64,000 nucleotides of DNA, taken from the NCBI GenBank assembly GCA_013374855.1, contig CP055308.1, positions 597,310-661,309 of the forward strand, written 5' to 3'. This document shows positions 1 through 64,000 of this stretch, piece by piece. This stretch comes from Candidatus Woesebacteria bacterium (GTDB lineage: Bacteria > Patescibacteriota > Microgenomatia > UBA8517). Numbering within the stretch: position 1 is the first letter of the stretch; every line of letters begins with the position of its first letter. The notes beneath the pieces are model-generated. The model did no database searches and was not told the DNA's origin. It saw only the letters and a list, made by a program, of their open reading frames with translations. A program made the translations under genes and the position numbers.

Positions 1-114
1 TGTATATTTATAAGAAACATTTTGGAAATTGGCAAGCTTTATTTTTAAAGATTCTAATTTACCTCTTTACTTTTTTGAGAATAATTGCTTTTTGGATAGT
101 GGGTAAGAAGGGGA

Positions 115-1569
115 ATGCTAAGATTTATGCAAAGATACTTAAGAGTATTTGAAGAATTTCTTTTTTGGGGTCTTGTTTTTCTTTTGGTTTTTGTTCCTTT
201 GTATCAAAGGTTTCCTTTTGTGGAATTGAAGAATTTGCCAGTTGCTATTCGATTAGAGGATTTGTTGATTCTTTTTTATTTTTTATTTTGGTGTTTTTAC
301 TTGTTCTTTTCTAATAGATGGAAATTATTCTTAAAAAACAAACTTTTTCTTTTGGCTTTGTTTTTTCTTTTTGTTGGTTTTGTTTCTTCTTTTTCGGCTC
401 TTTTTTTGAAAGGAACTGTTTCTTTTGGACAGGTTGTCTTTCATTTTTTGCGTCGGGTAGAGCTTTTGTCTTTCCTTTTTTTTCCTTTAGCCTTGAAGTT
501 TAACAAAAGAAGATTTTCGGTTTTTGTTTTTACGTTTTTATTAGTAGTTCTTGTTTCTAATTTTTATGCTTTTGGGCAGAAATTCTTACGATTCCCTGTT
601 ATTACGGGAATTTCCAAAGGAAGGATAAGTTATCTTGGTGTGGCAGATAGGGTTAATTCTACCTTTGCGGGTCACTATGATTTGGCGGTTTTTTTAATGA
701 TGAGTATTATTTTAATTTTATCTTTTTTAATTTTTGTTTTTGGCAAGTGGTTTAAGAACAGAAAGCCGGTTTACTTAGCTTACATTTTTGCTTTAGCTTT
801 TCTTTTTTGTTTCTCACTTTACGTTTTGGTTATTACAGCAGCAAGGCTTTCTTTTGCTGCTCTTTTTGTTGGTGTTTTTGCTTTAACAATTTTTTTGAGA
901 AAGAAGTACCTTCTTTTTTTCCCTGTATTATTTGTTCTTTTGGTTTTTTTGTTTCCATCAAAACTTAGAGAAAGATTAATTTTGACTTTTGTTGTAAATA
1001 TTAAAAAGGAATGGCGTGCTTATCAACCTGTGAACGAAATTCAAGAAAAAAGAAGCCAACTTAATATACCAACTCTTCCTGTTTATCATGAAAGGGTAAA
1101 ATCTAGGGAAGGAGTTGAAGCACCGGATATTTCGCCAGGAGAACCTGAAGATCTGGGGCAATTGGCGGTGTATCGATCTCTTGAGATAAGAACAAAAAAA
1201 GAGTGGCCTCGTGCAGTAAGAGCATTCTTGCGCGATCCGCTTTTAGGAAGCGGCTACTCTTCAATAGATTTGGCGACTGATAACGATTTTCTTAGACTTA
1301 TTGGGGAGGTGGGGTTTTTGGGTTTCGTCTCATTTATGTTACTTTTGTTTTTTATCTGGAGAAAACTATTTGTTTTATGGAAGGAAGTTAAACGGTTTGA
1401 TAAATACTATGTTAGTGCCATTCTTTCTTTGTTTTTGGCTTTTGTCTTTAATGCTATATTGATTGATGTATTTGAAGCTACCAAGGTAGCTTCTTTATTT
1501 TGGCTCTTGATTGGAGTAACATTTGCATACTTTGACATTAGAAGAGAATCTAAAACGGGAAATTTATGA
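115..1569 (+). CDS. Polytopic membrane protein, O-antigen ligase/Wzy-like polymerase family with C-terminal soluble extension
   Basis: 484-aa ORF with ~10 predicted hydrophobic helices and a Wzy_C-like core (…GHYDLAVFLMM…TAARLSF…). The stop overlaps the next gene's start as ATGA. Confidence 0.5.
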   Translation: MLRFMQRYLRVFEEFLFWGLVFLLVFVPLYQRFPFVELKNLPVAIRLEDLLILFYFLFWCFYLFFSNRWKLFLKNKLFLLALFFLFVGFVSSFSALFLKGTVSFGQVVFHFLRRVELLSFLFFPLALKFNKRRFSVFVFTFLLVVLVSNFYAFGQKFLRFPVITGISKGRISYLGVADRVNSTFAGHYDLAVFLMMSIILILSFLIFVFGKWFKNRKPVYLAYIFALAFLFCFSLYVLVITAARLSFAALFVGVFALTIFLRKKYLLFFPVLFVLLVFLFPSKLRERLILTFVVNIKKEWRAYQPVNEIQEKRSQLNIPTLPVYHERVKSREGVEAPDISPGEPEDLGQLAVYRSLEIRTKKEWPRAVRAFLRDPLLGSGYSSIDLATDNDFLRLIGEVGFLGFVSFMLLLFFIWRKLFVLWKEVKRFDKYYVSAILSLFLAFVFNAILIDVFEATKVASLFWLLIGVTFAYFDIRRESKTGNL

Positions 1570-3020
1570 TAAGCATGTTTTCGGGAAAAAAATTTGGTGA
1601 GCATTTCTTTCTTTTTTTTATTTTGGTTATTGGCTTTTTGGTTCGACTTTATGGAATAAATAATCCTTTGGCTGATTGGCACTCTTGGCGTCAAGCGGAC
1701 ACCTCTTCTGTCTCAAGAATCTATTTTGAACAAGGTATTGATTTGCTTCACCCTCGCTACTATGATATATCAAGCATTCAATCTGGCATCTATAACCCTA
1801 ATGGTTTTCGATTTGTAGAATTTCCCATTTTTAACCTATTTCATGTTCTTTTGGCAAGGTTAGGTGGCCCTCTGAATTTTGAAGGGTGGGGGAGAATGGT
1901 TAGTATTGTAGCCTCTCTTTTTTCGACTGTTTTTGTTTTTATTTTGGGAAAACGTTTTATCTCCTCAATTGGGGGGTTATTGGCTGCCTTTTTCTTTGCT
2001 TTCTTGCCGTACAATGTATATTACTCGCGGGTCATTTTACCTGAACCTTTAGCAGTCAGCTTTGCTTTGTGTTTTTTGATTTTTTTTGTCAAATATCTTG
2101 ATAAGGAAAAAGTTGTTTTTCTTTATTTATCATCTTTATTTCTAGGTTTGGCTGTTTTGGTTAAGCCTCATGCTATTTTTTATATTGTCCCAGCTCTGCT
2201 TTTGTTTTTGGAAAAATATGGTTTTGATGGTTGGTTTAAAAGTTCGCTTAATTTTGTAAGATTTCTTGTTTTTTCAGCGATAATATTTTTGCCATTTTTG
2301 ATTTGGAGGATCTGGGTTAATAATTTTCCGGCAGGTGTGCCTTTTATGAAGTGGTCTTTTAATTTAGATGTTATTCGTTTCCATCCTGCGTTTTGGCGTT
2401 GGATATTTGGTGAAAGATTGGGTATTTTGATTCTTGGTGTTTATGGTTTGTTTCCTTTTCTTTTAGGTTTGTCTGAAAAAAACACAAAAGGCAATTTTAT
2501 AAGATTTTTATTTTTGGCTATGGTGGTCTATGTTTCTATATTTGCTGCTGCGAACGTGAGACATGATTATTATCAGATATTTCTTGTGCCTTCGGTTTGT
2601 CTTGCTCTTTCTTATGGGGCAATTGTATTGCTTAGGAGTGGCAATTTTGTTAGCATATTACTATTAGTTTTTAGTGTTTTAATGTCTATTTTTATGTCTT
2701 TTTATAGAATTAGAGGCTATTATCAAATTAATCACCCGGAGATTATCGAAGCGGGAAATGCGGTTGATAAAATTACGCCAAAGGATGCAAGGGTTATAGC
2801 ACCCTATAATGGAGACACAGCATTTCTTTACCAGACTAAAAGGTTTGGTTGGCCAGTAGTAGATACATCTTTTGATAAATTGATTAAAGAAAGAGGGGCT
2901 GATTTTTACGTTTCGGTAGATAAGGAAAACCAAGATTCTAAATTTATAAGAGCACATTATAAGATAGTTTTGGAAACAAATTCCTTTTTTATAGCTGATT
3001 TATCAGATAGAATTGAATGA
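1566..3020 (+). CDS. GT-C fold membrane glycosyltransferase (ArnT/PMT_2-like)
   Basis: 484-aa polytopic ORF. The first extracytoplasmic loop has a conserved acidic motif (NPLADWHSWRQADT) typical of ArnT/PMT-family GT-C enzymes. The C-terminal ~100 aa are soluble. Confidence 0.5.
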   Translation: MISMFSGKKFGEHFFLFFILVIGFLVRLYGINNPLADWHSWRQADTSSVSRIYFEQGIDLLHPRYYDISSIQSGIYNPNGFRFVEFPIFNLFHVLLARLGGPLNFEGWGRMVSIVASLFSTVFVFILGKRFISSIGGLLAAFFFAFLPYNVYYSRVILPEPLAVSFALCFLIFFVKYLDKEKVVFLYLSSLFLGLAVLVKPHAIFYIVPALLLFLEKYGFDGWFKSSLNFVRFLVFSAIIFLPFLIWRIWVNNFPAGVPFMKWSFNLDVIRFHPAFWRWIFGERLGILILGVYGLFPFLLGLSEKNTKGNFIRFLFLAMVVYVSIFAAANVRHDYYQIFLVPSVCLALSYGAIVLLRSGNFVSILLLVFSVLMSIFMSFYRIRGYYQINHPEIIEAGNAVDKITPKDARVIAPYNGDTAFLYQTKRFGWPVVDTSFDKLIKERGADFYVSVDKENQDSKFIRAHYKIVLETNSFFIADLSDRIE

Positions 3021-4219
3021 AAATATTAATGTTGACGCCATACCTTCCTTTTCCGCCATCGTCTGGTGGGCAGATACGTTCTTATAACTTGATCAAACAT
3101 TTAAGTAGAAAACATTCTATAACCTTGTTTTCTCTTATAAAAGATGATTCTGAAAAGAAGTATATAAAAGAATTGGAGAAATATTGTTGTAAAGTTCGTG
3201 TCTTTAAGTGTTCAAAGACTCCTTGGACTTTTAGAAATATAATAAGAACAGTATTTGGAACCTATCCGTTTTTAGTTGTAAGAAATCTGGTTTTAGAGGA
3301 AAGGGAGGCTGTCAAGGAAGAATTGGAAAGAGAAAAGTTTGATTTAATACAAGCTGAAACATTCTATGTGATGCCTCATATACCAGAGACAAAGGTTCCT
3401 GTTATCTTGGTAGCTCAGACGATAGAACATCTTGTGTACAAGCATTATGTTGAGGAGCAAGCTTATTTTTTCTTAAAGCCGTTTTTTTCTTTAGATGTGG
3501 CCAAGATTAAATATTGGGAGAAGAAATACTGGGAAAAGGCGAATAAAGTTGTAGCTGTTTCTGAAGCAGATAGAAATGAGATGATGAAGGTCTCTCCTCG
3601 CCTTTCAGTTGAGATTTTACCAAATGGAGTAGATTTGGACTTTTTCAAGGTCAAAAATAGTTGGGATAGTAAGGATAAAAGAATTCTCTTTGTTGCTAAT
3701 TTTAAATGGCTTCAGAATACTGAAGCAGCTGAGATTTTATTGGAGAAGGTTTTTCCTAGGATAAAGTTAGAGGTTGAGGATGTAAAACTTTGGATAGTTG
3801 GGCAGTATATTCCTGAGAAAATTAAAGCTAGACGGTCAAAAGATATTCTGATTGACAATTTGGATTATGATGATGAAGAAACAATTAGAAGAGCTTATTT
3901 TGAATCTTCGGTTTTTGTCTCACCTTTGCGAGGCCCTGGTGGAACAAGACTAAAACATTTTGCAGCGATGGCATCTTGTTTGCCTCTTGTTACCACTTCA
4001 GTTGGAGCGGAGGGTTTGGAAGCAAAAAATGGTTTTCATATTTTAGTTGAAGATGATTTTGATAAGATGGCTCAAGTGGCGGTCAGAGTTTTAAGAGAAC
4101 CTGATTATGCAGAAAGATTAGCCAAAAATGCCCGAAAGTTAGTGGAAGAAAAGTTTAGTTGGCAGATAGTTGCTGATAAGTTAGATAAGCTTTATAATGA
4201 CATGTTTTCTGTTGTTTGA
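3017..4219 (+). CDS. Glycosyltransferase family 4 (GT-B, group 1)
   Basis: The N-terminus MKILMLTPYLPFPPSSGGQIRSYNL is a classic GT4 N-terminal motif. The C-terminal EX7E-like region (…GGTRLKHFAAMASCLPLVTT…) is present. Confidence 0.75.
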   Translation: MKILMLTPYLPFPPSSGGQIRSYNLIKHLSRKHSITLFSLIKDDSEKKYIKELEKYCCKVRVFKCSKTPWTFRNIIRTVFGTYPFLVVRNLVLEEREAVKEELEREKFDLIQAETFYVMPHIPETKVPVILVAQTIEHLVYKHYVEEQAYFFLKPFFSLDVAKIKYWEKKYWEKANKVVAVSEADRNEMMKVSPRLSVEILPNGVDLDFFKVKNSWDSKDKRILFVANFKWLQNTEAAEILLEKVFPRIKLEVEDVKLWIVGQYIPEKIKARRSKDILIDNLDYDDEETIRRAYFESSVFVSPLRGPGGTRLKHFAAMASCLPLVTTSVGAEGLEAKNGFHILVEDDFDKMAQVAVRVLREPDYAERLAKNARKLVEEKFSWQIVADKLDKLYNDMFSVV

Positions 4220-4222
4220 AAG

Positions 4223-5143
4223 ATGGCTAATAAAAAAAGGAGTAAAAAAGATTATAAGTTGTCGATCATTATATTAAGTTATAATGTTAAGGGTGTATTG
4301 AAAGACTGTCTAGCCTCTTTGAAAGAATCAATTAGAGGTATTAATGCAGAAGTTTGGGTGGTTGACAATGCGTCTTCTGATGGCAGTGCCGAGATGGTTA
4401 AGATGGATTTTCCTTGGGTCAATCTTGTTGTTAGTGATAAGAATTTAGGCTTTGCCAAGGGCAATAATCTTGCTAGAAATAGAATTAGAGGAGATTATAT
4501 CTTGTTTTTAAATTCCGATGTTATAGTCAATAGAGATGCTATTCATCACTCCCTGCAGTATTTGATAGAAAACAGAGACATTGGAGCCTTAACCTGTAAA
4601 GTTGTTTTGTCTGATGGCTCTTTAGATAAGGATACTAGAAGGAGTTTTGTAACTCCTTGGATAGGAATGATTCACCTTTTTTTAAGACTGGATAGGCTTT
4701 TCCCTAAATCTAAAATTTTTGGCCGATACTGGTATGGTTACATTCCTGAAGATGTAACCCATGATGTAGACGTAATTCAGGGTGCTTTCTTTTTGACTAG
4801 GAGGTCTGTGTTGGATGAAGTTGATTGGTTTGATGAAGATTATTTTTTGGATGGTGATGATATTGATTTATGCTGGAAGATTAAAGAGAAAGGATGGCGA
4901 ATTGTCTATTATCCAAAATATTCTGTCTTGCATCTAAAAGGTGTTTCTAAAGGAAAATTTAAAGCTCATAAGGTTCCATTGAAAAGCAAAATTTACTTCA
5001 GGACAAAAGGTGTTGATGCCATGGAGATTTTTTACAGAAAGAGATTGTGGAATAAATACCCGTTTTTTATTAATTACTTGGTGATTTTTGGGATTAGACT
5101 TCTTAAATTGATTCGTATCGTCAGAACATTAATTTTTAGTTAA
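4223..5143 (+). CDS. Glycosyltransferase family 2
   Basis: LSIIILSYNVKG…VVDNASSDGS…DDID… is the GT-A DXD architecture. Confidence 0.75.
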   Translation: MANKKRSKKDYKLSIIILSYNVKGVLKDCLASLKESIRGINAEVWVVDNASSDGSAEMVKMDFPWVNLVVSDKNLGFAKGNNLARNRIRGDYILFLNSDVIVNRDAIHHSLQYLIENRDIGALTCKVVLSDGSLDKDTRRSFVTPWIGMIHLFLRLDRLFPKSKIFGRYWYGYIPEDVTHDVDVIQGAFFLTRRSVLDEVDWFDEDYFLDGDDIDLCWKIKEKGWRIVYYPKYSVLHLKGVSKGKFKAHKVPLKSKIYFRTKGVDAMEIFYRKRLWNKYPFFINYLVIFGIRLLKLIRIVRTLIFS

Positions 5144-5147
5144 AAAG

Positions 5148-6284
5148 GTGAGAGTTCTAATAGATGCAAGGTTATATGGTTTAGAAAATGCAGGATTAGG
5201 GAGATATGTTTCAGAATTGATTCGCTATCTTTCTTACAATTATCAAGAATTCAATTTTATTGTGTTTTTGAGGAAAAAATATTTTAAATCACTCCAACTA
5301 CCTAAGAATTGGAAAAAAGTCTGTGTTGATATAAGGCATTACTCTTTAATTGAACAGATTTATTTACCAATAATAATAAGTAAAGAAAAGCCTGATTTGG
5401 TACATTTTCCTCACTTTAATGTGCCAATATTTTATACAGGTAAATTTGTGGTTACTATTCACGATCTACTTATGCACAATTTTTCTATTCAATCAACTAC
5501 TCTTAATCCACTTTTTTACTTGGTAAAAAGGATTGCTTATAAGATAGTTTTTCGTAAGGCGATTTATTCTTCCTCTTTGATTATAACTCCATCTGTCTTT
5601 GTAAAGCAGGAAATTTTGAGGTTGTTTAAAGTTCCTGATTCTAAGATAGTTCCTGTGTATGAAGGTGTGAGTAAGGAGCTTTTTATTAATGATCAACTTT
5701 CCGTTGATGGGTTTTTTGAGAAATATGCGATAGGCGGAAATTACATACTCTATTGTGGCAATGCTTATCCTCATAAAAACCTAGATTTTGTTTTAAATGC
5801 CTTTTCTTCTTTTGATTTTAGAAAGAAACTTGAATTGGTGTTGGTTTTGCCCAGATCTATTTTTAGAGAAAGATTGGAAAATTTGGTTTCAAGATTTGGT
5901 TTGCAGAACAGAGTTAAGGTTTTGGATTTTGTTTCAGACAATGTTTTGGCTTATTTGATGAGAAAATCGATGGCTTATTTGTGTCCTTCTCTTTCTGAGG
6001 GCTTTGGCCTTCCGGGGCTTGAGGCTTTTTATTTGGGTACAATAGTTTTGGCAAGTGACATTCCTGTTTTTAGGGAGGTTTATAAAGATGTTCCTATTTA
6101 CTTTGATCCTCGGGATGAGAATAGTTTCAAAAAATCTTTAAAGAGAATTTTAGATATGAGTAAATTGGAAAGACTCAAGCTTATCAGGAGAGGAAGAAAG
6201 CTTGCACTTTCTTATTCTTGGGAGAAAATGGTAAGTGAAATTGCAAGTATTTATTCTAGGCTTGGAAATGATAAAAGATCCTGA
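5148..6284 (+). CDS. Glycosyltransferase family 4
   Basis: MRVLIDARLYGLENAGLGRYVSELIRYL at the N-terminus, with the conserved C-terminal E…FGLPGLEAF motif. Confidence 0.65.
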   Translation: MRVLIDARLYGLENAGLGRYVSELIRYLSYNYQEFNFIVFLRKKYFKSLQLPKNWKKVCVDIRHYSLIEQIYLPIIISKEKPDLVHFPHFNVPIFYTGKFVVTIHDLLMHNFSIQSTTLNPLFYLVKRIAYKIVFRKAIYSSSLIITPSVFVKQEILRLFKVPDSKIVPVYEGVSKELFINDQLSVDGFFEKYAIGGNYILYCGNAYPHKNLDFVLNAFSSFDFRKKLELVLVLPRSIFRERLENLVSRFGLQNRVKVLDFVSDNVLAYLMRKSMAYLCPSLSEGFGLPGLEAFYLGTIVLASDIPVFREVYKDVPIYFDPRDENSFKKSLKRILDMSKLERLKLIRRGRKLALSYSWEKMVSEIASIYSRLGNDKRS

Positions 6285-7398
6285 AAAATTAAGAGTTGCC
6301 ATAGTCTATGATAGAGCAATCAAATTAGGAGGTGCAGAGAGGGTTGTTTTAGCTTTAAATAGAATGTTTCCAAAGGCGCCTCTTTTCACTTCTGTTTATA
6401 ATCCTAGAAATGCAAAGTGGGCATCTTCTTTTGAGTCTGTCTATACCTCCTTTCTACAAAAAATTACTTTTGCTAAAAACTGGCATAAAGGCTTTGCTTG
6501 GTTAATGCCGATTGCTTTCGAGTCTTTTAATTTTGACAATTATGATCTTGTAATTTCTGTCACAAGTGAGGCAGCCAAGGGAATAATTACAAAACCAAGA
6601 ACTAGACACATTTGTTATATACTTACTCCGACTCGGTATTTGTGGAGCCATTATGATGTTTATTTTGAGAGCCGTTTTTTGAGTTTTTTTTCTAGACCTG
6701 TTGTTTCTTATCTTCGTTGTTGGGATAGAATAGCATCAAGAAGACCGGATAAAATTTTGTCGGTATCGATGAGGGTTAAGAATAGGGTGAAGAAATATTA
6801 TGGAATTGAATCAGATGTGGTTTACCCGCCGCTTAATTTTGGTAGTTTTGATTTTCTCAAAAATAAATCTTCTTTTGATTTATCAATGTTTAAGCCGAAG
6901 GATTATTATTTGGTGGTTTCAAGATTGGAGAAGTATAAGATGGTTGATTTGGTAATAGAGGCGTTTAGATTTCTAAAGCTACCTTTAATAATCGTGGGGG
7001 TGGGTAGTCAGATGAGGTATCTAAAAAGAGTTTCTTCAGGAGACCCTAATATAATTTTTGTGGGAAAGGTTGTTAGCGATTCCTCCATGGCTTATTACTA
7101 TAAGGATGCAAAAGCTCTGATAATGCCCCAAGAAGAGGATTTTGGCTTGGTTTCTTTGGAGGCACAAAGTTTTGGGATTCCGGTTATTTCTTATAGAGAA
7201 AGTGGGGCGGCAGAAACGATTGTTGAGGGTAAAACCGGACTATTATTTGATGAGCAAAATGTAAATTCATTGGTTGACGCGATTTATCGGTTTGATAAAA
7301 TGAAATTTACCAGTTCTTATTTTAAGCAAAACTTAGAACGTTTTTCTTTTGATAATTTTAGAAAAAAAATTTTAGAAGAGATTAATAGTTTGTTTTGA
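6268..7398 (+). CDS. Glycosyltransferase family 4
   Basis: KLRVAIVYDRAIKLGGAERVV…FGLVSLEAQSFGIPVI. The ORF-track start at 6235 is a GTG. The first ATG (MIKDPEKL) is at 6268. Confidence 0.65.
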   Translation: MIKDPEKLRVAIVYDRAIKLGGAERVVLALNRMFPKAPLFTSVYNPRNAKWASSFESVYTSFLQKITFAKNWHKGFAWLMPIAFESFNFDNYDLVISVTSEAAKGIITKPRTRHICYILTPTRYLWSHYDVYFESRFLSFFSRPVVSYLRCWDRIASRRPDKILSVSMRVKNRVKKYYGIESDVVYPPLNFGSFDFLKNKSSFDLSMFKPKDYYLVVSRLEKYKMVDLVIEAFRFLKLPLIIVGVGSQMRYLKRVSSGDPNIIFVGKVVSDSSMAYYYKDAKALIMPQEEDFGLVSLEAQSFGIPVISYRESGAAETIVEGKTGLLFDEQNVNSLVDAIYRFDKMKFTSSYFKQNLERFSFDNFRKKILEEINSLF

Positions 7399-7402
7399 GA
7401 AT

Positions 7403-8512
7403 ATGGGTTTTCAAGAACATCTTTATGTCTTGATTCTTGCAGGTGGCGGAGGAACTCGTCTTTGGCCTAAGTCTGTTGAGAAAAGACCTAAGCAGTTTCT
7501 AAGGTTGATTGGTGATAAAACTTTGTTCCAATCAACCGCGTATAGACTTAGGAGATTGGTCGGTTGGGATAGGATGTTTTGTGTAACGGTTTCAGAAAGT
7601 TATAAGAAGGAGATTTTAAAAGAGGTTCCGGAGTTTTTACCCGAGAACATAATAGTAGAGCCTCAAAGACGGGAAACTTGCCCTGCTCATGGGGTGGGAG
7701 CCTTGTATATTTATCAAAAAGATCCTCAAGCGGTGATTATTACCGAGGCGGCAGATAGAATTGTTAAGCCGAAGTCTCTTTATCTTAAGACTTTGAAAGC
7801 GGCAGCGCTTTATTCTTTTGAGACTAAAAAGCTAGTTACAGTGGGAATAAGACCTCGTTATCCTCATACTGGCTATGGTTACATCAAAAAAGGTGAAAAA
7901 CTTACTTTGGTTAATGGGGTTAAGTTTTTTAAACTTAAGAAATTTGTTGAAAAGCCATCTTTAAGACTTGCTGAGCGGTATTTTAATTCTGGTGATTATC
8001 TTTGGAATGCGGGTCAGTTTGTTTGGAGGGCAGAAGATATATTATTTGCAATAAAGAAGCATCAGCCTGATGTCTACTTTAATCTTGAAAAAATAAAAGA
8101 AGCACTTGGCACATCTAAAGAGAAGGAAGTACTTTCTTTCTATTATGAAAAAATGCCCAAGATTTCTATAGATTATGCTGTAGCAGAAAGAGAGAAAAAT
8201 TTTGCAGTAATTCAGGCAGATTTCTATTGGACTGACATTGGTGATTGGAAGGAAGTTTGGGAAGAGTCTAAAAAAGATGCTTTTGGAAACGTGATTATTG
8301 ATGGTGAAGAAGAAGGTGGAGAAGTCATAAATATAGATACTTCAGATGCTATCATTCATACAGATGGGAGGCTTGTTGCGGTTGTTGATGTTGACAATAT
8401 TGTAATTGTGGATACGCCAAAGGCTCTTTTGGTTTGCGCGAAAAGCAGAGCTCAAAATGTTAAGAAAATAGTTGAGGAACTGAAAAACAGAGGTAAAAAA
8501 GATATTCTTTGA
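7403..8512 (+). CDS. manC: Mannose-1-phosphate guanylyltransferase (NDP-sugar pyrophosphorylase)
   Basis: LILAGGGGTRLWPKS nucleotidyltransferase signature. Length and C-terminal region match GDP-mannose pyrophosphorylase type. Confidence 0.7.
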   Translation: MGFQEHLYVLILAGGGGTRLWPKSVEKRPKQFLRLIGDKTLFQSTAYRLRRLVGWDRMFCVTVSESYKKEILKEVPEFLPENIIVEPQRRETCPAHGVGALYIYQKDPQAVIITEAADRIVKPKSLYLKTLKAAALYSFETKKLVTVGIRPRYPHTGYGYIKKGEKLTLVNGVKFFKLKKFVEKPSLRLAERYFNSGDYLWNAGQFVWRAEDILFAIKKHQPDVYFNLEKIKEALGTSKEKEVLSFYYEKMPKISIDYAVAEREKNFAVIQADFYWTDIGDWKEVWEESKKDAFGNVIIDGEEEGGEVINIDTSDAIIHTDGRLVAVVDVDNIVIVDTPKALLVCAKSRAQNVKKIVEELKNRGKKDIL

Positions 8513-8549
8513 TTTTTTTATTTAAAACTGGTATAAGTTTATCTGCCCT

Positions 8550-9218
8550 ATGGAACTTTTAGACAGCAGGCAGAGAGATAGGATCTGGGAGGTTTCAAAA
8601 AGGATTATTGATATTTTTCTTGCTATTTTGCTTATAATTATTTTTTCTCCTGTTATGATTTTGACAGCTCTTGCTATTAAATTAACATCTCCCGGACCGA
8701 TTTTAGCTGATATACCAAAAAGAGTTGGGCGTAAGGGCAAGCTTTTTAGGATTTATAAGTTTCGTTCGATGTTTGTTAATGCGCACAATCTTATGAGAAC
8801 AGATCCGAAGTATAAAAAGCTTTATGAAGAATATAAAAAGTCAGGATATAAATTACACAATGATCCCCGTGTTACAAAAATAGGTAGGTTTATTAGAAGA
8901 TACTCTATTGATGAGATGCCACAATTCTTTAATGTTTTAAAAGGTGAGATGAGCATCGTGGGTCCCAGAGCCTATTATCCTGACGAGCTTGAGGAACAAC
9001 AAAAGAGATATCCCCATACTAAGGAACTAGTCAGGGAGATGATGACGGTAAAGCCGGGGATTACTGGTTATTGGCAAGTTTCTGGCAGAAGTGATGTGGA
9101 TTTTGAAAGAAGAATTGAGATGGATGCGTATTATGCCAGAAAAAAATCCTTGTGGCTTGATTTTTTGATTATTCTTAGAACTCCTTTTGTAATGCTGTCT
9201 GGGAAAGGTGCGGTCTGA
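8550..9218 (+). CDS. Polyprenyl-phosphate sugar phosphotransferase (bacterial sugar transferase, small monotopic PGT)
   Basis: One N-terminal TM, then KFRSM…DELPQ-like…PGITGYWQVSGRSD, the hallmark of the WbaP/PglC sugar-transferase family. Confidence 0.75.
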   Translation: MELLDSRQRDRIWEVSKRIIDIFLAILLIIIFSPVMILTALAIKLTSPGPILADIPKRVGRKGKLFRIYKFRSMFVNAHNLMRTDPKYKKLYEEYKKSGYKLHNDPRVTKIGRFIRRYSIDEMPQFFNVLKGEMSIVGPRAYYPDELEEQQKRYPHTKELVREMMTVKPGITGYWQVSGRSDVDFERRIEMDAYYARKKSLWLDFLIILRTPFVMLSGKGAV

Positions 9219-9261
9219 AGCTTTTCTTGATTATTTTTTCTTTAGTGGCTAAACTGAATTT

Positions 9262-11250
9262 ATGGAGCAGGATTTTTCTTTAAGTAAGATAGATTTGAGT
9301 CAGGATCAAGAAGTCAATTATTCTGATAGGGGTATTTCAAGGCAGACGGGTGAAGATTTGAGTACTAAAAGGTTTTTTAGTTTTTTTTCTGGATTTTCAG
9401 GAAGAAAAAAATTTTTTTTTGCTTTGGTTATTGTTTTTTTAGTATTTTTTTTCTATCTTGGTACATCAGTTTTTTTGATCTTTAGTAGGTCACAAACTTT
9501 TTATCGCACTTTGTCCTCTTTTAAATCTTCTTTATCATCTAAAAATTTAGGTGAAATAGAAAAAAATCTTGAAGCTAGCAAGGCTTCTTTGTTTTCTTTG
9601 AATAAAACATTTAATCTTGTTAGGTGGATGAAGTTTGTTCCCTTGGTGGGGGCTTATTTTGCGGATTTTGAAAGAGTTCTCAAGGCTTCTTCTTATTCGT
9701 TTGAAGCTGTTGATATGTCGCTTGGTGCTTTTGGGGGTTATCTTGATCTTTTGGGTTTTAATACAGGTTCTTCTTCTGGAACAACGGTTGATAGAATAAG
9801 TTTTATAACAAAAGCTTTACCGGAGGTTTTACCCAAAACTAGTGGTATTATTGAGAAATTGGAATTAGTGGAGAGTGAAATATCCCAAATTGATCCTAAA
9901 AGGTACCCTGTGAGATTAGGTAAGGTTGTAGTAAGAAAAAAAATGGAAGATGTCTTGGATGAAGCAAGATATATTCTTACTTCTCTGAAGGAATCTGAAC
10001 CTTTTATCCAACAGCTTCCTTATGTTTTGGGAATTGATTCACCCAGAAATTATTTGATTATTTTTCAGAATGATAAGGAGTTAAGGCCTACTGGTGGTTT
10101 TATAACTGCCTATTCTTTGTTAAAGATTGATAAGGCAACTTTCAATACAGTTAGGTCTGATGATATCTACAATCTTGATTCAAAGTATAAGCCAACAAAG
10201 CCAGCACCAGAACCAATTGTTAAGTACATAAAAGGACCGTATTCTATTTCACCCAAGTGGAGATTAAGGGATATGAATTGGTATGTTGGTTTTGATGATT
10301 CTATGGACTTGTTTGCAGAGGAAATAAGAAAATTGGGTTTTGACAATATAGATGGGATTGTGGCTGTTGATACTCATATTCTTGTTGATATTCTCAATAT
10401 TTTGGGTCCAATTGATGTTGCAGGTTATGGAAGATTTAGTAACGAGATTGTGCCGGAATGTAATTGCCCTCAGATAATATATGAGCTTGAGAGTTTTGCT
10501 GATGTGGAGGGTCCTATTGTTTGGGATCCTGCAGGAACTGGAAAAATTGTTTATGCCCCGCCTAATTGGGAGAATAGAAAGAAAATTATTGGACCTCTTA
10601 TGAATACAATCGCTGCTTATAGCTTAGGACAACCTGCAGAGAAAATTTCCGATTTGTTTTTGGTTTTTTTGAAAGCATGGAAGGGTAGGCATATACTTTT
10701 TTATTTTAATGATGATGAGGTTCAAAAGACGGCGAAGTCTTTTGGAATAACAGGCTCAGTTGCCGACTTTGATGGGGATTACCTTTTGATAAATGATGCC
10801 AACCTTGGTGGAAGAAAGTCTAACCTTTATGTTACACAAGAGGTTAGTCAGGAGATTAAAGTTAAAGAGAATGGAAATTTGGAGAAGACTTTAACTATTA
10901 CTTACAAAAATCCAGAAAAACATGATGGCTGGCTTAACTCGGTTCTTCCTAATTGGGTTAGAATTTATGTCCCTAAAGGAAGTAAGCTGATTTCAATCGA
11001 TGGTTTAATTGATAATGTAGAACCTTATGAAGAGTATGGTAAGACAGTTTTTGCTGGCTTTTTTGAGTTAAGACCTCAGGGAATAGTGAAAGTTGAAGTG
11101 AAGTATGAGATTCCTTTTGGGAAAGATGGTTATAGGTTGTATGTACAGAAACAGCCGGGCAAACCAGCTTTTCTTTATACTGCAAAGTTTGATAAAAGAG
11201 TTGAAGAGTTTTATCTTGATGCCGATAAAATATTGGATTTTTCTAAATGA
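9262..11250 (+). CDS. Large membrane-anchored extracytoplasmic protein (DUF4012-like), function unknown
   Basis: 662 aa with a single N-terminal TM (FALVIVFLVFFFYLGTSVFLIF) and a large hydrophilic domain. It is the last gene of the glycan cluster, and its stop overlaps recO as ATGA. Confidence 0.4.
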   Translation: MEQDFSLSKIDLSQDQEVNYSDRGISRQTGEDLSTKRFFSFFSGFSGRKKFFFALVIVFLVFFFYLGTSVFLIFSRSQTFYRTLSSFKSSLSSKNLGEIEKNLEASKASLFSLNKTFNLVRWMKFVPLVGAYFADFERVLKASSYSFEAVDMSLGAFGGYLDLLGFNTGSSSGTTVDRISFITKALPEVLPKTSGIIEKLELVESEISQIDPKRYPVRLGKVVVRKKMEDVLDEARYILTSLKESEPFIQQLPYVLGIDSPRNYLIIFQNDKELRPTGGFITAYSLLKIDKATFNTVRSDDIYNLDSKYKPTKPAPEPIVKYIKGPYSISPKWRLRDMNWYVGFDDSMDLFAEEIRKLGFDNIDGIVAVDTHILVDILNILGPIDVAGYGRFSNEIVPECNCPQIIYELESFADVEGPIVWDPAGTGKIVYAPPNWENRKKIIGPLMNTIAAYSLGQPAEKISDLFLVFLKAWKGRHILFYFNDDEVQKTAKSFGITGSVADFDGDYLLINDANLGGRKSNLYVTQEVSQEIKVKENGNLEKTLTITYKNPEKHDGWLNSVLPNWVRIYVPKGSKLISIDGLIDNVEPYEEYGKTVFAGFFELRPQGIVKVEVKYEIPFGKDGYRLYVQKQPGKPAFLYTAKFDKRVEEFYLDADKILDFSK

Positions 11251-11789
11251 AAAGTTTTTATTCTTCTTCCGGTTTAGTGCTTGCAAAGTATGATTATGGT
11301 GAGGCGGATTGTATTTTTTTTGTATTGACTCCTGATTTTGGTAAAATTCCTCTAATAGCAAGAGGTGTTAGAAAGATAACAAGTCGAAAAAGGAGTGCTA
11401 TGGAGGTCTTTAATATAGTGAGGTTTAAGGCGAGAAAATCTAAAAACATTTTTTTTGCAGAAGAAGTTGAGCTTGTTTGGATGTTTAAAAGAGACAGAGT
11501 TGGGCTGAGTGGAATTTCTCTTGCCTATTATTTTTCTGAAGTTCTTGACAAGATTCTTGGGGAGAATGAGCCAAATAAGCCAGTTTTTGATTTTTCTGTA
11601 AACTTTTTTAAAAGGATAGGTAAGGTTCGAGACTTGAAATGTTTGAGGATTGAGTTTGTTAAAAGATTGCTTGTCCTTTTGGGGTTTTGGCCAGATGGCA
11701 AAAATATGACAAATCCTGATTTGATTTTAGAAAGCATTCTGGAGAGAAATTTGAGTACAAAAGAAGTTGGTATTAAAGTTTTAGCTTAG
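11247..11789 (+). CDS. recO: DNA repair protein RecO (short form)
   Basis: N-terminal OB-fold signature GLVLAKYDYGEADCIFFVLTPDFGKIPLIARG. Only 180 aa, with no obvious C-terminal Zn-finger cysteines. Confidence 0.6.
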   Translation: MKSFYSSSGLVLAKYDYGEADCIFFVLTPDFGKIPLIARGVRKITSRKRSAMEVFNIVRFKARKSKNIFFAEEVELVWMFKRDRVGLSGISLAYYFSEVLDKILGENEPNKPVFDFSVNFFKRIGKVRDLKCLRIEFVKRLLVLLGFWPDGKNMTNPDLILESILERNLSTKEVGIKVLA

Positions 11790-11812
11790 TTTGTAGTATA
11801 CTATTGAGGTTT

Positions 11813-13096
11813 ATGAATTTACTTGACAAAATTGTTTCTTTAGCGAAAAGGCGGGGTTTTGTTTATCCTGGGAGTGAAATTTATGGAGGATTAGCTAATA
11901 CTTATGATTATGGCCCTCTTGGGATAGAACTTCTTAAGAATATTGAGGATTTATGGTGGAAGCGATTTATTTTGAGGAGAAGTGATGTCTACGGTATAGG
12001 CACGAGTATTTTAATGAATCGTAAAGTTTGGGAAGCCTCTGGCCATGTTGAAAGTTTTGTTGATCCCCTGGTGGAGTGCCTTTCTTGTCATAAGAGATTT
12101 AGGGAGGACCATCTGGAGAATAAGGCCAAATGCCCTGAGTGTAAAGGCAGGTTAACCTCTCCAAAGATGTTTCAGGGCATGTTTAAAACCCATGTTGGGG
12201 CAACAGAGGATAAAGGTAGTGAGGTTTTTTTAAGGCCAGAGACAGCTCAAGGTATGTTTGTTAATTTTAAAAATGTATTGGATAGTATTCATCCAAAACT
12301 CCCTTTTGGTATTGCTCAGATTGGTAAGGGGTTTCGCAATGAAATAACATTGGGTAATTTTGTTTTTAGGACATTGGAATTTGACATGATGGAGATAGAG
12401 TATTTTGTTGAAGAGAAGGATTGGGAGGATACTTTTGAATATTGGAAAGAGGAAATGTGGCAATGGCTTTTGGATTTAGGGGTGTCTCCTTTGCGTTTGA
12501 GCTGGCGAGAACACTCTGCCAAGGAAAGAGCGCATTATTCCAAAAGGACTGAAGACATTGAGTATGAATTTCCTTTTGGAAGATCAGAACTTTATGGGCT
12601 TGCCTACCGTGGGGATTATGATCTAAAGAATCATTCAGAAAAATCGGGAATTGATTTGAGGTATACCACGGAGGATGGAAAATCTTTTTATCCTCATGTG
12701 GTGGAGCCAACGTTTGGTGCAAACAGGACTTTTTTAGTTCTTCTTCTTGAAGCATATTATGAGGATAAGGATAGAGTTGTTTTAAAGCTTAATCCTCGTG
12801 TGGCCCCGTACAAAGTAGCTGTTTTTCCTCTTCTTGCAAATAAAGAAGAGCTTTTAGGAAAGGCGAGAGCTATATATGAAAATCTTTTACCTTCTCTGCC
12901 TTCGGTATTTGATGACAGAGGAAATATTGGAAAGAGATATTTTTCTCAAGACGAGATAGGTACACCATGGTGTGTTACGGTTGATTTTCAGACTCTTAAG
13001 GATGATACTGTTACTGTTCGAGATAGAGATACCAAAAAGCAAGAAAGAGTAGGAGTTGAAAGTTTAGAGAAGTATTTTTTAGATAAGCTAATTTAG
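11813..13096 (+). CDS. glyQS: Glycine--tRNA ligase (alpha2 GlyQS type)
   Basis: FVYPGSEIYGGLANTYDYGPLG…class II motifs. The track start at 11804 is TTG. An ATG at 11813 is preceded by GAGG. Confidence 0.85.
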   Translation: MNLLDKIVSLAKRRGFVYPGSEIYGGLANTYDYGPLGIELLKNIEDLWWKRFILRRSDVYGIGTSILMNRKVWEASGHVESFVDPLVECLSCHKRFREDHLENKAKCPECKGRLTSPKMFQGMFKTHVGATEDKGSEVFLRPETAQGMFVNFKNVLDSIHPKLPFGIAQIGKGFRNEITLGNFVFRTLEFDMMEIEYFVEEKDWEDTFEYWKEEMWQWLLDLGVSPLRLSWREHSAKERAHYSKRTEDIEYEFPFGRSELYGLAYRGDYDLKNHSEKSGIDLRYTTEDGKSFYPHVVEPTFGANRTFLVLLLEAYYEDKDRVVLKLNPRVAPYKVAVFPLLANKEELLGKARAIYENLLPSLPSVFDDRGNIGKRYFSQDEIGTPWCVTVDFQTLKDDTVTVRDRDTKKQERVGVESLEKYFLDKLI

Positions 13097-13111
13097 TAGT
13101 ATAATTTTTTT

Positions 13112-13867
13112 ATGGAAACTCTAAAAAAATATTTCCCCTTTTTGATTCTAGTTTTAGGGGTTCTATTTTTGGTTGTTGGTATTTTTGTTTTTGTGAATAA
13201 TAGGAATAAGGCAACAAAGGTTGAGAAAAATGAGGAAGCAGAGGAAGAGGTTTTAGAAATTCCTTTTGAAAAAAGGCCTTTTGTCAAATTAATACCAAGC
13301 AAAGACGGACATTGGTTAAAACTTTCGGTTTCTGAAATTAAGGTTAAAGCAAAAACTTTGGATTATGAGCTTTTGTATAAGCTTCCTGATGGTAGAACGC
13401 AGGGTGTGCCAGGCACAATAGAGTTAAAGGATGATAATTTTGAGCGAGATATACTTTTGGGTTCTGAGTCTTCTGGCAAGTTTAGATACGATGAAGGGGT
13501 GAAGGAAGGAACTCTAACTTTGCGGTTTAGAAACGAAGCTGGTAAGCTTGTTGGAAAGCTTTCAGGCGGTTTTACTTTGAATTTTGATTCTGATTTACTT
13601 TCTTCTTCAGATGGTAAGTTTAATTATGAATTGTCGGAAGTACCCAAAGGGGTTTACCTTGTTGTCTGCGACACTTTTGGGACACCAGTCTTGCCGGAGT
13701 TTAAGGTAGTATCAGGCCCTTATGGAATTTTTACATCAAGCGATAAAAAAATCTCGGGCAGTGTAAAAAATGCTCTAGGACAGGTTTATTATTTAGATAA
13801 TAATTCTTGGATTAAATTAGATACCCAAAAACCTTCAAGCATTGGTATTTTTGCCTTGGCTGAGTAG
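13112..13867 (+). CDS. Hypothetical membrane-anchored protein
   Basis: 251-aa ORF with an N-terminal TM helix and a hydrophilic remainder. It sits just downstream of a TATAAT box. Confidence 0.4.
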   Translation: METLKKYFPFLILVLGVLFLVVGIFVFVNNRNKATKVEKNEEAEEEVLEIPFEKRPFVKLIPSKDGHWLKLSVSEIKVKAKTLDYELLYKLPDGRTQGVPGTIELKDDNFERDILLGSESSGKFRYDEGVKEGTLTLRFRNEAGKLVGKLSGGFTLNFDSDLLSSSDGKFNYELSEVPKGVYLVVCDTFGTPVLPEFKVVSGPYGIFTSSDKKISGSVKNALGQVYYLDNNSWIKLDTQKPSSIGIFALAE

Positions 13868-13983
13868 AGTAGGTGCTTCTGCATATTTGTTAATTCTGTT
13901 TTTTGGCTTTTCTTTCTATTTCTGGAGATGGGGGTGTGAGACTTTGCTATTTTCGTGTCTCTCTAGTTTTGTGAAAAAGGGTC

Positions 13984-14012
13984 TTGACAAGTGTGTAAAA
14001 TGATGTGAAAAT
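13984..14012 (+). promoter_or_regulatory. Putative sigma70-type promoter of the mraZ/dcw operon (TTGACA-N17-GAAAAT)
   Basis: TTGACA at 13984-13989, then a 17-nt spacer preceded by TGt, then GAAAAT at 14007-14012. Confidence 0.3.
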
Positions 14013-14039
14013 GGTTTATAGTGGTTTAAAGTGGTGAAT
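13990..14039 (+). promoter_or_regulatory. Putative MraZ operator: five GTG/GTGG-containing direct repeats phased at 10 bp
   Basis: Five successive 10-mers: AGTGTGTAAA, ATGATGTGAA, AATGGTTTAT, AGTGGTTTAA, AGTGGTGAAT. The array lies immediately upstream of the mraZ start. Confidence 0.35.
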
Positions 14040-14074
14040 ATCAAATATGAATATACCTGCCCAAAAAGAAGAAA

Positions 14075-14512
14075 ATGTTTCTAGGAAGATATTACTCTTA
14101 TGTTACCCAAAAAGGCAGGGTGGCCTTACCTTCGAAATTTCGGGTTGCTACTGGCAAGAATATAGTGATTACCCGATGGTACGAAAAATGCCTTGTTATT
14201 GTTGGGAGGGAGAATTGGAAAAAGTTCTTTGACCGATTGTTTAAAAGAGAGAGTGTGCCAACTCGTCCTGTTAGGTCAACCGAACGATTTATTTTTTCAA
14301 CAGCTTATGAAGCCGAGTTGGATGATCAAGGCAGGTTTGTTTTGCCTGCCTTTTTGAGGGAGATAAGTGGCATTAAAGAGGGGAGCGAGGTGGTTTTTTT
14401 AGGTTTGGGGGATAGGATTGAGCTTTGGGAAAAGAAAACTTGGGATGAAGAGGAGGAGATAGTTAAAGGAGAGGCAGACAGAATGCTTGAGAAAATATCA
14501 AAAGGTTCATAG
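14075..14512 (+). CDS. mraZ: Transcriptional regulator MraZ
   Basis: MFLGRYYSYVTQKGRVALPSKFR…a second repeat VLPAFLREISGIKEG. The duplicated SpoVT/AbrB-like halves are typical of MraZ. Confidence 0.85.
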   Translation: MFLGRYYSYVTQKGRVALPSKFRVATGKNIVITRWYEKCLVIVGRENWKKFFDRLFKRESVPTRPVRSTERFIFSTAYEAELDDQGRFVLPAFLREISGIKEGSEVVFLGLGDRIELWEKKTWDEEEEIVKGEADRMLEKISKGS

Positions 14513-14514
14513 GT

Positions 14515-15426
14515 ATGTTTGAAAAGGGTTTTCACAAGCCTGTTTTGGTAGATGAAGTTATAGAGTTTTTAGGTTTTAAGAAATTTGCACATTCAAAAAC
14601 AAAAGGTAAGTTTATAGATGCTACCTTGGGCCTTGGGGGCTATGAGCTTTTTTTGGAGAATTTTAAACTTAAAATTTTGGGAATAGATGTTGACGAAAAG
14701 AGCATTTCTATTGCAAAGGAGAGACTAAAAAAGGCAGGTATTGTTAAAGACATTGTTTTTGAGAAGGCTAATTTTAGAAACATCTCTGAGGTAGCAAAGA
14801 AGCACGGCTTTATTAATTCGGATATTATCCTTTTTGATTTGGGAGTCTCGTCTTATCAGCTTGAGAGTCCTAGTTATGGTCTTTCCTTTAAGTATCCCAA
14901 GGCTGCTCTTGATATGAGATTAGACAGACAAAATAATTTGGTTTGTGCTAGGGATATACTTAATTTTTTTGATGTTGGTAAACTGCGGAGCGTCTTTAAG
15001 CTTACTTTGAGTGATAAAGATGCTTATCTTTTGGCTCGGGAAATAGTTAGGGAGAGGCAAGAAAACAAATTCAATACGGTTGGAGATTTGCTTAAGGTGG
15101 TAGCTAGAGTAATTAGAGAGAGAGATAAAAGATTAAATCCAGCAACAAAAGTTTTTCTTGCTTTGAGAATGGTGGTAAATAGCGAGATTGAGAATTTGAA
15201 AGAGGCTTTGCCTCTGTCATTTGAGCTATTAAAAAGAGGTGGAAGATTGGGAGTGATAAGTTTTCATTCCGGGGAAGATAGAGTTGTTAAAAAAATTTTT
15301 TTTGATTTGGAGAAGGAGAAGAAGGGGAAGATTTTAATTAGAAAACCTGTTTTTCCTTCGACAAATGAGGTCTTGGAAAATCCAAGATCAAGAAGTGCAA
15401 GGTTGAGAATTATTGAAAAGATATGA
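14515..15426 (+). CDS. rsmH: 16S rRNA (cytosine1402-N4)-methyltransferase RsmH
   Basis: HKPVLVDEVIEFL…DATLGLGGY…VISFHSGEDRVVK. Confidence 0.85.
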   Translation: MFEKGFHKPVLVDEVIEFLGFKKFAHSKTKGKFIDATLGLGGYELFLENFKLKILGIDVDEKSISIAKERLKKAGIVKDIVFEKANFRNISEVAKKHGFINSDIILFDLGVSSYQLESPSYGLSFKYPKAALDMRLDRQNNLVCARDILNFFDVGKLRSVFKLTLSDKDAYLLAREIVRERQENKFNTVGDLLKVVARVIRERDKRLNPATKVFLALRMVVNSEIENLKEALPLSFELLKRGGRLGVISFHSGEDRVVKKIFFDLEKEKKGKILIRKPVFPSTNEVLENPRSRSARLRIIEKI

Positions 15427-15749
15427 GAAGTAAGTACATACCAGTTTATTGTAGAAGGAAAGATAAAAGATTTAGCTTTAGTGTATTTAAAGTTTGTCTT
15501 TTTTTTGCATTAATTTCCTTTATGGGCAGTGTCTTTTGGGTGGTACAATCGACTTTTGCTTTTTTTAAGATTTCTTCTTTGGAAAAGGAAGAAGATAAGT
15601 TAATTCAGGAAAAAACTTCTCTTGAGGAGAAATTGTTTAAAGCCGACTCTTTGAATAATGTTGTTTCAGTTTCTCATTATAGAGGGTTTACAAGTATGGT
15701 TAATTTTGTGTATTTGTCTAACGAAAAACCTGTTGCTAAACTTCCTTGA
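15423..15749 (+). CDS. FtsL-like small bitopic division protein
   Basis: 108 aa: one TM followed by a coiled-coil (LEKEEDKLIQEKTSLEEKL). Position between rsmH and ftsI. ATGA overlaps on both sides. Confidence 0.4.
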   Translation: MRSKYIPVYCRRKDKRFSFSVFKVCLFFALISFMGSVFWVVQSTFAFFKISSLEKEEDKLIQEKTSLEEKLFKADSLNNVVSVSHYRGFTSMVNFVYLSNEKPVAKLP

Positions 15750-17476
15750 TTTTTATGGATTTAAGAATTAGACTTGTTGGTGTTACCTTCTTGATCTTTG
15801 TTTTAATCATTATTGTCAGGCTTTTTTTCTGGCAAATTGTAAGGGGTGAAAAATTAGCAAAGCTGGGCAGGAGTCAGATTGAGAAGGATAACTTCTCACT
15901 GATTAAGAGGGGGAATATTTTAGCAGATGATAGTTCATTACTGGCAGCTTCTGTTAATGGATGGCTTGTTTATGCTTATTTGCCTGAAGTTGAAGATAAC
16001 TTGCAAAGTTTATCTTCACGTTTGGCTTTGGAATTTGTTGATCAGTATGCTTCGGGGGACAGGTACAGAGAGGATCTTGAGAAGGAGAAAAACAGATTAT
16101 TGGGTTTGCTTACTAGAAAAGATGTTAAATGGGTGGCTTTGAAGTCCCGATTGAGTGACGAAAAAAAGAAGAAGATAGAATCGCTTGGGATAAAGGGTAT
16201 TGGTTTCCAGGTGGAAGAGATGCGTTTTTATCCGGAAGCATCCTCCGCAGCCCATCTTTTGGGGTTTGTAGGTAAAGATGATAAGGGTAATAATAAGGGT
16301 TATTTTGGGCTTGAAGGCTATTACAACTTGATTTTAAGTGGGAAGAAGTCCTACGGAAAGAAAGAAGGGAATTTTGTCTTCTCTTTTATTTCAGACAGAG
16401 TAAAAGATAATCTTTCAAAAAAGCATGTTGATATAAGGACACATATTGATAAGGGGCTTCAGATCTTGGCTGAGAAAAAACTAGCTGAGGGTATAGAGAA
16501 ATATGGAGCAAAGGGTGGAAGTGTAGTTGTTATGGAGCCCAAAACAGGTGCAATAAAAGTTTCTGTTTCATTTCCTTCTTATGATCCTTTTGAATATTTT
16601 AGGTTTGGCGATGAGTTTTTTAAGGATCCTGTAATTTCTTATGGTTTTGAGCCTGGATCTGTTTTTAAAGTGATAGTTATGGCTTCAGCGCTTGATGCTA
16701 AAGCTGTGGATACAGATACGAGGTGTGATATTTGCGAAGGCCCTTTGAAAGTGGATAAGTACTTTATAAGAACTTGGAATGATAAGTATCACCCTAATTC
16801 TACAATGACAGAAGTTATAGTTAACTCTGATAATGTTGGAATGTCCTTTGTGGCAAAAAGGCTGGGAAAAGAAAGAATGTATGAGTATCTTAGGAGATTT
16901 GGTTTTGGAAAACCGACAGGTATAGATTTAGAAGGGGAGATATCCCCTCCTTTGAGGGAGAAGGATGAATGGAGTGAGGTTGATTTAGTGACTGCTTCTT
17001 TTGGTCAAGGAATAGCTGTGACGCCCATACAATTGGTAAGAGCGGTTTCAGCTATTGCCAATGGTGGAATTTTAATAAAACCAAAGGTAGTAAAAGATAT
17101 TATAGTTGGTGGTTTATCAAAATCATTGGAACCTGAATCAGATGGTAGGGTAATAAGTGAGGAGACAGCATCCAAAATTGTAATGATGATGGCTGAGGCT
17201 GCCAGGAGTGGTGAATCAAAATGGACTTATCTGAAGGGTTTTAAAGTGGCAGGTAAAACAGGGACAGCTCAGGTTCCAATAGAAGGTCACTATGATTCGG
17301 AAAAAACCATAGCTTCTTACGTTGGATTTGCCCCATACGACGATCCTCGTTTTGTAATGCTAGTTACTTTAATCGAACCAACCACTTCTCCTTGGGCATC
17401 AGAAACTGCAGCTCCTCTTTGGTATGCAATAGCAAAAGACTTGTTTGTTTTCTATAAGATCAAACCAGAAGAGTAA
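15746..17476 (+). CDS. ftsI: Class B penicillin-binding protein (FtsI-like transpeptidase)
   Basis: N-terminal TM, a dimerisation domain, and transpeptidase motifs (…KTGTAQ…). Position in the dcw cluster. Confidence 0.8.
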   Translation: MIFMDLRIRLVGVTFLIFVLIIIVRLFFWQIVRGEKLAKLGRSQIEKDNFSLIKRGNILADDSSLLAASVNGWLVYAYLPEVEDNLQSLSSRLALEFVDQYASGDRYREDLEKEKNRLLGLLTRKDVKWVALKSRLSDEKKKKIESLGIKGIGFQVEEMRFYPEASSAAHLLGFVGKDDKGNNKGYFGLEGYYNLILSGKKSYGKKEGNFVFSFISDRVKDNLSKKHVDIRTHIDKGLQILAEKKLAEGIEKYGAKGGSVVVMEPKTGAIKVSVSFPSYDPFEYFRFGDEFFKDPVISYGFEPGSVFKVIVMASALDAKAVDTDTRCDICEGPLKVDKYFIRTWNDKYHPNSTMTEVIVNSDNVGMSFVAKRLGKERMYEYLRRFGFGKPTGIDLEGEISPPLREKDEWSEVDLVTASFGQGIAVTPIQLVRAVSAIANGGILIKPKVVKDIIVGGLSKSLEPESDGRVISEETASKIVMMMAEAARSGESKWTYLKGFKVAGKTGTAQVPIEGHYDSEKTIASYVGFAPYDDPRFVMLVTLIEPTTSPWASETAAPLWYAIAKDLFVFYKIKPEE

Positions 17477-17535
17477 TTGGAAAATTTTGTTATGGAGAAA
17501 TGATTTAATTTGTTATAATTTAGATCGATACTCAT

Positions 17536-18591
17536 ATGCAAAATTATTTAACCTTATTTTTGGGAGTTATTATTTTTTCCTTTGTGGTGACAAGTGTTTT
17601 GATAGTTCCTTACATAGACTTGCTTTTTAAGCTTAAACTTCAGCGACGCAAAGAAGCTCCCAAAAAAGGTAAGGTGCCTCTTTTCGACAAGCTTCACGAT
17701 GTTAAAGCAGGTACCCCTATAGGGGGTGGAATTTTGGTTATTTTAGTAGTTACCTTGCTTTTTCTTTTTATATTTCCTTTTTCTGCAAGAATGGGGGTTT
17801 ATATAAGGAGTGCTTTTAATTTAAGGCAGGAGATTGGTGTTATACTTTTTACTTTTGTTTCTTTTGGAATTCTTGGTTTCTTGGATGATTATGTAAAGAT
17901 TTTTGGAAAAGGAAAAAAGGGAGCTTTGTCATTGGGAATTTCTTATGGATTAACTAGATTTCAAAAATTTCTAATTCAGTGGATTTTAGCGTTCGTCATT
18001 TCATCCTTTTTGTATTTTAAAATGGGTATAGCCATTCTTCATATTCCCTTTTTGGATGAAAATCTAAATTTGGGCATTTTGTATGTTCCTTTTGCTGCTT
18101 TTATTATAGTCTTGTTTTCCAATGCTTATAATATTACTGATGGTCTTGATGGTTTGGCGGCTGGGATGTTGGTTATTGCTCTTGCTGTTTTTGCAGTAAT
18201 AGCTGGTGGAAATTTAGACGCTCCCCTTTCAGTTTTCATAGCTTTGTGGATTGGGTCTTTAATTTCTTTTCTTTATTTTAATGTTTGGCCGGCAAGAATT
18301 TTTCTTGGTGACGGTGGTGCTTTATCTTTTGGTGCAACCTTGGCGCTTATTGGTCTTTTGACAGGGTCTATTTTTGCTTTGTTTTTGGTTGGAGGTATTT
18401 ATCTTTTGGAAACAGCAACTTCTGCAATTCAAATTTTTGGTTGGAAGGTTCTTAGGAGGCCTATATTTCTGATAGCACCGGCTCATCATATTTTTTTGGC
18501 TAAAGGTTGGGAGGAACCAAAGATTGTTTCTCGCGCTTGGTTTGCGGCTTTAATACTTGGTATTTTTGCTTTGTGGGTTTCTACGATTTAG
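17536..18591 (+). CDS. mraY: Phospho-N-acetylmuramoyl-pentapeptide transferase MraY
   Basis: NAYNITDGLDGLAAG and the HHIF…signature of the PNPT family. Confidence 0.9.
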   Translation: MQNYLTLFLGVIIFSFVVTSVLIVPYIDLLFKLKLQRRKEAPKKGKVPLFDKLHDVKAGTPIGGGILVILVVTLLFLFIFPFSARMGVYIRSAFNLRQEIGVILFTFVSFGILGFLDDYVKIFGKGKKGALSLGISYGLTRFQKFLIQWILAFVISSFLYFKMGIAILHIPFLDENLNLGILYVPFAAFIIVLFSNAYNITDGLDGLAAGMLVIALAVFAVIAGGNLDAPLSVFIALWIGSLISFLYFNVWPARIFLGDGGALSFGATLALIGLLTGSIFALFLVGGIYLLETATSAIQIFGWKVLRRPIFLIAPAHHIFLAKGWEEPKIVSRAWFAALILGIFALWVSTI

Positions 18592-18600
18592 ATAGCCTAT

Positions 18601-19743
18601 ATGCCTTATTCTTTAGATAACAGGAGACGATTAAATTCAGAAAATTTGTTTTTGCCTTTTTTTTTATCTTTTGTTTTGCTTTTGCTTTTAGGAATTATTT
18701 TCCTTATGGATGTTTCAGCTCCTCAAGGTTTTCAGTTTTTTGGTGACCGATTTTATTTTTTAAAACAGCAACTTCTTTCTTTGGGTGTGGGATTTATAGT
18801 GTTTTTTTTCTTTTTCTTAATTAATTATAGGATGCTTTCTCGGGTATCTGTTTTCATATTTTTTTTCTCAGTTATCTTGTTGGTTTTGCTACTTATTCCA
18901 GGTTTCGGTCAAAAATTTCTTGGAGCGAGAAGATGGCTTTATATTGGATCGTTTGGTTTTCAACCTTCAGAGATTGTTAAATTTTCCTTAGTTGTTTATT
19001 TTGCCTCTTTGGTTGAAAAGAAAAAGACTTTGTTGTCATTTTTAATCCCTCTTTTTATAACTGCTTTTCTAATAATGCTTCAACCTGATTTGGGAACTAC
19101 TTTGGTAGTTGTTGCTATTGGATTTGCTATGATTTTTGTTTCTGGTGTTCCTATTCGTTATTTTTTGGGGATAGGTCTTTTGTCTTTCTTGTTGGCGATG
19201 ATTGCAATATTTACCTCAAGTTATAGAAGAGACAGGCTTCTTTCTTTTCTGAATCAGATAGAAGATCCTCTGGGTAAAACTTATCATATAAATCAAATAA
19301 TTATTTCTTTGGGTCTTGGTGGTTTTTGGGGTAGAGGTTTTGGTAATTCACAACAAAAGTATCTTTTTTTGCCTGAAGCAGCAACCGATTCAATATTTGC
19401 TGTTATAGCAGAAGAGATTGGTTTTTTGGGGTCAACTTTTCTTATTTTTTTGTTTATTTATTTTTTTTATTCTGGTTTTAGAATAGCATTGCGAGTTTCT
19501 GATGTTTTTGGCAAGATGCTTGTATTTGGTTTTTTGGTATGGATGGCGAGTCAAACTTTTCTTAATCTTGGAGCGATGACTGCCGTTTTACCGCTTACTG
19601 GTGTTCCTCTTCCCTTTTTTTCTTATGGGGGAACTTCTTTAATTAGTTTAATGGCGGCTGTTGGGGTTATTGTTAATGTTTGCCTTAGGTCTCAGGGTAG
19701 GCTTTACCTTTTCAGAAGAAGTCGTTTTGTAAGACGAAGATGA
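18601..19743 (+). CDS. ftsW: SEDS-family peptidoglycan polymerase FtsW
   Basis: FGFQPSEIVKFSLVVYFA…PEAATDSIFAVIAEEIGFLG…LPFFSYGGTSL. Confidence 0.8.
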   Translation: MPYSLDNRRRLNSENLFLPFFLSFVLLLLLGIIFLMDVSAPQGFQFFGDRFYFLKQQLLSLGVGFIVFFFFFLINYRMLSRVSVFIFFFSVILLVLLLIPGFGQKFLGARRWLYIGSFGFQPSEIVKFSLVVYFASLVEKKKTLLSFLIPLFITAFLIMLQPDLGTTLVVVAIGFAMIFVSGVPIRYFLGIGLLSFLLAMIAIFTSSYRRDRLLSFLNQIEDPLGKTYHINQIIISLGLGGFWGRGFGNSQQKYLFLPEAATDSIFAVIAEEIGFLGSTFLIFLFIYFFYSGFRIALRVSDVFGKMLVFGFLVWMASQTFLNLGAMTAVLPLTGVPLPFFSYGGTSLISLMAAVGVIVNVCLRSQGRLYLFRRSRFVRRR

Positions 19744-20849
19744 GGAAGATATTGTTAACAGGAGGACATGCGGGAACAACAGCAATGGCTGTTGTTGATG
19801 AAATATTGAGAAAATATGGAAAAGACAATGTTGATGTTTATTGGATAGGAGTAAGAACTGCTTTTGAAGGTTCTAAAGTTTCTTCTCTGGAATCTGACTT
19901 TCTTTTTAAACTTGGAGTTAAGAGTTATTTTATTCATGCGGGTAGACTTCAGAGAGTGTTTACTAGATGGACTATTCCAGCTTTGTTGAAACTGCCAGTT
20001 GGTTTTTTTCAAAGTTTGTTTATTCTATTGAGAATTAGACCTCAAGTTGTTCTTTCTTTTGGAGGGTTTGCTTCCTTTCCTGTAGTCTTTTGGAGTTTTT
20101 TTCTTGGTATTCCTGTTGTAATTCATGAGCAAACTGCAGCAGCAGGTAGGGCGAATCTTTTTGGAGCTTTTTTTGCAAAGGAGGTTGCTATTTCAAGGAG
20201 AGAAAGTAGACGCTTTTTTTCTTCAAAAAAGACGGTTTTGGTTGGTAATCCGGTAATGACTCAAATATGGGATGTACCATTTAAAGAAGAAAAATCTAAC
20301 CCTCCAGTTATTTATATTACAGGGGGATCAAGAGGTTCAGTTGCCATCAATAATGCAGTGTTAGGTATTATAGAGTCGCTTTTGGATAGGTATTATATTA
20401 TTCACCAGACGGGCAAGTTAGATTTTGATAGGGTAAAAAGGGAAAGGGATCTTTTAAGTGATTTTTATAAAGATAGATATGAGGTGTACCCGGTTATAGA
20501 TCCTATGCAAGTCGATGGAGTCTATCGTAGAGCTGATATTGTTGTTGCAAGAGCAGGGGCCAATACGGTTTCTGAAATAATGGCTGTTAAAAGGCCGTCA
20601 GTTTTAATACCTCTACCCTTTTCATATCTGGATGAGCAGACAAAAAACGCGAAGGTGGCGGTTGATTTTGGTGTGGCAATTATATTGGAGCAAGATAGTT
20701 TAACCCCTAAATCTTTGAAAGAAAAGGTGGATTATGTTGATAAGAATTGGAAACTTTTTGTATCAAGGTGCAAGGATAAAGAAAGTCCCGACAGGAATGC
20801 AGCTTTTACCTTAGTCAATTTATTGGAGGAGCTTGCTAAAAAACGATGA
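19740..20849 (+). CDS. murG: UDP-GlcNAc:lipid I N-acetylglucosaminyltransferase MurG
   Basis: MRKILLTGGHAGTTAMAVVDEI…GGSRGS…GANTVSEIMA. Confidence 0.8.
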   Translation: MRKILLTGGHAGTTAMAVVDEILRKYGKDNVDVYWIGVRTAFEGSKVSSLESDFLFKLGVKSYFIHAGRLQRVFTRWTIPALLKLPVGFFQSLFILLRIRPQVVLSFGGFASFPVVFWSFFLGIPVVIHEQTAAAGRANLFGAFFAKEVAISRRESRRFFSSKKTVLVGNPVMTQIWDVPFKEEKSNPPVIYITGGSRGSVAINNAVLGIIESLLDRYYIIHQTGKLDFDRVKRERDLLSDFYKDRYEVYPVIDPMQVDGVYRRADIVVARAGANTVSEIMAVKRPSVLIPLPFSYLDEQTKNAKVAVDFGVAIILEQDSLTPKSLKEKVDYVDKNWKLFVSRCKDKESPDRNAAFTLVNLLEELAKKR

Positions 20850-21529
20850 AAAATTTTGCTTTGATAATTTCTCTTTTTGTAATTTTTTTCTTATTGCCCA
20901 TTTTTTTTGTTAATTTTGAAGAGATTGAGTGTGTTGAGGGTAGTAATCTTTCCTGCTCTTCTGGAGAATCTTCATCTTTGAAACAATTTGTAGGAAAGAA
21001 GTTTTTTTATATTTATTCTAATGGAAAGAAGATTTCTTCTCTTCCTGGTATTTTAAAATATGATTTGGTTTTTTTTCCTTTTTCAAAGAAGGCAATCTTT
21101 AATTTGAAGAAGAGCTTACCATTTATAGCTGTAAACCATTCGTCCAACTCATTTTTTCTTATTGATGAAGATGGGGTGGTGGTACAATATACCGATAAGA
21201 AAGTGAGTCTTCCTGTTGTTGGTGTTGAGAGTTTTAGTTATAAGGTTGCTGATAAGATTCCTGAAGATTTGTTTTTGTCGCTTAGAGTTTTTTCTTATAT
21301 TCACAATTTGTATAAAATAGAAAAAGGAACAATTTTTGGAGATAGAATTGAGATTTATATCAGGAATGGCCCGATTTTAGTTCTACCGAAAGAAGATTAC
21401 AGGAGAATTTTGGGTAGAGCTAGGTTTTTACTGGATTCAGTAACTGCAAATCCTGAAAAATTTAAACTTGATAAGTCTATAACTTATATTACAATAGATT
21501 TAAGGTATAAAAACCCAGTTCTAAGGTAA
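20846..21529 (+). CDS. ftsQ: FtsQ/DivIB-like division protein
   Basis: Single N-terminal TM followed by a POTRA-like and beta domain. Canonical position between murG and ftsA. Confidence 0.5.
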   Translation: MKNFALIISLFVIFFLLPIFFVNFEEIECVEGSNLSCSSGESSSLKQFVGKKFFYIYSNGKKISSLPGILKYDLVFFPFSKKAIFNLKKSLPFIAVNHSSNSFFLIDEDGVVVQYTDKKVSLPVVGVESFSYKVADKIPEDLFLSLRVFSYIHNLYKIEKGTIFGDRIEIYIRNGPILVLPKEDYRRILGRARFLLDSVTANPEKFKLDKSITYITIDLRYKNPVLR

Positions 21530-21530
21530 G

Positions 21531-22811
21531 ATGCCAAAGTCAAGATTAATTGCAGCAATAGATATAGGTTCAAGCAAGATTACCACTATAATTGCACAAG
21601 TGGATAGTGAACAGGTAGTTTATGAGAGTGGTATAGGTGTTGTGGGTGTTTCCTCAGTTGAGTCAAGAGGTATAAGAAAGGGTCATATTATAAACATAGA
21701 AGAAGCGGTTGATGCTATTGTAGAAAGTGTAGAAGCAGCAGAAAGGATGGCTGGTTATAGTTTGGATGCTGCTTTTGTATCGATAGGTGGAGCAACTATT
21801 TCTTCTCAGAATTCTCATGGTGTAGTGGCTATTTCTGGGCCTCAAGGTGAAATTCAGGATATAGATGTTGATCGAGTAAGAGAGGCTGCATCCGCAGTTT
21901 CCTTACCCACTTCAAGAGAAATTGTTCATGTAATTCCTCGTGATTATACTGTTGATGGAGAGAGTGGGGTTAAAGATCCTGTAGGTATGACAGGGGTTAG
22001 GCTTGAAGTTGAGACTCATGTTATAACAACTTCGACTGCTTCTCTTAGAAATTTGCAGAAAGCAGTTTATGGAGCTGGAGTAGAGATAGCTAGTGTTGTT
22101 TTTGAAGGTTTAGCTTCCTCGTATGCAGTAGCAACTTCTACTGAGAAGGAGTTAGGCTGTGTAGTTGTGGATATAGGTGGAGGCACTACTTCGATAGCAT
22201 CGTATATTGATGGTTCATTAGCGCATTCAAGTGTTATACCAATAGGTGCTAAAAATGTGACAAATGATCTTGCAATAGGTTTGCGTATCTCACTTGACTC
22301 AGCTGAGAAAATAAAACTTCTTTTATCTGCAAAAGAAAAGAAAGGAATAAAGGAAGAAACTGATGAAATTTCTCTAAAGGATAGTCTTGGTATTTCAGAT
22401 AAGGACTTGGAGATTAAGAAAGTGTCTAAAAAAACATTGGTTGAGGGAATAATAAGACCTCGTTTAAACGAGATATTTACTATGGTAAGGTTGGAGATTG
22501 AGAAGAATGATGTTTTGGGCAAAACTCCATCGGGGGTAATAATTACAGGTGGAGGAGCTGAAACAGTTGGAGTACTGGAGAGCGCCAAAAGAGTTTTGGC
22601 TATGCCAGCTAGGATTGGAGTGCCAACTGGGGTAAGTGGGTTAGTTGATGACATTCTCACTCCTTCCTATGCTTGTGCTATAGGTCTTGTTCTTTATGGG
22701 GTAGAGTATGAACAAGATGTGCTATTGACAAAACTTCCTAAAAAATTTAAATTACCATCAATGGGATCATTGGGGAAGTTATTCGAATCGATTAGAAATC
22801 TCCTGCCCTAG
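21531..22811 (+). CDS. ftsA: Cell division protein FtsA
   Basis: LIAAIDIGSSKITTIIAQ…VVDIGGGTTSIA…actin-fold ATPase motifs. Confidence 0.85.
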   Translation: MPKSRLIAAIDIGSSKITTIIAQVDSEQVVYESGIGVVGVSSVESRGIRKGHIINIEEAVDAIVESVEAAERMAGYSLDAAFVSIGGATISSQNSHGVVAISGPQGEIQDIDVDRVREAASAVSLPTSREIVHVIPRDYTVDGESGVKDPVGMTGVRLEVETHVITTSTASLRNLQKAVYGAGVEIASVVFEGLASSYAVATSTEKELGCVVVDIGGGTTSIASYIDGSLAHSSVIPIGAKNVTNDLAIGLRISLDSAEKIKLLLSAKEKKGIKEETDEISLKDSLGISDKDLEIKKVSKKTLVEGIIRPRLNEIFTMVRLEIEKNDVLGKTPSGVIITGGGAETVGVLESAKRVLAMPARIGVPTGVSGLVDDILTPSYACAIGLVLYGVEYEQDVLLTKLPKKFKLPSMGSLGKLFESIRNLLP

Positions 22812-22874
22812 AATATTTTCTGTCTGTCTACTTTGAAAGTTGGGAAAAAATTTCTTAAGTTGTAAAATCTGCTC

Positions 22875-22886
22875 TATAATATTTTT
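22875..22886 (+). promoter_or_regulatory. Putative -10 box (TATAAT) 6 nt upstream of the ftsZ ATG, suggesting a leaderless ftsZ mRNA
   Basis: TATAAT at 22875-22880, then ATTTTT, then ATG at 22887. There is no Shine-Dalgarno sequence. Confidence 0.3.
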
Positions 22887-24053
22887 ATGGCTCTAGTAAA
22901 ACCAGATGCTGCCAGGATTGCCAAGATAAAAGTTGTTGGAGTTGGTGGTGGTGGAGGAAATGCTGTTTCTTCTATGGCGGAAGAAGGATCTGTTAGTGGT
23001 GTTGAGTTTATAGTTGTCAACACTGATGCTCAAGTTCTTCTTCAAAATAGAGCTCCTACCAAAATTCAGATTGGTGAAAAGATAACTAAAGGTTTGGGGG
23101 TGGGTGGTAATCCTGAAATTGGTAAGCAAGCAGCTGAGGAGTCAATAGAGAAGATTAAAGAGCTTTTTATAGATACTGATATGGTTTTTGTAACTGCTGG
23201 TATGGGTGGAGGAACAGGTACTGGAGCTTCTCCTATTATTGCAAAAGCTGCTAAGGAATCAGGTGCTTTGACTGTTGGTGTGGTTACAAAGCCTTTTGCA
23301 TTTGAGGGGACAAGAAGATCAGTTATTGCAGAAGAGGGAATAGAAAAATTGCGTGAATTTGTTGATACATTGATAGTAATTCCGAATCAGAGGCTTATGG
23401 ATGTGATAGACAAAAAAATGACTTTGGTTGATGCTTTTAAGTTGGCTGATTCTGTATTATCACAAGCAGTTGGAGGAATTGCTGATATTATTACAACACC
23501 AGGATTGATAAATGTGGATTTTGCGGATGTTAAGACTATAATGAAGGATGCAGGCAGCGCCCTTTTGGGTATTGGAACTGGAGTTGGCGAGAACAGGGCG
23601 CAAATGGCAGCTAGAGCAGCTGTTTCTTCGCCGCTGCTTGATCTGTCAATTGAGGGAGCTCGAGGTGTTCTTTTCAACATAGCAGGGGGCAACGATCTGA
23701 CGATGTTTGAAGTAGATGAGGCAGCTAAGATAATTTCTCAGGCCGCAGATGCTGATGCGAATATTATTTTTGGTGCAGTTATAAAAAGTGATTTGAGTGA
23801 TCAGGTAAAAATTACGGTTATTGCCACTGGTTTTGATGAAACTCAATCCAGACTGGCAGGTGTGACAAGAAGTACTGTTGTGTCTACTCCAGTTCAAGGG
23901 ATAGTTAGCGAGATGGGAAAAAAGGAAAAAGTGGAAAATATTTCTGAAAGTTTAGAAGTTGACGAGGAGACAGAAAGTAGTAATGGTGAGGATATAGATA
24001 TCTTTGGTGATAAATTTGAAATACCTGCTTTCTTACGTAAGATTAAGCAATAA
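22887..24053 (+). CDS. ftsZ: Cell division GTPase FtsZ
   Basis: [18 protein letters not shown]…[18 protein letters not shown] (tubulin signature). Confidence 0.95.
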
Positions 24054-24098
24054 GAATCTCTTTTTAAAATTGTTCTTCTGTTGTAAAATATCCTTTTA

Positions 24099-27065
24099 AT
24101 GAAAAGAAAAAAAGATGAATTTGGGAAAAATTATTTTTCCCTAGTTGATCCGAAGATAAATTTTGCTGCAAAAGAGAAGGAAATTTTGGATTATTGGTAT
24201 AAAAAGGGGATTGTTAAGAGATATCTTACTAAGAATAAGAACTCTCTCAAATATTTTTCTTTTATTGATGGACCAATTACCGCTAACAATCCTATGGGTG
24301 TTCATCATGCTTGGGGGAGAACTTATAAGGATTTATGGCAGAGGTATAAGAATATGAGGGGTTTCAAGCAAAGGTTTCAAAATGGGTTTGACTGTCAAGG
24401 TTTGTGGGTAGAGGTGGAAGTTGAAAAGGAGTTAGGTTTTAAGACTAAAAAGGATGTCGAAAAGTATGGCGTGGGTAAATTTGTAGAAAGGTGTAAAGAA
24501 AGAGTTCTTAGATTTTCCAAGATTCAGACGGAGCAGTCAAAGCGATTGGGTTATTTTATGGATTGGAATAATTCTTATTACACGATGAGTGAGGATAACA
24601 ATTATATGATTTGGCATTTTTTGAAGGTCTGCCACGAAAATGGTTGGATTTACAAGGGAAGTGATTCGGTTCCATGGTGTCCGCGGTGCGAGACTGCTAT
24701 TTCTCAACATGAGATTTTAACCGAGGATTACAAGGAGTTAACTCACGAGTCTGTTGTCTTGAAGTTTCCTTTAGTAGAAAGGAAAGGTGAGTATCTTTTA
24801 GTTTGGACAACTACTCCTTGGACTATTCCTGCCAATGTTGCAGTTGCAGTGGATGAGAATTTGGATTATGTTTTGGTAAAAGACAAAGTTGGTGATAAAT
24901 GTTGGTTAGCAAAAGATTGTGTTGAGAGAATTTTTGGTGAGAAAAAGAAACCATTAAAAATTGTTAAGGGTTCAAATCTTGTCGGTCTTTCTTATAGATC
25001 TGCTTTTGATGATTTGCCTAAAGTTAGAGAGGTTTCGGGCAATCCCTATTTCCATAAAGTTGTGCTAACCGACGATAGAATAATGCCCATAACAGTTGAA
25101 GAGGGTACTGGTATGGTTCATACGGCAGTTAGTGCAGGTTCTGAGGATTATAAATTGGGACAGAAGATTGGGCTTCCAATGATTCCTGTTATTTATGATG
25201 ATGCTACTTATCAAGAGGGATTGGGGGAGTTGTCGGGGAAGAATGCAAAAAAACATCCTGAAATAATTTTTGATTATTTAGAAAAAAAGGAAAAAGAAGA
25301 TGATGAAAGGTGGGTATTTAGCAGATTTAATTATAAACACCGTTACCCTGTTTGCTGGCGCTGCAAAGAAGAACTTGTTTGGAAAGTGACGGATGAATGG
25401 TACATAGCTATGGATAGGCTTTCCAAAGATGGTGGACCTACATTAAGAGAAAGAATGATTAAGGTAGCAAAAAAAATAAACTGGATTCCTACTTTTGGTC
25501 TTAAAAGAGAACTAGATTGGCTTGCCAATATGCAGGATTGGCTGATAAGTAAGAAGAATCGTTATTGGGGTTTGGCGCTTCCTATTTGGGAGTGCAAAAA
25601 TTGTGGCAATTTTGAGGTTATAGGGTCCAAAGAGGAGTTAAAGAAAAGGGCAGTTGATGGATGGGATAAGTTTAAGGGCAAGTCTCCCCATAAACCACAA
25701 ATTGATTTTGTTAAAATAAAGTGTGGCAGTTGTGGTGATGTTATTTCTAGGATTGAGCCTGTGGGAAACCCTTGGCTTGATGCTGGGATTGTGCCTTTTT
25801 CTACTATAAGTAAAGATAATAAATCCGCTCCTCTTTATTTAAAAGACAAAAAAGAATGGCGTAGGTGGTTTCCTGCTGATTTTATAACTGAGAGTTTTCC
25901 GGGTCAGTTTAAAAATTGGTTCTACTCGTTGATTGCCATGAGCACGGTGTTGGAAAATGAGAATCCAACTAAAACGGTTCTTGGTTTTGCTACTCTTTTG
26001 GCGGAAGACGGTAGGCCAATGCACAAGTCTTGGGGTAATTTTATAGAGTTTAATGAAGGAGCTGAAAAGATGGGAGCAGATGTGATGCGCTGGATTTATG
26101 TTCGACAAAATGTAGCCGATAATCTTCTTTTTGGTTACCGACTAGCTGATGAAACCAGGAGGAGGTTCCATCTTAAGCTTTGGAATATTTACAACTTCTT
26201 TGTTACTTATGCAAATATTGATGGTTGGAGACCTTTTCCTCTTAGGAAGAAATTACATTTATCAAAGCTTGATATTTGGGTAAAACTTCGGCTAGAAGAG
26301 ACGGTTAGAGATGTTACCGAGAATCTTGAAAAATATGATGCCTATAGTGCAAGTGGAGCGATTGAGAATTTTGTTGATGATCTTTCTAATTGGTATATAA
26401 GACGAAGCAGGGGAAGAGTTGGTTTTGTGGGACAAGATAGGAATTCTAAGCTTGCATTCTATCAAACGGCTTTTGAGATTTTGGAAAAACTTTGTATTTT
26501 GCTTGCTCCTTTTAATCCTTTTATCTCAGATTTGATTTATATGGATTTAACCAAAAAAGATTCTGTTCATCTTTCTAGTTGGCCTACTTTTGATGAAAGT
26601 TTTTATAGAAAGAATAAGAAAATTCTTGAAGAGATGAAACTTTTGAGGCAGATTGTGGAGCTTATTCATTCAAAAAGAAAGAAACTCAGTCTTCCGGTGA
26701 GAAGACCTTTAATTGAAGCAGTAGTTACTTTATCGAGTAAAAATTTTTCTCGCATAAGCAAGGAAATTCTAGAAATAGGAGAAGAAGAGGTGAATGTGAA
26801 AAAAATAATTGTTCGCTTGGGCAAGAGATTGTCGGTAAAGTTGAATACGAGAATTACAGAAGAAATAGAAGAAGAAGCCAAAACACGTGAGCTTGTCAGG
26901 ATGATACAAGAAGAAAGGAAGAAAATGGGTATAAGCTATGAAGTTAAAACTACTGTAGAATCTAATTGGATACCAAGAAGGAAGGAAAACTTGAACTTTA
27001 TTCTTAATAAAACAAATACTATTTCAATTTTTGAGTCCGATAGGTTTTTAGTGAAGCGTGCTTAA
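24099..27065 (+). CDS. ileS: Isoleucine--tRNA ligase (long form, with C-terminal Cys-cluster)
   Basis: The editing-domain motif WTTTPWTIPANVAVAV, WLISKKNRYWGLALPIW and the KMSKS-equivalent MHKSWGN are all present. The HIGH region is slightly divergent (PMGVHHAWG). Confidence 0.85.
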   Translation: MKRKKDEFGKNYFSLVDPKINFAAKEKEILDYWYKKGIVKRYLTKNKNSLKYFSFIDGPITANNPMGVHHAWGRTYKDLWQRYKNMRGFKQRFQNGFDCQGLWVEVEVEKELGFKTKKDVEKYGVGKFVERCKERVLRFSKIQTEQSKRLGYFMDWNNSYYTMSEDNNYMIWHFLKVCHENGWIYKGSDSVPWCPRCETAISQHEILTEDYKELTHESVVLKFPLVERKGEYLLVWTTTPWTIPANVAVAVDENLDYVLVKDKVGDKCWLAKDCVERIFGEKKKPLKIVKGSNLVGLSYRSAFDDLPKVREVSGNPYFHKVVLTDDRIMPITVEEGTGMVHTAVSAGSEDYKLGQKIGLPMIPVIYDDATYQEGLGELSGKNAKKHPEIIFDYLEKKEKEDDERWVFSRFNYKHRYPVCWRCKEELVWKVTDEWYIAMDRLSKDGGPTLRERMIKVAKKINWIPTFGLKRELDWLANMQDWLISKKNRYWGLALPIWECKNCGNFEVIGSKEELKKRAVDGWDKFKGKSPHKPQIDFVKIKCGSCGDVISRIEPVGNPWLDAGIVPFSTISKDNKSAPLYLKDKKEWRRWFPADFITESFPGQFKNWFYSLIAMSTVLENENPTKTVLGFATLLAEDGRPMHKSWGNFIEFNEGAEKMGADVMRWIYVRQNVADNLLFGYRLADETRRRFHLKLWNIYNFFVTYANIDGWRPFPLRKKLHLSKLDIWVKLRLEETVRDVTENLEKYDAYSASGAIENFVDDLSNWYIRRSRGRVGFVGQDRNSKLAFYQTAFEILEKLCILLAPFNPFISDLIYMDLTKKDSVHLSSWPTFDESFYRKNKKILEEMKLLRQIVELIHSKRKKLSLPVRRPLIEAVVTLSSKNFSRISKEILEIGEEEVNVKKIIVRLGKRLSVKLNTRITEEIEEEAKTRELVRMIQEERKKMGISYEVKTTVESNWIPRRKENLNFILNKTNTISIFESDRFLVKRA

Positions 27066-28131
27066 TTTTTTAACTACTTTTTCTAAGAGGATTGATTTAC
27101 TACTTTTTCTGGATTGTTTACTTTTGCTTTTTTTTAGTTTTTTGATATTAAACTCAATAAGTCCGGAAATTTTTCCTTCTTATTACTTTTATGGATTGAT
27201 ATCTATAATTTCTTTTTTAATTTTTGCTTTGTTGGATTTTTCGGTTATCACTTTTCTTTCCCCCTTCTTTTATTTTTTTTCTTTGTTGTCGTTGGTTTTG
27301 CCTTTGGTTTTTGGCCAAATAACGCGAGGAACTATACGTTGGCTTGAGTTTGGGAGTTTTTCTTTTCAGCCGGCGGAGATAGCAAGGCCGTTCTTGGTTC
27401 TTTTTTTATCATTTTTTTTGTCTACCAAGAAGGTAAGCCTAAAAAGGCTTTTTATTTCTTTTATCCTTTTTTTTGTACCCGCCTTTTTGGTACTTATCCA
27501 ACCATCTTTGGGAGTCTTTGTTATTACTTCTGTCTCTTTTTTGGGAGTAATACTTGCCTCATCTTTTGATAAGAAGAAGATTTTATGGGGTCTTTTTTCA
27601 TTGTTCTTTATTTTGCCAGTTTTTTATTTTTTTTTGGCTCCTTATCAGAAGCAGCGTATAATTACTTTCATAAATCCTCAAGCTGACCCATATGGTGCAG
27701 GCTACAATAGTATTCAATCAACTATTGCTGTGGGATCTGGAGGTATTTTGGGTAGGGGGCTGGGGCAGGGCATACAAACTCAACTTAGGTTTTTACCTGA
27801 AAGAAAGACAGATTTTATATTTGCTTCTATTGCTGAAGAGCTTGGACTTTTTGGGGTTTTGATACTTATTCTTTTTTATTCTATTTTGTTTTTAAGAATT
27901 ATTTATATTATGTCTTTTTCTAGGTTTGAGGTTGGTAAACTATATCTTTCGGGGATTTTTTTGGGACTTTTGTTCCAAGCATTTGTTCATATAGGTATGA
28001 ATCTTGGTATTATGCCTGTAACAGGCGTGCCTTTGCCAATTGTTTCTGCGGGTGGGTCTTCGCTTCTTGCTACTATGATTTCGCTAGGTATTGCAAGTTC
28101 TATATCGATGTTGAGTAGAAGTAGAACTTAA
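27058..28131 (+). CDS. Second SEDS-family protein (RodA-like)
   Basis: FSFQPAEIARPFLVLF…PERKTDFIFASIAEELGLFG…PLPIVSAGGSSL. There is no in-frame ATG. A GTG start overlaps the ileS stop. Confidence 0.7.
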   Translation: MLNFLTTFSKRIDLLLFLDCLLLLFFSFLILNSISPEIFPSYYFYGLISIISFLIFALLDFSVITFLSPFFYFFSLLSLVLPLVFGQITRGTIRWLEFGSFSFQPAEIARPFLVLFLSFFLSTKKVSLKRLFISFILFFVPAFLVLIQPSLGVFVITSVSFLGVILASSFDKKKILWGLFSLFFILPVFYFFLAPYQKQRIITFINPQADPYGAGYNSIQSTIAVGSGGILGRGLGQGIQTQLRFLPERKTDFIFASIAEELGLFGVLILILFYSILFLRIIYIMSFSRFEVGKLYLSGIFLGLLFQAFVHIGMNLGIMPVTGVPLPIVSAGGSSLLATMISLGIASSISMLSRSRT

Positions 28132-28173
28132 ACCTTGCCTTTGTATCACAAAAAGGGTAAAATAGTTCCGTTT

Positions 28174-28479
28174 ATGAAAAGTGCAGTTATAAAGATAAAA
28201 GGTAAACAGTATTGGGTAAAAGAAGGAGATGAGTTTCTTGTAGACAGAATAGGTGAAAAGGCAGAATTGGAGCCTCAAGTATTGCTTGTTGCAGATGACG
28301 GAAAACTAACTTTGGGTAGTCCCTTTGTTTCAAAAGCTAAAATTAAACTAGAGGTTTTGGGAGAAATTAAAGGAGAGAAATTGAGAGTGTTTAAATACAA
28401 GGCGAAATCTCGCTATCGCAGAAGGAAAGGATTCCGTCCTGTCTTTACGAAAGTAAAGATTTCTGAAATTTCTTCTTAA
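28174..28479 (+). CDS. rplU: Ribosomal protein bL21
   Basis: MKSAVIKIKGKQYWVKEGDEFLVDRI matches the L21 N-terminus. The track start at 28135 is upstream of the conserved N-terminus. Confidence 0.85.
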   Translation: MKSAVIKIKGKQYWVKEGDEFLVDRIGEKAELEPQVLLVADDGKLTLGSPFVSKAKIKLEVLGEIKGEKLRVFKYKAKSRYRRRKGFRPVFTKVKISEISS

Positions 28480-28583
28480 GTTAAATTTCACGATTTTATC
28501 TCTTTTTATTTTTTTATAATTTTCCAAAGAGTTAGCTTTAATAAATCATTCTTAATGTATCTTATTGTATACTTTTGATCTAC

Positions 28584-28612
28584 TTGACAGCTGTGAAAAA
28601 TTTGTTTATATT
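28584..28612 (+). promoter_or_regulatory. Putative sigma70 promoter for rpmA (TTGACA-N17-TATATT)
   Basis: TTGACA at 28584-28589, a 17-nt spacer, then TATATT at 28607-28612. This is about 11 nt upstream of the rpmA ATG, giving a very short leader. Confidence 0.35.
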
Positions 28613-28623
28613 GCTTGTTAGTT

Positions 28624-28869
28624 ATGTCCAAGAAAAAGCAAGGAGGAAAAGCTGCCCAGCATGTAAGTCCAGCAGGTAAGCGATTAGGTCTAAAAGTTGC
28701 TGATGGTTTGAAAGTAAAAGTTGGCGAAGTGCTTGTTCGTCAGAGAGGAACCAAGATCAAGGCTGGAGATGGTGTAAAAGTAGGTCGTGACCATACTTTA
28801 TTTGCTATTAAAGAAGGTGTGGTTAGGTTTAGAACAATTGATGGTAGAAAAGAGATATCTTTAGTATAG
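28624..28869 (+). CDS. rpmA: Ribosomal protein bL27
   Basis: MSKKKQGGKAAQHVSPAGKRLGLK…VRQRGTKIKAGDGVKVGRDHTLFA. There is no Prp-cleaved N-terminal extension. Confidence 0.85.
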   Translation: MSKKKQGGKAAQHVSPAGKRLGLKVADGLKVKVGEVLVRQRGTKIKAGDGVKVGRDHTLFAIKEGVVRFRTIDGRKEISLV

Positions 28870-28879
28870 GCTAGACACT

Positions 28880-29728
28880 ATGGCAGAAGAAGTTGTTCAG
28901 ATTGATGTAAATGAATTAAATCCAAATCCGCTACAGCCTCGTGGTGTAATAACCCCAGAAAGTCTTGTTGATCTTGTAGATTCTATAAAAGAACATGGAG
29001 TTCTTGAGCCTTTAGTGGTTGCTAAAACTCCTGCAGGTTATCAGATAATAGCAGGCGAGCGGCGTTGGCGAGCCTCGAAGCTAGCTGGTTTGACTCATGT
29101 TCCCTGTATTGTAAGAGAGACTACCCCCAGAGGGATGCTTGAGATGGCGTTGGTAGAAAATGTCCAAAGAGTTGATCTTAATCCGATAGACAGAGCAAAA
29201 GGTTTTGAAAGGTTAATGAACGAGTTCGGTTTAACAACTTCGGAAGTCGCAATAAGAGTAGGAAAATCTGTTTCTTATATCTCAAACAGCATGCGTCTCT
29301 TGAGTTTGCCGGATGCTTTAAAGGATGGTTTGCTTTCCGGTCTAATTACGGAAGGTCATGCGAGAGCTTTGGCAGGAATTGAGGATCCTGAACTTATGAT
29401 TGAAGCCTATAAGATAATTCTACGTGAGTCAGCTTCAGTTAGAAGAGCAGAAGAGCTTGCTCGTCGAATGAAACACAAGATAGGGCAGCCACCAAAAGTT
29501 TCTGATAAAACAAAATTAAGAATAGTTTCAGAAGAAATAGATAAAATGCAGGAAGAATTAACCAAAGCACTTAAGAAGCTTGAAAAAGAAGGTCAGGAAG
29601 ATACGACTGATGTTAAACTGATTCGTACTAGAAGAGAAACTAGAGTTACGTTTATATTTAAGGGTACATTAGAGGGAACTGAAGAAAGACTTCAGGCTTT
29701 GTATAAATCTTTAACTTCGAACGTCTAG
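28880..29728 (+). CDS. parB: ParB/Spo0J-like CTP-dependent DNA-binding partition protein (no adjacent parA)
   Basis: ParB N-domain with the GERRWRA box, and an HTH (SEVAIRVGKSVSYISNSMRLL). Confidence 0.8.
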   Translation: MAEEVVQIDVNELNPNPLQPRGVITPESLVDLVDSIKEHGVLEPLVVAKTPAGYQIIAGERRWRASKLAGLTHVPCIVRETTPRGMLEMALVENVQRVDLNPIDRAKGFERLMNEFGLTTSEVAIRVGKSVSYISNSMRLLSLPDALKDGLLSGLITEGHARALAGIEDPELMIEAYKIILRESASVRRAEELARRMKHKIGQPPKVSDKTKLRIVSEEIDKMQEELTKALKKLEKEGQEDTTDVKLIRTRRETRVTFIFKGTLEGTEERLQALYKSLTSNV

Positions 29729-29729
29729 C

Positions 29730-30293
29730 TTAGAAGTTGTAGTTTGGTTTAGGTACTATTCCTGCTTTTTGTGGTGGCCAGTAAACTAACCATGCTTTTC
29801 CTATGATGTTTTCTCTTGGTACAAACCCCCATGCTCTTGAGTCGGAAGAATAATTTCTGTTATCACCCATGACAAAAAAGTGGTTTTCTGGGACAACAAC
29901 CTCTTTGCCATTTGGCAAGAACAATCCTCCGCTTGTGTATAAAGTGGGTGAGAGATACTCTTCTTTGAGAAGCTTTCCGTTGATATAGACTTTGCCGTTG
30001 TCTATAGAAATTTTTTCTCCAGGTAGCCCTATTATTCTTTTAATATAATCATCTTCTTCATTTATAGGTGCTTTGAATACTATGACATCTCCTCTTTGCG
30101 GCTGGTTGAATCGGTAGGTAATTTTGTCGGTAAGTAAAAATTCTCCATCAGGATAATTTGGCTGCATGGAATCCCCTTTTATTTTGTGTGGTTGGAAAAG
30201 GAGAAGGTATATAAAAAGGAAGATGGAAATTGCAAAAACAACGCTTTGTATTACATCAAAAAAAAACTTACCTAATTTGCGAAAAACTTCCAT
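29730..30293 (-). CDS. lepB: Signal peptidase I
   Basis: GDSMQPNY (catalytic Ser box), KRIIGLPGEKI, GDNRNYSSDSR. Confidence 0.8.
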   Translation of the reverse strand: MEVFRKLGKFFFDVIQSVVFAISIFLFIYLLLFQPHKIKGDSMQPNYPDGEFLLTDKITYRFNQPQRGDVIVFKAPINEEDDYIKRIIGLPGEKISIDNGKVYINGKLLKEEYLSPTLYTSGGLFLPNGKEVVVPENHFFVMGDNRNYSSDSRAWGFVPRENIIGKAWLVYWPPQKAGIVPKPNYNF

Positions 30294-30308
30294 ATCAATT
30301 CATTATAT

Positions 30309-31391
30309 TTACCTTATATTTTCTACTTCAAGGGGTAAATTGTTTTCAATAGCAATTACATCATGATAGTTGCTTTCTCTATAACCCTGTGCAGTTATTT
30401 GAATAAATTGAGCATCTTTCCAAAGCTGTTCTATGTTTTTAGCACCAACATAAGAAAAGCCTGCTCTTAGTGATCTTTCCATTCTTATTATTGTTTTCTC
30501 CAGAGTTCCTTTGTAAGGTACCATGCTTTCTACTCCCTCTATGTGTTCTGTATAGTAAGTACCAGTTTTGATTTTTTTTATGTGTTTTTCTTTTTCAGTT
30601 TTTGAGGTGGATGCATTGTACATTTTATATAATTTTCCATCTTTTTTGATTAATTTTCCTTCAGACTCTTCGCATCCTGCGAGTTGACTTCCAATTATTA
30701 CAGCTGATGCACCTGCAGCCAATCCTTTTACTATATCGCCTGAATTTTTTGTTCCGCCATCGCAAAGTATTGTCCTTTTATATTTTCTTGCTGCTTTTGC
30801 TGTATCAAGTAGCGCTGTGATTTGCGGAACTCCAACACCTGTTTCTATTCTTGTTGTACATATTGTTCCAGGACCAACACCCACTCTTACTGAGTCTGCT
30901 CCTGCTTTGAAGAGATCAACTGCAGCCTCGTATGTGGCAACAACTCCGCTTACAACATCTACCTTTTTACCAAACTTCTGCTTGATCATTTTTGTAAATT
31001 TAATTGTTTTTTCCATAGCCCCGTGAGCTACATCTATAGTGATAATGTCTACTCCTGCTTCAACTAATATTCTTGTTCTTTCTTCTTCACCTTCTTTTAT
31101 TCCAACTGCGGCCCCAACTAGAACCCCTTCTTTTTTAACCTGTTTTACCATTTCAGCTTCTTCTTCAGGTGGAATAAATCGAGGCAAAAAACCCATTCCT
31201 CCAAGTTTTCCAAGAGCTACCGCCATCCTTACTCCAGTGACATCGCTCATATTCACGCTAATCAATGGAAGCTTCAGAGTTACTCTTGGGGTTATTTTGG
31301 TAGTAAGGTCTACTTCTTGTCTGCTGTTGATTTTTGAGTGTTGTGGAACAAGAAGAACATCGTCATAAGATAAGCCTAGTCTAATTTTCAT
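30309..31391 (-). CDS. guaB: IMP dehydrogenase/GMP reductase family protein lacking the CBS subdomain
   Basis: YDDVLLVPQ…catalytic loop GVGPGTICTTR. Only 360 aa, with no CBS pair insert. Confidence 0.75.
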   Translation of the reverse strand: MKIRLGLSYDDVLLVPQHSKINSRQEVDLTTKITPRVTLKLPLISVNMSDVTGVRMAVALGKLGGMGFLPRFIPPEEEAEMVKQVKKEGVLVGAAVGIKEGEEERTRILVEAGVDIITIDVAHGAMEKTIKFTKMIKQKFGKKVDVVSGVVATYEAAVDLFKAGADSVRVGVGPGTICTTRIETGVGVPQITALLDTAKAARKYKRTILCDGGTKNSGDIVKGLAAGASAVIIGSQLAGCEESEGKLIKKDGKLYKMYNASTSKTEKEKHIKKIKTGTYYTEHIEGVESMVPYKGTLEKTIIRMERSLRAGFSYVGAKNIEQLWKDAQFIQITAQGYRESNYHDVIAIENNLPLEVENIR

Positions 31392-31487
31392 TTTTGCACA
31401 AAATTTAATTTAAAACTTAATTTATCACTTGTCAATTCTAGAAATAGTTTGCTTTTAAATGGTAAAATAATCATTTAAGTAGTTATT

Positions 31488-31563
31488 GACCGCTTAGCTC
31501 AGTTGGCAGAGCGCATCGTTCACATCGATGAGGTCGTAGGTTCAAGTCCTACAGCGGTCACCA
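31488..31563 (+). tRNA. tRNA-Val (anticodon CAC), CCA encoded
   Basis: Cloverleaf: acceptor GACCGCT/AGCGGTC, D-arm GCTC…GAGC, anticodon stem CATCG/CGATG with loop TTCACAT, T-arm GTAGG TTCAAGT CCTAC, discriminator A, then CCA. Confidence 0.9.
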
Positions 31564-31592
31564 TGATCCGTCATTGTTGGAGATGTTGATTT

Positions 31593-32270
31593 ATGAAAAG
31601 AGACGCAAAGATTTTTTTTATTTTTTATTTTGTTTTTATTCTTCTTCTGATTTTTTCTGTTTTTTTCAATCTTCGGTTTGAACTTGCCTATTTTAATGGC
31701 TCGCTTGATAAGTTGTTTCTTTTAAACGGGATTCAACGTGTTGCGGGGGTTTTGGCTTTGTTTTTGCTTTTTGTGCAGACTATTGTTGGTGCTTATCGTG
31801 GCAAAATTTCACAGAAATTAGGCGGTTGGGTAATGAACTTCCATATTTGGCAGGGAAGGGTTATTTATTTTTTGGTTTTGGTACATACTTTTTCTTTTCT
31901 TCTCTTCAATTTCGCTGCACAGAAGGGATTTAATCCGTTTTATGTTTTTGTCGATTTTTGTCTTCTTTGCCCAACAAAAATGGAGCTTTATTATTCTTTT
32001 GGCAGGATTGGTTTTTGGCTTCTTAATTTGACAATTGCTGCTGCTCTTTTGAGGAGCAATTCTTGGTGGAGAAAGAACTGGCGTTATATTCATATCCTAA
32101 ATTACCCATTGTTTTTTCTGATTGCAGCTCATGCTTTCTTTGTCGGCTCTGATTTTTCTTTGGAATCTGGCTTTTTAGGTCAATTAAATATAACTTTTGC
32201 ATTTGTAATTTTTCTTATTGCCCTTCAAAAAATAATTTCTTGGTTTAGGGGAAGTTTTAGGTGGAGGTAG
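31593..32270 (+). CDS. Ferric-reductase-like transmembrane di-heme protein (MsrQ/FRD-domain-like)
   Basis: Six-helix membrane protein with two His pairs in adjacent helices: H-x13-H (FHIWQGRVIYFLVLVH) and H-x12-H (IHILNYPLFFLIAAH). This is the bis-heme ligand pattern of the ferric reductase/NOX transmembrane domain. Confidence 0.5.
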   Translation: MKRDAKIFFIFYFVFILLLIFSVFFNLRFELAYFNGSLDKLFLLNGIQRVAGVLALFLLFVQTIVGAYRGKISQKLGGWVMNFHIWQGRVIYFLVLVHTFSFLLFNFAAQKGFNPFYVFVDFCLLCPTKMELYYSFGRIGFWLLNLTIAAALLRSNSWWRKNWRYIHILNYPLFFLIAAHAFFVGSDFSLESGFLGQLNITFAFVIFLIALQKIISWFRGSFRWR

Positions 32271-32273
32271 TAT

Positions 32274-34331
32274 TTACTTTAGTGGATTTTCATTAAGATT
32301 TTCCTGATTGAACTCTATGGTTTTTGAAAGAGGCAGTCTTCCTTTAATTTTGTATTCTTTCCAAGAATAACGTCCGTCTTTTAGAAATTGACCTATAATT
32401 AGAGTGCTTTCCTTGTCCAATGGCAGAATGCCGATTTTATATTTGCCGGATTTTGGATTAATGTATGAGACTACATTGTTTTTATCTTTCTTTGGCTTGT
32501 TTTGTGGATCAATAGAAATAAAACTAGCGGGGTAGGTGATTATGACTAAGGCCGATTCTTCTTCACTTGTGTTTTGCATGTTTGTTGTTTTTGTTGCTTC
32601 TTCTGTTAGATTACCCTTGAGATAATTAACGATCGTATCTATTGCTTCCTGAGAAGAAATTAGTCCTCCATGATTTTGGTTTATTTCAAAATTTACTACG
32701 GCATTGGTTTCTATTTTTGAACTTTTATAAAGAACTGTTCCATCTCCCTCTGTTGAGAACTCTCTGCCTGATGGTTTTCCTTCTTCCCAAAGACCTTTAC
32801 TTTTTTCTTTTCTGGTAGGCTCTTTTACTTTTATAATGGAGAGGGTATCAAAACCAAAGCCTGAAAGTGTTGCAATTTGTGCGTTTGTGTTTGATAGCAA
32901 GTCGCTTCCAAGAAGCCAAGAATTTGTATTAACACCCCTTAATTGTTTGGTTTTTGAATCTCTTAAGAATTTGTATGTAGGTAAAAGATCTTGAAACGAG
33001 GGTATTGTTTGTCTTAAGGTTTCTAATCTGTTTGGGTATTTTAATTCACATCTTTTTAGAAGTAGAGTGGCTGCAATTTTGGTTATCAAGTGGTCATTCC
33101 AAATTTCTCCTCCGTACCAAGCGGGGTAAGCAAGCGCTGTGCCTTGGTGCGGTGATCCTGCAGATATGTATTTATCAACTCTGCTGTTTTGGCCTTTTTC
33201 TTCGAGGTAGGCTCTACCAACCAGTCCGCCCATGCTATGACCAACAAAATTAACTTTTTCTTCCTCTTGAAGACTGAGATTATTTATTGTTTTCTCTAAT
33301 TCTTCGGCGTGATGTGTGATTCTTTTTCTCCAATCATAATAAAAGGGAGCAACATCAAATCCATTTTGTGAAAGGCTGTTTATTATTGGTGAGTAGATTT
33401 CTTCTGCAAATGGAGCTAGCTCCCAATTTCCCAAGTAGTTTTCAAGTTTGCAGTTTAGTATTGCATCTGTGTTCCAACTCGCTCCCATTCCGGGTGCAAG
33501 AATTACTTTAGTGGTGGGTGGGGTGGGTGATGGTGTGGGGGTTGGGGTAGAAGAGGGAGCTGGGGTAGAATCTAGATTGTTTACTATTATGTTGTCAAAC
33601 CAAACATTGCTGCTGGCATTAGCCCCTGATCCTATTTCAGGTCCAGCTGGGCCGTACAGAAAAACCTGATCGTTACTATCTGTAGGGGTATCAACAGCAG
33701 ATATTAGCAATTGATTATTATTGTTTGTAAGGTCATATAGCTCAAATGTGTTATCCTTTGCCTTTATCTTGAAAGTGTATGTGTGGTTGGGTTGAAATGG
33801 GTAAGTTGCTTCTCCTAGGTTTTTTCCCTTGTTTTTATTGGTTTTTGTGTCGAAAAAGGCCTTGTCCATATATATTTTGTTTGAGTAGAAGTGTAGTTCA
33901 TACCATCTGTTTACATCGACATATCGGAAGGTAAAGTTTCTATCTTGGTTGACACTTTCCTTCATGTTTATATCGAAGGTTACACTGTAATTTTTGAGAT
34001 CTTCTGGCCAATTGGTAGGAAATGTTCGGATAAAAGTTAGAGTGCTGTGGGGAGTTGAGTGTATTTCGTAACGTTTGTTTTTAACTGTCCAGTATGGTTT
34101 TGTACCATCGCTATTGGTTACGTCGTTTATGGTGTAACAACCTACTGTCTCTTTGCACTCTGAGAATATTTGCATCCATCCTGGAGCGGGACTTGTATCC
34201 TCTGGGTAGTCAAAAGTTTCGTATTCTTCGAAAGGAGCTGAAGCTTTGGCGGAGGCAGTTTTTATTTGAAATAGGGAGGTAACTATTGTTAGTGTGATAA
34301 GGAGGTTTTTATATATATTTTTTTGAGGCAT
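32274..34331 (-). CDS. Secreted multidomain lipase/esterase (alpha/beta-hydrolase with GHSMGG nucleophile elbow) with N-terminal beta-rich domain and Pro/Thr linker
   Basis: The signal peptide is followed by a ~270-aa N-terminal domain, then the linker TPAPSSTPTPTPSPTPPTT. The lipase-class domain follows (VNFVGHSMGGLVGRAY). A C-terminal extension is also present. Confidence 0.6.
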   Translation of the reverse strand: MPQKNIYKNLLITLTIVTSLFQIKTASAKASAPFEEYETFDYPEDTSPAPGWMQIFSECKETVGCYTINDVTNSDGTKPYWTVKNKRYEIHSTPHSTLTFIRTFPTNWPEDLKNYSVTFDINMKESVNQDRNFTFRYVDVNRWYELHFYSNKIYMDKAFFDTKTNKNKGKNLGEATYPFQPNHTYTFKIKAKDNTFELYDLTNNNNQLLISAVDTPTDSNDQVFLYGPAGPEIGSGANASSNVWFDNIIVNNLDSTPAPSSTPTPTPSPTPPTTKVILAPGMGASWNTDAILNCKLENYLGNWELAPFAEEIYSPIINSLSQNGFDVAPFYYDWRKRITHHAEELEKTINNLSLQEEEKVNFVGHSMGGLVGRAYLEEKGQNSRVDKYISAGSPHQGTALAYPAWYGGEIWNDHLITKIAATLLLKRCELKYPNRLETLRQTIPSFQDLLPTYKFLRDSKTKQLRGVNTNSWLLGSDLLSNTNAQIATLSGFGFDTLSIIKVKEPTRKEKSKGLWEEGKPSGREFSTEGDGTVLYKSSKIETNAVVNFEINQNHGGLISSQEAIDTIVNYLKGNLTEEATKTTNMQNTSEEESALVIITYPASFISIDPQNKPKKDKNNVVSYINPKSGKYKIGILPLDKESTLIIGQFLKDGRYSWKEYKIKGRLPLSKTIEFNQENLNENPLK
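33508..33575 (-). repeat. Low-complexity coding repeat (Pro/Thr linker; GGTG/GGGT-rich on + strand)
   Basis: GGTGGGTGGGGTGGGTGATGGTGTGGGGGTTGGGGTAG on the + strand. This encodes (T/S)P repeats within the lipase gene. Confidence 0.5.
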
Positions 34332-34433
34332 TAGTTATTATTTTAATTATAGTTCCTTTAGGCTGTCAATAGTTGTTGATGTTTTGTCCTAACGTATAAT
34401 TTGTTGTATGGCTATAATTGTAATAAGTGGGGA

Positions 34434-34718
34434 TTAAGGTAGTATACCCCTTTTTTCCAACTCCTCTCTTCTATTGAAAGCCTCGGTTATTGCTAGAATA
34501 GCTTCTCCTTGATTTTTAGCATGAACTCTAATAGCGACTGTATCTTGCATGTTTTTAATTTCGGTGGCTAAGTTTACAGCTTCTTGTCTACTCATCGGAC
34601 CTACTAATTGAATGCCACCTTCTTTGGCAAGATAGCCTACATAATCACCTTTTCCAGTTTCATTTTCCGCACCCATGTTACTTATTATAGGGTATTGATT
34701 AATTTTTTGCAATAGCAT
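34434..34718 (-). CDS. Hypothetical small protein (possibly starting at internal Met, MGAENE…)
   Basis: 94-aa ORF immediately upstream of, and on the same strand as, the lipase gene. No recognisable family. Confidence 0.25.
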   Translation of the reverse strand: MLLQKINQYPIISNMGAENETGKGDYVGYLAKEGGIQLVGPMSRQEAVNLATEIKNMQDTVAIRVHAKNQGEAILAITEAFNRREELEKRGILP

Positions 34719-34872
34719 CGAAGGTTAGGGACCAAAAAGGTAGGGTATTGTATAATTGTGTTATCAAAAGATAGAGTCAAAAGAAATAGTGTTGCTGGTA
34801 TTTTTGGGTTTGTAGTTAAAAAGGAAGTTTTGGTGGTCTTGGAGTGGAAAATTTTAAAAATTTGATAAGGGG

Positions 34873-35172
34873 GTGATTGGTATAAAGAGAAGCAAAAAAA
34901 TTACAGAAGAAGAAAAAGAAAGGTTTCGCTTGGGTGTATTTGCTGTTTTAGCGTTGAAGTTTTTTGAAGAGACTGAACCAGAAGCAGCCAAGAAATTACC
35001 ACCAGAGAAAAGATTGGAAAGGAAGATGTTTCTTTTGTCGCTTGCGATTGATGAGAACAAGGAATTTACAGAAGAGGAGAAGAGGGGTGTTAAAGAAATT
35101 CTTTATAGGCATTGTGTTTTAGGAGAGAAAATTCCTCTTCCAAAATTGACAGGGGGTATGGAAGGAAATTAG
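34873..35172 (+). CDS. Hypothetical small charged protein
   Basis: 99-aa ORF rich in Lys/Glu. The GGGGGTGA region lies upstream. No recognisable family. Confidence 0.25.
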   Translation: MIGIKRSKKITEEEKERFRLGVFAVLALKFFEETEPEAAKKLPPEKRLERKMFLLSLAIDENKEFTEEEKRGVKEILYRHCVLGEKIPLPKLTGGMEGN

Positions 35173-35394
35173 AATTACAATCTGTTGTTGAAATCATTAT
35201 GGCAACTGAAGATGTGTGTTGGATAGCACTTCTTGAGACTTTAACAGGGTCTATTACTCCAAACTCAAACATATCTCCAAACCTTTTTCTTACAACTCAA
35301 AGCCAAAGTTTGGATTTTTGGATTTTAGAATTTTATTAACAATATATCCATTGTCTTCACCTGTGTTTTTGGCAAGCCAAGGGGAGTTTTTATG

Positions 35395-35442
35395 GGGGCT
35401 TGGGTTTTAGGAGATTTTTAAGAGAGAAAATTTCTGCCCCCT
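35395..35442 (+). other. GC-clamped imperfect hairpin in non-coding DNA (GGGGGC…GCCCCC with inner GAGATTTT/AAAATTTC helix)
   Basis: The outer stem is six G:C pairs, at 35395-35400 and 35437-35442. The inner helix is 35412-35419 with 35428-35435. No T-tract follows it. Confidence 0.25.
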
Positions 35443-35587
35443 AAAGTGTCTGAATGAGGAAGTAAGAATTGAATGAAGTATTTTCAATCTTCAATCAGAA
35501 TCCGAGGTGGTTTGATTGGTGTCGAAAGTTGGTTGAGAAAAGGCGTTTTTGTTGTTTGTTTTTTAACAGAGTGGTAGGATAGGGGGG

Positions 35588-36568
35588 ATGAAGGTTTCTG
35601 TTTGTATTACGGTTTTTAATGAGGAAAAAACAATAGGCAAACTTCTTAAGGCACTTTCTTTTCAAACAAGAAAGCCTGATGAGATAGTTATTGTTGATGG
35701 GGGGTCAACTGATAACACGGTTGATATAATCAAAAGTTTTCAGGAAAAGTGTCCTTACATTCGACTTTTGGTTGAAGAAAGCAATATTCCCAGAGGGAGA
35801 AATTTGGCTATTTCATTATCAAAAAGCGAAATTATTGCCACAACCGATGGTGGATGTATTCCTTATCTTGATTGGCTTGAAAAACTGGTATATTTTTTTA
35901 GGTACAAAGAGATAGATATTGTAGCTGGTTTTTATGATATGCCAGCCAAATCTCCTCTTACCAAGACAATCTCTTGTTTTTTGGGTGTACCGGAGGAAAG
36001 ATTTGATCCTGTTTCTTTTTTGCCTTCAACAAGAAGTGTTGCCTTCAAGAAAGAAGTCTGGCAAAGTTTGGGTGGATTTGATGAGAAGATTGGAAATACG
36101 GGTGAGGACACCTTGTTTTTTGCCAAAGCACTTACAAGAGGATTCAAAATTGTAAGGGCCAAAGATGCCAGAGTGGTGTGGCAGGAAATATCAGACATTG
36201 GTATTAAAAGTTTTTTTAAGAGAGTGGCAAATTACGCAAAGGGTGATTTAAGAAGTGGAATTTGGATACACCCTGTTAAAGGACTAATGTCGCACAATAT
36301 AAAGAATTTGACAATTTTTTTGCGCTATTTTGTTTTTATTTTTGCTCTTTATCTTATGGTTTTGGCTAAAAATTTTTATCTTTTTTGGATTTTGCTTTTT
36401 TTATATTTTTTCTGGTCTATTTGGAAATGGAGAGATGTTGTTTTTGGAAAAGATAGGATTTATCTACCTCCAGTCCAAGTTGTCTCAGATTTTGCTGTAA
36501 TGGCTGGTTTTTTATTGGCTTTGCTGGAAGAACCTTTGAGAATATTAAAATTAAGGAGACTTAATTAA
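35588..36568 (+). CDS. Glycosyltransferase family 2 with C-terminal transmembrane region
   Basis: VSVCITVFNEEKTIGKLL…IVIVDGGSTDNT…GEDTLFFAKA. The C-terminal ~90 aa are hydrophobic. Confidence 0.7.
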   Translation: MKVSVCITVFNEEKTIGKLLKALSFQTRKPDEIVIVDGGSTDNTVDIIKSFQEKCPYIRLLVEESNIPRGRNLAISLSKSEIIATTDGGCIPYLDWLEKLVYFFRYKEIDIVAGFYDMPAKSPLTKTISCFLGVPEERFDPVSFLPSTRSVAFKKEVWQSLGGFDEKIGNTGEDTLFFAKALTRGFKIVRAKDARVVWQEISDIGIKSFFKRVANYAKGDLRSGIWIHPVKGLMSHNIKNLTIFLRYFVFIFALYLMVLAKNFYLFWILLFLYFFWSIWKWRDVVFGKDRIYLPPVQVVSDFAVMAGFLLALLEEPLRILKLRRLN

Positions 36569-36584
36569 TGTTAAAATATAGCCT

Positions 36585-37802
36585 GTGAGGCATATAAAAC
36601 AAGCAATAAGAGGGGTTGGCTGGATGGCTTTTTTGAGGGCAACAACAAGGGGCTTGGCTTTTGTCAGGCTTGCAATTTTAGCACGAGTTCTAGATCCATT
36701 TCAGTTTGGAATATATGGTATAGCATCTTTAATTCTTGCTCTTCTTGAAATATTTACAGAAACCGGTGTTAATGTGGTCTTGGTACAGTCAAAAGGGAAA
36801 ATAACTGATTATTTAAACACTGCTTGGGTGGTTTCTATATTTAGGGGAATTCTAATTTCCCTTCTTATGATTGCGCTTTCTTATCCTGCATCCTTGTTTT
36901 TTAAAAGTAGGGAGTCTTTTGGAATAATTATTTTTTTGAGTATTGTTCCTTTTTTGCGTGGTTTTATTAATCCAATGATTGTTAATTTTCAAAAGGAGCT
37001 TGAGTTTAACAAAGAATTTTATTTAAGGTCAAGTGTTTTTTTGATTGACACCTTGGTTTCAGTGGGACTTGGTATTATCACAAAATCTGCATATTGCCTT
37101 GCTTTTGGTCTTTTAATCGGGGTGGTTTTGGAGATATTTTTGTCTTTTTATTTTGTTAAACCTACTCCCAGTTTTGAATTTGATAGGAGTAAACTTTCCT
37201 ATGTTATGAAGGGTGGAAAATGGATGACCTTTGCTGGAATTTTTGATTATCTTTTTAGAAATGGTGATGATATGGTAGTGGGAAGAGTTTTGGGCGCATC
37301 TTCGCTTGGTTTATATCAGGTGGCTTATAAGATATCAACTCTTCCTGTTTCTGAAACTGGCCAAGTTTTTAATAAAGTTGCCTTTCCTCTTTTTAGTAAG
37401 ATATCACAAAACAAGGAATTTTTGCGGTCAACTTTCTTTAAAACTCTTCTTGTTGTTTCTTTGTTTGTATTTCCTTTTGGGATACTTCTTTTTTCTTTTG
37501 CTGGTCTTCTTGTTCCTATTGCTTTGGGCGAAAAGTGGATTTCTGCTATCCCTCTTGTTCGTACTCTTTCAATTTTTGGAATAATTACCTCTCTTCAGGG
37601 ACCTTTTTATTCTCTTTTCTTGGGAGTGCAAAGACAGAATTATGTAACTTTTATCTCATTTTTTAGTTTTTTTGCAGTAGCGGTAACAATATTTCCTTTA
37701 ATTTTTAATTTTGGTGTAATGGGCGCTGCATATTCTGTGCTTTTGTCTTCTTTGCTTTCTTTTCCACTTTTTGTTTATGGAGCTTTTCGTATTTTAAAAT
37801 GA
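36585..37802 (+). CDS. Polysaccharide/O-unit flippase (Wzx, MOP superfamily)
   Basis: 405 aa with ~12 TM helices. The N-terminal region LARVLDPFQFGIYGIASLILALLEIFTETGVNVVLVQ is typical of Wzx/RfbX. Confidence 0.7.
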   Translation: MRHIKQAIRGVGWMAFLRATTRGLAFVRLAILARVLDPFQFGIYGIASLILALLEIFTETGVNVVLVQSKGKITDYLNTAWVVSIFRGILISLLMIALSYPASLFFKSRESFGIIIFLSIVPFLRGFINPMIVNFQKELEFNKEFYLRSSVFLIDTLVSVGLGIITKSAYCLAFGLLIGVVLEIFLSFYFVKPTPSFEFDRSKLSYVMKGGKWMTFAGIFDYLFRNGDDMVVGRVLGASSLGLYQVAYKISTLPVSETGQVFNKVAFPLFSKISQNKEFLRSTFFKTLLVVSLFVFPFGILLFSFAGLLVPIALGEKWISAIPLVRTLSIFGIITSLQGPFYSLFLGVQRQNYVTFISFFSFFAVAVTIFPLIFNFGVMGAAYSVLLSSLLSFPLFVYGAFRILK

Positions 37803-38593
37803 ACAAGTTTAGACCAAATATTTTTATTTTGAGAAAGATGCTTTCTGATTTTTGGTTTGTACCAAATGATGTGATATTTAGGGCTACTGAAGCTTCTATA
37901 TTCGAAAATATAAATTTTGCTTCTCCAGTTCTTGATATTGGTTGTGGTGATGGGAGAGTAAATAAATTTGTTTTTGCAGGCAAGAAAATAGATGTTGGGA
38001 TAGATATTCAAAATAAGGTTTTAGAACAAGCAAGAAAAAGTGGTCTTTATAAGAAGGTGGTTTTTGCTGATGCAAGAAGATTGCCTTTTGAAGATGGTAG
38101 CTTTGAGACTGTTGTTGCAAATAGTACTTTTGAGCACATAGAAGAGAATGATTTAGAGGCAGTTAATGAAGTCTCTAGGGTGTTGAAAACAGATGGTATT
38201 TTTTATTTAACTATTCCTTTACCAGCGTTTGCTGGTTTTATCAGAAATTGGGGTGGGGATATTCGTTTTTTGAATAAAAGACTTGTTCACTTTCGCTACC
38301 GCTCTTTAAAAGAGTGGAGTAAAATTCTTATTCGTTCAGGTTTTAGGGTTTCTGATAGTTTTTTATATATTCCTCCAAGTCTTTATAAGATTTGGTATTT
38401 TTATTTTAGGATTATTACCTTTCGGCCTTATCGTAGAGAGCTTTGGTCATATCTTAAAGACTCTCCATATGGCAGGCTTTTTCCAAGAAAAATCTTATCT
38501 TATCTTTCTTATTTACATATTAGAGGAGAATTTGCAAAGCAGGATGGAAATGAGGGTGTTTTGGCTTTTATAAAAGCGCAGAAAACTAAATGA
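37799..38593 (+). CDS. Class I SAM-dependent methyltransferase
   Basis: VLDIGCGDGRV (motif I)…VVFADARRLPFEDGSFETVVANSTFEHI. Confidence 0.7.
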   Translation: MNKFRPNIFILRKMLSDFWFVPNDVIFRATEASIFENINFASPVLDIGCGDGRVNKFVFAGKKIDVGIDIQNKVLEQARKSGLYKKVVFADARRLPFEDGSFETVVANSTFEHIEENDLEAVNEVSRVLKTDGIFYLTIPLPAFAGFIRNWGGDIRFLNKRLVHFRYRSLKEWSKILIRSGFRVSDSFLYIPPSLYKIWYFYFRIITFRPYRRELWSYLKDSPYGRLFPRKILSYLSYLHIRGEFAKQDGNEGVLAFIKAQKTK

Positions 38594-40845
38594 AGATTGC
38601 TTTTTTTTACAATATTTCAGGGGGTGGTGCAAAAAGAACAGTTTTTGAGCAAATTAAGTATTTATCGGTAAGGCATGATGTTTTTGTTTTTTTGCTTTCT
38701 TGCCAGAATGATGAACCTTGGAATATATCTTCATACGCAAAGGGTATCTACCGAGTAGGCTTTAATATGAAGAAAAATAAAAATTCCTTTTTGAATAGAT
38801 TATTTTCTGATTTTAAAGTGTTTTTTATTTTGCCTTTGGCTCATCGCCGTCTTGCGAGGATGATAAACAAAGGTGGTTTTGATGTGGCTGTGGTTCATAT
38901 GGATGAATTAACACAAGCTCCTTTTATATTGAGGTATTTAAAAGTTCCTTTTATTTACTTCTGTCAGGAGTCCCTGAGGCTTGTATGGGAAAAAAATATT
39001 CATCCTCTGCCTTCTGTCTCTCTACCTAAACTTATTTATGAAAAATTGATAAGGTTGATAAGAAGAGAAATTGATTTTAGAAATTTTTCTTTCGCAAAGA
39101 ATGTATTGACCAATTCTTTTTTTACCAGAAAAAATATTTTAGAAATTTATGGGAAAGAGGCTGAAGTTTGCTACCCGGGAGTGGATGATAATGTTTTCTA
39201 TCCTAGGAAATTGAAAAAGGAAAAACAGCTTTTTTTTGTTGGTAGCAGAAGCTTTATTAAGGGTTATGATTTTGCTTTACAATTAGAAAACATTCTAACA
39301 AAAGAGGGGTTTTCTTTTAAATTTTTAGATTCTTCATCAAAGTTTGAAAGAGATGAGGATGTTTCTCTTGAATATTCAAGGTCTTTTTTGACACTTTGTC
39401 TTTCAAGAAACGAGCCTTTTGGACTTTCGGCTGTTGAATCTATGGCGTGTGGCACTCCTGTCTTAGCTGTTAACGAAGGAGGCTTTCGGGAGACTATAAT
39501 TTTTGGAAAAACGGGTTTTCTCCTTCCCCGTGATGTGAAGTCTTTTGCTGAGAGAATTAGGTTTCTTTGGGAAAGGAGAGATATTTACAAGAAAATGAGT
39601 AAAGAAGCAATTAAAAGAGTTAAAGCTTCTTTTTTATGGGAAAAACACAACAGGGTTCTTGAAGAGAAAATCTACTCTATTGCTTCTAAAGGTTGTATTT
39701 TGATAAGCGGCCAGGATTCTGGGGGATTTGGGGGAGCAGAAACTTTTGCTTTCAGGTTAGGTAGTGCTTTGTCTGAAAAAGGATTCAATGTTGCCTATAC
39801 CTGTGTTTCTGGTTTTGATTTTGATAAGTTTTTGAAGGAGAAAAAGGTTAAAGTTTTTAACATTCCTTTTAGAATGGATATAATTGGTGGTTGGAAAGGG
39901 TTTGTTAAGTTTTTTACACTTTTACCTATTGCTTTGTTTTTTAATTTTAGAGTTATTGTCGGTTTTTTTAAAAAAAGGAGCGGTTTTCTGGTTTTGACCG
40001 GTTTTTCGGATAAAATCATTTTTACTCTGTTGGGACGATTTTTGGGGATTAAAGTTATTTGGTGGGAGTATGGTCCTTTTGGATCTGTTGCAAAGAGGAT
40101 TTTTGGTATACCGGTTAGAATTTATTCTTTTATCTCAAGATATGCTAACCTTATAATTTTTCCTACAAAAAACACTGCTAGTAAAGTATCCCCTTTTATT
40201 AGGAATGAAAATACCAAAGTTATAAATTTGGGTATTGAGGTTTTGTCTGAAGAAAAAGTAAGAGCTTACAAGAAAACAGGTAAGTTTTTAAGGCAGAAGA
40301 TGGGTCTTGATAGGACTTTCAATATTGGAATTTTATCAAGGATACAAAAGGAAAAGGGGCAAAGCTTGCTAATAGAAGCAATGCCGGTTTTAAAAAAGAA
40401 AATCCCTAATATTAAGCTTTTGATTTTTGGTGAGGGTGATAATCAAAAAAATCTAGAAGAGCTTGTGCAAAAACTGGGTGTTAAAAAAGATGTTTTGTTT
40501 CTTGGCTTTTGGGACGATTCTTATCAAGCTTTGTCTCTTATGGATGTATTTGTTTTTCCTACTTTTTGGGAGATGGAGGGGTTTGGTCTGGTGATTTTAG
40601 AGGCAGGCAATTTGGGTATGCCTGTTGTTGCTTCAGATTTTGGTCCTGTTCCTGAAGTTTTAGGGAAAAGCGGTGTTTTGGTTGATATTGATAAAGATAA
40701 AATTGCCGATGCGGTTTATAATTTGTATAGGAACAGAAATAAAGCTTTTGAGATAGGAAAATCTTTAAGAAAGAGGGTAGTTGATAAGTTTGATATCAAG
40801 CTTTGTGTAGATGAATTTGTTGAATCTTTGAATCAATTAGTATGA
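38590..40845 (+). CDS. Tandem glycosyltransferase (two GT4-like modules fused, 751 aa)
   Basis: The first module ends with …FGLSAVESMACGTPVLAV… The second module has …QKEKGQSLLIEAM…EGFGLVILEAGNLGMPVVAS…. Confidence 0.65.
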   Translation: MKIAFFYNISGGGAKRTVFEQIKYLSVRHDVFVFLLSCQNDEPWNISSYAKGIYRVGFNMKKNKNSFLNRLFSDFKVFFILPLAHRRLARMINKGGFDVAVVHMDELTQAPFILRYLKVPFIYFCQESLRLVWEKNIHPLPSVSLPKLIYEKLIRLIRREIDFRNFSFAKNVLTNSFFTRKNILEIYGKEAEVCYPGVDDNVFYPRKLKKEKQLFFVGSRSFIKGYDFALQLENILTKEGFSFKFLDSSSKFERDEDVSLEYSRSFLTLCLSRNEPFGLSAVESMACGTPVLAVNEGGFRETIIFGKTGFLLPRDVKSFAERIRFLWERRDIYKKMSKEAIKRVKASFLWEKHNRVLEEKIYSIASKGCILISGQDSGGFGGAETFAFRLGSALSEKGFNVAYTCVSGFDFDKFLKEKKVKVFNIPFRMDIIGGWKGFVKFFTLLPIALFFNFRVIVGFFKKRSGFLVLTGFSDKIIFTLLGRFLGIKVIWWEYGPFGSVAKRIFGIPVRIYSFISRYANLIIFPTKNTASKVSPFIRNENTKVINLGIEVLSEEKVRAYKKTGKFLRQKMGLDRTFNIGILSRIQKEKGQSLLIEAMPVLKKKIPNIKLLIFGEGDNQKNLEELVQKLGVKKDVLFLGFWDDSYQALSLMDVFVFPTFWEMEGFGLVILEAGNLGMPVVASDFGPVPEVLGKSGVLVDIDKDKIADAVYNLYRNRNKAFEIGKSLRKRVVDKFDIKLCVDEFVESLNQLV

Positions 40846-41606
40846 ATCTAACAGCAGTTGTTCTTGCGAAAAATGAAGAGAAAAATATAGAAAGATGTTT
40901 AAAGAGTCTTTATTTTGCAGGTGAAATTTTGGTGATTGATGATTTTTCCACCGATAAGACTGTAGAAATTGCAAGAAGGTTTGGTGCCAAAGTTTACAAT
41001 CGCTTGCTCAATGGTGATTTTGCTTCGCAGAGAAATTTTGCCATGTTGCGAGCTAAATATGATTGGGTCTTTTTCGTTGACGCAGATGAGGTTGTTCCGG
41101 AAAAAACTAAGCTTGAGATTATAAGTAAAGTTGGAAATCCCTTAGCTGGTGAGGTTGGCTATTTTGTTAAGAGAGATAATTATTTTTTGGGGAAAAGGTT
41201 GGATTATGGGGAGGCTTCTTCAATATCTCTTCTGAGACTTGGCAATAGAAAGTATGGCAAGTGGAAAAGAAAGGTGCATGAATATTGGGATATAAGGGGA
41301 AAAGTTGGTATGTTAAACAATAAGATAGACCATTACTTTTGTGATAATCTTTTTGATTTTATTGAAAGAATTAATTGGTATTCCGAGCTTCATGCAAAGG
41401 CCAATCAAGAAGAGGGCAAAAAATCAAGTTTGTTTAAGATATTGTTCTACCCTCCTTTTAAATTTCTTGATGCGTTTGTTCTTAAAAAAGGATTTTTGGA
41501 TGGGGTTTATGGTTTTGTTTTTGCTTTTCTAATGAGTTTTCACTCTTTTCTGTCATGGAGTAAGCTATGGTTATTACAAAGAGGGAAAAAGTTGGTGAAT
41601 TATTGA
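40842..41606 (+). CDS. Glycosyltransferase family 2
   Basis: LTAVVLAKNEEKNIERCL…VIDDFSTDKT…VFFVDADE. Confidence 0.7.
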   Translation: MNLTAVVLAKNEEKNIERCLKSLYFAGEILVIDDFSTDKTVEIARRFGAKVYNRLLNGDFASQRNFAMLRAKYDWVFFVDADEVVPEKTKLEIISKVGNPLAGEVGYFVKRDNYFLGKRLDYGEASSISLLRLGNRKYGKWKRKVHEYWDIRGKVGMLNNKIDHYFCDNLFDFIERINWYSELHAKANQEEGKKSSLFKILFYPPFKFLDAFVLKKGFLDGVYGFVFAFLMSFHSFLSWSKLWLLQRGKKLVNY

Positions 41607-42751
41607 TATTTTTGTTTTTAGTGGCTTTTCCTTTTGGCAGGCTTTTATCTTTTGATACTCAAGTTTTGGGATTTAGGGTTTCTTTTTTGGTTTTGGATTT
41701 TATTGCCTTTTTATCATTTTTGTTTTGTCTTTCTTTGGACAGAAAATTCTTATTTAAAGGAAGGATTTTTTTGTTTTTATTGCCTTTTATGTTTTCTTTT
41801 TTGGTCTCTTTGGCTATTTTTAACTCGCCTGAAGTTTTGATTGGCACATTTTATTTTCTAAGGCTTGTTTTTTATATTTCTTTTGGTTATTTGGTTTATT
41901 GGTTTGTTCAAAAAAACAAAGATGCAAAAGGGTTTTTATTTAAAACATTGACGATTTCACTTTTTTTCTTCCTTGTTTTTGGTTTTTGGCAGTATATTTT
42001 TTATTACGATTTAACCGCTCTAAAGTTTATTGGTTGGGATGACCATTTGTGGAGATTAACATCTACACTGCTTGACCCCGCCTTTGCTGGCATAATACTT
42101 TCTTTTGGTTTTATTTTTTCTCTTGTTAACTTTTTTTTTATTGATAAGAAGAAATTGTGGTTGTTTTTTGCATTTTTGTTTGTTTTAGGAGTTGTTTTGA
42201 CTTTCTCAAGAGCAAGCTATATTGCATTTATTTTGGGGAGCCTTTATTTCTTTTATAAGACAGAGAGGTCTTTTGCGAAGTTTTTAGTTTTGTTTTTTTT
42301 ATTTTTTGTTCTTTTGGTTCCCAAACCAGCTGGAGAGGGAGTAAATTTGTTGAGATTGTATAGTTTTTTTGACAGAGTTGAAAACTACAAGGAAAGCTTT
42401 TTAATTTTTTCAAAAAGCCCTCTTTTTGGTGTGGGTTACAATAATTTTTGCCTTGCAAGAAAGGTGTTTTTGGAAGATTATAATTTGCTTTCCCATTCTT
42501 GTTCAGGTTCGGATTCTTCTTTTCTTTTTGTTCTTTCTACATTGGGGGTTGTTGGTCTTTTGTTTTTATTGAGTATGTTTTTTCTTATCTGGAAAGAGAC
42601 AAAAGAAAATTATTGGACAATTTGTTTAAAGACTTTCTTGGTTATGGTCTTAGTTCATAGCCAATTTAACAATAGTATTTTCTATCCTTGGGTGTTGGGA
42701 GTTTTGGCTTTTATCTTGCCGTTTGCTTTTAGCGCCAAAAATCAACAGTAA
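41567..42751 (+). CDS. O-antigen ligase/Wzy-like polymerase family membrane protein
   Basis: ~11 TM helices with a periplasmic loop carrying LTFSRASYIAFILGSLYFF and HSQFNN. This is a Wzy_C-like pattern. Confidence 0.55.
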   Translation: MVITKREKVGELLIFLFLVAFPFGRLLSFDTQVLGFRVSFLVLDFIAFLSFLFCLSLDRKFLFKGRIFLFLLPFMFSFLVSLAIFNSPEVLIGTFYFLRLVFYISFGYLVYWFVQKNKDAKGFLFKTLTISLFFFLVFGFWQYIFYYDLTALKFIGWDDHLWRLTSTLLDPAFAGIILSFGFIFSLVNFFFIDKKKLWLFFAFLFVLGVVLTFSRASYIAFILGSLYFFYKTERSFAKFLVLFFLFFVLLVPKPAGEGVNLLRLYSFFDRVENYKESFLIFSKSPLFGVGYNNFCLARKVFLEDYNLLSHSCSGSDSSFLFVLSTLGVVGLLFLLSMFFLIWKETKENYWTICLKTFLVMVLVHSQFNNSIFYPWVLGVLAFILPFAFSAKNQQ

Positions 42752-43478
42752 GCCTTTCTGTTGTTTTGTTGCCGGCTTTATCTTCGGCTACGATTTCAAA
42801 GTTGTTTCCTCCCTCTTGAAGTGTTACTGCGTAGGTAAAAGAGCCGTCGTTTTCAATGATTACGATTCTGCCGTTTATTCTTAAAACATCTGCATCTTTA
42901 ACCTCTCCTTCTATTGTGATTTGCCTTTGTTTTGAGCCGTAAAAAGATTCCCCATCTTTTGGTGATTTTATTGTTATTTCAGGAGGAGTTCTGTCGTAAA
43001 CTATTGTATAAATTTTTGATTCAGCACTTTCGTTTCCGGCATTATCTTTTGCCACAAAGGAAATTTTGTTCTCTCCCTCTTTGAGTTGAAAATTATATGT
43101 GAATATGCCTTCTTTTGTGGATACTATTTCTTCCTTTTGGGAGTTGGCATTTACTATTATGGAAATTCCTGGTTCTGTTTCTCCTTTTATTTCAACTTTG
43201 GGAAGATTAGTATAGTCTGGAGGTGTTTGTACATAAGGACTAGCAGGGGGTGTGGTATCTTCTTTTTCTATTTTTTGACTACCTTTTCTAATTTCAGCTA
43301 TAAAACTTGCCATTCTGGCAATTAAGGGTATGCCCAAGAATACGAAAAATAGTATTCCAATGATGGTAAGTAGTATATAAATAGCTGCTCTTTTTTTATT
43401 ATTTTTTTCTTCTGTTATTGCTTTCCTTGAGTAAAGATATGCCATGTTGTTAGAGCCAGAGGTGGGATTTGAACCCAC
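42729..43478 (-). CDS. Membrane-anchored extracytoplasmic protein with two tandem Ig-like repeats
   Basis: N-terminal TM. The two repeats are …EGIFTYNFQLKEGENKISFVAKDNAGNES… and …DGSFTYAVTLQEGGNNFEIVAEDKAGNKT…. Confidence 0.45.
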   Translation of the reverse strand: MGSNPTSGSNNMAYLYSRKAITEEKNNKKRAAIYILLTIIGILFFVFLGIPLIARMASFIAEIRKGSQKIEKEDTTPPASPYVQTPPDYTNLPKVEIKGETEPGISIIVNANSQKEEIVSTKEGIFTYNFQLKEGENKISFVAKDNAGNESAESKIYTIVYDRTPPEITIKSPKDGESFYGSKQRQITIEGEVKDADVLRINGRIVIIENDGSFTYAVTLQEGGNNFEIVAEDKAGNKTTERLTVDFWR

Positions 43479-43526
43479 GACCTAAGCTTTACGAAAGCCT
43501 TGCTCTGCCGACTGAGCTACTCTGGC
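43454..43526 (-). tRNA. tRNA-Thr (anticodon CGT), CCA not encoded
   Basis: Reverse complement: acceptor GCCAGAG/CTCTGGC, D-arm GCTC AGTCGGCA GAGC, anticodon stem AGGCT/AGCTT with loop TTCGTAA, T-arm GTGGG TTCAAAT CCCAC, discriminator T. Confidence 0.85.
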
Positions 43527-44983
43527 ACCTTTTCTATTATATCATTCTTAACAAAAATACTTGAGATTTCGTCTCGGTAGATCTCTTTCCAATTGGAGTT
43601 TTTGTTTTTGACAAGATGGATATCAAGAAAAGTATTTGATGGAATTAGTAGCCAATCTTTTTTGTATTGATTAAGTTTTTCTTCCCAACCATCTTGAGCC
43701 TGGATTATTTCAAGATATATAAGATATGGACTTTTTTTCTCTGGTGTGTCCCATGCGGGCATTCTTCCATCAACAAAGAATTTATATTCTGGGAGTTTCC
43801 ATTCCAAAAAACCTCCCCACTCGTATGAACTGAAGACATTTTCTCCTTTTATTTTATTCCTTTTTATAAATTCTACAGCTTTGCAAGGATAAGGTAATAA
43901 TCCATAATTGCAGTAGTATTTATAGTCATAGATTAGGTAGAAGTTTTTAGGTAGATTTTTGACAGATAGAAATAAGAGTAAAATTATTGTACCAAAGGCA
44001 ATTTTTTGAGTTATTTTTTTAGTTTCGTGTTTAATTGTTCTTTCTTTTTGATTTTCCAGAATTTCTATTACAGCAAAAATTGCCCAGAAAGGAACGTTTC
44101 TCTTTGAAGATAAAGATGATAGAGCAAGAATTGCTAGTAATGCGCTTCTAAAAATAGACTTTTTGTTTTCTCTAACGGAGGAAGTAAAAATGATTGCTGT
44201 TGAGGTGATTATGATTAGTTTTATTAGCAAGCTGGGAGGAGTCCACTCAGCGATTATTTTCTGCAAAGGATTTTGAAAGTGCCTTGCAATTTCCTTATAT
44301 ATTTCAAAACCAAGGGGGTTAATTAAGGTGGCAAAGAAAGATATAGCCATAATTGTTGCAAGAATTATTGCTTGCTTGTTTTTCTTTTTTAAGATAATGT
44401 CATATAGATGATAGATGGCTATGATAAAACCAAAGGGAAAAGCGCCGTGTATGTTTGACCACAAAGCAAAAATAAAGGGAATGACGGACAGGTAGACTAT
44501 ATTTTCCTTTTCTTTGGACCTTTTTATTAGAAAGTTGATTATAATCACGAATAAAAAAGAGAAAATTTGTGCTCTATATCCCAGATCGAAGGTGTTGTGA
44601 GAAATCAATAACAAAGTGGTAAAGAGTAAAAAATTTATTTTTAAATTTTTCGGGTAGCTTAGATTAAATATAACAAAAGAGAGAATCATAACTAGAGAGA
44701 AAGATAGTGTGAGTAAAAAAAGCCCTCCTGTTTTAAACAAGAAAGCTGTAATTATTTGATATAGAGCATAGGAGTTTGCCCATTTGTAGTTGGTCATAAA
44801 GTAGGTAAGAGAGTTTTCTCTTAAAATCTTTCCGTTTTCTAAAAAGTAATTGCCGTATCTTAAGTGCCATCCTAGATCAGTATCTATTGGGGCTTTGAAA
44901 AAGTAGATGGAAATTACAAAAGCAATAATTGCGATAAAAGGGAATTTTATTCTGGCAGATTTGTTTTGGGTGTAATTTATCAC
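43517..44983 (-). CDS. Large polytopic membrane protein, possible GT-C-type glycosyltransferase
   Basis: 488 aa with at least 12 TM helices. Acidic first loop (APIDTDLGWHLRYG) and a C-terminal soluble domain. The stop overlaps the 5' end of tRNA-Thr by 10 nt. Confidence 0.4.
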   Translation of the reverse strand: MINYTQNKSARIKFPFIAIIAFVISIYFFKAPIDTDLGWHLRYGNYFLENGKILRENSLTYFMTNYKWANSYALYQIITAFLFKTGGLFLLTLSFSLVMILSFVIFNLSYPKNLKINFLLFTTLLLISHNTFDLGYRAQIFSFLFVIIINFLIKRSKEKENIVYLSVIPFIFALWSNIHGAFPFGFIIAIYHLYDIILKKKNKQAIILATIMAISFFATLINPLGFEIYKEIARHFQNPLQKIIAEWTPPSLLIKLIIITSTAIIFTSSVRENKKSIFRSALLAILALSSLSSKRNVPFWAIFAVIEILENQKERTIKHETKKITQKIAFGTIILLLFLSVKNLPKNFYLIYDYKYYCNYGLLPYPCKAVEFIKRNKIKGENVFSSYEWGGFLEWKLPEYKFFVDGRMPAWDTPEKKSPYLIYLEIIQAQDGWEEKLNQYKKDWLLIPSNTFLDIHLVKNKNSNWKEIYRDEISSIFVKNDIIEKVPE

Positions 44984-44992
44984 AATTATGTT

Positions 44993-45706
44993 CTAGTAAC
45001 CGCTAAATTTTTCGGAGACGATACTTTCTTCTTTTACTTTTAATTCTTTCAGAATTTCTTCCATTGCTATCACAAAAGATGGTGGACCACAGATCATAAA
45101 CTTTGACCTCTTTAGATTTTCTTGAGGAATTAATTTTCCAAGTTTATCTTTGTCTATTCTTCCCAAAAGCCCTCTCCATTTGTTTGGTGTTTCTTCAGTT
45201 AGTGTTATATCTATTTTAGCAATCTTTTCTTTTTGCCATATATTAAATTCTTCTCTGAATGGAATTTCGCTTTCTTTTTTTACAGACCATATAAGATGAA
45301 TTTCGTTCTTTATTTTTTTATCTTGATGATACCTAAGTATGCTTCTGAAAGGAGTTATACCAATACCTCCGGCAAGAAAGATATACTTTATCTTTGTTTT
45401 TTTGAAGACACTAAACTCACCCATCGGCTTTCTAAATTCAAAAGCTTCTCCTGTTTTTGTTTCGTCGAGGGTCCTTTTAAAACCGGATTCTTTTCTTATT
45501 TTTGTGGTTATCTTTAGGTTTTTCTCTGTTGGAGACGAGGAGATAGTAAAAACTCTCGTATTGCCTCTTTTGTCAGGATATTTCAGCCTTGGTAGTGTAA
45601 GGTAGGTAAACTGACCGGGAAGAAAATTAAAGTTTTCTGGTTTTTCAAAGACAAATGTTTTTATTGAATTTGCTTCTTTTATTTTTTGGATGAGTCTTAA
45701 TTTCAT
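44993..45706 (-). CDS. FNR-like FAD/NAD(P)-binding oxidoreductase module
   Basis: RVFTISSSP (RxYS FAD motif)…LAGGIGITPFRSIL (NAD(P) GGxGxxP)…C-terminal CGPPSF. There is no Fe-S cysteine cluster. Confidence 0.65.
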   Translation of the reverse strand: MKLRLIQKIKEANSIKTFVFEKPENFNFLPGQFTYLTLPRLKYPDKRGNTRVFTISSSPTEKNLKITTKIRKESGFKRTLDETKTGEAFEFRKPMGEFSVFKKTKIKYIFLAGGIGITPFRSILRYHQDKKIKNEIHLIWSVKKESEIPFREEFNIWQKEKIAKIDITLTEETPNKWRGLLGRIDKDKLGKLIPQENLKRSKFMICGPPSFVIAMEEILKELKVKEESIVSEKFSGY

Positions 45707-45753
45707 ATGTTTATTATTGTTTATTATAATACAGGTGGAAGGGGGTGATTTTA

Positions 45754-45939
45754 ATGTGCTATAACTGCGGTTGTGAAATTCCAGATGATGATATGGGGAA
45801 AGGAAAGCTTAAAGATGGTGGTGCTTCTTTAACAGAAGATGATTTTAAACATATGGCAAAGGAGTGGGGAATGACAGTTGAGGAAACAAAAAAGGAGGTT
45901 CTTAAGCTTCTAGAGAAACAAATCAAAGAAGTAAAGTAG
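45754..45939 (+). CDS. Small CxxC-containing acidic protein (hypothetical)
   Basis: MCYNCGCEIPDDD…. A strong SD (GGAAGGGGGTGA) lies 5 nt upstream, with TATAAT at 45724-45729. The track start at 45745 is GTG. Confidence 0.35.
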   Translation: MCYNCGCEIPDDDMGKGKLKDGGASLTEDDFKHMAKEWGMTVEETKKEVLKLLEKQIKEVK

Positions 45940-46199
45940 TTGCTTATAAAATATTAAATTTTTTGAAGTATAGAATAAGTTTTGAAGATTTACTCGCCTT
46001 CGCGAAGTTGTTTTTTGCTAAGCCCTGCCGGAAGAGATATTTGGGGTTTTTAAGCAGATCTAATATTATTTTGATTTTTCTTTAGATGTTATTCTTTATT
46101 TGTTCAAGGAAGAGTAGGGTAAATATTCTTTTTTCTTACTTGATGACATTTTAGCACAGCTTATTGTCTAAACTTTTGTTTTTAATGTAGAATGAAATA

Positions 46200-47180
46200 A
46201 TGCAGGAAAATCCTTTGGTTATTCACTTGTTGCTTTATTTAATTTCTTTTGTTGGTGTTTGGATTGGGTCTGGCTTTGTAATACGGTCAATTGAAGCTCT
46301 TTCTCGAAGTATCAAGGTATCTTCCTTTGCTGTTTCTTTTTTGGTCCTTGGTTTCTTTACTTCAATTAGCGAGCTATCAGTGGGTGTGAATTCTATCCTT
46401 GAGAATGATCCGGAGATTTATGTTGGAAACTTAATTGGAGCTTCTGTGGTGCTTTTTCTTCTTGTTATTCCTCTTTTGGCGATATTCGGAAGTTCTATCC
46501 ATGTAGCTCCTGAGTTTCGTGGTTTTAATCTAGCAGCGTCATTGCTTGTAGTCGCTGTTCCAGCAGTTGCTGTGATGGACGGAGATGTAAATGCTACTGA
46601 TGGAATGATTTCTCTTGTTCTTTTTGTATTTCTTCTTGTAAGTGTTCAAATGAGAAAAGGACTAATTGAAAGAATTGATAATCTTAAGAAAGGCTTTGCA
46701 ATTAAGGTTAAAAATGAGCTCTTGAAGATTGTTTTTGGAGTTGTGGTTGTTTTTGTCTCAAGCCGATTTATCGTTCAGGAGACACTTTATTTTGCTTCTA
46801 GTTTGTCTGTTTCTCCGTTTTTAATTAGTCTTTTAATGGTATCTATTGGAACAAATGTTCCCGAACTGTCTTTGGTGGCAAGGTCAATTTTTGTGCGAAA
46901 TCATCAGGTTGCTTTTGGGGATTATGTAGGATCGGCTTGTTTTAATACTTTTTTGTTTGGTCTTTTGACGAAGATATACGGGCAAAAATTTTATCTGACC
47001 AATAGCTATGTAGTGAGTCTTCTTTTTCTGATAGTAGGCCTTATTGCTTTTTACTTTTTTGCCAAGAGTAAGAATACTATTTCCCGTTTTGAGGGATTGA
47101 TTTTGCTTTTGCTTTATTTTCTGTTTTTAGCTACTGAGATTTATCTTCACAAAAGCCTTATGTTTTGGAGTGGAGGATAA
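46200..47180 (+). CDS. Na+/Ca2+ (cation/Ca2+) exchanger, CaCA family (YrbG-like)
   Basis: Two alpha-repeats: GNLIGASVVLFLLVIPL and GDYVGSACFNTFLFGLL. About 10 TM helices. Confidence 0.75.
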   Translation: MQENPLVIHLLLYLISFVGVWIGSGFVIRSIEALSRSIKVSSFAVSFLVLGFFTSISELSVGVNSILENDPEIYVGNLIGASVVLFLLVIPLLAIFGSSIHVAPEFRGFNLAASLLVVAVPAVAVMDGDVNATDGMISLVLFVFLLVSVQMRKGLIERIDNLKKGFAIKVKNELLKIVFGVVVVFVSSRFIVQETLYFASSLSVSPFLISLLMVSIGTNVPELSLVARSIFVRNHQVAFGDYVGSACFNTFLFGLLTKIYGQKFYLTNSYVVSLLFLIVGLIAFYFFAKSKNTISRFEGLILLLLYFLFLATEIYLHKSLMFWSGG

Positions 47181-49651
47181 GGATGACGAATTTTGAATTT
47201 TCTGGTCTTTCGGAAAAAGAGACTAAACTTAGGATAGAAAAATATGGTTTTAACTTGTTGCCTGAAAAACCGTCTCCATCAATTTTTACGCTTTTTTTGA
47301 AACAGATTCAGAGTCCTTTGGTTTATGTACTTTTGATTGCTCTTTTTCTAACCCTTGTTATTGGTAGCTTTAAGGATTCTTTGGTTATATTTATTGCTGT
47401 TTTGATAAATAGTATTTTAGGTCTGGTTCAAGAAAAAAAGGCAAATGATGCTTTGGTATCTTTAAAAGCTTATGAATCGAAGACTTCTGTTGTTTTGAGG
47501 GATGGGAGGAGGATAGAAATAGATTCTTCTAGTATAGTTCCTGGAGACATTGTTTTTCTAAGGCAAGGCGATAAAGTTCCTGCGGATGGTATATTACTTG
47601 AGGCGAATAGATTATTTGTAGATGAGTCTGTAATTACGGGAGAAAGCACAGCTGTTGTAAAAGAAAATAAGAGTGAGGTTTTTATGGGATCTTCAGTAAT
47701 TTCTGGTATCGGTTATATGAGAGTTTTTTCAACTGGAAAAAATACAGTTATGGGGAAGATAGCCCTTCAGGTTCAAGAGAAAAAAGAAGAAACACCTCTT
47801 CAGGTTAAACTAAAATTTTTCAGTCGTCAACTAGTTTTTGTAATTTTAATTTTACTGTTTTTTGTTTTCTTGTTAGGGTTGATTAAAGGTTTTAGATTAG
47901 TTGAAATTTTTACGGTGTCTGTTGCTTTGGCTGTCTCGAGTATACCCGAAGGACTTCTTGTTGCCTTAACTGTTATTCTTTCTGTGGGTATGCAAAGAAT
48001 CTTAAAAATGAATGGGTTGGTTAGAAGTTTAGTTGCTGCTGAAACTTTAGGTTCGGTCTCGGTTGTTTGTATTGATAAAACAGGAACAATTACCGAAGGC
48101 AATATGAAAGTTGTTGAGGTTGTGGGAGACAAAGAGAAAATAGCCACTCAATCTTTGATTGCAAATGATCTAGATGATCCTTTGGTTGTTACTGTCTACA
48201 ATTGGGCAAAAGATTATTTGGGTGATATTGACATTGGAAATTATGAAAGAGTGGATAGCGTGCCTTTTTCTTCTAGTAAACGCTACTTTGCTAGTCTGAA
48301 TAGGTGGAAAAATAACAAAAAAAGGCTTTTTGTAAATGGGGCTCCTGAGATTTTGGTTTCTAGATGTAATTTATCTGAAGGGGAAAAACGAAAAATTAGT
48401 TTTTTGGTTGATGAACTAGCTTCAAAAGGTATGAGATTAATTGGCTTTGCTTTTTCTGATTTTGGTAGGAATAAGAGGAAGATATTAGAATCTGATCTTG
48501 AGAGTGGTCTTTCCTGGTTGGGTTTGATTGCTCTTTATGATCCTGTCAGAAAAGGCGTATCTGAAATTTTTCAAAAAGCAAAAATAGCGGGTATTAGATT
48601 TATTGTTATCACTGGCGATTATCCTAAAACTGCTGAGTTTGTTTTGAAAGAAATTGGTGTTGATCTTAAGGATGATGAGATTCTGACAGGTAAAGATGTT
48701 AGTCTGATGAGTTTGAAGGAACTATCTAAAGCTGTTGCAAAAGTGAAGCTTTTTGCAAGAACCACACCTGAACAAAAGTTAAAAATAGTCGAAGCTCTTA
48801 AGAAAAATGGTGAAGTCGTTGCTATGATGGGAGATGGTGTAAATGATGCACCTGCTCTTCATAAAGCCGATATTGGTGTTGCTGTATCTGAGGCAACAGA
48901 TGTTGCTAAAGAATCTTCCGATTTGGTTCTGCTTGATTCAAATTTTGCTACAATTGTTCTAGCTATAGAAGAAGGAAGAGTTATCTTTGAAAATATAAGA
49001 AAGGTGATAGTTTATCTTTTGGCCGATTCTTTTGCTGAAATTTTTGTTATTTTGACCTGTGTTGCTTTGGGTTTACCATTGGCTCTTATTCCTATACATA
49101 TTTTGTGGATTAATTTAGTTTCTGATGGTTTCCCCAGCCTTGCTTTGACGGTAGATCCTAAAAGGAAAGATATTATGAACGAGCCGCCAAGAAGTTTATC
49201 TGAAAAAATAGTTACAGATTGGATGATAGGAATTATTGGAATTATTAGTCTTTCGGCTTCTTTTTTGGCATTTATTTATTTTTATTTTACTTATCGAATT
49301 ACAGAAGACATTATTCTTGCTAGATCATTTGCTTTTCTTGCTTTAGGATTGAATTCTCTTATCTATGTTTTCTCAGTTAGAGGGTTATTGAAACCTTTCT
49401 GGAAGGTTAATTTTTTCGAAAATAGATGGCTTTTGATTGCTGTTTTTCTAGGTTTTATTTTACAATTTGTTCCTTTTTCTACACAAATTACAAGGGATTT
49501 GTTTGGTCTGGCAAGGCTTAATTTATTTTATTGGGTCCTTGCTTTTTTTGGATCTATTGTAATGTTCTTTGTAATGGAAGGTTTTAAATTCTTATATAGT
49601 ATTTATGCTAGAAAACTTCCTTTAAATAAGATTTTTTCTTATCAAGGATAG
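47165..49651 (+). CDS. P-type cation-transporting ATPase (P2-type, Ca2+-pump-like)
   Basis: TGES, CIDKTGTIT (phosphorylation site), GDGVNDAPAL, 10 TM helices. The start overlaps the exchanger by 16 nt. Confidence 0.85.
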   Translation: MEWRIRMTNFEFSGLSEKETKLRIEKYGFNLLPEKPSPSIFTLFLKQIQSPLVYVLLIALFLTLVIGSFKDSLVIFIAVLINSILGLVQEKKANDALVSLKAYESKTSVVLRDGRRIEIDSSSIVPGDIVFLRQGDKVPADGILLEANRLFVDESVITGESTAVVKENKSEVFMGSSVISGIGYMRVFSTGKNTVMGKIALQVQEKKEETPLQVKLKFFSRQLVFVILILLFFVFLLGLIKGFRLVEIFTVSVALAVSSIPEGLLVALTVILSVGMQRILKMNGLVRSLVAAETLGSVSVVCIDKTGTITEGNMKVVEVVGDKEKIATQSLIANDLDDPLVVTVYNWAKDYLGDIDIGNYERVDSVPFSSSKRYFASLNRWKNNKKRLFVNGAPEILVSRCNLSEGEKRKISFLVDELASKGMRLIGFAFSDFGRNKRKILESDLESGLSWLGLIALYDPVRKGVSEIFQKAKIAGIRFIVITGDYPKTAEFVLKEIGVDLKDDEILTGKDVSLMSLKELSKAVAKVKLFARTTPEQKLKIVEALKKNGEVVAMMGDGVNDAPALHKADIGVAVSEATDVAKESSDLVLLDSNFATIVLAIEEGRVIFENIRKVIVYLLADSFAEIFVILTCVALGLPLALIPIHILWINLVSDGFPSLALTVDPKRKDIMNEPPRSLSEKIVTDWMIGIIGIISLSASFLAFIYFYFTYRITEDIILARSFAFLALGLNSLIYVFSVRGLLKPFWKVNFFENRWLLIAVFLGFILQFVPFSTQITRDLFGLARLNLFYWVLAFFGSIVMFFVMEGFKFLYSIYARKLPLNKIFSYQG

Positions 49652-49732
49652 AAAGGGTTTTTTGGAAATACAGAGGGCTTGCGTGCTAACATCAAGATGT
49701 TGCCTTTTCTTATTTGATTACAAAGGGTCTTG

Positions 49733-49804
49733 AGCAGCGGACCGGATTCGAACCGGCGACCTTCTCCTTGGGAAGGAGACATTCTACCACTGAACTACCG
49801 CTGC
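49733..49804 (-). tRNA. tRNA-Gly (anticodon CCC), CCA not encoded
   Basis: Reverse complement: acceptor GCAGCGG/CCGCTGC, D-arm GTTC…GAAT, anticodon stem TCTCC/GGAGA with loop TTCCCAA, T-arm GCCGG TTCGAAT CCGGT, discriminator T. Confidence 0.85.
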
Positions 49805-49899
49805 AGAAATGGTAGCTTTATGCCATTTTTTCAATTTCTCCAACAAACTTTCTAACCAATTCTAAAGATATGCCTACTTCTTCTATTAATTATAGCAGA

Positions 49900-50454
49900 C
49901 TATCTTGGTATAACCAAGACATTGCCTGAATGAATCAGATTAGGGTTTGCTAGCTTGTTGGCTCTTGCAATATCTACCCACCTGTAGCCGTCTCCGTAAG
50001 CCCTAACTGCTATTTTCCAGAGATTGTCTCCTTTGACAACGGTGTAGGTGTCTTTTTCAATTTTTTCTGCTGGTTTTAATATGGTTGTTGTTTTCTTTTC
50101 AACTTGGGGCAATTTTAATTCCTGCCCTTCTTCTATTAGGTTTGGATTTTTTATGTTGTTTGCTTTTGCAATATCAATCCAATTATAGCCTGAACCGTAA
50201 GCTTCTTCTGCTATAGTCCAAAGACTTTGTCCTTTTTTTACGGTATAAATCCCTTCCTTTTTTTCTTCTTTTTGCTGTTCTTCTATTTGAGTTTGACCAG
50301 CAGGTGCTATTTTTCCTTCCTTGCCTCCTTTTTTGAAGTAGTTAAAGACCAATGCCACAGCCAAGATAACCACAGCTATTCCCAATATTGTGCTTATGGT
50401 TTCTTCGTTTAATTTTATTGCTTTAAGGATTTTTTTAATGTCCAATTTTTTCAC
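49900..50454 (-). CDS. Membrane-anchored protein with two LysM peptidoglycan-binding repeats
   Basis: N-terminal TM, then two LysM units: YTVKKGQSLWTIAEEAYGSGYNWIDIAKANNI…LKLP and YTVVKGDNLWKIAVRAYGDGYRWVDIARANKL…LVIP. Confidence 0.75.
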   Translation of the reverse strand: MKKLDIKKILKAIKLNEETISTILGIAVVILAVALVFNYFKKGGKEGKIAPAGQTQIEEQQKEEKKEGIYTVKKGQSLWTIAEEAYGSGYNWIDIAKANNIKNPNLIEEGQELKLPQVEKKTTTILKPAEKIEKDTYTVVKGDNLWKIAVRAYGDGYRWVDIARANKLANPNLIHSGNVLVIPR

Positions 50455-50542
50455 CCCCTTTTCTTGCGGGGCAGGAGTTGGTTAAAATTTAGTTTAATTG
50501 GGTTTGATTGTCAAGTGTTTTTGATGTTAAAATAAGTTGCTT

Positions 50543-50616
50543 GGGGTTGTAGCTCAGTCGGCTAGAGCGTCCGCCTGTCACGCGGAAGGTCGCGGGTTCG
50601 AGTCCCGTCAGCCCCG
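50543..50616 (+). tRNA. tRNA-Asp (anticodon GTC), CCA not encoded
   Basis: Acceptor GGGGTTG/CAGCCCC, D-arm GCTC AGTCGGCTA GAGC, anticodon stem TCCGC/GCGGA with loop CTGTCAC, T-arm GCGGG TTCGAGT CCCGT, discriminator G. Confidence 0.9.
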
Positions 50617-50693
50617 CCTCAAAAGAGATTTTCTTTCTCGTTTGGATTCCTCTTCATTAAATTCTTTTTAAGGGGTGGTAGAATTAAACATAT

Positions 50694-51503
50694 ATGTCTT
50701 TGCAAAAGAAAATTTTATATTTTGGCATTTTTCCGGTTTTTCTTTTATTTTTCCTTTTCTTGATTGGTAATTCTTTCAATTCAGGCGATTCTATGCCTTA
50801 TGGTGAATTTAATAAGGCTAGAGATGGTGCTTTTATGGTTACCAAGCAACCTGAGGTTAAAAGTGAACAGGCAGAAGGGGTTTCTTTTTCTTCAGATTCA
50901 ACTGATGAACTTGTAAAGGTAGTAAAAGTTATAGATGGGGATACAATTAAAATTGAAACAGGTGAGGTGGTGAGGCTTATAGGAATTGATGCTCCAGAAA
51001 CTCTTCATCCGTCAAAACCTGTTGCTTGTTTTGGCAAAGAGTCAAGTTTAAAGGCAAGAGAGATTATGGAGGGAGAGTTTGTAGAGTTGGAGAAGGATGT
51101 TTCGGATAGAGATAAATATGGAAGGTTGCTTCGGTATGTTTGGAAAAAAGAAGCACTTATAAATGAAATTTTGGTTCGTGAGGGATATGCTATGGTTTCC
51201 ACTTATCCGCCTAATATTAAGTATCAGAATAGGCTTTTGGAGGCGCAAAAATTAGCAAGGGAAGAAAATAAGGGTTTGTGGGCAGAGTGTAACGGTAAGG
51301 AAGATAGCACAGAAACCGAAGAACCATCTGTCACAAAAAGGCAATCAACTCATTTTGGCACTGTTTCTTATATATGTGATTGTTCAAAAACTTGTAATAA
51401 AATAACCTCGTGCGAGGAGGCTCAATACCAACTTGAAGCTTGTGGATGCAAAGCTCGTGATGGTGATGGGGATGGAATAGCCTGTGATTCATTGTGTCAG
51501 TAG
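50694..51503 (+). CDS. Membrane-anchored/secreted thermonuclease (SNase-like) with C-terminal Excalibur Ca2+-binding domain
   Basis: VVKVIDGDTIKIETGEVVRLIGIDAPE…GRLLRYVW…EGYA (staphylococcal-nuclease fold). C-terminal Cys-rich tail with DGDGDGIACD (Excalibur DxDxDGxxC motif). Confidence 0.75.
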   Translation: MSLQKKILYFGIFPVFLLFFLFLIGNSFNSGDSMPYGEFNKARDGAFMVTKQPEVKSEQAEGVSFSSDSTDELVKVVKVIDGDTIKIETGEVVRLIGIDAPETLHPSKPVACFGKESSLKAREIMEGEFVELEKDVSDRDKYGRLLRYVWKKEALINEILVREGYAMVSTYPPNIKYQNRLLEAQKLAREENKGLWAECNGKEDSTETEEPSVTKRQSTHFGTVSYICDCSKTCNKITSCEEAQYQLEACGCKARDGDGDGIACDSLCQ

Positions 51504-51650
51504 ATTTTTTTTGAGTATAATGATTTCGTAGAATCGTTTAGTTTCAGGCTTACAAGTTTTTTAAGTTATCAGGGATTAATGTGGCATATTTGAATTTCTT
51601 TTTTGAAAGTTAGTCACATTGAGATGTTCTTTTTGTTAAAGCGGAAGTCA

Positions 51651-53129
51651 ATGAGAAACAGAAAAGTTATTGTTGTTGGAGCTGGAATTTCTGGTCTTGC
51701 TACGGCTGCTCTCCTTGCAAAAGATGGTTATAATGTTACTGTATTGGAGAAGAATTCTTTTGTAGGGGGGTAGGGCCAGTTTTTTCCAAGAAGCGGGGTA
51801 CTTTTTTGATAAAGGTCCATCTTGGTATATGATGCCTGAAGTTTTTGAAGACTTCTTTGGTATTTTTGGTAAAAAGACTTCTGATTATTATGATTTGGAT
51901 AGATTAAGAATTCACCACAAGGTTTTTTTGGATAAAGGGAAGTCTTACTTGGTAAGTGATAATCTGAAGGAGAATCTGAAAATGTTTGAAAGTGTTGAGA
52001 AAGGAGCATCTTATAATTTAAGAAGGTATCTTGGGGAATGTGAGTTTGTTTATAGGGCAGCCATGAAGGATTTGGTGATGCTTGATTATTCTGATTTTTT
52101 ACAGATTGTAAATCCAAAGGTTTTCTACTATTTTTTCCGTTTCAGACTTCTTAGTAATTTGCATTCTTATGTAAGTGGGTATTTCAAGAATAAGGATTTA
52201 CAGAAAATTCTTGAATTTACAACGGTTTTTCTGGGGGGATCTCCTTATAATACACCCGCCTTTTATTCTTTGGTTTCTCATGCTGATTTTAATTTGGGTG
52301 TTTTTTATCCTAAGGGAGGAATGTATCAGGTTGTTAAAGCATTGGTTTCTTTGTGTAAGGAATATGGTGTGAATATAATTACTGATTGTGAAGTTAAAAA
52401 GTTAGTGTGGTTGATGGTTTAATAAAAGAAATTAAAGCAGGTGGCGAGATTTTCTTTTTTGATATTTTTGTTTGTTCTGCTGACTATAGAAATTTTGAGG
52501 TTAATCTTTTGCCAAAGGAAAGTCAAACTTATCCTGAGGAGTATTGGGAGAAGAGGACACTTTCTCCTGGAGCCTTTATTATATATTTGGGTATAGGTAG
52601 AAAGTTAAAGAATGTAGAACATCATAATCTTTATTTTAACGAAAGTTGGGAAGAACATTTTGATGATGTTTTTAAACAAAAGAAATGGCCAGAAAAGCCG
52701 TCCTATTATGTTCATGTACCTTCCAAAACAGATCCAAGTGTTGCGCCTTCTGGTGGTGAAACCTTGATGTTTTTAGTGCCTGTTGCCGCTGGTCTTTTTG
52801 ATAATTCTGAAATTAGAGAATCTTTTGCTGAAAAAATAATCTCACATTTTGAAAGTTTAATAGGTCAAAAGATTTATCCGTTTATAAAGGTCAAGAGAAT
52901 ATACGCCCATAAAGATTTTATTAATGAATATAACTCTTTTAAAGGCTCCGCTTTTGGATTAGCACACACTTTGACTCAAACAGCATTTTTCAGGCCGAAA
53001 AATAAAAGTAGAAAATTAAAAAATCTTTATTATGTGGGTCAGTATACAAATCCGGGCATAGGTGTGCCTATTTGCTTATTATCTGCTCAAATTACCAGGA
53101 ATTTGATAAAAAGAGAGTATGGTAGATGA
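51651..53129 (+). pseudogene. crtI: Phytoene desaturase-like (CrtI-family FAD oxidoreductase) gene interrupted by two frameshifts
   Basis: N-terminus [40 protein letters not shown], then TAG at 51771 inside a G6 run (51765-51770). The reading frame resumes in +1 ([24 protein letters not shown]…) through 52422, then shifts again near 52405-52410 into the frame of ORF 52407-53129 (…SADY…YYVGQYTNPGIGVP). Confidence 0.7.
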
Positions 53130-53943
53130 TGTATATAAAAGGAAAACTAAAGATCGATCAACGACTTTTTACTATGCATCACTCTTTTTCCCAAGAGAAA
53201 GAAGGAATGATGTTTTTAAGCTTTATGCATTTTTACGAACAGCTGATGACATAGTTGATGAGAATAAAGATAAAAATTTATTTTTAAGTTTCAAGAAGGA
53301 AGTATACGATGGCATTGAAAATGAAACTTTTCCTTCAAAAGATCCTTTTATAGGTGGCTTTCTGGAAGTTTACAGGAAATATCGTTTCGAAAGGGAATAT
53401 ATAGATAGTTTTTTTGCTTCGCTTGAATATGATTTTAAAAAACCACTGCAGATAAAAGATCAAGCGGAATTGCAAAAGTATGTCTATGGAGTTGCTGGTG
53501 TGGTTGGTTTGATGATGGCAAAAATTTTGGGGTTGGAGCCTTCTTACTATAACGCTGCAAGGAAATTTGGTGAGCTTATGCAGATTGTGAATATAATAAG
53601 AGACATTAAATTTGATTATGATATGTACAGAATTTATATACCAAAGTCAGATATAGAAAGGTTTGGCTTATCTGATATTTCTGATTATAAAGAAAACAAA
53701 AAAAGGAAGGGTTTTGAAGAACTTTTAAGGTTTGAGATAGGTAATGTTTTAGAAGGAATAAATAGTTTATCTGGTGATATAGAGAAGATACCTAAGTCTT
53801 ATCGCCGACCAATAGAAATCTCAAGAGATGTTTACAAGAGTATAGCTAATGAAATTTATAAAAGCCCTACTTTAGTTTGGAGAAAAAAAATTCGACTTGA
53901 TAAACTTAGATTTTTTTTGATTATTTTAAAAAATTTATTTTAG
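53119..53943 (+). CDS. crtB: Phytoene/squalene synthase family (CrtB-like)
   Basis: YYASLFFPRERRNDVFKLYAFLRTADDIVDE (first Asp-rich motif), GELMQIVNIIRDIKFDYDMYRIYIP (second motif). Confidence 0.75.
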   Translation: MVDDVYKRKTKDRSTTFYYASLFFPRERRNDVFKLYAFLRTADDIVDENKDKNLFLSFKKEVYDGIENETFPSKDPFIGGFLEVYRKYRFEREYIDSFFASLEYDFKKPLQIKDQAELQKYVYGVAGVVGLMMAKILGLEPSYYNAARKFGELMQIVNIIRDIKFDYDMYRIYIPKSDIERFGLSDISDYKENKKRKGFEELLRFEIGNVLEGINSLSGDIEKIPKSYRRPIEISRDVYKSIANEIYKSPTLVWRKKIRLDKLRFFLIILKNLF

Positions 53944-53946
53944 ATT

Positions 53947-54651
53947 GTGATATCTGAGTATTTAGTTTTTAATTTAATTATTATTTTAGGGCCTGTTTTA
54001 GGGAGATTTTTCTATTCCAGATCAATTTTGCCAAAGACAAAGCAGATTATTTTTTCCATTTCTTTGGCTTCTTTATTTTTTGTTGTTTGGGATATTTTGG
54101 TTACAGATTACTTCTGGAGTTTTAATTATAAATACGTATTAGGTTATAAATTTGTAAATATTCCGGTTGAGGAGCTGTTATTTTTCTTTACAGTTCCTTA
54201 TGCCTGTCTTTTTTTATATGTTAATTTTAAGAATATGCTTAGGGAAAAAATTAGAATAACAATCTCTCCTTTTTATATTACATTTTTTTTAGTATTTTCT
54301 TTATTTTTATCTTTGTTATCCTTTTTTATAGGTAAATACTATACCTTTTCAGTGCTTTTGGTTTGGTCTTTAGTTTTGTTTTTTGACAAGTTTTTACTGA
54401 AGACTTGTGTTTCATTAAATTTGGTTTATTGGCTTTTTATTTTTATTGTCTTTTTTCTTACTTTATTTTTTAACTATTATCTAACAAGTCGTCCTGTGGT
54501 TTTGTACAACAAGGATTTTAATTTGAATCTTAATCTTTTAACAATTCCGGTTGAGGATTTTTTATATTCTTTTTCCTTGATTAGTTTAGTTGTTATTGTC
54601 TATGAGTTTTTACAGAGAGATTATTTGGGTGATTTTCATAAAAGCAAGTAG
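53947..54651 (+). CDS. Fused lycopene-cyclase-domain protein (CrtYcd-type, two tandem cyclase half-domains)
   Basis: 234-aa seven-helix membrane protein with a duplicated motif: NIPVEELLFFFTVPYACLFLY and LTIPVEDFLYSFSLISLVVIVYEF (the hPhEE motif of heterodimeric/fused lycopene cyclases). Confidence 0.6.
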   Translation: MISEYLVFNLIIILGPVLGRFFYSRSILPKTKQIIFSISLASLFFVVWDILVTDYFWSFNYKYVLGYKFVNIPVEELLFFFTVPYACLFLYVNFKNMLREKIRITISPFYITFFLVFSLFLSLLSFFIGKYYTFSVLLVWSLVLFFDKFLLKTCVSLNLVYWLFIFIVFFLTLFFNYYLTSRPVVLYNKDFNLNLNLLTIPVEDFLYSFSLISLVVIVYEFLQRDYLGDFHKSK

Positions 54652-54653
54652 AT

Positions 54654-55157
54654 ATGAAAAGGAAAGTTGTAGTTAATGATAAGATGCAAAAAAATTATGT
54701 TTATTACCTTACAGAAAAACCAGGGGAAAATTTTGATCCTGAATTTAAACCTGATCTTACACCCAAAGAGATGCTTGAGCTCGGCGTATTTGGTGGTAGG
54801 TATATGACCGATTGCCAAAATGAGTTTCCTAGAGACTGGTTTTCTAAAGCGAAATTGTGTTCTGAAAAGCACGATCCTAATCTTAATTTTTTTGGAGTTA
54901 ATGCCAGTCAACCTTTGTCTATTTGGCGCGAGAGAGGTTGGATTCATCCGGATGATCCACGGGGTTGGTTTCAGTGGTATTGTCGTTACTATATGGGCAG
55001 AAGACACCCGGATGATAAAAGACAGATTAGACGTTGGAAAGCCATGAAGAGGCATGTAGCACAGATTAAGAAGCATTGTAGACCTTTTGATTTGAATTGT
55101 AGGAGGAAACAAAGACAAGCTCTACTTCATTGGGCATATGATTCTAGGAAGATTTAG
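54654..55157 (+). CDS. Conserved hypothetical Cys/Trp/Arg-rich basic protein
   Basis: 167 aa: …GVFGGRYMTDC…GWIHPDDPRGWFQWYCRYYMGRRHPDDKRQIRRWKA…KKHCRPFDLNCRRK. No confident family assignment from sequence alone. Confidence 0.4.
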   Translation: MKRKVVVNDKMQKNYVYYLTEKPGENFDPEFKPDLTPKEMLELGVFGGRYMTDCQNEFPRDWFSKAKLCSEKHDPNLNFFGVNASQPLSIWRERGWIHPDDPRGWFQWYCRYYMGRRHPDDKRQIRRWKAMKRHVAQIKKHCRPFDLNCRRKQRQALLHWAYDSRKI

Positions 55158-55352
55158 CTATAAAACTCAATACAGTTGATATTTTTTTGTGATTGGTGGG
55201 AGTCAAGAAAACTTTAACATATGCTGTTGATTTTTATTTTTTATTTGTCGGTATTATTCTTTTAATTTTTGTATGTAGCCTAATTAGATTTACTAAATTT
55301 TACAAATGCTTTTTGTTGATTTTATCTTTAAAATGTATAACATAGATTAACT

Positions 55353-57164
55353 ATGAAGTTTTCTAATGTTGAGGTAGCAAGACTTTTGCGTGCTGTCTCA
55401 GCATCTTATCAACTCAAAGATCCTGAAAGATTACGCTTCAAGATAATTGCCTATGATAGAGCAGCGGGTGCAGTGGAGCATCTTTCAAGCGAGATTAAGG
55501 ATTTGTATGATGAAGGTAGGCTTGATGAAATCCCCGGTATTGGAAAATCTATAGCTTTGCACCTGACTGAATTGTTTAAGAAAGGTCGTTCCTCTCATTT
55601 TGATAAGGTAATGGAGGGTATTCCGAAACAGGTTTTTATTCTTATGGATTTGCCGGGAATTGGACCGAAAACTGCTCTAAAATTAGTCAAAGCGCTTCGT
55701 TTACACAAGGAAAAGGATCCGGTTTTAGCTTTGGAAAAAGCTGCCCAAGAAGGCAAAATTGCAAGAATTGAGGGTTTTGGAGAAGAAAGCCAAGCTGATA
55801 TTCTTCAGGCAATATCTCAATCTAGAATCCAGAAGAGGATGCTTCTTTCTTATGCTTCAGGAATCGCTGAAAGAGTAGTTCAATGGCTTAGAGGGGAACC
55901 TGCTGTTCTTAAAATTGAGGTGCTTGGCAGCTTAAGGAGGCAAGTGTCAACTGTAGGTGATATTGATATTGCTGTAGCGTCTGAGAAGCCAATTTTGGTT
56001 ATTGAAAGATTTATAAATTTTCCTCAAGCCGAAAGGATTATAGAAAAAGGGGAAAAAACTTCTTCTATTCTTCTGCTATCTAATGTGCAGGTGGATCTTA
56101 TGGTAACACATCCTTCCTCTTACGGGTCACTTTTACAGCACTTTACAGGGTCAAAACACCACAATATTGCTCTTCGTGAGTTTGCTTTAAAGAAAGGATA
56201 TAGTCTTTCTGAATATGGGATAAAAATAAAAGAAAAAGAATTTGTAAAACACTTTTCCGATGAAAAGTCGTTTTATAATTTTCTGGGACTTGATTATATT
56301 CCACCAGAGTTGAGAGAAGATGCAGGCGAAATTGAGGCTGCTTTGGAACACAAGATTCCTGCTTTGATTGATTTGTCTGATATAAAAGCTGATTTGCAAA
56401 TTCATTCTGACTTTGATACAGAAACTAGCCATGATTTGGGGGAGTCTTCGATGGAAGATTTGATTGTTCAAGCAAGTAAACTTGGTTATGAATATATCGC
56501 TTTTACTGATCATAATCCTTCAAGAAGCAGACATAGTAAAAATGAAATTTTTGAAATTATCAAGAGAAGAAGTGATAAAATTGCTACCTTAAACAATAAT
56601 CTTGTTAGGATAAAAAAAGAACAATTAAATTACTCTGAGGAGGATGCAAAAAATTTGGGAGTAAAAAAAGTGTTCAATAGTCTTGAGATTGACATTTTAC
56701 CAACCGGTGAGTTATCTATTCCAGAAGAAGCTTTGGAATTTTTAGATTTTGCTCTCGTTTCAATCCATTCTAGCTTCAGACAGCCTAGATCTGTGGTAAC
56801 CAAAAGATTACTCAAAGCTCTATCTTTTCCTAAGGTTAAAATTTTAGCTCATCCTACAGCCAGAAAAATAAATGCAAGAGAGGGAGTGGACGCTGACTGG
56901 ATAAAAGTTTTTGAGTTTTGCGTATCAAATAATAAATGGCTGGAAATAAACGCAGATCCAATGCGTCTTGACCTTCCCGATTTTCTGGTAAGGGAAGCAA
57001 AGAAAGCAGGTGTAAGGTTTACATTGGGAACAGATTCTCATCATTTAGAAGGACTTAATAATATGAGATGGGGAGTGTCGGTGGCAAGGCGTGGTTGGTT
57101 GGGGAAAAAGGATGTAGTTAATACTCTTTCTCTTTCTGGTTTCGAATCTGTTCTTGGTTTTTAA
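55353..57164 (+). CDS. polX: DNA polymerase X family protein with C-terminal PHP phosphoesterase domain (PolX)
   Basis: HhH motifs (EIPGIGKSIA, LPGIGPKTALKL), Pol-beta catalytic GSLRRQVSTVGDIDIAV, and C-terminal PHP (DLQIHSDFDTETSHD…FTDHN…). Confidence 0.8.
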   Translation: MKFSNVEVARLLRAVSASYQLKDPERLRFKIIAYDRAAGAVEHLSSEIKDLYDEGRLDEIPGIGKSIALHLTELFKKGRSSHFDKVMEGIPKQVFILMDLPGIGPKTALKLVKALRLHKEKDPVLALEKAAQEGKIARIEGFGEESQADILQAISQSRIQKRMLLSYASGIAERVVQWLRGEPAVLKIEVLGSLRRQVSTVGDIDIAVASEKPILVIERFINFPQAERIIEKGEKTSSILLLSNVQVDLMVTHPSSYGSLLQHFTGSKHHNIALREFALKKGYSLSEYGIKIKEKEFVKHFSDEKSFYNFLGLDYIPPELREDAGEIEAALEHKIPALIDLSDIKADLQIHSDFDTETSHDLGESSMEDLIVQASKLGYEYIAFTDHNPSRSRHSKNEIFEIIKRRSDKIATLNNNLVRIKKEQLNYSEEDAKNLGVKKVFNSLEIDILPTGELSIPEEALEFLDFALVSIHSSFRQPRSVVTKRLLKALSFPKVKILAHPTARKINAREGVDADWIKVFEFCVSNNKWLEINADPMRLDLPDFLVREAKKAGVRFTLGTDSHHLEGLNNMRWGVSVARRGWLGKKDVVNTLSLSGFESVLGF

Positions 57165-57223
57165 TCTTGCTTTTTTGATTCTTGGGATTATATAATTTGA
57201 AATAGGAAAGGTGGTGATGATAA

Positions 57224-57805
57224 ATGATTTACTTTTTAGTTGGAGTTTTGGCAGTATTTCTATTTTGGATGGTTTCTACTTACAACTTTTTTGTTTCCAC
57301 TAAAGCGAGAATTAAGGCTGCTATTCAAGAGATTGGCAATCAGCTTAAGAGGCAGGCAGATTTGATACCAAATCTTGAATCATCTGTTAAAGGTTATCTT
57401 TCCCACGAAAAGAAGATTTTTGAAGCCTTGACTGATGCTAGGAAGTCGGTGGAAAAGGCTGTAAAGTCTGGTAACTTACAGGAAATGGCTGATGCTGGGA
57501 GTAAGCTGGCAAGTATTCTGCCCCAGATTCAGGTGGTTGTAGAATCAAACCCAGAGATAAAAGGTTCTGAAGTAGTTTCTAAGCTTATGGATGAGCTAAG
57601 AGATACTGCTGATAAAATTATGTATGCAAGAAGACTGGTTATAGACTTAACGGCAGATTTTAATGTGAAGAGAGTTTCTTTTCCTTCTAACATAGTTGCT
57701 TTAATTTTTAGATTTGAGGAGCAACCAGGTCTTGCTACACCACTTGAAGGAGAACACGTAAGTGTTAAAGAGGGGGAACTCAAAACCCCAAAAGTTAATT
57801 TGTAA
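57224..57805 (+). CDS. lemA: LemA family membrane protein
   Basis: N-terminal TM, then YNFFVSTKARIKAAIQEIGNQLKRQADLIPNL (LemA signature). Confidence 0.8.
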   Translation: MIYFLVGVLAVFLFWMVSTYNFFVSTKARIKAAIQEIGNQLKRQADLIPNLESSVKGYLSHEKKIFEALTDARKSVEKAVKSGNLQEMADAGSKLASILPQIQVVVESNPEIKGSEVVSKLMDELRDTADKIMYARRLVIDLTADFNVKRVSFPSNIVALIFRFEEQPGLATPLEGEHVSVKEGELKTPKVNL

Positions 57806-57810
57806 AGCGT

Positions 57811-58737
57811 ATGCAGAATATTTATGAGGCAATGTCTGCCAATAAAAGAAAAGGCTTTTTGGTAGTTTTGTTTTTTGCAGTTTTTGTGGCTTTGGCTACT
57901 TATTTTATTACTTCTGCCATTTCTTACTATTGGGGATATGAGGCAGGAGGTTTGGGTGTTTTTGGCGTAGCTCTTATTGTTTCAGGAATTTCAACTTTTA
58001 TTGGCTATTATTTTTCAGATAGAATTATTTTGACTATATCTGGAGCAAGGCCAGCCGATAGAAATCGTGATTTTTTGTTTTATACAGTAGCTGAAAATTT
58101 GGCTTTAGCTGCAGGCCTTCCAAAACCAAAGCTTTATGTTATAGAGGATAGTGCTCCTAATGCTTTTGCTACGGGTAGAAACCCAGAGAATGCTGTAATT
58201 TGTGCAACAACCGGTCTTTTGCAAAAACTAGATAGAACCGAGCTTGAAGGGGTAATTGCTCATGAGCTTTCCCATATAAAAAATTATGATACCTTGCTTA
58301 TGAGTGTTGTTTCTGTTATGGTGGGTTCTATTTCTTTGCTTGCCGACTTGTTTTTGAGGGGCGCTTTTCAGGCAAGGAGTGAGAGGAGTGAAAGAGGAGG
58401 TTTTCAATCATTGATAGTTATTTTGGGAATCTTATTTGCTTTAATATCTCCTTTTATAGCACAACTCATTAAGCTTGCTATTTCAAGAAGAAGGGAGTTT
58501 TTAGCAGACGCTTCGGGTGTTGCTATTACTAAGCAACCATCAGGTCTTATTTCCGCTTTGGAAAAAATAGCATCAGATCACGAACCACTTGAAGCTGCTA
58601 ATAAGGCTACTGCCCATCTTTATATTGTCAATCCTTTTAAGGAAAGGTCGCATGGTGCAGTTGATTGGTTTGCTTCTCTTTTTAATACACACCCTCCTAT
58701 TCAGGAAAGAATTAAGGCTCTTAAACAGATGGCATAA
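57811..58737 (+). CDS. htpX: M48-family zinc metalloprotease HtpX
   Basis: HELSHIKNYDT (HExxH), four TM segments, downstream E…NTHPPIQERI. Confidence 0.85.
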   Translation: MQNIYEAMSANKRKGFLVVLFFAVFVALATYFITSAISYYWGYEAGGLGVFGVALIVSGISTFIGYYFSDRIILTISGARPADRNRDFLFYTVAENLALAAGLPKPKLYVIEDSAPNAFATGRNPENAVICATTGLLQKLDRTELEGVIAHELSHIKNYDTLLMSVVSVMVGSISLLADLFLRGAFQARSERSERGGFQSLIVILGILFALISPFIAQLIKLAISRRREFLADASGVAITKQPSGLISALEKIASDHEPLEAANKATAHLYIVNPFKERSHGAVDWFASLFNTHPPIQERIKALKQMA

Positions 58738-58783
58738 TTTAATCTTGTTATCTTGCTGTTTTTTATATATTATCATATAGATT

Positions 58784-59089
58784 ATGGCGAGCTTAACTAA
58801 TGAAGAAGTTGCTCATGTAGCAAAACTTTCTAATTTAAAACTAAATAAAGGAGAAATAGCTAAGTTTAGGAGGCAGCTTGCTTCTGTTATTGGGTTTGTT
58901 AAAAAACTTCAAGAAGTAAATACAGAAAATGTAGAACCTACAAGTCAAACTACAGGACTTGTTAATGTAATGAGAAAAGATGGAGTATGTCCCTCTTTTA
59001 AAATAGATGATGTTTTTTACTCAACAAATCAAAGGCTTAATAATTTTTTTGTAATAGAAAGGTTGCTTAAAGAAAGGGGGAAGAAGTGA
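58784..59089 (+). CDS. gatC: Glu-tRNA(Gln)/Asp-tRNA(Asn) amidotransferase subunit C
   Basis: LTNEEVAHVAKLSNLKLNKGEIAKFRRQLASVIGFVKKLQEVNTENVEPT. Confidence 0.8.
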   Translation: MASLTNEEVAHVAKLSNLKLNKGEIAKFRRQLASVIGFVKKLQEVNTENVEPTSQTTGLVNVMRKDGVCPSFKIDDVFYSTNQRLNNFFVIERLLKERGKK

Positions 59090-60495
59090 TGGAAGTTCCT
59101 CTAACAATTAAAGAAACACAAGAAGCTTTGAAGAAAAGGAAAATAAACTGTGTTGATCTTGTGGATTATTATTTAGATAGAATTGAAAAAAATGATGAAA
59201 AGATAAATTCTGTATTGACGGTATCTAAAGAAAAAGCTTACGAAAAGGCCAGGAAAAACGATAATCTTATAAAAGAATTGGGGGATAGAGCTTTTATAGA
59301 ATTCCCTTTAATTGGGGTTTGTGTAATTCACAAAGATATGTTTTTGACCAGAGGTATAAGAACAACAGCTGCCTCAAAAGTTTTAGAGGATTACATACCA
59401 TCTTATTCTGCAACAGTAGTTGACAGAATGGATAAAGCCGGGTGTATAACCTTAGGAAAAGCAAATCAGGATGCTTGGGCTCATGGATCATCAGGTGAAA
59501 ATTCCGATTTTGGACCAACCAAAAATCCTTGGAATTTAGAATATGTGCCGGGTGGTTCTTCTAGCGGTTCAGCTGCTGCACTTGCTTCTAATTTTTGTTT
59601 AGTGACTACAGGTACAGATACTTGTGGTTCGATAAGATTACCAGCTAATTATTGTGGAGTCTGTGGGTTGAAACCTACTTATGGATTGGTATCACGATAT
59701 GGGGTTATTGCTATGGCTTCTTCACTTGATAGTATGGGTCACTTTGCGAGAAATGTTGATGATGTTAAAAGAATACTTGAGGTGACTAAAGGGCCAGATG
59801 GCTATGACTCGACGGTTAGTTCTTGTTACAGGGAGTTTAGAGTGAAAGATTTTGTTAAGATTGGTGTGCCTAGAGAGTTTTTTGGGGAAGGATTAGAAGT
59901 TGAAGTTAGAAGGAGTATTGAGAAAGCAATTGAAACTTTTGAAAGAATGGGCCATCAAGTCGTTGAAGTTGGTTTGCCTCATACTGAATACGCCATTGCT
60001 GCATATTATATTATTCAGCCTGCAGAAGTCTCTTCAAATTTGGCCAGATATGATGGAATTAGATATGGTAGAGGAAGGGATTTTTTTGGAGACGAAGCCA
60101 AAAGGAGGATAATGCTTGGTTCTTATGTTTTATCATCTGGTTATTATGATGCGTATTATCTCAAAGCTATGAAAGTGAGATCTGTTATTATCAAAGAAGT
60201 TGAAGATGTTTTTGAGCAAGTTGATCTTCTTATTGCACCTGTTTCTCCAAGTCTGCCTTTTCAGTTGGGTGAAAAAACATCAGATCCTCTGAAGATGTAT
60301 CTTACTGATATTTATGCGGCTACAGCTAATTTGGCAGGGATTCCATCTTTGGCTATTCCTTCTGGTTTTTCTGATAACGGCTTGCCTTTGGGTTTTCAAT
60401 TGATGGGCCCTCGTTTTTCGGAAAATGTTATCTTCGATTTGGCAGAAAAATATCATAGAGAAATTAATTATAAACCATCAATAGCTGAGTTATGA
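59086..60495 (+). CDS. gatA: Glu-tRNA(Gln) amidotransferase subunit A (amidase signature)
   Basis: Amidase signature GGSSSGSAAALAS…TDTCGSIRLPA. Confidence 0.9.
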   Translation: MMEVPLTIKETQEALKKRKINCVDLVDYYLDRIEKNDEKINSVLTVSKEKAYEKARKNDNLIKELGDRAFIEFPLIGVCVIHKDMFLTRGIRTTAASKVLEDYIPSYSATVVDRMDKAGCITLGKANQDAWAHGSSGENSDFGPTKNPWNLEYVPGGSSSGSAAALASNFCLVTTGTDTCGSIRLPANYCGVCGLKPTYGLVSRYGVIAMASSLDSMGHFARNVDDVKRILEVTKGPDGYDSTVSSCYREFRVKDFVKIGVPREFFGEGLEVEVRRSIEKAIETFERMGHQVVEVGLPHTEYAIAAYYIIQPAEVSSNLARYDGIRYGRGRDFFGDEAKRRIMLGSYVLSSGYYDAYYLKAMKVRSVIIKEVEDVFEQVDLLIAPVSPSLPFQLGEKTSDPLKMYLTDIYAATANLAGIPSLAIPSGFSDNGLPLGFQLMGPRFSENVIFDLAEKYHREINYKPSIAEL

Positions 60496-61739
60496 CCAAT
60501 TATAGTTCTTTGCTTAGGAACAAAAACTTTATTTTTCTTTGGTCGTCTCAACTTTTGTCTCAATTATCTATTAACATAATGAACTTTCTCCTTTTAACTC
60601 GTCTTTTTTATTTAACTTCCTCAAGCATCGCTACCTCTTTTTTATGGGTTGCTTATTCTTTGCCGGCAATTCTTGTTGGTCCTGTAGCATCGGCTGTAGT
60701 TGATATATCAGATAGAAGAAAAATATTAATAACTACCAATTTTCTTCAGTTTTTGACTATTTTTATCTATTCTTTTATTTTTGAATATAAGGTTTTTCTT
60801 ATTTATGGAGTAGCTATGGCTTATTCTTTCTTAAATCAGTTTTATGTTCCCAGTGAATCTGCATCACTTCCATCGTTGGTTAGAAAAGAGGATTTAGCTG
60901 AAGCTAACGGCTTTTTTTTCTTAACTCAGCAATTTTCTTTGGTATTTGGATTTGGGGTAGCGGGTATTTTAAATCGTGTTTTGGGTTTTAGAAATGCTTT
61001 AATTTTATGCTCTATATTTCTTTTTTTAGCTTTTGTTTCTGTGAGTTTTCTGCCAAAGATGAAGTTTGGAAAGATAGAGTTTGAGAGATTTGATGAATTG
61101 TTGTTTACTTTCTTCCGTCGGATTAAAGATGGGTATGATTTTATAGTGGAAAAGCGAATTGTTCTTTTTCCTTTTTTGCTTTTACTTTCAATGCAAGTTG
61201 GTTTAGCTGTGCTTATGGTGAATATACCATTGTTTGCCAAAGATGTTTTGTCGATTCATTTGGATAAAGCGGGAGTTTTTGTGGTTGTTCCTGCTGGGAT
61301 AGGAGCAGCTATTGGAGCTTTTTTGATACCATACATTCTGAAAAAGAGAAAAATTAGAAAAAAATTGGTAATACAATATTCTCTTTTTGGTGTTTCTTTT
61401 AGTCTTTTTTTAGTTTCTTTTCTTTTTACCTTTTTATCTGAGTTTTGGTTATTGTTCTTTTCCTTCTTGTTAATTATTGTTCTAGGGCTTTCTTTTGTAG
61501 GAGTGTTGATACCTACTCAAACTTTTTTGCAATCAGTAGTTCCAGGAGGATTGAGGGGTAGAATATTTGGAAATTTTTGGTTTTTGGTAACTGTTACTAC
61601 AATATTCCCTGTAATATTTTCAGGAACAATTAGTGAATTTCTGGGAATAAGGTTTTTAGTTTTAATTCTTGCGACTATTTGTTTTGCGGGTTATATTTTA
61701 TCTAAAAGAAAAGGTGATTACCTAATCAGTAATGGATAA
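60492..61739 (+). CDS. MFS-type transporter inserted between gatA and gatB
   Basis: 415 aa with 12 predicted TM helices and an MFS-like N-terminal half (…[24 protein letters not shown]…). It overlaps gatA by 4 nt (ATGA) and gatB by 8 nt. Confidence 0.55.
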
Positions 61740-63057
61740 TCTTATTCCTGTTATTGGTCTTGAGGTTCATATAGAACTTGCAACTGCAAGTAAAATGTTT
61801 TGTGGTTGTTCTGCCAATCACTTTGGCGAAAAGCCTAATATTCATGTGTGCCCAGTTTGCCTTGGTCTTCCGGGAGCTTTACCATATGTCAATAGAAAAG
61901 CTGTCTTTGACACAATTAAATTTGGATTATGTTTTGATTGCAAGATAAACTACTTGAGCAAATTTGACAGGAAGCATTATTTTTATCCAGATCTTCCCAA
62001 AGGTTATCAAATTAGTCAATATGATATACCTCTTTGCTATCAAGGAAAGTTTAGGCTTAAAAATGGTAAAGAGATAAAAATTAGAAGAGTTCATCTGGAG
62101 GAAGATACTGCAAAACTTTTGCATATGGAAGAAAGTGGGCAAGAAATTACGCTTCTTGATTTTAACAGAAGCGGAGTTCCTCTTATGGAAATGGTTACAG
62201 AACCCGATTTTAATGATGTTTCGCAGATTTCGGAATTTCTAAAAGAGGTACAACTTATTGTTCGATATTTGGGAATATCATCAGCTGATATGGAAAAAGG
62301 CTCTATGAGGCTTGAGGCAAATATTTCTTTGAAAAAGAAAATAGACCCTAGTGATTTTTTGCCGGATTACAAAGTTGAGCTTAAGAATATAAATTCGTTT
62401 AAGTTTCTTGAAAAAGCTGTTTCTTTTGAGATAGGAAGACAGGCTGAATTAATTAAAAGCGGGGTTGAACCTATTCAGGAGACACGGGGTTATAATGAGA
62501 AAAAAGGAATCACCTTTTCTCAAAGAACAAAAGAGGAAGCCCAAGACTATCGTTATTTTCCAGAGCCAGATATTCCTCCATTAAAATTTGAAAAAGAAGA
62601 GATCGAGTTATTGAAAAAGGATTTACCGGAATTGCCTTTCCAAAAAAGAGAGAGATATAAGGAGCTGAATTTGCCTGAGCAATACATCGAAGTTTTAGTT
62701 TCTGATGTTTATATGTTTTCTTATTTTGAAGAGGCAGTTAGGCTAGGAAATCGCTTTGGAATTTCAGCCAAAAATATAGCAGACCTAATGGTTAATAAGA
62801 AGTTGCATAATAATTTTGAACAACCTGCTGGTATGGTTAGAAAAATTGTCCAATTAATGGATCGTGTTTACGCATCCTCCAGAGACACTAAAAGCGCTGT
62901 ATTAGAAGTTATAAAAGAGGAGCAAAAAGCTGTTTCTGATTATAAGAGTGGTAATGTAAAGGTTATGGGTTATCTTATTGGAAAGGTTCAGAAAAAGCTC
63001 AAAGGAAAAGGAGATATTAATCTTGTTACTCGGCTTTTGCAGGAAAACATAATTTAA
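61732..63057 (+). CDS. gatB: Glu-tRNA(Gln)/Asp-tRNA(Asn) amidotransferase subunit B
   Basis: [27 protein letters not shown]…[14 protein letters not shown]. Confidence 0.9.
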
Positions 63058-63060
63058 TTT

Positions 63061-63789
63061 ATGGAAGGTAAAAAACATTCAGAAAGAATGCAGAATTGGT
63101 GGCGGGTATCACCTCTTCGCAGAAGGGGGGTAGAAAGATTGAGAGAAAAAATAAAAAAATTAGAAGAAGAAGTAGAAGAACTAAAAGATCAGATTGGTAG
63201 AGATCCACTTACAGGCCTTCTTAATAGAAGAGGGTTAGATGATTTATTGCAGAGATATATAGAAATTTGGAAGAGAAATGATAAGCTTTCACTTTATGTT
63301 TTCCTTATAGATATTGATAATTTTAAGCAACTTAATGATGTGTGTGGACATAAAAAGGGAGACGAGTTGTTAAAGACGGTAGCCTCATCTTGGCAAAATT
63401 CTTTAAGAGGTATGGATATAATTGCAATTGTTAAGGAGGAATATGGAAAAAGAGAGAACACTGTTGGAACTAAAGAATTTAAGAATGATGATGGTGTAGA
63501 TATAGGAAGAATTGGTGGGGATGAGTTTATGGTGCTGGCTTTTACCACTAATCCAGAGGTTCTTAAAGAAAGATTACAAGGTGTCTTTAATAAAGTTGTA
63601 GAGGAAGTTCCTGATGTTAGTTTGGATATACTACAAAAATTAGGGGTAAGTATAGGTTGGGCTAGAATAGGAGAGGCAGTGGAGAAAGAGGTAGAAGATT
63701 TACCTGCTAGTGAGCTGTTTTCGAAGGCTCTTAATCTAGCCGATCAAAGAATGTATGAAGAAAAAAGAAGGAAAAAAGCAGAAAGATAA
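63061..63789 (+). CDS. GGDEF-domain protein (putative diguanylate cyclase) with N-terminal coiled-coil, no sensor domain
   Basis: [12 protein letters not shown]…[24 protein letters not shown]…[11 protein letters not shown] ~25-aa insertion sits between the RGMD and GGDEF segments. Confidence 0.75.
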
Positions 63790-64000
63790 ATTTGTTCATC
63801 TTCATGTGCATACAGAATACTCTCTTCTTGACGGTCTAACAAGAATTAAGGATCTTGTTATAAAAGCTAAAGAATTTGGTATGGATTCGTTAGTAATTAG
63901 CGATCATGGAGTTTTGTATGGTGCTATAGAATTTTATAAGAAAGCAAAAGAAGCTGAGTTGAAACCAATAATAGGGATGGAGGCTTATATTACGGAAGAT
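63755..64000 (+). CDS. dnaE: DNA polymerase III alpha subunit, N-terminal PHP domain (3'-truncated by window end)
   Basis: …[51 protein letters not shown]… The in-frame ATG at 63755 overlaps the end of the GGDEF gene. Confidence 0.7.

What the first reader, a model, noticed from the sequence alone, without database searches (positions are those of the whole stretch)
51651..54651. Carotenoid biosynthesis operon (crtI-crtB-fused lycopene cyclase) in a CPR-like genome, with the desaturase broken
Three consecutive genes encode a CrtI-family FAD desaturase, a phytoene/squalene synthase with both Asp-rich motifs, and a two-repeat lycopene-cyclase-domain membrane protein. This is the core of a C40 (or C50) carotenoid pathway and is unexpected for a minimal, likely symbiotic genome. 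No GGPP synthase (crtE) is in the window. The synthase and cyclase are intact, while the desaturase carries two frameshifts. This suggests either recent decay of a horizontally acquired pigment operon or local sequence errors. Either way the operon is notable.
Basis: partly seen in the sequence, partly recalled or inferred. Interest (0 to 1): 0.7.

Follow-up and report, generated by a model that had tools for sequence, protein, structure and literature searches.

The report
Broken carotenoid operon in deep-aquifer CPR bacterium
A tiny-genome bacterium from a dark aquifer 2.8 km underground carries an ordinary three-gene carotenoid pigment operon whose first enzyme has been knocked out by two single-base frameshifts, most likely a recent loss of a pathway it no longer needs.

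Summary
Window 51653-54651 encodes a CrtI-family desaturase, a squalene/phytoene-synthase-family CrtB and a two-repeat lycopene cyclase. They are tightly packed on the + strand.

The desaturase is split into three frames. One extra G lies in a G6 run (51765-51770). One base is missing somewhere in 52398-52419.

An Illumina-only public assembly of run SRR6186653 is identical over 50712-54899 and has both shifts. That run sampled a 2.8-km-deep Siberian aquifer. Nanopore or polishing error and chimerism at the operon borders are therefore unlikely.

The other roughly 50 long ORFs in the window look full-length. The repaired CrtI keeps 75 of 76 highly conserved positions, and crtB and the cyclase look undamaged. 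The inactivation is therefore recent.

The genome is a Woesebacteria-like member of Microgenomatia (CPR/Patescibacteria). Related CPR contigs carry the same operon intact, sometimes with a polyprenyl synthase inserted. Composition and codon usage match the rest of the window. The operon therefore looks inherited within this clade, not newly imported, and it is not rare in CPR.

Verdict: a real, recently broken, otherwise ordinary carotenoid operon.

Side finding: the next gene (54654-55157) belongs to a huge, highly conserved protein family with no annotation and no fold match in the PDB.

The parts
51494..51521 (+). Promoter-like site (GTGTCA, 16-nt spacer, TATAAT) about 130 nt upstream of the crtI start
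   Evidence: This is a consensus match only. It scores 10 of 12 matches and is the only such site in the 150-nt gap between the nuclease gene and crtI.
51653..53129 (+). crtI pseudogene: a CrtI-family (CrtID-like) FAD-dependent phytoene desaturase of 492 codons once repaired
   Evidence: TIGR02734 scores 445 bits (cutoff 238). NF058655 CrtID scores 628-629 bits (cutoff 640). The protein is 72% identical to the nearest intact homolog and keeps 75 of 76 columns that are at least 95% conserved.
51653..51773 (+). crtI piece 1 (frame 0): 40 codons holding the GxGxxG FAD-binding beta-alpha-beta unit, ending at TAG 51771-51773
   Evidence: NAD_binding_8 2.9e-11, DAO 3.3e-10.
51765..51770 (+). Frameshift 1: a G6 run holding one G too many. 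Frame 0 closes at 51773 and frame +1 opens at 51766.
   Evidence: With G5 the sequence reads FVGGRASFF, matching the conserved xLGGRASFF without a gap. The window has only 6 G6 runs.
51766..52422 (+). crtI piece 2 (frame +1). Its first start codon is ATG 51829, so the near-invariant RASFF..FDKGPSWY stretch cannot be made without frameshifting.
   Evidence: The alignment shows R41, F52, D53, G55, P56, S57, W58 and Y59 as invariant.
52398..52419 (+). Frameshift 2: one base missing somewhere in this 22-nt stretch where the two frames overlap
   Evidence: There are two equally long repairs. A5 to A6 gives EVKKVSVVDG. GTG-TGG to GTG-GTG-G gives EVKKLVVVDG. The second fits the family consensus better and resembles GTG GTG GTA in L003.
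52407..53129 (+). crtI piece 3 (frame 0): the C-terminal 240 codons
   Evidence: Amino_oxidase 7.1e-06. It is called as a separate protein in the NCBI and Logan records.
53119..53943 (+). crtB: squalene/phytoene-synthase-family enzyme of 274 aa. Its start overlaps the crtI end by 11 nt. Asp-rich motifs lie at 53245-53259 and 53602-53616.
   Evidence: (PF00494, 176 bits). It is intact, and its departures from the general consensus are shared with CPR relatives.
53947..54651 (+). Fused two-repeat lycopene cyclase (CrtYc/Yd-type membrane protein, 234 aa, GTG start 3 nt after the crtB stop). PVEE lies at 54163-54174 and PVED at 54547-54558.
   Evidence: PF18916, two stretches; TIGR03462, 78 bits against cutoff 39. 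It keeps 27 of 27 columns conserved at 90% or more.
54654..55157 (+). 167-aa ORF starting 2 nt after the cyclase stop. It belongs to a widespread uncharacterised family. It is probably co-transcribed, but there is no evidence that it is a carotenoid gene.

Best explanation
This is a normal bacterial C40 carotenoid operon, crtI-crtB-crtYcd.

How the pathway would run:
- CrtB would condense two GGPP into phytoene.
- CrtI would desaturate phytoene to lycopene.
- The fused CrtYc/Yd-type membrane cyclase would close the end rings to give gamma- and beta-carotene.

The host is a Woesebacteria-like (Microgenomatia, CPR) bacterium living in a dark, methane-rich aquifer tapped by a 2.8-km borehole.

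In this lineage crtI has been inactivated by two real 1-bp indels, +1 G at 51765-51770 and -1 within 52398-52419. Translation stops after 40 codons. The conserved FDxGPSWY segment cannot be made. The pathway therefore halts at colourless phytoene at best, and probably also loses translational coupling into crtB.

The rest of the operon has not yet decayed, so the loss is recent. It fits relaxed selection on a photoprotective or antioxidant pigment in permanent darkness.

Shown: the gene identities, the exact lesions, their presence in an independent Illumina-only assembly, the lack of other damage, and intact homologous operons in related CPR contigs.

Inferred: that the lesions are fixed in the population, the C40 beta-cyclic product, the reason for the loss, and the source of GGPP.
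For: Gene identities and motifs.

Lesions mapped to a single G6 run and a 22-nt stretch.

The lesions are in the DNA reads, not introduced by assembly:
- Logan contig L001 from SRR6186653 is identical to window 50712-54899, apart from a 1-nt T-run difference at its very tip. Gene calling on it gives the same 49 + 197 + 240 aa fragments.
- SRR6186653 is HiSeq2500 2x250 data from borehole 5P.
- The closed Patescibacteria genomes from that sample had 44-249x coverage and were Pilon-polished.

The damage is confined to crtI:
- crtI makes up about 2.5% of the coding bases yet holds both indels.
- The other roughly 50 long ORFs look full-length.

The loss is recent:
- Repaired CrtI keeps 75 of 76 columns conserved at 95% or more, and 148 of 152 conserved at 80% or more. 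The homolog mean for the latter is 142.
- CrtB keeps 88 of 105 columns fixed in four CPR relatives. Each relative scores 88 of 97-106 in leave-one-out tests.
- The cyclase keeps 27 of 27.

The operon is native to the clade:
- L003 and L006 have crtI-crtB-cyclase-167aa.
- L004 and L005 have the same order with a polyprenyl synthase between crtB and the cyclase.
- A relative with a 779,720-bp contig is 72% identical in IleRS and 64% in CrtI.
- Codon-usage r for the crt genes is 0.75-0.87, against a background of 0.81 +/- 0.11. GC3 is 0.24-0.31, against 0.28 +/- 0.04.
Against: - No reads could be inspected. Both assemblies derive from the same Illumina library, so a library-level artefact or a mixed population (a majority broken allele with a minority intact one) is not excluded.
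- Two indels with no other damage is also what an artefact would look like.
- The statistics on conserved columns cannot tell 'very recent pseudogene' from 'functional gene'.
- The link between darkness and the loss is an inference. The sample is borehole outflow water, and carotenoids also have roles that do not involve light.
- The window shows no GGPP synthase. The pathway could therefore already have been non-functional, or it could depend on a gene elsewhere.
- The assignment of the window to one named genome of the paper is unconfirmed. The source contig is 802,554 bp. The paper's table lists 807,231, 827,260, 850,353 and 906,006 bp, and those sizes disagree with the deposits.
Confidence: 0.7

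Rival explanations
1. Consensus error: the gene is intact in the organism, and both indels come from sequencing, assembly or polishing.
For: Both lesions are +/-1 nt. One lies in a G6 homopolymer and the other may lie in an A5 run. The published genomes were scaffolded with MinION reads. The repaired protein and the two downstream genes look perfectly functional. The Logan contig differs from the window by one T in a T-run at its tip, so homopolymer length calls are not infallible.
Against: The Logan contig is built from the Illumina run alone and carries both shifts. Coverage of the candidate genomes was 44-249x with Pilon polishing. The window has about 890 A/T runs of 5 or more and 46 G/C runs of 5 or more, yet no other gene looks shifted. 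Two random errors falling in the same 2.5% of the coding sequence has a chance of roughly 0.025. The better-fitting repair of site 2 is not in a homopolymer.
Confidence: 0.12
2. Recoding: full-length CrtI is still made at a low level. A +1 ribosomal slip of tRNA-Gly on GGG_GGG_UAG is followed by a -1 slip of tRNA-Lys on A_AAG (52397-52401), or the same result comes from transcriptional slippage.
For: Either slip would give exactly the conserved peptide (VGGRA, and EVKK-VSVVDG). Site 1 has a stop codon in the A site right after a G run that resembles a Shine-Dalgarno sequence, as in prfB (my own knowledge). A_AAG is a known -1 slippery tetramer in E. coli (my own knowledge). A tRNA-Gly(CCC) gene lies at 49732-49804. 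crtB and the cyclase are kept intact.
Against: All 120 listed homologs are single uninterrupted proteins, and the four relatives inspected use non-slippery codons at both sites. The 80 nt downstream of each site fold no better than shuffled sequence (z = 0.15 and -0.62). The P-site codon before A_AAG is preceded by U, so this is not a full heptamer. The runs are too short for efficient RNA-polymerase slippage. Two inefficient events in series would leave very little product. Any homopolymer indel can be 'rescued' on paper in this way.
Confidence: 0.05
3. Not a C40 carotenoid pathway: the genes make squalene or hopanoid precursors (HpnCDE-like), C30 diapocarotenoids, or C50 carotenoids such as bacterioruberin.
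For: The synthase's best NCBIfam hit is HpnD, ahead of the CrtB models. Some homologs of the desaturase are labelled by JGI as haloarchaeal 1-hydroxy-2-isopentenylcarotenoid 3,4-desaturase. Patescibacteria from Lake Baikal were reported to carry lyeJ, crtD and cruF. The best equivalog model is the bifunctional CrtID, so end products desaturated beyond lycopene are possible.
Against: HpnD scores 137 bits against a cutoff of 279. There is only one SQS_PSY gene, and HpnE scores 43 bits against 283, while crtI_fam scores 445 against 238. A two-repeat lycopene-cyclase-domain protein directly follows. C30 and squalene routes have no use for it. No UbiA-type elongase, CruF or second desaturase was seen among the window ORFs. 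Relatives insert a polyprenyl synthase into the operon, as expected if the operon supplies its own prenyl diphosphate substrate; its chain length was not determined.
Confidence: 0.05
4. A recently imported foreign operon, or a chimeric join in the assembly, now decaying because it never worked in this host.
For: The flanks differ from those in relatives. Here they are a nuclease upstream and PolX downstream. In L004 and L006 DnaG-sigma70 lies downstream, and L003 and L006 have SmpB upstream. The genome has a second, 90%-identical copy of the 167-aa gene elsewhere, so the block may have moved. The cyclase has a GC of only 0.257.
Against: Codon usage and GC3 of all crt genes lie inside the window's range. 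GC skew continues unbroken. An independent contig spans both borders. The nearest homologs sit on contigs with CPR-typical genes, and divergence is similar to that of IleRS. The low GC of the cyclase fits a membrane protein rich in Phe, Leu and Ile.
Confidence: 0.06

Closest known systems
Bacterial and archaeal crtI-crtB-crtYc/Yd carotenoid clusters. The cyclase type is split in Brevibacterium linens and Myxococcus and fused in Sulfolobus, Halobacterium and the fungal CrtYB/CarRA proteins (from my own knowledge).
   Same: Same three enzyme families and the same logic of synthase, four-step FAD desaturase and small membrane cyclase. The cyclase has two internal repeats, each with the PxE(E/D) motif.
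   Different: The host is a CPR bacterium with a genome of about 0.8 Mb. No crtE lies next to the operon. The desaturase is frameshifted twice. No hydroxylase or ketolase genes are present.
NCBIfam NF058655 CrtID, the bifunctional phytoene desaturase/3,4-desaturase
   Same: This is the best-scoring equivalog model, aligned end to end (model positions 1-477 of 478). It scores 628-629 bits for the repaired protein. The intact relative P0010 passes at 649.
   Different: The score is just under the curated cutoff of 640, and three of four close relatives also fall short at 624-631. 3,4-Desaturase activity is therefore not established, and the gene here is broken.
Intact homologous operons in related CPR contigs: L003 (GCA_900174565.1), L004/L005 (JGI 3300022554 and ENA) and L006 (JGI 3300045136)
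   Same: Same gene order, including the 167-aa gene. Identities are 64-69% for CrtI, 54-56% for CrtB and 45-52% for the cyclase.
   Different: Their crtI is uninterrupted (494-498 aa). L004/L005 carry a polyprenyl synthase inside the operon. The flanking genes differ.
Carotenoid (bacterioruberin) genes reported in Lake Baikal Patescibacteria (PMC9948471)
   Same: A published case of carotenoid biosynthesis genes in CPR genomes. The 'crtD' reported there belongs to the same broad CrtI/CrtD family.
   Different: That report concerns lyeJ, crtD and cruF, which were not clustered. Here there is a compact crtI-crtB-cyclase operon with no elongase or hydratase.
HpnC/HpnD/HpnE squalene synthesis
   Same: It also uses an SQS_PSY-family enzyme and an amine-oxidase-family flavoenzyme. 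HpnD is the synthase's top NCBIfam hit.
   Different: All Hpn scores are far below their cutoffs. There is only one SQS_PSY gene. A lycopene cyclase is present.

Membership tests
CrtI phytoene desaturase family (TIGR02734) | Whole-protein score above the curated cutoff | tested here: met
   444.6-444.9 bits against a cutoff of 238.1, for either repair of the reading frame.
CrtI phytoene desaturase family (TIGR02734) | N-terminal FAD-binding GxGxxG fold and the conserved FDxGPSW segment | tested here: met
   [10 protein letters not shown] lies in piece 1. FDKGPSWY is present in frame +1 and invariant across 30 aligned sequences.
CrtI phytoene desaturase family (TIGR02734) | One uninterrupted reading frame that can yield an active enzyme | tested here: not met
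   There are two frameshifts. Frame 0 stops at 51771-51773. No start codon in frame +1 precedes 51829.
CrtID bifunctional desaturase (NF058655, equivalog) | Score at or above the curated equivalog cutoff of 640 bits | tested here: not met
   627.9-628.9 bits. Relatives P0001, P0002 and P0005 score 624-631, and P0010 scores 649.
Squalene/phytoene synthase family (PF00494) | Domain match above the gathering score, with both Asp-rich DxxxD motifs | tested here: met
   176.2 bits against a cutoff of 26, covering model positions 2-262 of 263. DDIVD lies at residues 43-47 and DIKFD at 162-166, read directly from the translation.
15-cis-phytoene synthase CrtB (NCBIfam equivalogs NF042419, NF045686, NF045921) | Score above the equivalog cutoff | tested here: not met
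   69-83 bits against cutoffs of 480-550. The phytoene-synthase role is inferred from the neighbouring genes only.
Lycopene cyclase domain proteins (PF18916, TIGR03462; CrtYc/Yd type) | Two cyclase-domain repeats in one membrane protein, each with the PxE(E/D) motif | tested here: met
   PF18916 matches in 2 stretches with E = 1.5e-21. TIGR03462 scores 78.4 bits against a cutoff of 39.4. PVEE lies at residue 73 and PVED at residue 201. The two halves align with each other, and the protein has several hydrophobic segments.
Lycopene cyclase domain proteins (PF18916, TIGR03462; CrtYc/Yd type) | Beta-cyclase activity on lycopene, as opposed to C50 epsilon- or gamma-cyclase activity | not testable with these tools
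   No elongase gene is nearby. That favours C40, but the product can only be shown by expression and HPLC.
HpnCDE squalene pathway | Two SQS_PSY paralogs (HpnC and HpnD) plus HpnE, each above cutoff | tested here: not met
   HpnD scores 137 against 279, HpnC 77 against 250, and HpnE 43 against 283. Only one SQS_PSY gene is present.
Programmed ribosomal frameshift (prfB-type +1, dnaX-type -1) | The shift site is conserved in homologs | tested here: not met
   All 120 listed homologs are single ORFs. Four relatives use GGA GGA AGG or GGC GGT AGA at site 1 and non-slippery codons at site 2.
Programmed ribosomal frameshift (prfB-type +1, dnaX-type -1) | A stimulatory downstream RNA structure | tested here: not met
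   Minimum free energy z-scores are 0.15 and -0.62 against shuffled sequence.

The most novel reading that the evidence does not exclude
The 167-aa gene that immediately follows the cyclase (54654-55157) may be a functional partner of carotenoid or photo-oxidative-stress lipid chemistry.

What supports this:
- The protein has a confidently predicted fold (pLDDT 95) with no counterpart in the PDB.
- It has no annotation in any library searched.
- It follows the cyclase in every intact relative examined in this clade.
- Elsewhere it recurs next to DUF2177, DUF1295/ICMT-like, lipocalin, TspO and YbgA-like genes.
- The family also occurs in giant viruses.

If the link is real, this window would be an entry point to a very large family of unknown function.
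Probability: 0.1. Interest if true: 0.6.

Novelty: new member of a known kind. Interest (0 to 1): 0.3.

Why it matters
This is a small, clean example of reductive evolution caught early. A CPR bacterium in a permanently dark, deep aquifer keeps a complete pigment operon, but its first committed desaturase has just been lost.

It also corrects an assumption. Compact crtI-crtB-cyclase operons, some carrying their own polyprenyl synthase, are fairly common in Microgenomatia and other CPR lineages. Pigment synthesis should therefore not be treated as foreign to these minimal genomes.

For annotation, the three 'hypothetical' or partial desaturase ORFs in the public record should be merged into one pseudogene.

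The wider lead is the uncharacterised 167-aa family next door.

Tried and rejected
Dead ends:
- Looking up the source contig through the exact 167-aa proteins found nothing on record.
It returned only homologs of 54% identity or less, from Spirochaetes, archaea, Bacteroidota and a few Patescibacteria. It therefore gave neither the source genome nor a fair taxonomic census.
- A literature search for 'CrtID' found nothing relevant.
- 'Candidate phyla radiation' plus 'lycopene cyclase' gave one unrelated paper.
- The first AlphaFold run of the 167-aa protein, on a shallow alignment, was poor (pLDDT 59).
- The afdb50 fold library was unavailable.

Ideas tested and rejected:
- A split but functional CrtI. 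Frame +1 has no start codon before 51829, so invariant residues 41-59 would be lost.
- The 167-aa gene as a general carotenoid operon member. Only 1 of 80 metagenomic loci carrying it has a cyclase next to it. Its same-strand neighbours are diverse.
- An apparent second copy in L006 (482-985) is an unrelated protein that happens to be the same length.
- Ch65 (CP047901) as the source genome. Its GC content is 44.8%, against about 35% here.
- Rhodopsin, blh, elongase, hydroxylase or polyprenyl synthase in the window. None was found.


Full report
**Observation**

Between 51.6 and 54.7 kb the + strand carries five consecutive ORFs.

Three of them are pieces of one FAD-dependent desaturase.
- Piece 1 (51603/51653-51773) matches NAD_binding_8 and DAO.
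- Pieces 2 (51829-52422) and 3 (52407-53129) match Amino_oxidase.
- Three-frame translation and the raw sequence show that frame 0 is open up to TAG at 51771-51773, while frame +1 is open from 51766. The first shift must therefore lie inside the G6 run 51765-51770.
- With five Gs the text reads FVGGRASFF, which matches the family's conserved xLGGRASFF without a gap.
- Frame +1 closes at 52420-52422 and frame 0 re-opens at 52398. One base is therefore missing within 52398-52419.
- Two repairs give the same length: A5 to A6 (EVKKVSVVDG), or restoring a G in GTG-TGG-TT (EVKKLVVVDG).
- The second repair fits the consensus better and resembles GTG GTG GTA in a relative. This lesion is therefore not clearly a homopolymer event.

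The repaired 492-aa protein scores 445 bits on TIGR02734 crtI_fam (cutoff 238). It scores 628-629 bits on the equivalog NF058655 'CrtID', just under that model's cutoff of 640.

The next gene (53119-53943) overlaps the crtI end by 11 nt. It is a squalene/phytoene-synthase-family protein (PF00494, 176 bits) with DDIVD and DIKFD motifs.

The third gene (53947-54651) has two lycopene-cyclase-domain repeats (PF18916; TIGR03462 at 78 bits against a cutoff of 39). Each repeat has a PVE(E/D) motif, and the two halves align with each other.

A promoter-like site lies at 51494-51521.

No polyprenyl synthase is in the window. By reading the ORFs and by Pfam scans I found no rhodopsin, elongase, hydroxylase or cleavage enzyme either.

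**Where the sequence comes from**

The exact CrtB protein is on record in a Logan contig assembled from run SRR6186653. That contig is identical to window 50712-54899 apart from one T in a T-run at its very tip. Gene calling on it gives the same three desaturase fragments.

SRR6186653 is the Illumina HiSeq2500 2x250 data set of artesian water from the 2.8-km-deep borehole 5P in Western Siberia (PMC5701477, PMC7509429).
- The study closed four Patescibacteria (class Microgenomatia) genomes at 44-249x coverage. It used MinION reads only for scaffolding, followed by Pilon polishing.
- The window's proteins sit on an NCBI contig of 802,554 bp.
I can therefore only say the window is probably one of the three Woesebacteraceae genomes. 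It is not Ch65, which has 44.8% GC.
- The window's IleRS is closest to proteins named Woesebacteria, Microgenomates and Patescibacteria.
- The window also holds a dcw cluster, gatCAB and many glycosyltransferases at about 35% GC.

The 'CPR-like' label is correct.

**Are the frameshifts real?**

Several points argue against an artefact.
- The Illumina-only assembly shows both shifts.
- The window has about 890 A/T runs of 5 or more and 46 G/C runs of 5 or more. The other roughly 50 long ORFs nevertheless look like complete proteins.
- crtI holds about 2.5% of the coding bases. Two random errors would rarely fall together there.
- No intact near-identical CrtI exists anywhere in the protein collection. 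The best hit is 72% identical.

Nothing else is wrong with the operon.
- Repaired CrtI keeps 75 of 76 columns conserved at 95% or more, and 148 of 152 conserved at 80% or more. The homolog mean for the latter is 142.
- The cyclase keeps 27 of 27 conserved columns.
- CrtB departs from the general consensus at positions where its CPR relatives depart too (19 of 22). It keeps as many clade-fixed columns as each relative does.

I conclude that the lesions are most likely real and evolutionarily recent. Only read pile-ups can settle whether they are fixed, polymorphic or artefactual.

**Rescue by recoding?**

A +1 slip on GGG_GGG_UAG and a -1 slip on A_AAG would each restore the conserved peptide. 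This is true of any homopolymer indel.
- The relatives are uninterrupted and use non-slippery codons at both sites.
- The sequence downstream of each site folds no better than shuffles.
- Two inefficient events in series would leave little enzyme.

A split enzyme is excluded. Frame +1 has no start codon before 51829, so invariant residues 41-59 could not be translated.

**Is the operon foreign or unusual?**

The nearest CrtI homologs (64-72% identity) lie on contigs with CPR-typical genes and have the same order.
- L003 and L006 have crtI-crtB-cyclase-167aa.
- L004 and L005 have a polyprenyl synthase between crtB and the cyclase.
- A relative with a 779,720-bp contig is 72% identical in IleRS and 64% in CrtI.
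- Among the listed homologs, the names given by sources include Dojkabacteria, Roizmanbacteria, Patescibacteria group and Woesearchaeota.
- GC3 and codon usage of the crt genes are inside the window's range. GC skew is unbroken, and the independent contig spans both borders.

There is therefore no sign of recent import or chimerism, and such operons are not rare in CPR. The flanks do differ from those of relatives, so the block may have moved within the genome.

Other relatives have lost parts of the operon.
- L002 keeps crtI, crtB and the polyprenyl synthase, but only two remnants of the cyclase.
- A sibling genome from the same aquifer (CP055307.1, L087) has 167aa-DnaG-sigma70, the arrangement seen downstream of the operon in L004 and L006, with SmpB and NUDIX genes upstream. 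It has DUF2177-DUF1295 where the crt genes would be.

Published mentions of carotenoid genes in Patescibacteria exist but are few. Searches for more found little.

**Mechanism**

The intact pathway is inferred from what these families are known to do. CrtB makes phytoene from GGPP. CrtI desaturates it to lycopene, possibly further if it is CrtID-like. The fused CrtYc/Yd cyclase forms beta rings.

In this genome, translation of crtI ends after 40 codons. No coloured carotenoid can be made, and translational coupling into the overlapping crtB start is probably lost.

The HpnCDE reading is rejected. All Hpn scores are far below their cutoffs, there is a single SQS_PSY gene, and a cyclase is present.

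C50 products are unlikely because no elongase was found. They cannot be excluded without chemistry.

**Side finding**

The 167-aa ORF that starts 2 nt after the cyclase stop belongs to a very large, very conserved family.
- More than 8000 hits are at least 74% identical.
- The family forms 2480 clusters at 50% identity.
- IMG/VR holds 254 confirmed matches, many in giant-virus MAGs.
- It has no Pfam, NCBIfam, PHROG or PDB sequence match.
- With a diverse alignment AlphaFold gives pLDDT 95.4 and pTM 0.90.
- It follows the cyclase in this clade. Only 1 of 80 metagenomic loci carrying it has a cyclase beside it.
- Its same-strand neighbours are varied. DUF1295/ICMT-like and lipocalin each occur 4 times in 87, NmrA-like 3 times and YbgA-like 2 times.

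It is therefore not a general carotenoid gene. The recurring company of membrane-lipid and light-stress-type genes is a lead, not a result.

**Verdict**

The operon is a real but ordinary CPR carotenoid operon. Its desaturase was recently and most likely genuinely inactivated, which fits life in permanent darkness. It is a new member of a known kind and of modest interest.

Noticed in passing
window 54654-55157 (+): A 167-aa ORF starts 2 nt after the cyclase stop. It belongs to a huge, 70-90% conserved family found in CPR bacteria, some records labelled archaeon, and giant-virus MAGs. No library annotates it. The AlphaFold model is confident (pLDDT 95.4) but has no fold match in the PDB. A second copy, 90% identical, lies elsewhere on the same 802,554-bp contig.
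   Followed up: partly
L176, L182, L195, L209, L210, L087, L088 (neighbours of the 167-aa gene): Outside this clade the 167-aa gene repeatedly sits next to DUF2177, DUF1295/Steroid_dh/ICMT-like, lipocalin (Blc-type), NmrA-like, TspO and 2-thiouracil-desulfurase/DUF1722 (YbgA-like) genes. From memory, this set resembles photo-oxidative-stress gene neighbourhoods. No partner dominates (at most 4 of 87).
   Followed up: partly
window 1-64000: G exceeds C on the + strand in 62 of 64 one-kb windows (skew up to +0.43), and the cumulative skew rises without a turn. The only negative windows (30001-32000) coincide with minus-strand genes. A paper on another Microgenomates genome from the same aquifer describes whole-chromosome strand disparity (PMC7143001).
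   Followed up: no
L002 13369-13625: In the contig with the closest intact CrtI (72% identity), crtI, crtB and a polyprenyl synthase are intact. The cyclase is reduced to two short remnants matching residues 4-50 and 187-223. A different gene of the same operon is therefore damaged in a relative.
   Followed up: partly
L087 (CP055307.1, same aquifer) 4840-9534: A sibling Microgenomatia genome has DUF2177-DUF1295-167aa-DnaG-sigma70. L004 and L006 have crtI-crtB-(polyprenyl synthase)-cyclase-167aa, with DnaG-sigma70 a further one to seven genes downstream. The crt genes are absent at that position in this deep-aquifer relative.
   Followed up: no
L003 9576-9965: A TspO/MBR gene lies directly upstream of crtI in one relative, and another lies near the 167-aa gene in L088. 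From memory, TspO (CrtK) sits in the Rhodobacter carotenoid cluster.
   Followed up: no
window 50728 against L001 position 17: The only difference between the window and the Illumina-only Logan contig is one T in a T-run (T5 against T4), 17 nt from the contig tip and inside the nuclease gene 50694-51503. It is probably a contig-end artefact.
   Followed up: no
window 49732-49804 (-) and 50543-50618 (+): tRNA-Gly(CCC) and tRNA-Asp(GTC) flank a LysM protein gene just upstream of the operon region. The secreted SNase-type nuclease with an Excalibur domain (50694-51503) is the immediate upstream neighbour of crtI.
   Followed up: no
CP055307 is listed at 850,353 bp but CP055307.1 is 901,682 bp. 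Ch65 is listed at 906,006 bp but described as 801,504 bp in its own paper. The 802,554-bp source contig could not be tied to one accession.
   Followed up: partly
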